DNA from: Candidatus Binataceae bacterium | GTDB lineage: Bacteria > Desulfobacterota > Binatia > Binatales > Binataceae | Length of the DNA stretch: 24,000 nucleotides | Assembly (NCBI GenBank): GCA_035262365.1 | Contig: DATFSZ010000118.1 | Span: forward strand, 16,374 to 40,373 | Direction: 5' to 3' | Part shown: one piece after another, positions 1 through 24,000 of the stretch | Layout: the number at the start of each line of letters is the position of its first letter | Position numbering within the stretch: the stretch's first letter is position 1 | Position numbers and translations under genes: made by a program | The notes under the pieces: generated by a model | Database searches by the model: none | The model's input: only the letters and a program-made list of their open reading frames with translations | Told to the model about the DNA's origin: nothing

Positions 1-1
1 G

Positions 2-415
2 GTGCACACCTTCGAGATGATGGCTGCGGCGGCCAGTTTCATCATGTGCGGGATCTGCGACCGTTTCCCGCGGCTGCGTGTCGGTTTCATGGAGGCGGGG
101 GGCGGATGGATGCTGGGCTGGCTGGACCGGATGGACCGTCACGTCGATGACAAGGGTATGAACGACGCTGGCTTAACGCACCGCCCGAGCGAACTTTTCG
201 CTCGCCAGTGTTTTATCTCCTTCGAGCCCACGGAAAAAAGCCTGAAGGTCATCGCCGAAGCGATCGGACCTTCCAACATACTGTGGGCCAGCGACTATCC
301 CCATCATGATGGCTTTTGGGGTGCTGCCAAAATGATCAAGAAGATGGCCCTGGGGCCGGAAATCGAAGCCAAGGTCCTTGCCGAAGGCGCCAAGCGATTT
401 TACTCGATGCACTAG
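2..415 (+). CDS. Amidohydrolase-2 family (PF04909-like metal-dependent hydrolase/decarboxylase), C-terminal 137 aa; 5' end lies outside the window
   Basis: ORF open to the window edge, stop TAG 413-415. Motifs FMEAGGGW and LWASDYPHHDG are typical of the C-terminal half of this TIM-barrel family. GC3-rich codon usage. Confidence 0.75.
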   Translation: MHTFEMMAAAASFIMCGICDRFPRLRVGFMEAGGGWMLGWLDRMDRHVDDKGMNDAGLTHRPSELFARQCFISFEPTEKSLKVIAEAIGPSNILWASDYPHHDGFWGAAKMIKKMALGPEIEAKVLAEGAKRFYSMH

Positions 416-639
416 TGCCGATTGCGGCATGAGAAATACGGCAATGCGCGGCGTCCGGAGCAGAAGCGCTCGACACTTTCATTCCGCGCGCCCGCTAGTG
501 ATCTCCGCGATGCGCGCCGCAACTAGTGCGATTGTTTACCGGGCAAAGTCAGCTTCGCGTTGCGGCCGTTGAGATTGATTCTTCGCTCCGAAGAGGCCGC
601 TTTGAATGACACTCGCAGCCCTGCCGGCCAAATGTGCAA

Positions 640-1983
640 TCACGAACCAAGCGCGGCGGGATTGCTGGCGGGGTCGCGTTTGCCCGACGGCGGCAGCGGG
701 CGTGAGCCGGGCTTCCGCTGGTAGGAATTTACCAGGCCGAGACTCTTGCCTATCTCGCGCAGGGCGGGCGCGACCTCCTGGCCGAACAGCCGGATACTGG
801 TCTTGCGCTGTTCGTGGGTAAGCGGCCCGCTTGCCTGTGAGATCGAATAGAGGCCGGGACGCAACACCTCCAGGGTCTTGCGGCACTTGGCGATCACTGT
901 TTTCGGACTGCCGGTTACGATCTGGTAGCTCTTCTGCGCATCATCGTATCCGGCGTAAAGGGACTCGCGCGCCGCCGCGAGATCGATCTCACCTCGCGCC
1001 AACCGCGCGCGCGCTCCAGCCGCCTCGGCGCCGCCCGATTGATCCGGATTTGCGCCGATTCCCAACAGCGACGTGCGTTGCTGCTGGCGTGCCAGGCGGC
1101 GCGTCGCTTCCTTGGAATTGTAACCCGGCGGAAGTGTCCATTCGGGACGCGCAAAATTCGCCCCGCCGCCGCCCCACAGAAAATTTCTCCCCAGCTCCTC
1201 CGCCTTCTCGTCGCTCTCGGCCACCAATACGCTTTGCAAATAACCAAAGTTCTCCGGACCCGCCTGGTAGCCAAGTTCGGCCGCCTTGTCCGCATACAGT
1301 TCCTGCAGTTCGGCGGTCTTGTCCAGCCCGCCGCCGAAACCGAAATAGGGGTAGCGATGCTCCGCTGCCCACAACACCGATTCCGGGCTGAGGAGTCCGG
1401 GAATCCAAACCGGAGGATGGGGCTTTTGATATGGAAGCGCCCACGGATTGACGAAGCGGAAATGGAAATGCTTGCCCTCGAAGCGAAACGGCCCCGGCTC
1501 CGTCCAGCATTTGATCACCAGGTCGTGCGCCTCGTTGAAGAGCTCGCGATTGAGCGCCGGGCTGACGTTGTTGAAGAGCTGCTCACTCCCCGCGCCCCGT
1601 ACCCATCCGGCCACCAGTCTTCCGCGCGAAATAAGATCGATTTCAGCCAGCTCCTCAGCCAGCCGCACCGGATTGCGGACCACGGGCAGAGGGTTGCCCA
1701 GCAGCACGATTTTGATCCGGTTCGTGATACGAGCCAGGATCGCCGCCTCGACGTCCATCACCGAGCCCATGCAGTAGGGCGTGCCGTGATGCTCGTTGAG
1801 CATGATCGCATCGAAGCCCATCTCTTCCGCGTACACCGCCTCGTCGAGGTACATGTTGTAAAGATCGGAGGCCTTCTGCGGGTCGTGGAAGCGGTTGGGC
1901 AGTCCAAAAAAACCGCGGTTCCTGATGATTTCTTCTTCAGGAGCGTGATAGTAGGTGCGCTCGGTAAAGTACATTAACAGCAT
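640..1983 (-). CDS. LLM-class (luciferase-like) flavin-dependent oxidoreductase, 447 aa
   Basis: N-terminal EEMGFDAIMLNEHHGTPY and later GRLVAGWVRG resemble bacterial luciferase-like monooxygenases (PF00296 expected). ATG at 1983, alternative ATG at 1974. No Shine-Dalgarno sequence upstream. Confidence 0.8.
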   Translation of the reverse strand: MLLMYFTERTYYHAPEEEIIRNRGFFGLPNRFHDPQKASDLYNMYLDEAVYAEEMGFDAIMLNEHHGTPYCMGSVMDVEAAILARITNRIKIVLLGNPLPVVRNPVRLAEELAEIDLISRGRLVAGWVRGAGSEQLFNNVSPALNRELFNEAHDLVIKCWTEPGPFRFEGKHFHFRFVNPWALPYQKPHPPVWIPGLLSPESVLWAAEHRYPYFGFGGGLDKTAELQELYADKAAELGYQAGPENFGYLQSVLVAESDEKAEELGRNFLWGGGGANFARPEWTLPPGYNSKEATRRLARQQQRTSLLGIGANPDQSGGAEAAGARARLARGEIDLAAARESLYAGYDDAQKSYQIVTGSPKTVIAKCRKTLEVLRPGLYSISQASGPLTHEQRKTSIRLFGQEVAPALREIGKSLGLVNSYQRKPGSRPLPPSGKRDPASNPAALGS

Positions 1984-1988
1984 GGGAA

Positions 1989-2017
1989 TATATTGTACCG
2001 GCGTCTAATAAATGCAA
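1989..2017 (-). promoter_or_regulatory. Possible sigma70-type promoter for the LLM gene, giving a leaderless or near-leaderless mRNA
   Basis: On the minus strand: TTGCAT (2017-2012), 17-nt spacer, AATATA (1994-1989), overlapping TACAAT (1997-1992). The -10 element ends 6-9 nt before the ATG at 1983 and there is no SD. Confidence 0.25.
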
Positions 2018-2027
2018 GTACTATGGA

Positions 2028-2044
2028 GCCCGCCAATAGCGGGC
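2028..2044 (-). terminator. Weak GC hairpin downstream of the membrane-protein gene
   Basis: gcccgc (2028-2033) / gcgggc (2039-2044), 5-nt loop, about 28 nt after the stop at 2073. The downstream minus-strand sequence is only moderately U-rich. Confidence 0.25.
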
Positions 2045-2072
2045 GTCCCAGACCCTGCCGGTGCAAAGCGGA

Positions 2073-2978
2073 CTAAATGCCGCGCTGCGCAACCACTGCC
2101 GGTGCCGCGGATGCGGGGGCCGGTTCGGTATCGTACGGGAAATCCTCCAGATGGCGCTCGATATCCGCCGCGGTGGCGCGGCTGCCGGGGCGGCTTAAGA
2201 GGTTGGCAATCAGGGCCAGGAACGGCAGGAAGATGAAAATCGCCGACCAGCCGATAGTCGGTGCGCCAACCCTGAACAGCATCGTGATCGCGAAACCAAC
2301 GATTCCCAGATAAAGCCCCGGGCCAAGCAGCCAACGCATAGGAAAATTGGGCACCACTCCTAGCGGCTTGCTGCGGCGCGGCGCCAGGCGCGCGTCGAGA
2401 AACTGAAACATCGCCACCGCCACGGCGGCCACGAAGAACCATCCCAGGTAATTGCTGATTGGCACCCCAAAGTGCGGTCCGGGCGGGTCGTACCAGAAGA
2501 GGCGGCCCAGAAACCATCGGTCGCCCAGCACGCACAGCGGGTCGAGCGCCAGGTCAACCATCGTCATGAACAGCGCGGCCATCATCCAGACGCGCGGCGA
2601 GCGTCGAATCGCCCGCGTGTCGTAGAGCTTCAGGTCCAGACCATGGCGCCTGACGGGCGCCGCCAAAATCAGGGCAACCGTGTAGCTGGCGAAGGACAGA
2701 AAGGTGAACGACAGCGAATCCATAAAGGGAACGCCGAACACCCATATCTCGCGGCCCATGGTGGCCGGAATGTAATGGTACAGGCCGAACGGAAAGCCGT
2801 TGCGCACCGAACTCCATTCGCACGCCAGCGCCACCACGTAGGTAAGGACAGTGAAGATCGCCGTGGTCCGAACGCCGAAGTTCACGATCGAAACGAACAG
2901 AAAGACGGCCAGAAAGAGGAACACGTAAGGCCGCAGTGCGATGGTCGACAACAACAGCTCCACACCCGAATTATACAC
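2073..2978 (-). CDS. Polytopic membrane protein, carotenoid biosynthesis protein family (PF04240/DUF422, CruF-like) suspected
   Basis: 301 aa with multiple hydrophobic helices. The segment ACEWSSVRNGFPFGLYHYIPATMGREIWVFGVPF matches my recollection of the E..G.(F/Y)G.Y.Y...G...GVP core of PF04240. GTG start at 2978 (no SD); alternative GTG at 2963. Confidence 0.55.
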   Translation of the reverse strand: MYNSGVELLLSTIALRPYVFLFLAVFLFVSIVNFGVRTTAIFTVLTYVVALACEWSSVRNGFPFGLYHYIPATMGREIWVFGVPFMDSLSFTFLSFASYTVALILAAPVRRHGLDLKLYDTRAIRRSPRVWMMAALFMTMVDLALDPLCVLGDRWFLGRLFWYDPPGPHFGVPISNYLGWFFVAAVAVAMFQFLDARLAPRRSKPLGVVPNFPMRWLLGPGLYLGIVGFAITMLFRVGAPTIGWSAIFIFLPFLALIANLLSRPGSRATAADIERHLEDFPYDTEPAPASAAPAVVAQRGI

Positions 2979-3056
2979 ACTGCGGAGTTGTTGTCAGTCG
3001 GGAAGCTATGAGCGCGTGAAGATCGATCCACCACAGGCCGCTCCTCACACGACGGT

Positions 3057-3453
3057 TCAGAAATTAACCGCCGTCGGTGCGCCGGTCCGGATGCGCTCGA
3101 TCGCGGAGAGCCGCCGCTCGAAGGCGGCTTGCATTACGCGCAACTCCCGCCGATGGTTGGCTTCCAGTTCAGCCATCCCGCGCTCAGTGGCGATTTTCTC
3201 CGCGCCACCTGGTCGGACAATTTCCGCAACTCGCCGGCCTCCTTCTGCAGCTTGTTGAGCAGCATCGCGCTGAGCATCGAGTAACGCACCGTCTGGACCT
3301 TGCCGTCGGACCCTAAACCACCAGCTCCGGTAGATCTTCGCGACCTCTTCCGCCACCAGCCCGTACTGGAGTGTGCCGGCGGGATCGTTGTTGTACCGAA
3401 AGGAGACTGGCCGCAGCTTCAGCAGCCCCTGGCTGGCGCCGCCCATGTCGCGG
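3057..3453 (-). pseudogene. Orphan, frameshifted 3' fragment of a tail-fibre/S74 chaperone-domain gene (paralogous to the 3' end of 3518-5236)
   Basis: DNA 3243-3453 aligns with 3702-3914 at roughly 85-90 percent identity by eye. The peptide MGGASQGLLKLRPVSFRYNNDPAGTLQYGLVAEEVAKIY matches MGGASQGLLKLRPVTFRYNNDPTGTRQYGLVAEEVAKVY of the intact gene. A 2-nt deletion near 3318-3330 breaks the frame. GSDGKVQTVRYSMLSAMLLNKLQKE continues in another frame and a second shift restores the coiled-coil tail. Homology stops at about 3453, after the Ser/Lys catalytic site, so the fragment has no N-terminal part. Confidence 0.8.
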
Positions 3454-3517
3454 GGTGGATCAGGCGACCCACCCCGCCAGCCACAAAAATGCGCAGAGTA
3501 TCTGGAACGCGCTGCTT

Positions 3518-5236
3518 CTAGCGTTCCATCGCAGCCGCCAGCTTGATCCCGTCGGTCTTGGCCATCTGCTCCATAGCGGCCTTCAAGGCATCCACTTGCC
3601 TAGACATTTGCTCCATCCGCGCGTTGACAACCTGTTGTGCGGCCACTTGCGCGGACAGTCTTTTGATCTGCTCGGCCTGGCGGGCATTTTCCCGGCTTTG
3701 TTTCTGCAGCTCGTTGAGCAGCATTGCGCTGAGCACCGAGTAACGCACCGTTTGTACCTTGCCGTCGGGTCCGTAGGCCACCAGCTCGGGGTAAACCTTC
3801 GCGACCTCTTCCGCCACCAGTCCATACTGCCGAGTGCCGGTGGGATCGTTGTTGTAGCGGAAAGTGACGGGGCGCAGCTTCAGCAGCCCCTGGCTGGCGC
3901 CGCCCATGCCGCGGATATCGTGCTTGTAGCGCGCCGAGGAAGTCGCGATTCCCAATTGGCCCGCACTACTGACCACCACATCAACACCGCTCATAATTCC
4001 GACGCCGGCGATCCCCGCCACGAAGGCTGCGGCCTGCGTCCCCTGCGTCCCGATACGGATGGTCTTGGCGTCGGTGGCTGACCCGGTGTTGCCGATTTCA
4101 ATATTGTTGGCGCCTGTGGTCAGGTTCATTCCCGCCTGATAGCCGAGCGCGACGTTGAAGCCACCCGACGTGTTGTTGTACAACGCGTCGAGCCCGACGC
4201 CGGTGTTGCTCTGTCCGTTAATGTTCTTGACCAGCGCGTTGACGCCGGCGGCTGTATTGAGACTGCCCGTGGTGTTCGCGGCCAGGGCCTGGTATCCGGC
4301 TGCCGTGTTGAAGTTGCCAGTCGTGTTCTTGCGCAGCGCCAGCGCTCCCGTTGCGGTTTCATCGATTCCCGTTGAGTTCTGCGTCAGGGCCAGGGTTCCG
4401 AGGGCAGAGTTGTTGGAACCCGTGCTGTTGGCAGACAGCGCTCCCTGCCCGGCAGCCGTGTTGCTGCTCCCGCTGGTATTATTGGCCAGCGCTGCCTGTC
4501 CATCCGCGGTGTTGCTGCTGCCGGTGTTGTTGAGCCCCAAGGCCCCCGAACCCTCGGCGGTGTTGAAATTTCCATTGTTATTGCCGAGCGCGCCCGAGCC
4601 CACCGCCGTGTTGTTGCTGCCGGTCGAATTCATGTCTAGCGCGAACGCGCCGTCGGCGGTGTTGGAAGTACCGACGGTATTGTTGCCCAGCGCATCGAAG
4701 CCGGTGGCGGTATTATCACTGGCAGTCGTATTTTCGAACAACGCACCGGTGCCGACAGCGGTGTTTCCGTTTCCATGGGTGTTAAACCGCAGGGCTTCAT
4801 CGCCAACAGCAGTGTTGCCGTCGCCGTCGATGCTGGTGAGCAGCGCATCGAAACCAACCGCGGTATTTCCCCCACCTATGGTATTTTTCTGGAGCGCAAA
4901 TGAGCCATCCGCGGTGTTGTCAAAGCCGCTGGAGCTCAATTCAAGCGACTGATAGCCGGTGGCGGTGTTGTCACCGCCGGTTTTGTTGCTGGCCAGCGCA
5001 AAGAAACCGAATGCGCTGTTATCATTAGCCGAGGTATTCTGGTCGAGCGCCGCGTCCCCGAAACCAGTGTTGAAACTGCCGGTGTTGGCTAACAGCACCC
5101 CGCTGCCGCCGGCGGTGTTGCCGTTGGCATCGCTCGGCGTCGGATTGGGCGGCGGCCCGCTCCAACTCGGGCTCGTTGATAATCCCAGTAAAAGTCCCAA
5201 ACCGAGGACCGCCGCCGCGGTATGCCGTTTTTGCAT
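3518..5236 (-). CDS. Secreted repeat protein with C-terminal peptidase S74 / intramolecular chaperone auto-processing domain (tail fiber domain-containing protein), 572 aa
   Basis: Signal peptide MQKRHTAAAVLGLGLLLGLSTSPSWS. About 21 tandem 17-residue repeats NTAxGxxALxxNTxGxx (residues about 39-395). C-terminal SSARYKHDIRGMGG...FRYNNDP...YGLVAEEVAKVYPELV...GKVQTVRYSVLSAMLLNELQK is the S74/CIMCD signature (PF13884 expected), followed by a coiled coil. Strong SD AAGGAG (5247-5242) lies 5 nt before ATG 5236. Confidence 0.9.
   Translation of the reverse strand: MQKRHTAAAVLGLGLLLGLSTSPSWSGPPPNPTPSDANGNTAGGSGVLLANTGSFNTGFGDAALDQNTSANDNSAFGFFALASNKTGGDNTATGYQSLELSSSGFDNTADGSFALQKNTIGGGNTAVGFDALLTSIDGDGNTAVGDEALRFNTHGNGNTAVGTGALFENTTASDNTATGFDALGNNTVGTSNTADGAFALDMNSTGSNNTAVGSGALGNNNGNFNTAEGSGALGLNNTGSSNTADGQAALANNTSGSSNTAAGQGALSANSTGSNNSALGTLALTQNSTGIDETATGALALRKNTTGNFNTAAGYQALAANTTGSLNTAAGVNALVKNINGQSNTGVGLDALYNNTSGGFNVALGYQAGMNLTTGANNIEIGNTGSATDAKTIRIGTQGTQAAAFVAGIAGVGIMSGVDVVVSSAGQLGIATSSARYKHDIRGMGGASQGLLKLRPVTFRYNNDPTGTRQYGLVAEEVAKVYPELVAYGPDGKVQTVRYSVLSAMLLNELQKQSRENARQAEQIKRLSAQVAAQQVVNARMEQMSRQVDALKAAMEQMAKTDGIKLAAAMER
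4052..5122 (-). repeat. Coding tandem repeat with 51-bp (17-codon) period, about 21 units
   Basis: The Asn of the N-T-A motif recurs at residues 40, 56, 73, 90, 107, 124, 141, 158, 175, 192, 209, 225, 242, 259, 276, 293, 310, 327, 344, 361 and 378. That is a 17-residue spacing with two 16-residue exceptions. Confidence 0.9.
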
Positions 5237-5280
5237 ATTAACTCCTTTTGCTTTGCGTGGTTTTTACTTAGGCTCTTATA

Positions 5281-5308
5281 ATTTTGCTAATCCTTTCCAT
5301 TTTGTCAA
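5281..5308 (-). promoter_or_regulatory. Candidate sigma70-type promoter of the tail-fibre-like gene
   Basis: Minus strand TTGACA (5308-5303), 16-nt spacer, CAAAAT (5286-5281), inside a visibly AT-richer 200-nt spacer. It would give a leader of about 38 nt containing the AAGGAG SD. Confidence 0.35.
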
Positions 5309-5443
5309 TCTATGGCGTAAAAGACTGACTTTTACACCGTTGACAAATTCTTTTTTGAAGAAAGCGCAAAATGCGCAACGGCCTGCGGCCATCGCCGCGC
5401 CTGCGGATCAATCCGCCGGCTTGTGGAATGTTAAAAAAAGAAG

Positions 5444-6442
5444 CTACCTGGCGGGGGCGGCGCCGATCATCCGATAGTAGTTGACGGCGTCGCTCAAAGC
5501 CGTGTCGATGGACCCGGGATCGTAGCCCAACTCGCGCCCGGCCTTGGTGTGGTCGAAGAACATCTTCTTGTGCGCCATCCGCACCTCGGTCAGGCTGGCG
5601 CGCGGCGGCCGCCGGGTGATGCGGCGCGAGACGAAATCGGCGCCGAGCGCGAACCCCAGCGCCACGTGGTATGGAATTCTCAACCGCGGCGCCGGCCTGC
5701 CCGAAATGAAGGCGAGCCGCTCAAACAACTGGCGCAAGCTGAGGTTCTCGCCGCCCAGGATATATTTCTCGCCCAGCCGGCCTCGTTCCGCGGCCAGCAG
5801 ATGCCCTTGCGCGCAATGGGCTACGTCAACCAGGTTGAGCCCGGTATCGAGATAGGCAGGCATTCGCCCGTTGAGAAAATCGACGATGACACGCCCGGTC
5901 GGCGTTGGCTTGTAGTCCAGCGCGCCGATCGGAGTCGAAGGGTTCACCACCACCACTGGGACGCCTTCGCGCGCGGCGGCCAACGCCGCCTGCTCCGCCA
6001 GGAACTTGGAGCGCTTGTAGGGACCGACCATGTCATCGAGCCTGACAGGAGTATCCTCGGTGCCCGAGGCTCCCTTGGGAACGCCGAGCGCGCCAACCGT
6101 GCTGGTATGGATTACGCGGCCGACCTGGTGGCGGCGCGCGGCGGCCAGGACATTGCGCGTGCCCTGTACGTTGGTCGCATACATCGGGGCCTCATCGATC
6201 ACCCACAGGCGGTAGTCGGCTGCGACGTTGTAGATCTCATCGCATCCGCGGGCCGCTTGGGCCACTGACTCCGCATCGCGCAGGTCGCCGATTACGTGGT
6301 CGCAGTCCACTCCCTCAAGCGCGCGTACATCGGCGCCGGCCCTGACCAGGACGCGCACGTGGTCGCCGCGATTCACCAGGGCGCGCGCAACGTAGCATCC
6401 AACAAAACCATTGCCGCCCGTGACCAGCGACGTTCTGGGCAT
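5444..6442 (-). CDS. hpnA: Hopanoid-associated sugar epimerase/NAD-dependent epimerase-dehydratase HpnA, 332 aa
   Basis: LVTGGNGFVGCYV Rossmann motif and the AADYRLW...YATNVQGTRN block as in HpnA-family proteins. The start lies 6 nt after the hpnE stop. Confidence 0.85.
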   Translation of the reverse strand: MPRTSLVTGGNGFVGCYVARALVNRGDHVRVLVRAGADVRALEGVDCDHVIGDLRDAESVAQAARGCDEIYNVAADYRLWVIDEAPMYATNVQGTRNVLAAARRHQVGRVIHTSTVGALGVPKGASGTEDTPVRLDDMVGPYKRSKFLAEQAALAAAREGVPVVVVNPSTPIGALDYKPTPTGRVIVDFLNGRMPAYLDTGLNLVDVAHCAQGHLLAAERGRLGEKYILGGENLSLRQLFERLAFISGRPAPRLRIPYHVALGFALGADFVSRRITRRPPRASLTEVRMAHKKMFFDHTKAGRELGYDPGSIDTALSDAVNYYRMIGAAPAR

Positions 6443-6448
6443 AGGAAA

Positions 6449-7858
6449 CTACTCCAGCACTGGCACTGGCGAGACGCGTCCGACCCGTTTTTGCACCGCG
6501 TCGGCGGCGCCGCGCCCGGAAACCACGGCGCTTTCGATCGTCGCTGGCAAACCGGTTTGGATCCAATCGCCGGCCAGGAACAGGTTGTCGATCGGCGTGC
6601 CTGCGCCCGGTCGCAATTGATGGGACTCGCAATCGGGTGCGATGGTCGCCTGCTTCTCTTTGATCACCAGCGCCTTGACCAGCTTGGCTTCACGCGAAGC
6701 AGGTATCATACGATGCAGATCCTCGAGCACCACGTCGAGCAATTCCTCGTTGGACTTGTCCACCAGCGCGCGGGCGCCGCTGATGACGAAGCTCAGGTAG
6801 CCGCCCTGCTCCCCGCCGCGCTCCTCGAAGATCGCGCGCTTGTTGAAAAGCCATTGGGTGGTCGAGCCGATAAAGCCGACAAAGGCGCAGTCGGTCACGT
6901 CGCGATCGAGCCATACATGAACGCAAATGATCGGGGAGGGTTTGAGCTGCGCCAAGCGCGCGAAGAAGGGATTCTCGCGCATCGCCCCCGACAGCATCGC
7001 CAGCAGCGCGCCGGCGGGAACAGCGGCGACAAAGTTCGCCGCCTCAAGCTTCTTGCCGTCGCGCAGCCGCACGCATCCCACCGTGTGATCGCCGTCCATT
7101 TCCAGGGTTTCGACCCCCATGTGCGGCGCGACAAAGCCGCCGCGTTCGCCGATGAAGTCTTCGGCGGCCTGGCAATAGAGGTCGCTCAAACCGACGGTCG
7201 AGTACACAAAAGCCGAGTCGCGGCGGCGGCCAAAGAAGGCCCGTTTCCACACTTCGGCCAGGAGCGCCGCCGAGGCCTGGTCCGGCTCTTCGTTGAGTGT
7301 GGCGATAGCGAGCGGGAACCAGAAGCATTTGCAGGCGTTATCTGACTGGCGCAGGCTCTTGAGCATTTCCGTAACGGTGGTGTTCTCAAGCCGCTGGCGC
7401 CGGAAACGGCCCAGGCCCATCATCCAGGCCCCGGCCATCAGGACCGAGGCTCGCTCGCCGAGGCTCAGCATCGAATAGCCTATCAGCGCCGACACCATGT
7501 GGAGCGGCCCCGGCAGCCTTCCGGTCTTCAGCCGCCCGCGTTTGCCGCCGGGCGCGATCATTTCCATCTGCAACCGCTCGCGAAACACCAGCTTGTCGTA
7601 CGTGCCGATTTTTTTCAAAAAGTCGAGCGTCTGGGTGTAGCACCCCATCAGCACGTGCTGGCCGTTGTCGACCCAGTCGCCGCCTTCGGGATCCTGGAAG
7701 GAGTAAGCACGCCCGCCCAACTTGGGCTTGCGTTCCAGCACCGCCACCCTGAAACCCGCCTCGGCGAGCGCCACTCCCGCGCTGAGTCCCGCGAAACCGC
7801 CGCCAATTACCACCACGTCCCGCGGATCGGGCATCACGGTGCGATCAAGTTCGGGCAC
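6449..7858 (-). CDS. hpnE: Hydroxysqualene dehydroxylase (squalene-associated FAD-dependent desaturase) HpnE, 469 aa
   Basis: VVVIGGGFAGLSAGVALAEAGFRVAVLERKPKLGGRA FAD-binding fold and amine-oxidase-like length. Lies between hpnD and hpnA. GTG start at 7858 is preceded by GGGAGG (7871-7866) at 7-nt spacing. 14-nt overlap with hpnD. Confidence 0.88.
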   Translation of the reverse strand: MPELDRTVMPDPRDVVVIGGGFAGLSAGVALAEAGFRVAVLERKPKLGGRAYSFQDPEGGDWVDNGQHVLMGCYTQTLDFLKKIGTYDKLVFRERLQMEMIAPGGKRGRLKTGRLPGPLHMVSALIGYSMLSLGERASVLMAGAWMMGLGRFRRQRLENTTVTEMLKSLRQSDNACKCFWFPLAIATLNEEPDQASAALLAEVWKRAFFGRRRDSAFVYSTVGLSDLYCQAAEDFIGERGGFVAPHMGVETLEMDGDHTVGCVRLRDGKKLEAANFVAAVPAGALLAMLSGAMRENPFFARLAQLKPSPIICVHVWLDRDVTDCAFVGFIGSTTQWLFNKRAIFEERGGEQGGYLSFVISGARALVDKSNEELLDVVLEDLHRMIPASREAKLVKALVIKEKQATIAPDCESHQLRPGAGTPIDNLFLAGDWIQTGLPATIESAVVSGRGAADAVQKRVGRVSPVPVLE

Positions 7859-8771
7859 GCCTCAACCTCCCGCTGGCCCACGCCCGACCGACCAGAAAGA
7901 TCTTGTGCGGCGCGGACAACCTAAACTTCCCATCCATTACACGATAGCGCGACTTGACGATGCGCTGCAGCAGGGCGCTGTAAATCAGCCGCATTGCCTC
8001 GGCAGTCAGCAGGCTGGCACGATCCTCATCGGGCAACGCGGCCTCGGCCACCCGGTAAAATTCCCGTGCGCGCCGCGCCTGGAATTCCATCAGGCGCTCA
8101 AATCGCTCGCTGTGCTGCCCGCTCAGCAATTCTTCTTCCTTGACCGCGAAACGCTCGAGGTCCTCCAGCGGCAGGTAGATTCGTCCGCGCCCGGCGTCCT
8201 CGCGTACGTCCCGAATTATGTTGGTGAGCTGAAAGGCGAGGCCAAGGTTCTCGGCATAAGTGCGGGCCTGCGGATTGCGGTAGCCGAAGATCTCGATACA
8301 GATCAGTCCCACCGCCGACGCGACGCGATAGCAGTACAGCCGCAACTCGGCGAAGGTACCGTAGCGCTTGCGTATGAGGTCCATCTCCACGCCGTCGATG
8401 ATTTCCTCGAAGTAACGCCTGGGAATTGCAAAACGGCGCACGCTGTCAGCCAGGGCACGCGAGATGGCGCGCGTCGGAGCACCGTTGTAAACGTGCTCGA
8501 GTTCCTCGCGCCAGCGCTGGAGCAAAGCCGCCGGCTCGCGCACTTCCTCATCGTCCGCGATATCGTCGACAAAGCGGCAGAATGCGTACGTCGCGTAAAG
8601 CGCGCGGCGGCGTTGCGCGGGGAGCAGCTTGAAGGCGTAGTAGAAATTGGAGGAGGACTTGCGAGTGATTTTGGCGCAGCGCGCGAAGTCCGCTGCCAGG
8701 CCAGCGTAAAAATCCGTCAGGGCGCCGATCTCGTCGGCCCGCTCAAACACCGACCCTGCCTCGCAGCGCAT
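7845..8771 (-). CDS. hpnD: Presqualene diphosphate synthase HpnD (squalene/phytoene synthase fold)
   Basis: NFYYAFKLLP, Asp-rich FCRFVDDIADD and NIIRDVREDAGRGRIYLP motifs (PF00494 expected). Start is uncertain: ATG 8771 (29-nt overlap with hpnC) or GTG 8750 (GAGG 8 nt upstream, 8-nt overlap). The GTG at 8870 given by the ORF track is unlikely. Confidence 0.85.
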   Translation of the reverse strand: MRCEAGSVFERADEIGALTDFYAGLAADFARCAKITRKSSSNFYYAFKLLPAQRRRALYATYAFCRFVDDIADDEEVREPAALLQRWREELEHVYNGAPTRAISRALADSVRRFAIPRRYFEEIIDGVEMDLIRKRYGTFAELRLYCYRVASAVGLICIEIFGYRNPQARTYAENLGLAFQLTNIIRDVREDAGRGRIYLPLEDLERFAVKEEELLSGQHSERFERLMEFQARRAREFYRVAEAALPDEDRASLLTAEAMRLIYSALLQRIVKSRYRVMDGKFRLSAPHKIFLVGRAWASGRLRRART

Positions 8772-9654
8772 TCCAGCCCAGGCGCAAGTAGTCCGCCTTG
8801 CGAAGCTCGGGACGACGGCGAAAGACGTCGTAGCCGGCCGCCTCGATCGCGCGCAGGATTGCCAATCCACCGCCGGCGAACATCAGGATGTCGCGCCGCA
8901 GCCGCGGTCCGACCAGAGCGTGCAGCGCTGCGCCGGAGCTGAGCAGGCCGCGCGCAAACTCCACCTCATGGCGCATCAGCGCGAGGAATCGTGCATTGAT
9001 CGCGCCCGCGCTCAGTTCTTGTATTGAATAATTAAATCGGGCGATATCCTGGAGCGGCAAATAGACCCGCCCCTTTTCCAGATCGATCGCGATATCCTGC
9101 CAGAAGTTGGCCAGTTGCAGTCCGCTGCAAATGCGATCCGACAACTCCTGCCGCCGGGCATCGCCGAACCCGAACAGATATAGCACCAGCCGTCCCACCG
9201 GGTTGGCCGAATAGCGCGCGTATCCGAGCAAGTCGTCCATTGTCTCGAAGCCCTTGAAGTTTACATCGGAGCGAAACGCCCGCAGTAAATCAGCAAAGGG
9301 CTGGCGCGGTATATCGAAGCGGCGCACGGTGTCGGCCAATGCCACGAACACCGGATGGCGCGGGGCGCCGGCATAGGCAAGGTCCAGCTCCCGCTCCCAT
9401 CCGTCGAGCTTGGCCAGGTCATGTTCTTCGTCTGCAAAGTCATCGGCGATCCGGGCGTAGGCGTAGATTGCGTACATGTGCGGGCGCATCGCGCGCGGCA
9501 TGAGCCACGACGCAATAGTGAAATTCTCATAATGAGATCGCGCCAGATGCGCGCAGAACTCGTATGCCTGCTCCAGACTAACCTGCGCTTGCCCCGTCTC
9601 GTCCGGTCCCGCGGCACAGGCTTCCGGCTCGTGATTTATTTGGGACTGGCCCAT
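8743..9654 (-). CDS. hpnC: Hydroxysqualene synthase HpnC (squalene/phytoene synthase fold), 303 aa
   Basis: HYENFTIASWLMP, YARIADDFADEE and ANFWQDIAIDLEKGRVYLP motifs. Paired with hpnD and hpnE as in the three-gene HpnCDE squalene route. ATG 9654 has no obvious SD. Confidence 0.88.
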   Translation of the reverse strand: MGQSQINHEPEACAAGPDETGQAQVSLEQAYEFCAHLARSHYENFTIASWLMPRAMRPHMYAIYAYARIADDFADEEHDLAKLDGWERELDLAYAGAPRHPVFVALADTVRRFDIPRQPFADLLRAFRSDVNFKGFETMDDLLGYARYSANPVGRLVLYLFGFGDARRQELSDRICSGLQLANFWQDIAIDLEKGRVYLPLQDIARFNYSIQELSAGAINARFLALMRHEVEFARGLLSSGAALHALVGPRLRRDILMFAGGGLAILRAIEAAGYDVFRRRPELRKADYLRLGWNALRGRVGV

Positions 9655-9676
9655 GCTGCGTCAAGGAAGAAATGAG

Positions 9677-9735
9677 AAAAAAGAAGTGAGAAGCGAGAGC
9701 AAGCAACTTCCGGTCTGCCTCTCACTCCTCACTTC
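9677..9735 (-). terminator. Rho-independent terminator or attenuator between dxr and hpnC
   Basis: 17-bp stem (9683-9699 with 9719-9735), 19-nt loop. On the minus-strand RNA it is followed by UUUUUU (9682-9677) and then CUCAUUUCUUCC. The two DNA-level mismatches (C9694/A9724 and A9691/C9727) become G-U wobbles only in the minus-strand transcript. Confidence 0.55.
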
Positions 9736-9754
9736 CTTCGCCTCACTTCCCTAC

Positions 9755-10909
9755 TTAGGCGGCCATCAACTCCCGAGTCATGGCGCGCGCCCAGCTATCG
9801 GTCTCCAACACGTCTTCGAGGCTGCGCGCGCCGCGTCCATGATGACGCCCCATCACGGTTTCGATATGACGGGCAATCTCCAGGAAGCGAATCTTCTTTG
9901 CCAGAAATCCGGCTACCAGCTCCTCGTTGGCGGCGTTTAGGCAGGCGGGCATCGTACCACCCGCGGCGAGCGCCTCGTACGCCAGGCGCAGACAAGGGAA
10001 GCGGCCCAGGTCGGGCTGCTCGAAAGTCAGTGTGCCGCAATCCACCAGCGACAGAGGCTGCAGATGGTCCATCGGCAGCCGTTCGGGAAACGCCAGCGCA
10101 TAGGCGACGGGAATCGCCATATCGGGTATCGCCATCTCGGCCAGCACCGAGCCGTCGATCATCTCGACCATGGAGTGGACGATGCTCTGCGGATGGATAA
10201 TGACAGAGATCCGGGAGGAGTCCAGGCCGAACAGCCAGCGCGCCTCGATCACTTCCAGTCCCTTGTTCATCAGGGTGGCGGAATCGATGGTGATCTTCGC
10301 GCCCATCTGCCAGGTCGGATGCTTGAGCGCGTCAGCCACGGTTACCGTCTCAAAGCGATCGATCGGCAGGGTGCGAAACGGACCACCGGACGCGGTCAGG
10401 ATGATTCGTTTGACGGTGGAGCGCCGGCGCCCCTCGATACATTGGAACAGCGCGTTATGTTCGCTGTCCACCGGCAGCAGGCGCACCTTGTGGCGCTCGG
10501 CCGCACGCGTTACCACTTCGCCCGCAACCACCAGCACTTCTTTGTTGGCGAATGCGATATCCTTGCCCGCCTCAATAGCGCGCAGCGTCGGGCGCAGCCC
10601 CAGCGCACCCACCATCGCCGAGACCACCAACTGGGCGGCGGGCCAGGTGGCAACGGAAATGGCGCCATCGAGTCCAGTCACTATTTCCACGCGCTCCGCG
10701 CCAAGCAGCTCTTTAAGCCGCAAGGCTGCCTCGCCGTCGGCCACCGATACCAGCTCGGGGCGGAAGCGGCGAATCTGCTCGGCCAGCAGTTCCACGTTGC
10801 GCCCGGCGGCGATGGCGCCGACACGGAATTGCTCGCTGAAGCGGCTGACGACATCGAGCGTGGTTACACCAACTGAGCCGGTGGATCCCAGAACCGCAAT
10901 CGTCTTCAT
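9755..10909 (-). CDS. dxr: 1-deoxy-D-xylulose 5-phosphate reductoisomerase, 384 aa
   Basis: MKTIAVLGSTGSVG NADPH loop, LLPVDSEHNALFQC, LTASGGPFR and HPTWQMGAKITIDSATLMNKGLEVIEA are all canonical Dxr blocks. ATG lies 6 nt after the shc stop. Confidence 0.93.
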   Translation of the reverse strand: MKTIAVLGSTGSVGVTTLDVVSRFSEQFRVGAIAAGRNVELLAEQIRRFRPELVSVADGEAALRLKELLGAERVEIVTGLDGAISVATWPAAQLVVSAMVGALGLRPTLRAIEAGKDIAFANKEVLVVAGEVVTRAAERHKVRLLPVDSEHNALFQCIEGRRRSTVKRIILTASGGPFRTLPIDRFETVTVADALKHPTWQMGAKITIDSATLMNKGLEVIEARWLFGLDSSRISVIIHPQSIVHSMVEMIDGSVLAEMAIPDMAIPVAYALAFPERLPMDHLQPLSLVDCGTLTFEQPDLGRFPCLRLAYEALAAGGTMPACLNAANEELVAGFLAKKIRFLEIARHIETVMGRHHGRGARSLEDVLETDSWARAMTRELMAA

Positions 10910-10915
10910 GGCCAG

Positions 10916-12880
10916 TTACCCCGCCGCTTTCTCCTTAAGCCGCGCTTTAAATCTACCCAGCGCCATCAAGGGGAAATAGTGGGGGTACATGTAGTAGCGC
11001 AAATAGAAATGATTAGGGAAGCCCGTGCCCGTGGATTCGGTCTCGTCCCACGTGCCCTGATCGTTCTGGCGCTCCAGCAGCCAATCCACTCCGCGCGTTA
11101 CGCTATCGCTAATCGCGTCTTCGCCGGCCAGCAGGCCAATCAGCGCCCATGCGGTCTGGCTCGCGGTGCTCGTGCCGCGCCCGCGCCATTCGCGATCCTT
11201 GTCGCTCAGCGGACTCTCGCCCCATCCGCCGTCCGAGTTCTGGTGGTCCTTGAGCCACTGCACGGCGCGCCGGATCCACGGCTGCTCCGGATCGACTCCG
11301 ATTGCGCGCAAGCCGCCCAGCGCCGAGAAGGTGCCATAGATGAAATTGACACCCCATCTGCCCCACCACGAGCCGTCCGCCTCCTGCGCCGCCTTGAGCC
11401 AGTCGATCGCGCGGCGCGCCACCGGATGCTCCGCTCGATAGCCGACCGCCGCCATCATCTCGAGCACCCGCCCGGTCAAATCGGGGCAGCTCGGATCAGT
11501 CACCGCCTCGACGTCGGCGAACGGCAGATGATTGAGCCAGGTGGAGTTGTTGTCGGCGTCGAAGGCGGCAAAACCGCCGTCGCGGGACTGCATCCCCATC
11601 ACCCAGTTGGACCCCGCGCTGATCGACCGCTCGCGCGCCGCCGCGTCGGCAAACCGCGTCGCCGCGAGCACGCACAGGATAACCGCCGAGTCGTCCACGT
11701 CGGGATAACAGTCGTTGTAGAACTCAAACGCCCATCCACCGGGTTCGAGCTTGGGCCGCTTAATCGACCAGTCGCCGCGTTTGAAGATTTGATGGTCGAT
11801 AAGCCAGCGCGTGACTTTGACCATCGACTCATCGTCGGGACTGATTCCCGACTCCAGCAGCGCCTTGGCCGCCAGGCCGGTGTCCCAGTTGGGCGATACG
11901 CAGGGCATGTACAGAATCTTGTCGCCCATGTCCCATATCAGTTCGCGGCTGGCGTCGATCGCCTTTTTGAGCACCGGATGATCGGTGCGGTAGCCGAGGC
12001 CCTTGAGCGCCATCGCGCTGAGCAGGTAGCAAGGCTCGATTCCGCCCCACGAGCCGTTGGCCTCCTGATGCTCCAGGATCCAGTTCTCCGCCGCGCGCAG
12101 CGCGCGCACACGCAGCCCCTGGATCGGATGGCGGTTGTAGCCGCGCAGCATCGCGTCGGTAAGGTTTAATATTCCGCGCAATGAGAAACGGCTTTTTGCG
12201 GCCGGCGGGCGAAAGCGCGTAAAGTGCGGCGGCTCGATATAAAGTTCCAGGACGCCAGCTTCGTAACTGACCTTGACCACCGGCTTCGCCGCTTGCAGCA
12301 GCATCAGGCCGAACAGCGTGCCGCGCGCCCAGGATGACAGCTCATAGACGTTGACCGGCGACCAATTGGGCAGCAGGCAGATTTCCACTGGCAGCGACGT
12401 GGTCGCCTCCCACGGAACCTGGCCCATCGCGGCCAGGTAAAAGCGCGCCAACGAGCCGCACTTCGCCACCCCGCCGCGGGAAAGAATCCAGCGCCGCGCC
12501 TGCGACATCTCCTCGTCGCCCGCGCGCATCCCGGCCAGCTTCAGCGCGAAGTACGCCTCGATACTGGTAGAAAGGTAGCCCTCGCCGCCCGGAAACAGAC
12601 TCCAACTACCGTCGGGCTGCTGGAGTTCCAGGATGTGCTTCTTGAGCTTGGCCTCCTCCTGGGGGTCCACACAGTCCATGAAGTGCGTGAAGATAACATA
12701 CTCGGCGTTCATCTCCGCGTTGGCTTCCAGCGGAGCATGCCAGTAGCCCTCAGGCTTCTGCAGCTTGAGCAGCGACTGTTGGGCACGGCTGATGACCTGA
12801 TCAAGGCGCAGGCCAAGTTGCCCGTTGGTGACTGCCGCAACCCCCGCCGCCGCGCCGTCAATTTGAATCGTTTCGCTCAT
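10916..12880 (-). CDS. shc: Squalene-hopene cyclase, 654 aa
   Basis: Catalytic Asp-rich motif DVDDSAV (DxDD). Multiple QW repeats (QQPDGSW, QEANGSWGG, QSRDGGF, QEADGSWWGRWG, QNSDGGWGE, QNDQGTW). Length typical of SHC. Confidence 0.93.
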   Translation of the reverse strand: MSETIQIDGAAAGVAAVTNGQLGLRLDQVISRAQQSLLKLQKPEGYWHAPLEANAEMNAEYVIFTHFMDCVDPQEEAKLKKHILELQQPDGSWSLFPGGEGYLSTSIEAYFALKLAGMRAGDEEMSQARRWILSRGGVAKCGSLARFYLAAMGQVPWEATTSLPVEICLLPNWSPVNVYELSSWARGTLFGLMLLQAAKPVVKVSYEAGVLELYIEPPHFTRFRPPAAKSRFSLRGILNLTDAMLRGYNRHPIQGLRVRALRAAENWILEHQEANGSWGGIEPCYLLSAMALKGLGYRTDHPVLKKAIDASRELIWDMGDKILYMPCVSPNWDTGLAAKALLESGISPDDESMVKVTRWLIDHQIFKRGDWSIKRPKLEPGGWAFEFYNDCYPDVDDSAVILCVLAATRFADAAARERSISAGSNWVMGMQSRDGGFAAFDADNNSTWLNHLPFADVEAVTDPSCPDLTGRVLEMMAAVGYRAEHPVARRAIDWLKAAQEADGSWWGRWGVNFIYGTFSALGGLRAIGVDPEQPWIRRAVQWLKDHQNSDGGWGESPLSDKDREWRGRGTSTASQTAWALIGLLAGEDAISDSVTRGVDWLLERQNDQGTWDETESTGTGFPNHFYLRYYMYPHYFPLMALGRFKARLKEKAAG

Positions 12881-13097
12881 GACAAATTTACTCTTGGCTC
12901 GACGCGCGTTGGCCGCAGTGGAAATGCGCCGATCAACCTCACCTTGGGCCTCTCGCTCTTCGGGGAGAGGGGATATAAAGAACAGTGCTTTGTATTCTTC
13001 ACTTACAGGCCAGGCATCCTAATGTGGGGAACCTCCAAGACCTCATTTTATTCCTTCCCCCAAGATGAGGTTTCTCTCTTCAACAAGGCGTCCTGTC

Positions 13098-13121
13098 TCC
13101 TCTCCCCGACAACGGAGAGGA
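13098..13121 (-). terminator. Hairpin 15 nt downstream of the Zn-ADH stop (possible end of the tetR-hpnH-ispA-ADH unit)
   Basis: 8-bp perfect stem tcctctcc (13098-13105) / ggagagga (13114-13121), 8-nt loop. No clear U-tract follows on the minus strand, so terminator function is uncertain. Confidence 0.3.
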
Positions 13122-13136
13122 CGAGGCTGAGAACGG

Positions 13137-14189
13137 TCAAGGAATGATCGCGCACTTCAAAACGTCCCCGCGCTCCAGCAGGTCGAACACTTGCGGCAAC
13201 TCGCTGAGCCGCTTGCGCTCATTGATAATTCTGCCCACGCCCAGCTTGCGCTCGGCCAGCAAGTCGCGCGCGCCCCTGACGTCTTCGGGCCGGAAATGGA
13301 ACGGCGCGATAAGCGTCAGACTATCGTAATGCATCCTGCGCGTATCCAACTGCACCGAGGTACCGGCCGCGCACCCGCCGAAAAACACGACGCGTCCACC
13401 GCGCCGCACGCAGCGCAAGGCACTCTCCCATCCCGAGACCTGTCCCGTCGCCTCGATCACGAGGTCGGGACCATAGCCCCCGTTTAGCGCGGCCGCTTTG
13501 GCCGCAACGTCCTCGCTGCGCGCGTCGATTACCTGATCGGCGCCCATCTCGGCGGCCCATCGCAGCCGGGAATCGCCCCGTCCCGCGACCACCACGCTGC
13601 CTGCGCCCGCGGCCTTCAGCAGGATCACGTGCAGCAGACCGAAAGCTCCCGCGCCCAACACCATGCAGGTTTCAAATCGCTGCGGACACGCGATCGCCTG
13701 CGCGTGGACCACGCAAGCCAGCGGTTCGAGCAGCGCGGCCTCCTCGAAAGGAAGGCCGGCCGGTTTCTTGAACACGTTGCGCGCCACCACATGAGCCGGC
13801 AGCAGCAGGAAATCGGCATACGCGCCCATCACCATCGTGTCGATCACGCTGATACACAGGCTTTCCTGGCCACGGCCGCAGAAAAAGCAATTACCGCATG
13901 GCGCCGTCGGCGCCGCCATCAGTTCATCGCCGGGCCTGAAACCTTCGACACCCGTGCCCACCTCGGCCACCACGCCGGAGAACTCATGGCCAAAGGGCAT
14001 CGGAAAGCTGAACAGAGGATGGCCGCGGCGATAGAACTTCAAATCGGTGCCACAACTGAGCGCGCATTTGATTTGCAGCAAGATCTCACCGGGCCCCGGG
14101 TGCGGCGCCACGGTCGGGCGCAATTCAAAATGCCGCGGCCCAACCAGGACTGCCTGGCGTGGCGCGGCGGGAGTATCGCCTGCGCTCAT
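13137..14189 (-). CDS. Zinc-dependent medium-chain alcohol/polyol dehydrogenase (sorbitol/threonine dehydrogenase-like), 350 aa
   Basis: GHEFSGVVAEVG catalytic-zinc signature, CGNCFFCGRGQESLC structural-zinc cysteines and VLGAGAFGLL NAD(P) loop. Its ATG overlaps the ispA stop (ATGA at 14186-14189). Confidence 0.85.
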   Translation of the reverse strand: MSAGDTPAAPRQAVLVGPRHFELRPTVAPHPGPGEILLQIKCALSCGTDLKFYRRGHPLFSFPMPFGHEFSGVVAEVGTGVEGFRPGDELMAAPTAPCGNCFFCGRGQESLCISVIDTMVMGAYADFLLLPAHVVARNVFKKPAGLPFEEAALLEPLACVVHAQAIACPQRFETCMVLGAGAFGLLHVILLKAAGAGSVVVAGRGDSRLRWAAEMGADQVIDARSEDVAAKAAALNGGYGPDLVIEATGQVSGWESALRCVRRGGRVVFFGGCAAGTSVQLDTRRMHYDSLTLIAPFHFRPEDVRGARDLLAERKLGVGRIINERKRLSELPQVFDLLERGDVLKCAIIP

Positions 14190-15151
14190 AGCGAGCGCTC
14201 CACCACGAAGATGGCGAGTTCGCGCAGCGCCCGCGCGCGATCGTCGAAGGCGGACAGCGCCGAAATCGCGCGCTCCTTGAGATCGTGCGCAAACCGGCGC
14301 GACTTCTCCACACCCATCAGCGCCGGGTAGGTGGCCTTGCCGTGCGCATCGTCCTTGTGCGTGCGCTTACCGAGCTGCTCGGTGGATGCGGTTACGTCCA
14401 GCAGATCGTCGATCACCTGAAAAGCCAGACCCAGCGCGCGCCCGTATTCGGACAGGGCATCGATCTGCCGGCTGTCGCCGCCGCCCAACATCCCGCCACC
14501 GCGCACGGCGGCAAGAAACAGCGCCCCGGTCTTGCGCGCGTGAAGGTACTCAAGCGTCGCCTGGTCTGTCGCCTTGCCCTCGGAGAGAATATCGAGCGCC
14601 TGCCCGATAACCATTCCCGGAGAACCGGCCGCCTGCGCAAGTTCTGCCACCACGTCCAGCACCACCGCCGCGGGCACGCGCCCGTGCGGCGAGCGCGCCA
14701 GGACTCTGAAGGCGTCGGTCAAAAGAGCGTCACCCGCCAGCGTCGCCATGGCTTCGCCGTACACCTTGTGATTGGTGGGCCGGCCGCGGCGCAGGTCGTC
14801 GTCGTCCATGCAGGGCAGATCGTCATGGATCAGAGAGTAGGTATGGATCATCTCCAGGGCGCAGGCTAGCCCCAGTGCGTCGTCAGGATGGCCCCCGACC
14901 GCCTCGCACGCCGCGATAGCCAGGACCGGCCGCAGGCGTTTGCCGCCTGCTAACAGACTGTAGCGCATCGCTTCAATCAGTTGTGATCCGGGCTCTTCGT
15001 GTGCGGCCACGGTGCGATCGAGCGCGCCCTCCATGAGTTGAGCGCGTTCCTTGAGGTAGCGTTCGATGTTGAAATCCGCCGCGCTGCCGTGGCGCGGCGT
15101 TTTGGTCTCCTGATTGGCCTTCGGGGCCGGGCGTGAGCCGGAATTAGGCAT
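14186..15151 (-). CDS. ispA: Farnesyl diphosphate synthase (type II short-chain trans-prenyl diphosphate synthase)
   Basis: IHTYSLIHDDLPCMDDDDLRRGRPTNH (FARM with a 2-residue insertion and Tyr at position -5, as in E. coli IspA) and FQVIDDLLD (SARM). ATG 15151 preferred; TTG 15166 possible. The N-terminus is about 25 residues longer than E. coli IspA. Confidence 0.82.
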   Translation of the reverse strand: MPNSGSRPAPKANQETKTPRHGSAADFNIERYLKERAQLMEGALDRTVAAHEEPGSQLIEAMRYSLLAGGKRLRPVLAIAACEAVGGHPDDALGLACALEMIHTYSLIHDDLPCMDDDDLRRGRPTNHKVYGEAMATLAGDALLTDAFRVLARSPHGRVPAAVVLDVVAELAQAAGSPGMVIGQALDILSEGKATDQATLEYLHARKTGALFLAAVRGGGMLGGGDSRQIDALSEYGRALGLAFQVIDDLLDVTASTEQLGKRTHKDDAHGKATYPALMGVEKSRRFAHDLKERAISALSAFDDRARALRELAIFVVERSL

Positions 15152-15184
15152 CGATTGTCTCAGCAAACGGCAGCGGACTTTCTC

Positions 15185-15209
15185 CGCGCCGCGGAGCAGC
15201 GGCGGCGCG
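15185..15209 (-). other. All-GC intercistronic hairpin between hpnH and ispA
   Basis: cgcgccgc (15185-15192) pairs with gcggcgcg (15202-15209), 9-nt loop. No U-tract follows, so it is more likely an mRNA structure than a terminator. Confidence 0.3.
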
Positions 15210-15220
15210 CCGCGTCAAAA

Positions 15221-16219
15221 TCAAGACACGTAGTAGCGCACCATTTTCCACGAATCCTTGAGGTTCTTGCCGAAATCCAGCGCCACGGTGCCCTCGAAGC
15301 CCGAATGCATCTTGCAGTCGCGGCAGCGAATGTCCTGCTTGGTCCGGTAGAACTCCCAATCGATAGCCTGATGCAGCTCGTCGAAGGTGCGATAATGGCC
15401 GTTGGTGATCAGGTAACAGGGTCCCTTCCATCCCTGCGGATTGCGCGTCACCGTGGTCCACGGGCTGCACTGCAGATCGCGCTCCCCGGTGAGATACTCC
15501 AGGTAAATCGGGGTGTTGATGATCTTGTGGTCCGCGGCGAGTCTCTTGACGCGTTTGAATTTCTCGGGCGTTTCGTCGGATTTGAGATAAATGTCGTTGG
15601 TCAGCACCTGGTAGTGATAGCCGGGGCTGACCAGCATACCGTCCACCCCGAACGAAGTCAGCAACTCGACCAGCTCCTCGATCTCCTCGGCGCTGGTTTC
15701 ACGGAAGACCGTGGTATTTGTCTGCACCCAGTAGCCTTTTTCCTTGAGCATCTTGATCATGCGCACGCAGGTATCGAAAACGCCGTCGCGGTCAACCACG
15801 CGGTCGTGCGTCTCGCGCATCCCGTCGATATGCACGTTGAAGCTCAGGTACGGGCTGGGCGGCACCTGCTTGACGAACCGCTCCAGCAGCAGGGCGTTGG
15901 TGCAGATCATCGTGTGGCGGCGCCGCTCGATAAGGCCCTTGGTCAAGGGCACGATATGCTTGTAGATGAGCGGCTCCCCGCCGCAGATCGAAACGATAGG
16001 AGCGCCCGCTTCCTCGGCGGCCCCCAGCGCTTCCTCCAGCGGCATCTGGTCGCGAATCGTGTCCTTGTACTCGACAATGCGCCCGCAGCCGACGCAAGCT
16101 AGATTGCATGCGTGCAGCGGTTCGAGCATCAGCACGATGGGAAAATACGTGTTCCCGGCGCGTTTTTGCCGCGTCATGTAACGCGCCAGGTCGGTCATCA
16201 GTTTGAGCCGCATACGCAT
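15221..16219 (-). CDS. hpnH: Adenosylhopane synthase, hopanoid-associated radical SAM protein HpnH, 332 aa
   Basis: YFPIVLMLEPLHACNLACVGCGRI (CX3CX2C radical-SAM cluster in the context typical of HpnH). Conserved length. Start lies 18 nt after the tetR stop. Confidence 0.88.
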   Translation of the reverse strand: MRMRLKLMTDLARYMTRQKRAGNTYFPIVLMLEPLHACNLACVGCGRIVEYKDTIRDQMPLEEALGAAEEAGAPIVSICGGEPLIYKHIVPLTKGLIERRRHTMICTNALLLERFVKQVPPSPYLSFNVHIDGMRETHDRVVDRDGVFDTCVRMIKMLKEKGYWVQTNTTVFRETSAEEIEELVELLTSFGVDGMLVSPGYHYQVLTNDIYLKSDETPEKFKRVKRLAADHKIINTPIYLEYLTGERDLQCSPWTTVTRNPQGWKGPCYLITNGHYRTFDELHQAIDWEFYRTKQDIRCRDCKMHSGFEGTVALDFGKNLKDSWKMVRYYVS

Positions 16220-16237
16220 CGCGGTTGGTTCTCCGTG

Positions 16238-16876
16238 TCAATCGGAAGTGGGTTCGGCCTCGGGCGCCGCACTCGATTCTTCGCCGAACAGCAGTCCGTA
16301 GAGCATAACCAGGGCGCTTTCCAGGTTGTCTTGAGCCTGGCTCATGAACACCAGGTTGATCAGCAATCCGTTGAGCGCCGCCAGCACGAAATTCGCCGTG
16401 ACCTCGGGCTGATTGCTGCAGGAGCACAGCCCCTTTTCCTGTGCCAATCGAATCCGGTCTGTCAGCAACGCTTGATATAAATCGTAAAGACGGCGGATTT
16501 GTTCCGTAAACGCTTCGGGCATCTCTTCACCGCTCATGAACCGGCGCAGGAAGAAACCTACCGAACTCGCGTTTTCGCGCACGAAATTCACGTAGCCGCC
16601 AATCAGTTTCTTGATCTGCTCGCGTGCATCGAGTTTCTCCGACTCTTCGGCGAAGTCGATAACATAAGGCTCCAGCAGTTTGTTCAGGACCGCCAGAAAC
16701 AGCTCTTCCTTGGTCTTGAAATGCCAGAAGATCAGCGCCTTGCTGACCTTGGCCTCACGCGCCACTTCCGACATTGAAGTCTCGTGAAAGCCGCGGGTGG
16801 CGAACAGCCGAATTCCCGCCTTCAGAATCTCATCGCGCGAATCCTGGGACTGCGATTGCCCTCCCGCCGTAACCAT
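16238..16876 (-). CDS. TetR/AcrR family transcriptional regulator, 212 aa
   Basis: N-terminal HTH ILKAGIRLFATRGFHETSMSEVAREAKVSKALIFWHFKTKEELF (PF00440 expected). ATG 16876 is preceded by GGAAGA. Confidence 0.88.
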   Translation of the reverse strand: MVTAGGQSQSQDSRDEILKAGIRLFATRGFHETSMSEVAREAKVSKALIFWHFKTKEELFLAVLNKLLEPYVIDFAEESEKLDAREQIKKLIGGYVNFVRENASSVGFFLRRFMSGEEMPEAFTEQIRRLYDLYQALLTDRIRLAQEKGLCSCSNQPEVTANFVLAALNGLLINLVFMSQAQDNLESALVMLYGLLFGEESSAAPEAEPTSD

Positions 16877-17133
16877 CGTCTTCCATTAGCCCGGCCGGCG
16901 CCGAAACAACCGGTGCCTGAATTGCTGTTGCCGGACCCCTTAATTCATGGCGGAATGCCGGCGAAGGTCTCTCCGAACCGTCGCATTGAACTCCCGTTCC
17001 GGGGAGCCAGCCTGCCTGCCGCCCATCCCTAACCCATCGGTCAATCAAACTTGTACGCGCCAAGCGCACCAAGTCAAGAGGCTGGGGAAAGAACCGAAGA
17101 GTGAGGGAGAGCCGTAATGAATCAGACGTGGAA

Positions 17134-18192
17134 TCAGCGGCTGGATCCCGTTTCTGGGTCCTGCTCGATGTTTTCTCTCCCTCCGCTAAGTGAAATCGGC
17201 GTTCCTGCGGAGGCCTGCGAGGTCTTGGCCGCTAGCAGGATCGCCAAGGCCGTCTGCGCTTCACGTTGGTTTTGCCTCGTTATCCGACCTTGGGGCCCTT
17301 GCGCGATGGCCGCCTCGAACTCTTCCGCGAGCGCGGCGAACCAGGCCGGATGATAGGAGTTGTCCGGCTCTTCGATTACCGGCAAATCCTCACTCCCCCT
17401 GGAGCGCCGGGTGAGACGGATCGTGCTGTCCTCGATTTCCAGCATTCCCTCATCGCCATAGAGTATCGCCGAGGTGCGGCGTGCAGGAGCGCGCCAGGAA
17501 AGATGGATGTGACCGAGCCTGCCGCCGGAGAAGGTCGCAGTTAAATCGGCGACCTCATCGACGACGCCGGGCGGAAACACCTCCAGGCGCGCCCCGATGG
17601 TAAGCGGCGCCTGTCCACCCATCAGCCATTGCATCAGGTAGAACACGTGCCAGCCGTGATCGATCAGGATTCCTCCGCCGCCGATCACCGGGTCGACTCG
17701 CCACGGCGCTCCGCCCGCCTGCTGCGTCCGAAGCCGCGTCAGCGCGCAGTAGCTGACTCCGCCCAGCACGCCGGCGCTAATCGCTTCGGATGCGCGCCGA
17801 TAGACGGGGGAATGCTTCCAGTTGTGTACGCAGAACAGCGTCCGCCGATGTGACGATCCGAGCGAGTAAAGATCGTCCAGCGTTTTGAGATCGAGACACA
17901 GCGGCTTCTCAACCAGCACGTGGGCGCCGGCTTCGAGCGCGGCGCGCGCTGCGCCGGCATGATAGGCAGGCGGGCTGGCGATATCGACGAAGTCGGGGGA
18001 TTCGCCCGCCAACAGCAGCCCCAGATCCTCATAAACACGGACGTTTTTGATCGCGCGCAGTGCAGCCTGCCGCCGCTCTGCTATGGGCTCGTGGATCGCG
18101 ACGATTTCAACTTCAGGCCGCCGGCGCCATCCCGGCAGATGACCCTGCTCGGCAACCTGTCCGAAACCGGAAATTGCGCCGCGCAGTTTCAT
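17134..18192 (-). CDS. Gfo/Idh/MocA family NAD(P)-dependent oxidoreductase
   Basis: MKLRGAISGFGQVA Rossmann start and the VLVEKPL motif. ATG 18192 preferred because the family normally starts just before beta-1; the ORF track start TTG 18219 would add 9 residues. Confidence 0.82.
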   Translation of the reverse strand: MKLRGAISGFGQVAEQGHLPGWRRRPEVEIVAIHEPIAERRQAALRAIKNVRVYEDLGLLLAGESPDFVDIASPPAYHAGAARAALEAGAHVLVEKPLCLDLKTLDDLYSLGSSHRRTLFCVHNWKHSPVYRRASEAISAGVLGGVSYCALTRLRTQQAGGAPWRVDPVIGGGGILIDHGWHVFYLMQWLMGGQAPLTIGARLEVFPPGVVDEVADLTATFSGGRLGHIHLSWRAPARRTSAILYGDEGMLEIEDSTIRLTRRSRGSEDLPVIEEPDNSYHPAWFAALAEEFEAAIAQGPQGRITRQNQREAQTALAILLAAKTSQASAGTPISLSGGRENIEQDPETGSSR

Positions 18193-18278
18193 AGGAGTTC
18201 TCTGTTCTCGCTCGAACAATCATTCGTGGGAGAGGCTAAGGGTGAGGCCGACTGATGCACTTCAAGCAAAGTGATCGC

Positions 18279-18308
18279 GCTCTGCGCCGCCCAAAGGTGG
18301 CGCAGAGC
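18279..18308. repeat. Perfect 10-bp inverted repeat (hairpin) in the LLM-Gfo spacer
   Basis: gctctgcgcc (18279-18288) / ggcgcagagc (18299-18308), 10-nt loop. Confidence 0.6.
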
Positions 18309-18344
18309 AGGGCTGCCGCCAGGTCGCCGGCGCCACGCTCGGTT

Positions 18345-18372
18345 GTCATTCCTCGCTTGCGCTCGGAATGAC
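18345..18372. repeat. REP-like hairpin of the GTCATTCC...GGAATGAC type
   Basis: gtcattcc (18345-18352) / ggaatgac (18365-18372), 12-nt loop tcgcttgcgctc. It resembles a short palindromic intergenic element that I recall being dispersed in many soil-bacterial genomes. Confidence 0.5.
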
Positions 18373-18408
18373 ACGCCTGGCGAGCGTTGCCATGAGCCTG
18401 CATTGCGC

Positions 18409-19296
18409 TTAAACCAGGTATTTCCGCGCCAGGTCTTCCAACTCTTTTTGCCACGTGGCGGGTTCGAGTGCGAAGCCCTTGCGGTACAGCGCTTCGGTAC
18501 CCACCACGATACGCTGGCATCCGGCGGCCTCGTATTCCTCGTAGGTCCGCTTGATGTCCTCCTGCTCGAAGGGCCGGAACATCGTGACATCCATCTTGGC
18601 GAAATCGCGACCCGCTTCGGTGCACATCTTTTTGAGAGTCGCAAGGCTGGCCGCGAGTTGCGCCGGCTTAAGCCGCAGCGGCATCCAACCGTCGCCAATC
18701 TCGACCACGTCGCGCAGCACGCGGTCGGGTCCCTTGGCTCCTCCGTTGGCACCAATCAGTACGGGCGGATGAGGCTTCTGGACCGGCTTGGGAAAGCTTC
18801 TGACAGCGGGGAACTTTATATACTTACCCTCGAAGCTCGCCTCGGGCTTGGTCCACAACTCCTTCATCGCGCGGATGCACTCGCGCGTGACAGGCCATCG
18901 CTTGGCGAACTCCACACCCATGATCTCCGTTTCATCCGCCAACCATCCCGCACCGATCCCAAACCACATGCGGCCGCCGGAGAAGTAGTCCACCGTGGCA
19001 ACTTCCTTGGCCAGCACCATCGGGTTGTGCTCGGGAACCAGGCAGATGCCCGTCATCAGCTTGATGCGGCTGGTGACGGCCGCGGCGATTCCCAGCAGCA
19101 CGAACGGGTCGGGCATGTGCGAGTACCAATCCGGAATCTCACCGCCACCGGCCGGATAAGGTGTTCTATGTTTGACGGGAATGATGGCGTGTTCAGGAAC
19201 TATCAAAGCATCGAAGCCCAGTTCCTCCACCCTGCGAAACATCAGGTCAGGCTTCGCGGTCCGTTCATTGGCGAATACCGATACGCCGACTTTCAT
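18409..19296 (-). CDS. LLM-class oxidoreductase, probably F420-dependent (Rv2161c-like subgroup), 295 aa
   Basis: MKVGVSVF...EELGFDALIVPEH...LVPEHNPMVLAKEVATVDYFSGGRMWFGIGAGW resembles the short F420-type LLM proteins. GGAGG lies 8 nt upstream of ATG 19296. The cofactor cannot be decided by eye. Confidence 0.78.
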   Translation of the reverse strand: MKVGVSVFANERTAKPDLMFRRVEELGFDALIVPEHAIIPVKHRTPYPAGGGEIPDWYSHMPDPFVLLGIAAAVTSRIKLMTGICLVPEHNPMVLAKEVATVDYFSGGRMWFGIGAGWLADETEIMGVEFAKRWPVTRECIRAMKELWTKPEASFEGKYIKFPAVRSFPKPVQKPHPPVLIGANGGAKGPDRVLRDVVEIGDGWMPLRLKPAQLAASLATLKKMCTEAGRDFAKMDVTMFRPFEQEDIKRTYEEYEAAGCQRIVVGTEALYRKGFALEPATWQKELEDLARKYLV

Positions 19297-19469
19297 TTCA
19301 TAAACCTCCGCGCTCTCCTCGGTGCTGACTCGATGTCATAGCGTAAACTCGGCTAATCAGACTACCGCCCGGCCATTGCGGTAGTGCAGTCAAACTCTGA
19401 AATGATTTTCGCTTCCGGGGGTACTTTAGCCGCGATTTCGAAACCGTCGCGTCTGCAGCACAGCAATCA

Positions 19470-19958
19470 TCAGCTCCACTTGAAAAATTCGTTGGCGTAA
19501 ACGAACCGGCCCACGCCCGCCGCCCTGGCGCATTGCTCGTCGACTTCCTGGTCGCCGACCATCGTGGAGCCCGCCAGATCGACGCCGTAGGTCTGCGCCA
19601 GTTCAGTGACCATCCCGGCCGCCGGCTTGCGGCATTCGCAGCCATCCTCAGGACCATGCGGGCAGATCTCCCACGCGGTCAGGATTCCGCCCAATTGCAG
19701 ATCCAGCTGCGCGATCGCGGCTTCGACCTGCTCGCGGGTGAAGCGGCCGCGTTTGATTCCGCGTTGATTGGTCACGATGAAGATTAAATGATCGCGAACC
19801 GGGCGCAGGGTTTCCGCAACGTTGGGCAGTATCTTGACCGTGACCTTGCCGCTGCGGTCGGCGGGCAGGTCGCGATTCTCATCTAGTTCGACCAGGGTTC
19901 CGCCCAAGTCGAAGAACAATCCAAGGTTTCCGGCATTCTCCGCCATCGCCGCGCTCAA
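19470..19958 (-). CDS. HAD-IIIA hydrolase, GmhB-like (D,D-heptose 1,7-bisphosphate phosphatase family) with atypical motif I
   Basis: VTNQRGI (motif II), the zinc loop CPHGPEDGCECRKP characteristic of GmhB, and MVGDQEVDEQ (motif IV). Motif I reads FFDLGGTL instead of DxDGT. TTG 19958 overlaps the aminotransferase stop (TTGA); ATG 19946 is an alternative start. Confidence 0.8.
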   Translation of the reverse strand: MSAAMAENAGNLGLFFDLGGTLVELDENRDLPADRSGKVTVKILPNVAETLRPVRDHLIFIVTNQRGIKRGRFTREQVEAAIAQLDLQLGGILTAWEICPHGPEDGCECRKPAAGMVTELAQTYGVDLAGSTMVGDQEVDEQCARAAGVGRFVYANEFFKWS

Positions 19959-21316
19959 GCCTCCCGCCAGTTCAGATGGTCGCGCACGTAAGTGAAGACT
20001 TCTTCCAGAATCGCCACGCCGGCCGCGGCCTGTTCCTCCGTGATCACCAGGGGCGGGTTAATGCGAACGCGAGGGAAGTAGCCCATGATCAGCAATCCGC
20101 GCTTAAGCGCCTCCTTGAAAATGACCTCGGTCACCCGGTGGCTCAGTTCTTCCTTGGTGCGGCGATCACGCACCAAATCGATTCCGATCAACAGACCGCG
20201 TCCGCGCACGTCTCCTACGAACTCGAATTTTTCCTTGAACATCTCCAGGCTTGCCAACAGCTTGGCTCCGACGGCGCACGAGTTGTCCGTCAAGTGCTCC
20301 TCCTGGATCGCGCGCAACGTCTCCCCGACAGCTACCGCCGCCAGCGGATTGCCGCCGTAGCTGGACGAGGAAGCGCTGGGCTTGGCGAAGGGCTTGGCCT
20401 GCGCAACCTTCTCGGTCATCAGTACGCCCGACACCGGGAAGCCCGAACCCATCCCCTTGCCGACGGTCATGATGTCCGGACGGACGCCGGTATGCTCCAC
20501 GCCCCACATCTTTCCGGTGCGCCCAAAGCCGGTGATCATCTCGTCGGCAATCAGCACGGCGTCATTTTCCCGCGCGATCTCTTTGACCGCCGGCAGGAAC
20601 TCATCGGGCGGAATCACGTTGCCAGCGGTACCTTGAAAAGGTTCGACCAATACAGCGGCGATAGCGCCCGCCGAACTGTTTTTGATCTGCTTGCGCGCGA
20701 ACTCGACGCAGAACATGCCGCATCCAGGATATTCAAGCTTGAATGGACATCGGTAACAGTCCGCGTAGGGCACGAGATGCTGTCCGCCGGGAAGCGGGCC
20801 ATAGCCCTGCTTGGACTCGTCGCCTATAAGCCCGATAACACCGCCGGTCTTGCCGTGGAAACCGCCCCAGAAACCGACGACCTCGTGCTTACCGGTAAAT
20901 GAGCGTGCCGCGCGCAACGCAGCCTCGACCGCTTCGGCGCCTCCGCTATAGAGATGGAAGCGCCTAAGCGGCGCCGGTGCGGCTTCAGCCAAAGCCTTGA
21001 AGGATTCGGCGCGCTCCGGAGTCGCAAACGTACCGACCATCAGGCGCGCTGCCTGTTCGGAGAGCGCTTTGGACATCGCGGGATGCCCATGGCCCAGGCT
21101 GGCGACCGCAACCCCGGCAAAGAAATCCACGTAAACGTTGCCGTCCACATCGGTCAACGTGGCGCCTTCGCCATGGTCAAAGGCAACGCCGGCCAGCGAG
21201 GAAATCCGCTGGCGGCCAGGGGCAAGGTAGTGTTCTTCTTGTTCGAACAGGGCGCGGGAGCGGGGTCCCGGTACCGAGGTTGTTACAGAAGGAAGTTTGG
21301 TCTTCTTTGCTTTCAT
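19955..21316 (-). CDS. Class III (omega) pyridoxal-phosphate aminotransferase, GabT/HpnO-like, 453 aa
   Basis: PGPRSRALFEQEE...DVDGNVYVDFFAGVAVASLGHGHP, LIADEMITGFGRTGKMW and the PLP lysine in MTVGKGMGSGFP (PF00202 expected). Confidence 0.88.
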   Translation of the reverse strand: MKAKKTKLPSVTTSVPGPRSRALFEQEEHYLAPGRQRISSLAGVAFDHGEGATLTDVDGNVYVDFFAGVAVASLGHGHPAMSKALSEQAARLMVGTFATPERAESFKALAEAAPAPLRRFHLYSGGAEAVEAALRAARSFTGKHEVVGFWGGFHGKTGGVIGLIGDESKQGYGPLPGGQHLVPYADCYRCPFKLEYPGCGMFCVEFARKQIKNSSAGAIAAVLVEPFQGTAGNVIPPDEFLPAVKEIARENDAVLIADEMITGFGRTGKMWGVEHTGVRPDIMTVGKGMGSGFPVSGVLMTEKVAQAKPFAKPSASSSSYGGNPLAAVAVGETLRAIQEEHLTDNSCAVGAKLLASLEMFKEKFEFVGDVRGRGLLIGIDLVRDRRTKEELSHRVTEVIFKEALKRGLLIMGYFPRVRINPPLVITEEQAAAGVAILEEVFTYVRDHLNWREA

Positions 21317-21332
21317 CGGATGAATGAGAAGG

Positions 21333-21412
21333 GAGAAGCGAGAATTGAAAAACGGGAGAAAGAGCTTCGCGAGACCGGATTCTCAACAAGGGTGCTGGTT
21401 TTCTCGCTTCTC
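21333..21412. repeat. 12-bp perfect inverted repeat GAGAAGCGAGAA / TTCTCGCTTCTC flanking the ATP-grasp/aminotransferase spacer
   Basis: 21333-21344 pairs with 21401-21412 (56-nt loop containing a smaller gagaa/ttctc stem, 21356-21360 with 21380-21384). The right arm overlaps the ATP-grasp stop codon. The left arm ends 16 nt before the aminotransferase ATG. Confidence 0.6.
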
Positions 21413-22241
21413 AATTCTCTACCCTTGTATCTCTCACTAGCTGCAGCGCCCGGTGCGCTATCGCCGCCGCCGCTTGGTCTCTGACTCGCTCAAAACTGGG
21501 CCAGTCGTTGAAATCCACGATTTTCAATTGTTCGCCGTGGACGATTGCGTCGCCACCCCATACCTCCAATCCCAGCGCCCTCGCCGCTTCGTCTGCCGCA
21601 GCCTGGAGCCGCGCGGTTAACACCCCGCTCGATGCTCCTTGCGCGTCGGCCGTGCTGAAGTAACTGCCACCGGTCACGCCATAAAACTTCACTACCCTAC
21701 CCTCCACCGCGGCTTGAAGGTAGGCGAGCCGGATTCCACGGGTGGCAAAATCCCGCAGCGCGGCATCGAGCGCTGCCTGGTCGTCCACGCGGCGCACGTC
21801 GCCGGCGAACAGCGCGTGCAAGTCGCCGCGCTTCACATAGATACCGCGCCGCGCGTCCAGCGTAGCTTTCGCGCCGCCCCCATCCGGCGCGGCGGTCTCG
21901 ACCAGCATCCCTTCGGGAACCGGTGCAGACGCCGCTTTCAGCAGTTCACCGAGACGATCGCGATAGCAGGATCTGATCGCTCGCGGCGAATTGATTACCA
22001 AGGCACCGCCGGCCTCAGCGGCCCGCAGCCGCTCCAGCGCCTGATGGCTTTGGCACATCGCCAGAATCAGGTCGCACCGCGGGAGCGGGTTGTTGATAAA
22101 GTCGCGCGCCGCAAGCGCCGATATTTCCAAGCCTTGAGCGGCGAGATTGGCGAGGACCGAATCCAAAATCGCCGCGTCAGCGGCGACCTTGCCGGGCGAG
22201 AATTCCGTCTCGCGATATATACCCAGCGCGCGGCCCATCAT
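21411..22241 (-). CDS. ATP-grasp fold protein (RimK / inositol-phosphate kinase-like), ligase or kinase, 276 aa
   Basis: Pre-ATP-grasp region with GGALVINSPRAIRSCYRDRLGELL, a central GIYVKRGD strand, VEGRVVKFYGV, and C-terminal GLEVWGGDAIVHGEQLKIVDFNDWPSF resembling the Mg-ATP binding DxN.(F/W)P motif. ATG overlaps the upstream stop (ATGA at 22238-22241). Confidence 0.6.
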   Translation of the reverse strand: MMGRALGIYRETEFSPGKVAADAAILDSVLANLAAQGLEISALAARDFINNPLPRCDLILAMCQSHQALERLRAAEAGGALVINSPRAIRSCYRDRLGELLKAASAPVPEGMLVETAAPDGGGAKATLDARRGIYVKRGDLHALFAGDVRRVDDQAALDAALRDFATRGIRLAYLQAAVEGRVVKFYGVTGGSYFSTADAQGASSGVLTARLQAAADEAARALGLEVWGGDAIVHGEQLKIVDFNDWPSFERVRDQAAAAIAHRALQLVRDTRVEN

Positions 22242-22999
22242 CCGCTCCCGCTGCGCCGCGGTATGTTCAACGCCGGCTTTTCGACCATCGCGCGCGCCGC
22301 TTCGAGATCCTGTGCAACGTCGATATCGATTACTTCCTTCAAGGCGACCGCATGCAGGCCGACGCCCCAGTCCGCCACGGCGGCCAGGAATTGGCGCAGC
22401 GCGGACAGCCCGGCTTGGCGCGCACGATCGCGGAAGGCAATAATCGACTGCGGCAGGAAATAAACGCCGGCGGTAACCGTATCGCCGCCGGCGGCGCCTA
22501 CCTTGCGTATCAGTCCCGCGCCGTCAACGTCGACAAAGAGCGGACGCTCGTCTCCGCGCCATCGCACCACACCCAGCACGCCGCTGTCGGGCGCCGCGGG
22601 ATTGGCGCAAGCCAGCGCAGTTGCGCGCCGAGCGAAGCGCGTCATTTCGCCGCGACCGAGCACTGAATCGACCGTCGCAGCCAAAAACCATCGGCTGGTC
22701 AGATGCTCGCATAGCTGGAACAGCGTCTCCATCGAATTGGGCGTGTCACGCACGACTACCGTCAACCGCTCGGGGAGCGAAATTGCGTCGCGCTCAATCA
22801 CTGCCGCGGTCTCGGAATTGACCACGGCGACCACGCGCCTAGCCCCAGCCTCCAGCAGGATACGGGTCTGGCGGGCGAGCAGCGTTTCTCCATCCAGCAC
22901 GACCAGAGGCTTGGGCAGATTTGCGCCTTGAGCGCGCAGCCGCTCGCCACGTCCGGCCGCCAGAATTCCCCCGTCAATCGACTCCAAGACAGATCTCAA
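22238..22999 (-). CDS. Sugar/alcohol-phosphate nucleotidyltransferase (NTP_transferase / MobA-like superfamily), 253 aa
   Basis: GGILAAGRGERLR...PKPLVVLDG signature loop near the N-terminus and C-terminal VIDIDVAQDLEAA as in LicC/IspD-like cytidylyl- or guanylyltransferases. Start is TTG 22999 or TTG 22987; both overlap the HAD stop (22974-22976). Confidence 0.8.
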   Translation of the reverse strand: MRSVLESIDGGILAAGRGERLRAQGANLPKPLVVLDGETLLARQTRILLEAGARRVVAVVNSETAAVIERDAISLPERLTVVVRDTPNSMETLFQLCEHLTSRWFLAATVDSVLGRGEMTRFARRATALACANPAAPDSGVLGVVRWRGDERPLFVDVDGAGLIRKVGAAGGDTVTAGVYFLPQSIIAFRDRARQAGLSALRQFLAAVADWGVGLHAVALKEVIDIDVAQDLEAARAMVEKPALNIPRRSGSG

Positions 23000-23789
23000 C
23001 CAGTTGATGAAGGTTGTGCACAGCTAAATCAGCGCTCGCTTCATCTTGAGGAGTGTACTCCACCCCTTCGGGCATCAACCATACGGTGCGCAGCCCGAGC
23101 CGCCTTGCCGGCACACAATCCTTCGCCAGCGAATCCCCGACCATCGCGGTCTCTTCGGGTCGCGCGTTCAGCCGGCCCAGCGCTGCTTGGTAAATCTTCG
23201 GGTCTGGTTTGAATGCGCCAACGCGCGATGAGTCGATGGCTGCGACGACGAACGTGGCTAAGCCCGCCTCTTTCAAAACCGGCTCCAGGTTGCCGTAAAA
23301 GTTGGACACCACGCCGATCGTGAAACGAGAAGCCAGCGCGCCGAGAATACGGCGGCTTTGCTCATAGCCGGCCGCGCTTTCGGCGCAAAAGCTGGCCGCG
23401 ATGGCTGGGGCGGAGTCGCGAATCGAAGGTGGGACACGCTTCGGCAAATGTTCGATCAGGTAATCGATTTGCCAGTTCACAAGTTCGTCAAGCAGCGGGC
23501 GCAGGCCATAGCCATAGATGCGTGCGCCGGCCCGATAGCCGCGACCAGTCGCATAAGCGAAGGCAGGGTCCAGTTCCTCGCGGTTCAGCTTAATGCCCGC
23601 TGCGCCGTAGTGGCGCAGGAAGCGGTCCAGCCAATGCGCCCCCGGACGGTCGAGCGTCCCGCCGAAATCGAACAGCAGCGTGGTGATTTGTTGCCAACCG
23701 GTTTCCAAAGACTTACGGCATTTTGATGCCGCCTTTCTGAAAATGAGCTTAAAATTTACGGATAAGGGGCGGCCGAAGCCAGCGTTCAC
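22974..23789 (-). CDS. HAD-IA family hydrolase with cap domain (atypical motif I)
   Basis: LLFDFGGTLD (motif I), IGVVSNF (II), AFKPDPKIY (III), MVGDSLAKD (IV). The ORF track start is GTG 23789, but the first 27 codons are A/T-ending and basic, unlike the rest of the gene. TTG 23708 (start LETGWQQITTLLFD) is a plausible true start. Confidence 0.8.
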   Translation of the reverse strand: MNAGFGRPLSVNFKLIFRKAASKCRKSLETGWQQITTLLFDFGGTLDRPGAHWLDRFLRHYGAAGIKLNREELDPAFAYATGRGYRAGARIYGYGLRPLLDELVNWQIDYLIEHLPKRVPPSIRDSAPAIAASFCAESAAGYEQSRRILGALASRFTIGVVSNFYGNLEPVLKEAGLATFVVAAIDSSRVGAFKPDPKIYQAALGRLNARPEETAMVGDSLAKDCVPARRLGLRTVWLMPEGVEYTPQDEASADLAVHNLHQLVEICLGVD

Positions 23790-24000
23790 TTTAAAACTCT
23801 TTTATGTTTAGGCTTGGCGGGCCCGGCGCAGCGCGAACGTCAACCAATGTGGAGAGCGGATCGAAGCCTGAAAATGATTGGATTCATAAGGGAAAATCTC
23901 GGGTGTATTGCTTTGCCTGACCGATTGGTTTAGTACATTCACTTTGAACTGACCGGAAAGTTAATAGCTTGGACCTTACTTCGACCAGTCAAGAAAATCC

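Follow-up and report, generated by a model that had tools for sequence, protein, structure and literature searches.

A translationally coupled Zn-dependent dehydrogenase in the hopanoid operon of Binataceae: a candidate lineage-restricted ribosylhopane reductase

In Binataceae, a gene for a Zn-dependent MDR dehydrogenase (ADH) is a fixed, translationally coupled member of the hopanoid operon. The gene was analysed in a window of 24,000 nucleotides from Candidatus Binataceae bacterium (contig DATFSZ010000118.1). Its product is catalytically intact as judged on the predicted active-site residues, and the predicted cofactor site looks like an NADP(H) type. A link of ADH to hopanoids is well supported by the conserved operon position together with acidobacterial hopanoid clusters carrying ug2, a gene of the same family (A1), and the predicted NADPH-type cofactor site makes ribosylhopane reductase a plausible candidate function. 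As a fixed, coupled operon gene with relatives in acidobacterial clusters, it is a testable, lineage-restricted candidate for the last step to bacteriohopanetetrol (BHT).

Among the lipids of bacterial membranes, bacteriohopanepolyols are a major class, widely used as geological biomarkers. HpnH makes adenosylhopane, and HpnG releases ribosylhopane. The open-chain aldehyde form of ribosylhopane is reportedly reduced to BHT in cell-free extracts with NADPH. The first-pass annotation stated that no gene had been assigned to this reduction, and this is still the case in the literature of 2025-2026: no enzyme was assigned as of November 2025 (PMC12583986), and a 2026 review draws the step as non-enzymatic (PMC13459092).

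Operon layout and coupling to ispA

The gene order in the window is tetR-hpnH-ispA-ADH-shc-dxr-hpnD-hpnC-hpnE-hpnA, with the following features.

16238-16876, minus strand: TetR-family regulator, head of the hpnH-ispA-ADH block (PF00440, E 5.7e-20)
15221-16219, minus strand: hpnH, adenosylhopane synthase, short 332-aa form (TIGR03470, 383 bits, cut-off 225; Radical_SAM and DUF3463)
14186-15166, minus strand: ispA, farnesyl diphosphate synthase (NF045485, 360 bits, cut-off 275)
14186-14189, minus strand: ATGA start/stop overlap of ispA and ADH, with GGAG 8 nt upstream
13137-14189, minus strand: ADH, Zn-dependent MDR dehydrogenase of the A1 family (350 aa, ATG start; from ORF, Pfam and motifs)
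12881-13136, minus strand: ADH-shc intergenic spacer, 256 bp, of lower G+C (0.535)
10916-12880, minus strand: shc, squalene-hopene cyclase (TIGR01507, 732 bits, cut-off 431)
9755-10909, minus strand: dxr (NF009114, 523 bits)
8743-9654, minus strand: hpnD-like gene of the squalene/phytoene synthase family (PF00494; gene order conserved)
7845-8870, minus strand: hpnC-like gene of the squalene/phytoene synthase family (PF00494)
6449-7858, minus strand: hpnE, hydroxysqualene dehydroxylase (TIGR03467, 414 bits, cut-off 283)
5444-6442, minus strand: hpnA, hopanoid-associated extended SDR (TIGR03466, 438 bits, cut-off 368)
17134-18192: Gfo/Idh/MocA oxidoreductase, an alternative reductase
18409-19296: LLM oxidoreductase of F420 type, an alternative reductase

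The junction between ispA and ADH reads ...gagcgctcgctATGAgcgca, in which the ATG of ADH (14189-14187) overlaps the TGA stop of ispA (14188-14186). Both the overlap, noticed at first inspection, and the GGAG upstream of it are thereby confirmed on the sequence. The order ispA-ADH-shc recurs in at least about 30 Binataceae-type loci, with ADH identities of 60-83%, and is shown by all such loci of sufficient length (at least 21 GTDB species loci, at least 5 metagenome loci, L001/L003/L092). Of 30 Binataceae-type loci, 25 gave by computation the 4-nt NTGA overlap with an upstream GGAG and the conserved motif GTGGAGCG, and the motif occurs in 2 more. The proposed coupling of ADH inside a hopanoid unit thus holds well beyond the single contig. 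The best 120 matches in a search with the window protein were all from Binataceae; wider sampling relied on a representative search and on two scans, one of GTDB and one of metagenomes centred on HpnH. The two scans are samples of about 600 entries each, and counts from them are lower bounds. The position of the TetR-family regulator is also kept across Binataceae loci. GC3 of the ADH gene (0.77) is similar to that of the neighbouring genes and gives no sign of recent transfer. A protein identical to ADH (P0001) is present in an NCBI Ca. Binataceae MAG.

ADH had been regarded as the final gene of a tetR-hpnH-ispA-ADH unit. This is probably not so, since a promoter/terminator scan found no terminator-like site between ADH and shc, and the gap between these genes is only 9-58 bp in annotated relatives, against an unusual 256 bp here; the transcription unit probably continues past ADH. 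From hpnH to shc, the scan of the coding strand gave a single weak site, located at the stop of hpnH. Folding of the 256-bp spacer does not differ significantly from that of shuffled sequences (z -1.61), no further copies of it were found among the sequences compared, and the window contains no Rfam match. No hpnG was found within the window; related loci have it on the opposite strand, about 9 kb past shc.

Predicted active site and cofactor type

ADH consists of a GroES-like catalytic domain and a Rossmann cofactor domain, as expected of a Zn-containing MDR of the polyol-dehydrogenase-like kind, and matches ADH_N (PF08240, E 4.6e-24) and ADH_zinc_N (PF00107, E 1.2e-24). The catalytic Zn ligands are Cys46/His68/Glu69/Glu155, and the structural Zn site, CGNCFFCGRGQESLC, provides Cys98/101/104/112. 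These ligands align with the ligand positions of L-threonine 3-dehydrogenase (TDH) and are (near-)invariant in family alignments of 25 and 69 sequences, in which ADH keeps every Zn ligand and every family-invariant residue. GHEFSGVV occupies residues 67-74 and the Rossmann motif GAGAFG residues 179-184; with the four-Cys site, all marks from which a complete MDR dehydrogenase had been recognized are in place, and Pfam agrees. Strand beta-2 is closed by Ala-Gly-Arg. In the alignment, A-G-R replaces S-E-P of NAD-dependent TDH, Gly-Arg standing where TDH has its NAD-binding acidic residue, which is consistent with NADPH-driven reduction.

No curated NCBIfam model reaches its cut-off on ADH, the best being tdh (159 bits against 458). 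L-Threonine 3-dehydrogenase was rejected on TIGR00692 (159.5 bits against 458.35) and NF003808 (156.1 against 380), and scyllo-inosose 3-dehydrogenase IolM on NF041097 (134.2 bits, cut-off 450). Sorbitol (L-iditol 2-) dehydrogenase, which relatives carry as their automatic JGI label, was also rejected, human and sheep enzymes giving only 127-129 bits, as were galactitol-1-phosphate and idonate dehydrogenases, whose curated models stay far under cut-off. Orthology to a characterised threonine or sorbitol dehydrogenase, named by the first-pass annotation as an outcome that would overturn its proposal, was thus not found.

Relatives inside and outside hopanoid clusters

A1 is a large uncharacterised MDR family named in the present analysis, and A2 is a second, distant MDR. 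The A1 HMM gives 352-484 bits for Binataceae ADHs and 160-269 for A2 members, and the A2 HMM gives 192-233 bits for Binataceae ADHs. The window protein belongs to A1 by its HMM score and by CGTD[LV]K, RG-H, HY..T, FH.TP and Lys345. At the cofactor position, A1-type proteins generally have Gly or Ala followed by Arg or Lys, and A2/ug1-type proteins retain Asp. Beyond Binataceae, A1 is nearly always paired, one member having Asp (NAD-type) and the other Gly/Ala-Arg/Lys (NADP-type).

Zn-ADH genes in a hopanoid cluster have already been published in kind, as ug1 and ug2 of acidobacterial clusters, with a function 'not established' (Sinninghe Damsté et al., 2017; PMC5462960); nothing else tying these dehydrogenases to hopanoids was found in the literature. 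The comparison with ug1/ug2 drew on Bryobacteraceae-like Acidobacteriota loci from MAGs and metagenomes, in place of cultured SD1 acidobacteria. At least 12 acidobacterial-type loci show the order shc-hpnH-hpnA-(hpnG)-MDR-MDR-hpnD-hpnC, one of them with a single MDR, and two MAGs (L173 and L174) share this order with overlapping genes. Full-length copies of the MDR in the ug2 position score as A1-family members (391-425 bits against the A1 HMM). MDRs of the A1 and A2 families also lie beside hopanoid genes in L165 (hpnH-hpnG-hpnA-hpnC-A2like-A1like), in L136 and in L099, where a core A2 MDR comes 17 nt after a true HpnH. The recurrence of such MDRs in hopanoid clusters thus covers Acidobacteriota and at least one further lineage.

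A1-type genes adjoin ispA in Binataceae or hpnD in acidobacterial-type loci, and the A1-like gene of L165 follows hpnC with one MDR between. Such positions would suit an enzyme serving the FPP-to-squalene block, for example in redox chemistry on an alcohol or aldehyde derived from farnesyl or squalene. This is very unlikely, as ug2 was judged not essential for squalene synthesis (PMC5462960). In addition, ug1 overlaps hpnG in acidobacterial-type loci and the A2 MDR of L099 is linked to hpnH, both of which are side-chain genes. To our knowledge, no pyridine-nucleotide MDR is required in the established HpnC/D/E pathway.

Outside hopanoid clusters, the closest non-Binataceae relatives among the matches listed are 59 proteins of 42-53% identity, and an hpn gene within 10 kb was found for none of them (0/59). 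They are mostly members of stand-alone A1-A2 tandem pairs, sometimes with a cupin, as in Desulfuromonas versatilis. Some sit in Blastocatellia MAGs, and cultured Blastocatellia have neither hopanoids nor hopanoid genes (PMC5462960). In the NJ tree, the Binataceae ADH clade nests among stand-alone A1 proteins in 85 of 100 bootstraps and is sister to acidobacterial ug2 in none (0/100). The absence of hopanoid neighbours among these 59, the occurrence of some in Blastocatellia MAGs and the nesting with stand-alone A1 rather than ug2 all count against a reductase of ribosylhopane. Together with the retention of all family-invariant residues, they would fit a general sugar/polyol or small-molecule dehydrogenase, like those of the stand-alone A1-A2-cupin modules, that resides in the operon without acting on hopanoids. 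Such an enzyme is nevertheless unlikely: the position of ADH and its 4-nt coupling to ispA persist through the at least about 30 loci even where identity has fallen to 60%, and the recurrence of A1/A2 MDRs beside hpnG, hpnC, hpnD or hpnH in Acidobacteriota, L165, L136 and L099 is hard to explain by chance.

Many hopanoid loci lack an MDR altogether. Of 15 informative hpnH loci of proteobacterial/actinobacterial type, 13 are without one, as are three annotated reference clusters (Streptomyces, Mycetohabitans and Roseomonas), and ADH relatives at E<=1e-30 were absent from all of 32 hpnH-bearing plasmid/chromid records (0/32). The MDR-free hpnH groups include known BHT producers. Synteny with hpnH, the survey of which had been suggested as a check, is thus kept in Binataceae and extends in kind to the MDRs of Acidobacteriota clusters, but an MDR is not present wherever hpnH/hpnG and BHT occur. 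C. thermophilum likewise makes BHT without ug2 (PMC5462960). The MDR-free loci and this organism mean that ADH cannot be the universal enzyme. A ribosylhopane reductase common to all BHT-producing bacteria, for which only the step without an assigned enzyme (PMC12583986) and the position in one operon speak, is already contradicted by the distribution data and is extremely improbable.

Proposed reaction and comparison with known systems

The reading tentatively preferred here is that an NADP(H)-preferring Zn MDR of the A1 family, fixed in the Binataceae hopanoid operon, reduces ribosylhopane to BHT. ADH would act on the polyhydroxylated C35 side chain built by HpnH and HpnG, and NADPH would reduce the carbonyl of open-chain ribosylhopane, present as an aldehyde at C-35 or in a keto isomer, to yield BHT. 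We infer the substrate, the cofactor and the reductive direction, as well as a role restricted by lineage to Binataceae, Acidobacteriota having related MDR pairs; with such an enzyme, the step would be solved differently in different phyla. What stands of the 'missing ribosylhopane reductase' in the first-pass annotation is therefore a hopanoid-operon gene with MDR counterparts in other clusters and an NADP(H)-type site, and not a general enzyme of the pathway. The cofactor site agrees with the reported NADPH requirement of the cell-free activity. On the other hand, the nearest characterised relatives (TDH, sorbitol dehydrogenase and ketose reductase) use secondary alcohols or ketones and not aldehydes, and ADH adjoins ispA and shc and not hpnG. 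The alternative reductases in the window (HpnA, the Gfo/Idh/MocA protein and the F420-type LLM protein) also count against ADH, and the SDR beside hpnG in related loci is a further alternative.

Aldehyde reduction and other redox chemistry on the side chain are both compatible with the present data. Characterised relatives of ADH are polyol/secondary-alcohol dehydrogenases, a glucose dehydrogenase C-terminal domain of Pfam also matches ADH (38.8 bits, cut-off 34.9), and a class-III aminotransferase gene is conserved 6 kb upstream in Binataceae loci. A hopanoid side-chain oxidoreductase might accordingly oxidise or reduce a secondary carbinol, as in C-34 epimerisation via a keto intermediate, provide a carbonyl for the aminotransferase or oxidise a hemiacetal to a lactone. 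In lineages with two MDRs, A2/ug1 (NAD-type) and A1/ug2 (NADPH-type) would form an oxidise-then-reduce couple, in keeping with the Asp and Gly/Ala-Arg/Lys members of the non-Binataceae pairs; in IolG/IolW and other epimerising redox couples, NAD and NADP types are typically combined. A reaction of this kind is rather unlikely. No second MDR of the ug1/A2 type was found in this window, nor in the Binataceae loci, so that a two-enzyme couple cannot operate in Binataceae, which have the A1 member only. Moreover, no evidence of unusual BHT stereoisomers or lactones was found for these lineages, and the single BHT-pathway step still without a gene is one reduction.

It is conceivable, though rather unlikely, that A1 (NADPH-type) and A2/ug1 (NAD-type) constitute a previously unassigned hopanoid side-chain module in Acidobacteriota, Binataceae and some others, with A1 as the first gene-encoded ribosylhopane reductase. 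Other bacteria would then use unrelated or unspecific reductases for ribosylhopane, and the substrate of the stand-alone A1-A2-cupin modules would be a 5-substituted ribose of related chemistry. In any case, a previously unnoticed Binataceae gene is now linked to acidobacterial ug1/ug2, and two candidate families, A1/ug2 and A2/ug1, are at hand for the conversion of ribosylhopane to BHT.

Among solved structures, ADH best matches TDH of Pyrococcus horikoshii (2dfv), sorbitol dehydrogenase (1pl6) and an NADP(H)-dependent ketose reductase (1e3j), with which it shares the MDR fold, the Cys-His-Glu catalytic Zn and the four-Cys structural Zn, although the matches reach only 113-150 bits and the genomic contexts are unrelated. 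HpnA, like ADH, is an oxidoreductase conserved in hopanoid clusters and a candidate for the same step, but it has the SDR and not the MDR fold and is far commoner in such clusters. HpnA has been proposed for the conversion of ribosylhopane to BHT (PMC5462960), and according to reports cited there, Burkholderia makes BHT without it and Rhodopseudomonas lacks it. The stand-alone A1-A2(-cupin) modules, such as that of D. versatilis (locus L175), the closest non-Binataceae sequence relatives among the matches listed, share with Binataceae ADH CGTDLKx[YF]xRGH, HY..T, FH.TP, the C-terminal Lys and the Zn ligands; they differ from Binataceae in that hopanoid genes are absent for 10 kb around them and that an NAD-type MDR usually follows, sometimes with a cupin. 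Acidobacterial ug2 (36-40% identity to the window protein) is not an orthologue of ADH, given the bootstrap results above. It lies in the order hpnG-ug1-ug2-hpnD, with its ug1 partner next to hpnG, whereas Binataceae ADH lies alone between ispA and shc. Nevertheless, ug2 and Binataceae ADH are both genes for Zn MDRs of about 350 aa inside a hopanoid cluster, and they have the same NADP-type cofactor motif.

The dehydrogenase gene and its operon in Binataceae

The first-pass annotation had described an intact zinc-dependent dehydrogenase of the MDR family (ADH), and each of its marks is present: GHEFSGVV, the four-cysteine segment CGNCFFCGRGQESLC and GAGAFG, together with the Pfam domains ADH_N and ADH_zinc_N (E about 1e-24 each). 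An identical protein is recorded in an NCBI Candidatus Binataceae MAG. The reported overlap of the ATG with the ispA stop can also be read in the sequence (...ggagcgctcgctATGAgc...), where the start codon and the TGA of the upstream ORF (14186-15166) share four bases, with GGAG eight bases 5' of the start. The gene order on the - strand is tetR, hpnH, ispA, ADH, shc, dxr, hpnD, hpnC, hpnE, hpnA, and hpnG is not found within the 24-kb window.

ADH and neighbouring genes with curated-model matches
13137-14189, - strand: ADH, 350-aa ORF with an ATG start
HpnH: 383 bits (cut-off 225)
FPP synthase (ispA): 360 bits (cut-off 275)
Squalene-hopene cyclase (shc): 732 bits (cut-off 431)
HpnE: 414 bits (cut-off 283)
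HpnA: 438 bits (cut-off 368)
Dxr: curated model match

ADH had been taken for the last gene of its unit, a view now abandoned: a scan detected no terminator-like site between ADH and shc, and the gap is only 9-58 bp in annotated relatives; therefore ADH is probably internal to a long operon. The spacer in the window (12881-13136) is 256 bp long versus 9-58 bp in those relatives. Its G+C is lower (0.535) and it contains long inverted repeats, but it folds with an ordinary energy (z -1.61), and it has no Rfam match and no copy among the compared sequences.

The same 20-gene neighbourhood is found on two long contigs with 66-68% identical ADH proteins. GTDB species genomes contain at least 21 Binataceae-type loci (ADH identity 63-83%), and hpnH-ispA-ADH-shc occurs in all those listed, where the contig allows; the HpnH-centred metagenome scan adds at least five, and a further one comes from an 'Acidoferrum'-binned contig. 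Of 30 loci, 25 have a computed NTGA start/stop overlap preceded by the GTGGAGCG motif, which is also visible in two of the remaining five. G+C at third codon positions is like that of the neighbouring genes. Thus, by shared synteny, coupling and composition, ADH is a fixed, co-translated part of the Binataceae hopanoid operon. A precursor-block role for ADH is improbable.

A seven-gene cassette upstream of tetR-hpnH (17134-23789, - strand) encodes a Gfo/Idh/MocA enzyme, an F420-type LLM (TIGR03619), a HAD-IIIA phosphatase, a class-III aminotransferase, a 276-aa protein without family, a MobA-like nucleotidyltransferase and a HAD hydrolase. At least about nine Binataceae loci keep it wholly or for the most part, and in L001 a CDP-alcohol phosphatidyltransferase lies beyond it; cytidylyltransferase or CDP-alcohol transferase genes also adjoin Roseomonas and Streptomyces hopanoid clusters. 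The cassette looks like one for head-group synthesis or activation, and its aminotransferase could be HpnO-like. A CruF-like membrane protein (PF04240, carotenoid 1,2-hydratase family; 2073-2978, - strand) is kept in the Binataceae cluster, and homologues in the three unrelated metagenome loci L102, L136 and L165, each immediately 5' of hpnH or hpnG-hpnH, suggest a candidate hopanoid-associated hydratase. Between hpnA and the CruF-like gene, which are directly adjacent in the loci L001 and L003, lie two ORFs of 129 and 572 aa (3057-5236, - strand) with a Peptidase_S74 (endosialidase/tail-fibre chaperone) domain, pointing to a genome-specific insertion of about 2.4 kb. A 447-aa luciferase-like monooxygenase (640-1983, - strand) occupies the place beyond the CruF-like gene where relatives have an SDR and a convergent hpnG.

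Protein family, stand-alone relatives and predicted cofactor

No orthology to a characterised dehydrogenase was found: no curated NCBIfam model claims ADH, the best matches being threonine dehydrogenase (TDH), with 159 of the 458 bits required, and scyllo-inosose 3-dehydrogenase, with 134 of 450. Among solved structures, archaeal TDH matches best (about 150 bits), followed by sorbitol dehydrogenases at about 128 bits. Much closer relatives among 1.84 billion cluster representatives (40-50% identity, 270-360 bits) are uncharacterised proteins, here family A1. Family alignments retain the catalytic zinc ligands Cys46, His68, Glu69 and Glu155 and the structural zinc cysteines, with an A1 signature of CGTDLKx[YF]xRGH, HY..T, FH.TP and a C-terminal Lys.

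The GTDB matches listed include 59 other loci (42-53% ADH identity) from Blastocatellia, Nitrospirota, Latescibacterota, Gemmatimonadota, other Binatia and other groups, none with a hopanoid gene within 10 kb. ORF clustering gave one dominant neighbour, the distant MDR family A2, directly downstream in most of these 59; 15 also have a cupin, and A1-A2-cupin is the exact arrangement in the isolate Desulfuromonas versatilis (L175 10001-12647). The widespread, uncharacterised A1-A2 operon of two zinc MDRs is seen there and in at least about 40 other loci across many phyla, with no further conserved neighbours in the surveyed loci. By neighbour-joining (100 bootstraps), Binataceae ADHs are monophyletic (99) and nest with stand-alone A1 proteins (85), and A2 is a separate clade (99).

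At the end of strand beta-2, ADH has Ala-Gly-Arg versus Ser-Glu-Pro in NAD-dependent TDH. Loss of the acidic residue with a basic neighbour marks NADP(H) preference in MDR enzymes, and ADH is predicted to prefer NADP(H). A1-type proteins (Binataceae, stand-alone, the acidobacterial ug2 and the metagenome locus L165) mostly have Gly/Ala then Arg/Lys at this site, whereas A2-type proteins (A2, the acidobacterial ug1 and the first L165 MDR) have Asp; the pair seems to combine an NADP(H)-type with an NAD(H)-type enzyme, of which Binataceae retain only the former, by predicted class.

MDR genes in hpnH loci and the candidate role of ADH

No MDR gene occurs in three annotated hopanoid clusters (Streptomyces, Mycetohabitans, Roseomonas), and none of 32 hpnH-bearing plasmid or chromid records has an ADH relative at E<=1e-30. 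HpnH-centred metagenome loci (80) were screened for any MDR by tblastn.

MDR genes by HpnH identity to that of the window (informative: 6 kb or more of flank plus one or more further hopanoid genes)
At least 70% (Binataceae type): 5 loci, 5 with MDR; 3 informative, 3 with MDR
45-53%: 26 loci, 13 with MDR; 16 informative, 11 with MDR
Below 44.5%: 49 loci, 2 with MDR; 15 informative, 2 with MDR

Synteny with hopanoid genes holds for the Binataceae ADH and recurs for acidobacterial-type MDRs, but not for the 59 listed relatives or in most other hpnH loci. HpnH of the Binataceae and acidobacterial type (15221-16219; loci L093-L123) is short, at about 330 aa (gene calls of about 368 aa in the acidobacterial MAGs L173/L174); the two share 45-53% identity with each other but only 35-41% with proteobacterial and actinobacterial HpnH, which suggests a related hopanoid gene set common to these lineages. 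Elsewhere, L165 reads hpnH-hpnG-hpnA-hpnC-A2like-A1like, and L136 reads ispA-hpnC-A2like before the locus ends. In L099 a bona fide HpnH (393 bits) has a core A2 protein 17 nt downstream (3104-5135); no hopanoid cluster surrounds this HpnH, and the ORFs on either side are Fur-like and universal-stress-protein-like (translations judged by eye).

Coupling that has been conserved and synteny that recurs in independent lineages support well a functional link to hopanoid biosynthesis, and ADH probably has a hopanoid-related role; a non-hopanoid sugar or polyol role, as the stand-alone modules might suggest, is unlikely. The specific proposal, that ADH would reduce open-chain ribosylhopane to bacteriohopanetetrol (BHT), makes it a tentative candidate. 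It fits a step to which no enzyme had been assigned by November 2025 (PMC12583986), the predicted NADPH cofactor and the polyol chemistry of the family; a 2026 review draws the step as non-enzymatic (PMC13459092). Against it count the lack of MDR genes in the clusters of most BHT-producing groups, BHT production by C. thermophilum without ug2 (PMC5462960), and nearest relatives in non-hopanoid contexts, including Blastocatellia MAGs, cultured Blastocatellia being without hopanoid genes (PMC5462960). The substrates of characterised relatives are secondary alcohols and ketones rather than aldehydes, and the same cluster offers other candidate reductases (HpnA, the Gfo/Idh/MocA enzyme, the F420-type LLM and, in relatives, the SDR beside hpnG). 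The hopanoid link of the original proposal is well supported, but its generality is not: a universal ribosylhopane reductase is very improbable. Another hopanoid side-chain redox reaction is a rather doubtful alternative.

Comparison with the acidobacterial clusters

In 12 metagenome loci of the 45-53% group, with Bryobacteraceae (Acidobacteriota) MAGs as closest named relatives, the order is shc-hpnH-hpnA-(hpnG)-MDR-MDR-hpnD-hpnC; L117 has a single MDR. Two Bryobacteraceae MAG contigs carry ispH-shc-hpnH-hpnA-hpnG-MDR(364-365 aa)-MDR(346 aa)-hpnD-hpnC with overlapping genes. This is the arrangement of Sinninghe Damsté et al. (2017; PMC5462960), whose cluster C comprises hpnA, hpnG and ug1, and cluster A ug2, hpnC, hpnD and hpnE; their supplementary table lists ug1 (Zn-dependent ADH, about 370 aa) and ug2 (Zn-binding ADH, about 350 aa) as of 'not established' function. 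A Zn-ADH gene of such function in a hopanoid cluster was thus already published for Acidobacteria. Four points are new, none of them found reported in the literature searched: that Binataceae have such a gene, that it is linked to ug2 at family level, that A1 and A2 form a pair whose cofactor motifs contrast, and that a reductase role is explicitly proposed. The finding makes the question of ribosylhopane conversion to BHT directly testable. Full-length ug2-position proteins score 391-425 bits with the A1 HMM, within the Binataceae range (352-484), compared with 160-269 for A2 members, and the ug1-position protein falls with A2 (90/100 bootstraps). Like the Binataceae ADH, ug2 is a hopanoid-cluster member in the A1 range, but it is never sister to the Binataceae clade (0/100 bootstraps), so that the MDR-hopanoid association would have either more than one origin or an ancient one with frequent loss.

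Follow-up and report, generated by a model that had tools for sequence, protein, structure and literature searches.

Bacteroides (Phocaeicola) vulgatus carries a "putative alternative inositol lipid cluster," itself unverified, in which genes for an NTP transferase (BVU_RS13095), a CDP-alcohol phosphatidyltransferase (BVU_RS13105), and a HAD hydrolase (BVU_RS13115) lie near the gene for myo-inositol-1-phosphate synthase (MIPS) (Heaver et al. 2022, PMC9246714). The cluster was proposed to make CDP-inositol and inositol lipids, with no mention of the ATP-grasp gene, and both B. vulgatus and P. veroralis produce inositol lipids without the genes of the B. thetaiotaomicron type (PMC9246714). Related chemistry is found in di-myo-inositol-phosphate synthesis in hyperthermophiles, where the nucleotidyltransferase and CDP-alcohol phosphotransferase activities of IPCT/DIPPS reside in one protein. 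The inosamine branch of aminocyclitol biosynthesis includes IdhA/IolG and MosB of the rhizopine pathway and the early enzymes of the streptomycin and hygromycin A pathways (MIPS, inositol monophosphatase, inositol dehydrogenase, aminotransferase, and inosamine kinase). NDP-heptoses are activated by a kinase (HldE/HddA), a phosphatase (GmhB), and a nucleotidyltransferase (HldE/HddC), and in the kanosamine pathway NtdC, NtdA, and NtdB act on a sugar phosphate as dehydrogenase, aminotransferase, and HAD phosphatase.

The locus analyzed here lies in a 24,000-nucleotide stretch of DNA (the window) from a Candidatus Binataceae bacterium. It shares with the B. vulgatus-type cluster homologous HAD-IA, nucleotidyltransferase, and ATP-grasp proteins (27 to 35% identity), the HAD motif D[FY]GGT, a CDP-alcohol phosphotransferase, and the proposed Kennedy-type CDP-alcohol logic, but beyond these it contains a class III aminotransferase, a Gfo/Idh/MocA oxidoreductase, a GmhB-like HAD-IIIA protein, and a B12-binding radical-SAM protein, has neither MIPS nor LPG_synthase_TM nearby, and encodes a transferase with an AF2299-like N-terminal cytosolic domain. 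Like IPCT/DIPPS and Archaeoglobus fulgidus AF2299, it combines a nucleotidyltransferase with a CDP-alcohol phosphotransferase that belongs to their subfamily and shares the juxtamembrane helix and signature motif, and a phosphatase step would be expected; however, the IPCT/DIPPS match reaches 77.6 bits against an equivalog cutoff of 580, the two activities are on separate proteins, the locus further encodes an aminotransferase, a dehydrogenase, and an ATP-grasp protein, and the product is probably a lipid. As in the inosamine branch, MIPS, a phosphatase, a Gfo/Idh/MocA protein, an aminotransferase, and a possible kinase occur in one cluster in two relatives (L049 and L052), although an ATP-grasp protein would take the kinase role and the predicted product would be CDP-activated and passed to a membrane transferase rather than ending in an antibiotic or opine. 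The locus recalls NDP-heptose activation in its combination of a putative kinase, HAD phosphatase-like proteins, and a nucleotidyltransferase, and in the GmhB-like zinc loop of HAD-IIIA, but GmhA and PfkB/GHMP kinases are absent here, HAD-IIIA scores below the GmhB cutoff and lacks Asp+2, and the predicted substrate is a cyclitol. The sequence-only reading did not recognize the combination as a described pathway, and no characterized cluster matches it. The cluster is probably an aminated counterpart of the Bacteroidales "alternative" (CDP-inositol, Kennedy-type) cluster for inositol lipids, which is itself putative.

Gene organization and conservation

The block consists of five overlapping or tightly spaced minus-strand genes (Table 1). 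The three gene overlaps follow from the open reading frame coordinates: 26 nt between the HAD-IA and nucleotidyltransferase genes (22974-22999), ATGA between the nucleotidyltransferase and ATP-grasp genes (22238-22241), and TTGA between the aminotransferase and HAD-IIIA genes (19955-19958). The alternative starts are those of public gene calls for L082, a contig of identical sequence, where the 158-aa HAD-IIIA protein begins at an ATG 8 nt past the aminotransferase stop; with these starts, all junctions except the spacer still overlap or are at most 8 nt. The coordinates and overlaps of the single operon proposed in the sequence-only reading were thus reproduced, and of the 41 Binataceae loci with enough sequence for the block, 40 carry its five genes in unchanged order. 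The five genes are real and are conserved beyond chance. The spacer had also been described as structured. Its length was reproduced and its minimum free energy of -20.6 kcal/mol is modestly beyond that of shuffled sequences (z = -2.1; 5/200 shuffles equally good), but the spacer is not conserved, its length (13 to 980 nt) and sequence varying among relatives, and no Rfam match was found for it.

Table 1. Features of the block and its surroundings, in window coordinates
Feature	Position	Strand	Description
Gfo/Idh/MocA NAD-dependent oxidoreductase	17134..18219	-	361 aa; Pfam GFO_IDH_MocA domains
F420-type luciferase-like (LLM) oxidoreductase	18409..19296	-	295 aa; TIGR03619 255 bits, above cutoff
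HAD-IIIA phosphatase-like, GmhB/HisB-N type	19470..19958	-	162 aa (158 aa in public gene call)
Class III (omega) aminotransferase	19955..21316	-	453 aa
Spacer, ATP-grasp/aminotransferase	21317..21410	-	94 nt; 10-bp inverted repeat
ATP-grasp protein, unnamed family	21411..22241	-	276 aa (275 aa in public gene call)
Nucleotidyltransferase, NTP_transf_3	22238..22999	-	253 aa (249 aa in public gene call)
HAD-IA family hydrolase	22974..23789	-	271 aa; operon gene 1; public gene call also 271 aa
Divergent intergenic region, left part	23790..24000	.	Of 288 nt total
CDP-alcohol phosphotransferase	starts ~24077	+ (window orientation)	368 aa; PF01066; ~77 nt past window
B12-binding radical-SAM	after CDP-alcohol phosphotransferase, outside window		441 aa; PF04055/PF02310

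Genes beyond the window were read from L082, which is 100% identical to window positions 18844-24000 and extends 1256 nt further; another locus, L081, is 99.9% identical. The divergent pair of CDP-alcohol phosphotransferase and B12-binding radical-SAM genes was found in 39/40 Binataceae loci. The functional unit is larger than the five genes and also takes in the Gfo/Idh/MocA gene and the divergent pair beyond the window; the block most likely forms the soluble half of a system made up of two operons. In Binataceae the Gfo/Idh/MocA gene is located two genes from the block and accompanies tetR-hpnH (17/37 loci) rather than the block itself. The LLM oxidoreductase gene lies downstream of the block in 27/37 Binataceae loci and in no other lineage, and its membership in the system is uncertain. 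The HAD-IIIA gene is likewise specific to Binataceae, being missing from all 4 complete non-Binataceae loci with the aminotransferase.

In distant relatives, the HAD, nucleotidyltransferase, and ATP-grasp genes are accompanied by those for MIPS, a Gfo/Idh/MocA protein, an aminotransferase, a phosphotransferase, and an MprF-type TM (flippase-like) protein. The order is MIPS, HAD, nucleotidyltransferase, ATP-grasp, aminotransferase, Gfo/Idh/MocA in L049 and HAD, nucleotidyltransferase, ATP-grasp, aminotransferase, Gfo/Idh/MocA, CDP-alcohol phosphotransferase in L060. L053 has sulfotransferase, CDP-alcohol phosphotransferase, LPG_synthase_TM, radical-SAM, HAD, nucleotidyltransferase, ATP-grasp, aminotransferase, Gfo/Idh/MocA, and MMPL genes, and in L052 a run of Gfo/Idh/MocA, MIPS, ATP-grasp, CDP-alcohol phosphotransferase, and LPG_synthase_TM is followed by the HAD and nucleotidyltransferase genes on the opposite strand and then the aminotransferase. 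All 26 Bacteroidales loci possess the ATP-grasp, HAD, and CDP-alcohol phosphotransferase genes, 24 the nucleotidyltransferase, and 17 MIPS; none of the 26 has the aminotransferase or the Gfo/Idh/MocA gene, and this set is the published, unverified B. vulgatus-type cluster (PMC9246714). No MIPS gene occurs within 10 kb of the block in any Binataceae locus, and no LPG_synthase_TM (flippase-like) gene was found in the Binataceae cluster.

Predicted activities of the encoded proteins

Profile searches and, for the ATP-grasp fold, an AlphaFold model bore out the family assignments made from sequence. The catalytic motifs of the aminotransferase, nucleotidyltransferase, Gfo/Idh/MocA, and ATP-grasp proteins are intact. 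The nucleotidyltransferase matches PF12804 (44.9 bits) and carries the GxGxRL signature (GILAAGRGERLR); its NCBIfam matches are generic and all far under their cutoffs, and they include the IPCT domain of IPCT/DIPPS (E = 1.2e-7). It is homologous to "BV NTP" of B. vulgatus (PMC9246714) and is a predicted CTP:(amino)inositol-phosphate cytidylyltransferase.

The ATP-grasp protein matches no Pfam family, and sequence searches returned only faint RimK/MptN matches. Its AlphaFold model (pLDDT 87.4) was matched by Foldseek to LysX/ArgX, Ddl, and RimK (TM ~0.7), with PPIP5K2 at rank 42, and at the level of this model the ATP-grasp fold is confirmed. The family comprises 941 representative clusters with invariant residues R10, R94, K137, K185, N245, and P248, and its profile matched PsnB (4.5e-8), ITPK4 (8e-8), a RimK-like protein (3e-5), and ITPK1 (8e-5) in the PDB. 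Because the protein is equally near to ligases (PsnB, RimK, LysX) and to ITPK kinases, a kinase role hangs on context, on which it is a candidate kinase acting on inositol, inosamine, or the phosphates of either. Fused homologues join HAD, nucleotidyltransferase, and ATP-grasp (P0204), HAD and ATP-grasp (P0258), nucleotidyltransferase and ATP-grasp (P0132, P0151, and P0223), and ATP-grasp and CDP-OH transferase; such natural fusions tie these parts together.

The aminotransferase is the best conserved protein of the block (70 to 87% identity in Binataceae and 47 to 61% in other lineages). It matches PF00202 (Aminotran_3; 320 bits), with the catalytic Lys in TVGKGMG, reaches no NCBIfam equivalog cutoff (best, 362 versus 552), and carries only generic names in the sources. 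We predict an inosose (or inosose-phosphate) aminotransferase, although the inosose aminotransferases StsC, BtrS, and MosB are of the DegT type, unlike the class III enzyme here. The Gfo/Idh/MocA protein has the EKP and DxxxH motifs, and its top NCBIfam match is the inositol 2-dehydrogenase IolG (71.5 bits, below cutoff). Its homologues (34 to 42% identity) adjoin the aminotransferase in L049, L053, and L060 and adjoin MIPS in L052, where the aminotransferase is in the same cluster. The protein is likely a functional partner of the block, with a predicted role in the oxidation of inositol (phosphate) to inosose.

The HAD-IA protein matches PF00702 (62.5 bits), its top NCBIfam match being DREG-2-like (69.8 bits, below cutoff). 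Its motif IV is GDSLAKD and its motif I is FDFGGTLD, so that the usual second Asp (Asp+2) is missing; D[FY]GGT[LI]D is kept in 77/77 HAD-IA homologues examined. HAD-IIIA scores below the cutoffs of the NCBIfam models for GmhB (87.5 versus 178 bits) and Histidinol-ppas (83.4 versus 84.15 bits), with GmhB enzymes as its nearest solved structures, and possesses a CPH...CxCRKP zinc motif (a Cys-His-Cys-Cys zinc loop) conserved among homologues. Its motif I, DLGGT, also lacks Asp+2. Since this general acid is missing from both proteins, they may not be ordinary phosphatases.

The CDP-alcohol phosphotransferase carries the full DxxDGxxAR...GxxxDxxxD motif. Its top NCBIfam matches are IPCT/DIPPS, archaetidylinositol-phosphate synthase, and PIP synthase, and in the PDB it matches AF2299 (7.6e-18) and IPCT/DIPPS (4MND; 6.7e-11).

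Proposed pathway and competing explanations

With slightly better than even confidence, we infer that the block, the Gfo/Idh/MocA protein, and the divergent operon make a phospho-amino-inositol (inosamine) head group that is then linked to a membrane lipid, by the route inositol phosphate to inosamine phosphate to CDP-inosamine to phospho-amino-inositol lipid. MIPS, whose gene is part of the cluster in other lineages but may lie elsewhere in this genome, would supply inositol 3-phosphate. The Gfo/Idh/MocA protein would then oxidize the substrate and the class III aminotransferase would transaminate it; an IolG-type dehydrogenase and an aminotransferase are enough to convert myo-inositol to scyllo-inosamine (PMC6668481), and the NtdC/NtdA/NtdB logic could apply if the phosphate is retained. 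The two HAD proteins and the ATP-grasp kinase would shift the phosphate onto the carbon to be linked, which would follow the kinase-phosphatase-nucleotidyltransferase logic of NDP-heptose activation; the sequence-only reading had invoked that logic, and it may apply here too. The nucleotidyltransferase would use CTP to form the CDP-alcohol, from which the AF2299/DIPPS-type transferase would hand phospho-inosamine to diacylglycerol or another acceptor. A nucleotide-activated amino-polyol, offered earlier as a secondary possibility, is favored by the comparative evidence. Literature searches turned up no amino-inositol phospholipid.

The product could instead be a soluble compatible solute, if CDP-(amino)inositol were joined to a second polyol phosphate and a HAD protein dephosphorylated the result to a soluble amino-inositol phosphodiester. 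The transferase is nearest to IPCT/DIPPS and AF2299, which use a soluble alcohol in CDP-activated form, two HAD phosphatase-like genes suit a final dephosphorylation, and the Binataceae cluster is missing LPG_synthase_TM; this outcome is nevertheless unlikely, as related clusters hold the lipid-handling genes LPG_synthase_TM and MMPL and B. vulgatus and P. veroralis, which make inositol lipids, have no candidate cluster other than the Bacteroidales version (PMC9246714). We give equally little credence to an amide ligase role for the ATP-grasp protein, which would join the amine made by the aminotransferase to a carboxylate (an amino acid, for instance), following the logic of Campylobacter capsule amidation. 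True ligases (LysX/ArgX, Ddl, RimK, and PsnB) are among its top structural and profile matches and an amine-forming enzyme is encoded alongside, but ITPK kinases score about as well, the protein is no less conserved in the 26 Bacteroidales clusters, where the aminotransferase and any obvious carboxylate or amine substrate are missing, and its fusion to nucleotidyltransferase and HAD parts is typical of kinase/phosphatase/nucleotidyltransferase chains.

The sequence-only reading had favored a hopanoid head group, in which an HpnO-like aminotransferase and the other enzymes would make or modify the side chain of a bacteriohopanepolyol, for example as an N-acyl aminotriol. The position was reproduced: tetR-hpnH, the start of a run that includes shc, begins 2.6 kb downstream of the block, with the LLM and Gfo/Idh/MocA genes between and the latter directly adjoining tetR-hpnH. 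However, of the 37 Binataceae loci whose sequence continues for 8 kb or more downstream, 16 have hpnH after the block and 21 do not, and hpnH/shc adjacency was found in none of the 30 loci of other lineages. The constant partners are the divergent pair with the DIPPS/AF2299-type CDP-alcohol phosphotransferase in Binataceae and MIPS in outgroups, the Bacteroidales homologues of the HAD, nucleotidyltransferase, and ATP-grasp genes have no hpn genes nearby, and none of the genes reaches an Hpn family model (the B12-binding radical-SAM protein scores 84 bits against HpnJ, with a cutoff of 578). The hopanoid function is therefore very unlikely, and the location beside hopanoid genes is probably local Binataceae synteny with no functional requirement. 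Least likely of all is a CDP-alcohol type phospholipid with another amino-polyol head group (for example, aminopentanetetrol arising by transamination of a pentose phosphate, or serinol phosphate derived from DHAP): class III aminotransferases usually aminate aldehydes or ketones far from a carboxylate, MIPS is not near the block in Binataceae, and the nucleotidyltransferase matches are generic, but MIPS is in the cluster in L049, L052, and 17/26 Bacteroidales loci, the top transferase matches are all inositol-phosphate transferases, and the top match of the dehydrogenase is IolG.

Gene content of the block and of the window

The five-gene operon described by the sequence-only reading was recovered with its open reading frames and junctions at the positions claimed, and the block is a real and uncharacterised unit of an uncultured organism. 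All substantial genes in the window are oriented on the minus strand. Beyond the Gfo/Idh/MocA gene, the order continues with TetR, HpnH, polyprenyl synthase, Zn-alcohol dehydrogenase, SHC, Dxr, HpnC, HpnD, HpnE, and HpnA. The order of dxr and of the polyprenyl synthase and Zn-dependent alcohol dehydrogenase genes between hpnH and shc is kept in many Binataceae loci. The margin of the hopanoid cluster also encodes a Peptidase_S74-domain protein, between hpnA and a CruF-like gene, which is odd company for lipid genes. The CruF-like gene and a second luciferase-like gene next to the hopanoid genes hint at a combined isoprenoid-lipid region. Rfam returned no match in the window, and promoter and terminator scans gave hits at chance level (2 versus 1.8 expected and 8 versus 8.6 expected).

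Features of the window
Feature	Coordinates	Strand	Remarks
HAD-IA hydrolase	22974-23789	minus	
MobA-like nucleotidyltransferase	22238-22999	minus	GxGxR signature
ATP-grasp protein	21411-22241	minus	no Pfam family; RimK/MptN matches faint; fold from AlphaFold model
Spacer	21317-21410		94 nt
Class III aminotransferase	19955-21316	minus	320 bits
HAD-IIIA protein, GmhB/HisB-N type	19470-19958	minus	zinc loop; under every equivalog cut-off
F420-type luciferase-like oxidoreductase	18409-19296		downstream of block
Gfo/Idh/MocA oxidoreductase	17134-18219		downstream of luciferase-like gene
Hopanoid cluster, part	9755-15166	minus	
Polyprenyl synthase	14186-15166	minus	in hopanoid cluster
Zn-dependent alcohol dehydrogenase	13137-14189	minus	in hopanoid cluster
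dxr	9755-10909	minus	in hopanoid cluster
Peptidase_S74-domain protein	3518-5236	minus	572 aa; sole Pfam match "chaperone of endosialidase" domain (433-486)
CruF-like carotenoid 1,2-hydratase homologue	2073-2978	minus	~48 bits, below cut-off
Second luciferase-like monooxygenase	640-1983	minus	

The spacer between the ATP-grasp and aminotransferase genes had been called structured. It folds only slightly better than shuffled sequences (z = -2.1), and it is not conserved: the interval measures 13 to 980 nt in relatives and ∼20 nt in the closest one (L001), and its 10-bp inverted repeat (GAAGCGAGAA...TTCTCGCTTC) is peculiar to the window genome. Because of this weak folding and lack of conservation, the spacer was not taken for a regulatory element.

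Conservation in Binataceae and the divergent CDP-alcohol phosphotransferase

Species-representative genomes were scanned for the ATP-grasp family, yielding 80 loci, 49 of them of the Binataceae type, against which all window proteins were compared by tblastn. The nearest proteins and loci belong to Candidatus Binataceae metagenome-assembled genomes. The whole five-gene block, in unchanged order, is present in 40/41 Binataceae loci long enough to hold it. The HAD-IIIA protein and the luciferase-like oxidoreductase are Binataceae specific, and the Binataceae Gfo/Idh/MocA gene accompanies tetR-hpnH rather than the block (17/37 loci). The aminotransferase reached none of the NCBIfam equivalog cut-offs, is named only generically in the sources, and retrieved only Binataceae orthologues with generic names. 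In some loci the block is interrupted by additional genes (sulfatase, FAD-binding protein, TonB-dependent receptor, ROK, and LanC-like), which vary and include no consistent partner; downstream of the block in two Binataceae loci is a gene for a TonB-dependent receptor that contains a CarboxypepD_reg domain (L042:13368-15833 and L012:13509-15899). One Binataceae contig (L008, JBKQPD010000038.1) carries the HAD-IA, nucleotidyltransferase, and ATP-grasp genes together with the divergent transferase and radical-SAM genes, but neither an aminotransferase nor a HAD-IIIA gene is present in the 10 kb downstream; the locus may represent a variant that is naturally nonaminated.

The neighbor most constantly found lies on the opposite strand. 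In 39/40 Binataceae loci with upstream sequence, a CDP-alcohol phosphotransferase gene, followed by a B12-binding radical-SAM gene, begins 140 to 2,700 nt from the block. The window ends short of this pair, which was reached through two overlapping contigs from public assemblies. The first (L082) is 100% identical to window positions 18844 to 24000 and extends 1,256 nt further, encoding a 368-aa CDP-OH_P_transf protein that starts ∼77 nt past coordinate 24000; the gene is thus divergent and 288 nt upstream of the block in the window's own genome. The second (L081, 99.9% identical to the window) adds a radical-SAM protein of 441 aa. Scores of the latter against the BchE, PhpK, HpnJ, AprD4, and "ladder lipid" models were all far below the cut-offs.

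The Binataceae transferase possesses the complete DxxDGxxAR...GxxxDxxxD signature (as DGVDGELAR...G...D...D). In NCBIfam it scores highest against IPCT/DIPPS, archaetidylinositol-phosphate synthase, and PIP synthase, with IPCT/DIPPS (NF041135) in first place at 77.6 bits against an equivalog cut-off of 580. The closest solved structures are Archaeoglobus fulgidus AF2299 (7.6e-18) and the IPCT/DIPPS structure 4MND (E = 6.7e-11), and the match spans the juxtamembrane helix after the cytosolic N-terminal domain. IPCT/DIPPS is the functionally characterized member of the subfamily, in which the polar alcohol is the CDP-activated partner.

Related clusters and the ATP-grasp and HAD families

Outside Binataceae, four complete loci bear the aminotransferase. 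L049 encodes myo-inositol-1-phosphate synthase (MIPS), HAD-IA, nucleotidyltransferase, ATP-grasp, aminotransferase, and Gfo/Idh/MocA proteins. L052 (Bdellovibrionales) encodes Gfo/Idh/MocA, MIPS, ATP-grasp, CDP-OH transferase, and LPG_synthase_TM proteins, with the HAD and nucleotidyltransferase genes on the other strand, followed by the aminotransferase gene. The order in L053 (Desulfarculales) is sulfotransferase, CDP-OH transferase, LPG_synthase_TM, B12 radical-SAM, HAD, nucleotidyltransferase, ATP-grasp, aminotransferase, Gfo/Idh/MocA, and MMPL, and that in L060 is HAD, nucleotidyltransferase, ATP-grasp, aminotransferase, Gfo/Idh/MocA, and CDP-OH transferase. The Gfo/Idh/MocA gene is part of the cluster in 4/4 of these loci and adjoins the aminotransferase gene in three. 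Its products are 34 to 42% identical to the window protein, a divergence similar to that of the HAD, nucleotidyltransferase, and ATP-grasp proteins from the same genomes. When the L049 MIPS was used as a query, only very similar MIPS proteins from many phyla were returned, without organism resolution.

A further 26 loci, including that of Phocaeicola vulgatus ATCC 8482, belong to Bacteroidales and hold homologs of the block without the aminotransferase and the dehydrogenase. The ATP-grasp and CDP-OH transferase genes are present in all 26. Near the transferase, tblastn with the window proteins detected the HAD in 26/26 and the nucleotidyltransferase in 24/26. The HAD-IA and nucleotidyltransferase homologs and a clustered CDP-OH transferase are common to both groups, whereas MIPS is frequent in Bacteroidales (17/26) and absent within 10 kb of the block in all 49 Binataceae loci. 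The 26 loci correspond to what Heaver et al. 2022 called the "putative alternative inositol lipid cluster"; these authors proposed that the nucleotidyltransferase makes CDP-inositol and that a Kennedy-type transfer follows, noting that the functions were unconfirmed (PMC9246714). No later characterization of this cluster was found in the literature. The ATP-grasp gene, which that paper does not mention, lies between the nucleotidyltransferase and CDP-alcohol phosphatidyltransferase genes in P. vulgatus ATCC 8482 (L079:9983-10834, a homolog of the window gene) and in the 25 other Bacteroidales loci (within L051-L080). This unnamed family, whose members are often fused to the other enzymes, emerges as a constant member of the gut Bacteroidales cluster (such as in P. 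vulgatus and Prevotella), offering a concrete and testable extra step of an unverified pathway in culturable organisms.

An AlphaFold model of the ATP-grasp protein built on 29 homologs (pLDDT, 87.4) matches the ATP-grasp enzymes LysX/ArgX, Ddl, and RimK at a TM score of ∼0.7. The ATP-binding lysines (K137 and K185) are invariant, as is N245 of the Mg-binding D/E-x-N motif, in which D243 is almost as constant; by its modeled fold and these residues, the protein belongs to the ATP-grasp superfamily. The family comprises 941 representative clusters at an E value of ≤1e-3. Several members are natural fusions, namely to the nucleotidyltransferase (P0132, P0151, and P0223), to HAD-IA and the nucleotidyltransferase (P0204), to HAD-IA (P0258), and to a cytosolic domain with a CDP-OH transferase (P0230). 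These fusions independently link the HAD-IA, nucleotidyltransferase, ATP-grasp, and CDP-OH transferase activities to a single pathway.

The protein could act as a ligase or as a kinase. A profile built from 116 diverse members of the family matched the graspetide ligase PsnB (4.5e-8) and RimK-like ligases (3e-5), while its matches to plant ITPK4 (8e-8) and ITPK1 (8e-5) covered the C-terminal third only, with ligases scoring similarly. A precedent for a ligase, the Campylobacter capsule amidation set (Cj1435-Cj1438), which combines an aminotransferase with a HAD phosphatase and an ATP-grasp amidoligase, differs in context: with a CDP-alcohol phosphotransferase, and MIPS in relatives, the block does not lie in a capsule locus. 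We favor a kinase because clusters without amine production conserve the gene just as well, because it is fused to the nucleotidyltransferase and HAD genes, and because the neighboring chemistry would be that of inositol phosphates.

Both HAD proteins depart from the standard motif I. The HAD-IA motif D[FY]GGT[LI]D (DFGGT in the window), found in 77/77 homologs, and the HAD-IIIA motif DL[GA]GTL (DLGGT in the window), found in all homologs, are without the Asp+2 general acid. This loss of the second aspartate is conserved across all homologs examined, including those of Bacteroidales, and suggests nonstandard phosphoryl-transfer chemistry. The HAD-IIIA protein retains the zinc loop CPH...CxCRKP of GmhB; however, its GmhB score is 87.5 bits, with the cut-off at 178, it lacks the second Asp of DxDxT, and neither GmhA nor HldE, the heptose pathway partners, was detected in the window. 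Its assignment to GmhB is not supported.

Proposed head-group pathway and its product

The gene content supports the prediction that the block directs synthesis of a CDP-(amino)inositol head group, by a pathway with kinship both to IPCT/DIPPS and to the unverified cluster of Bacteroidales. A nucleotide-activated amino-polyol had been the second choice of the sequence-only reading; that alternative is supported here and sharpened to this pathway. The Gfo/Idh/MocA enzyme would oxidize an inositol phosphate, and the aminotransferase would transaminate the product to an inosamine or inosamine phosphate. An IolG-type dehydrogenase and an aminotransferase are sufficient to convert myo-inositol to scyllo-inosamine (PMC6668481). 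The HAD and ATP-grasp proteins would then de- and rephosphorylate the inosamine intermediate, after which the phosphorylated inosamine would be activated with CTP and the head group handed to a lipid acceptor by the divergently encoded transferase. The product of MIPS is D-Ins-3-P, and a Kennedy-type route to D-1-linked phosphoinositol needs the phosphate at C1. It is plausible that a phosphatase and kinase pair acting after MIPS repositions the phosphate, which would mirror the kinase, GmhB, and nucleotidyltransferase logic of NDP-heptose activation.

A lipid product is favored because LPG_synthase_TM and MMPL genes occur in related clusters and because Bacteroides vulgatus and P. veroralis are inositol lipid producers that have the Bacteroidales-type cluster alone (PMC9246714); a soluble, DIP-like product is possible but less likely. 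If this model holds, Binataceae, which are widespread in soil and peat, would possess a membrane lipid carrying phospho-amino-inositol as its head group, as would some Desulfarculales, Syntrophobacteraceae-like, and Bdellovibrionales metagenome-assembled genomes. Such a zwitterionic analog of phosphatidylinositol would be a possible new environmental biomarker. A literature search on inosamine or amino-inositol lipids and Binatota hopanoids returned nothing relevant besides PMC9246714.

The reading preferred initially, in which the block builds a bacteriohopanepolyol head group, is not supported because colocalization with hpn or shc genes is not general: HpnH lies within 10 kb of the block in 16/37 Binataceae loci whose downstream sequence extends for 8 kb or more, and neither HpnH nor SHC is near the block in any of 30 loci from other lineages. 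In the phylum of Binataceae, a hopanoid neighborhood is an unsafe guide to function. The two readings would meet if the AF2299-type transferase of Binataceae passed CDP-amino-inositol to a bacteriohopanepolyol hydroxyl rather than to diacylglycerol. The resulting phospho-aminocyclitol hopanoid would represent an undescribed class of lipid and would account for the block and the dehydrogenase so often lying against tetR-hpnH, yet we consider it very improbable. An F420-cofactor (CofC/CofF-like) function, prompted by the neighboring luciferase-like oxidoreductase, was dropped because that gene is linked to the block in Binataceae alone and because the links to the CDP-alcohol transferase and MIPS are much stronger.

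In some lineages, sulfation of the favored head group is possible. The Desulfarculales cluster is flanked by the sulfotransferase and MMPL transporter genes (L053:3188-4531 and 13424-16195), and in one Binataceae locus an inserted sulfatase gene separates the aminotransferase gene from the HAD-IIIA gene (L011:10395-12227).
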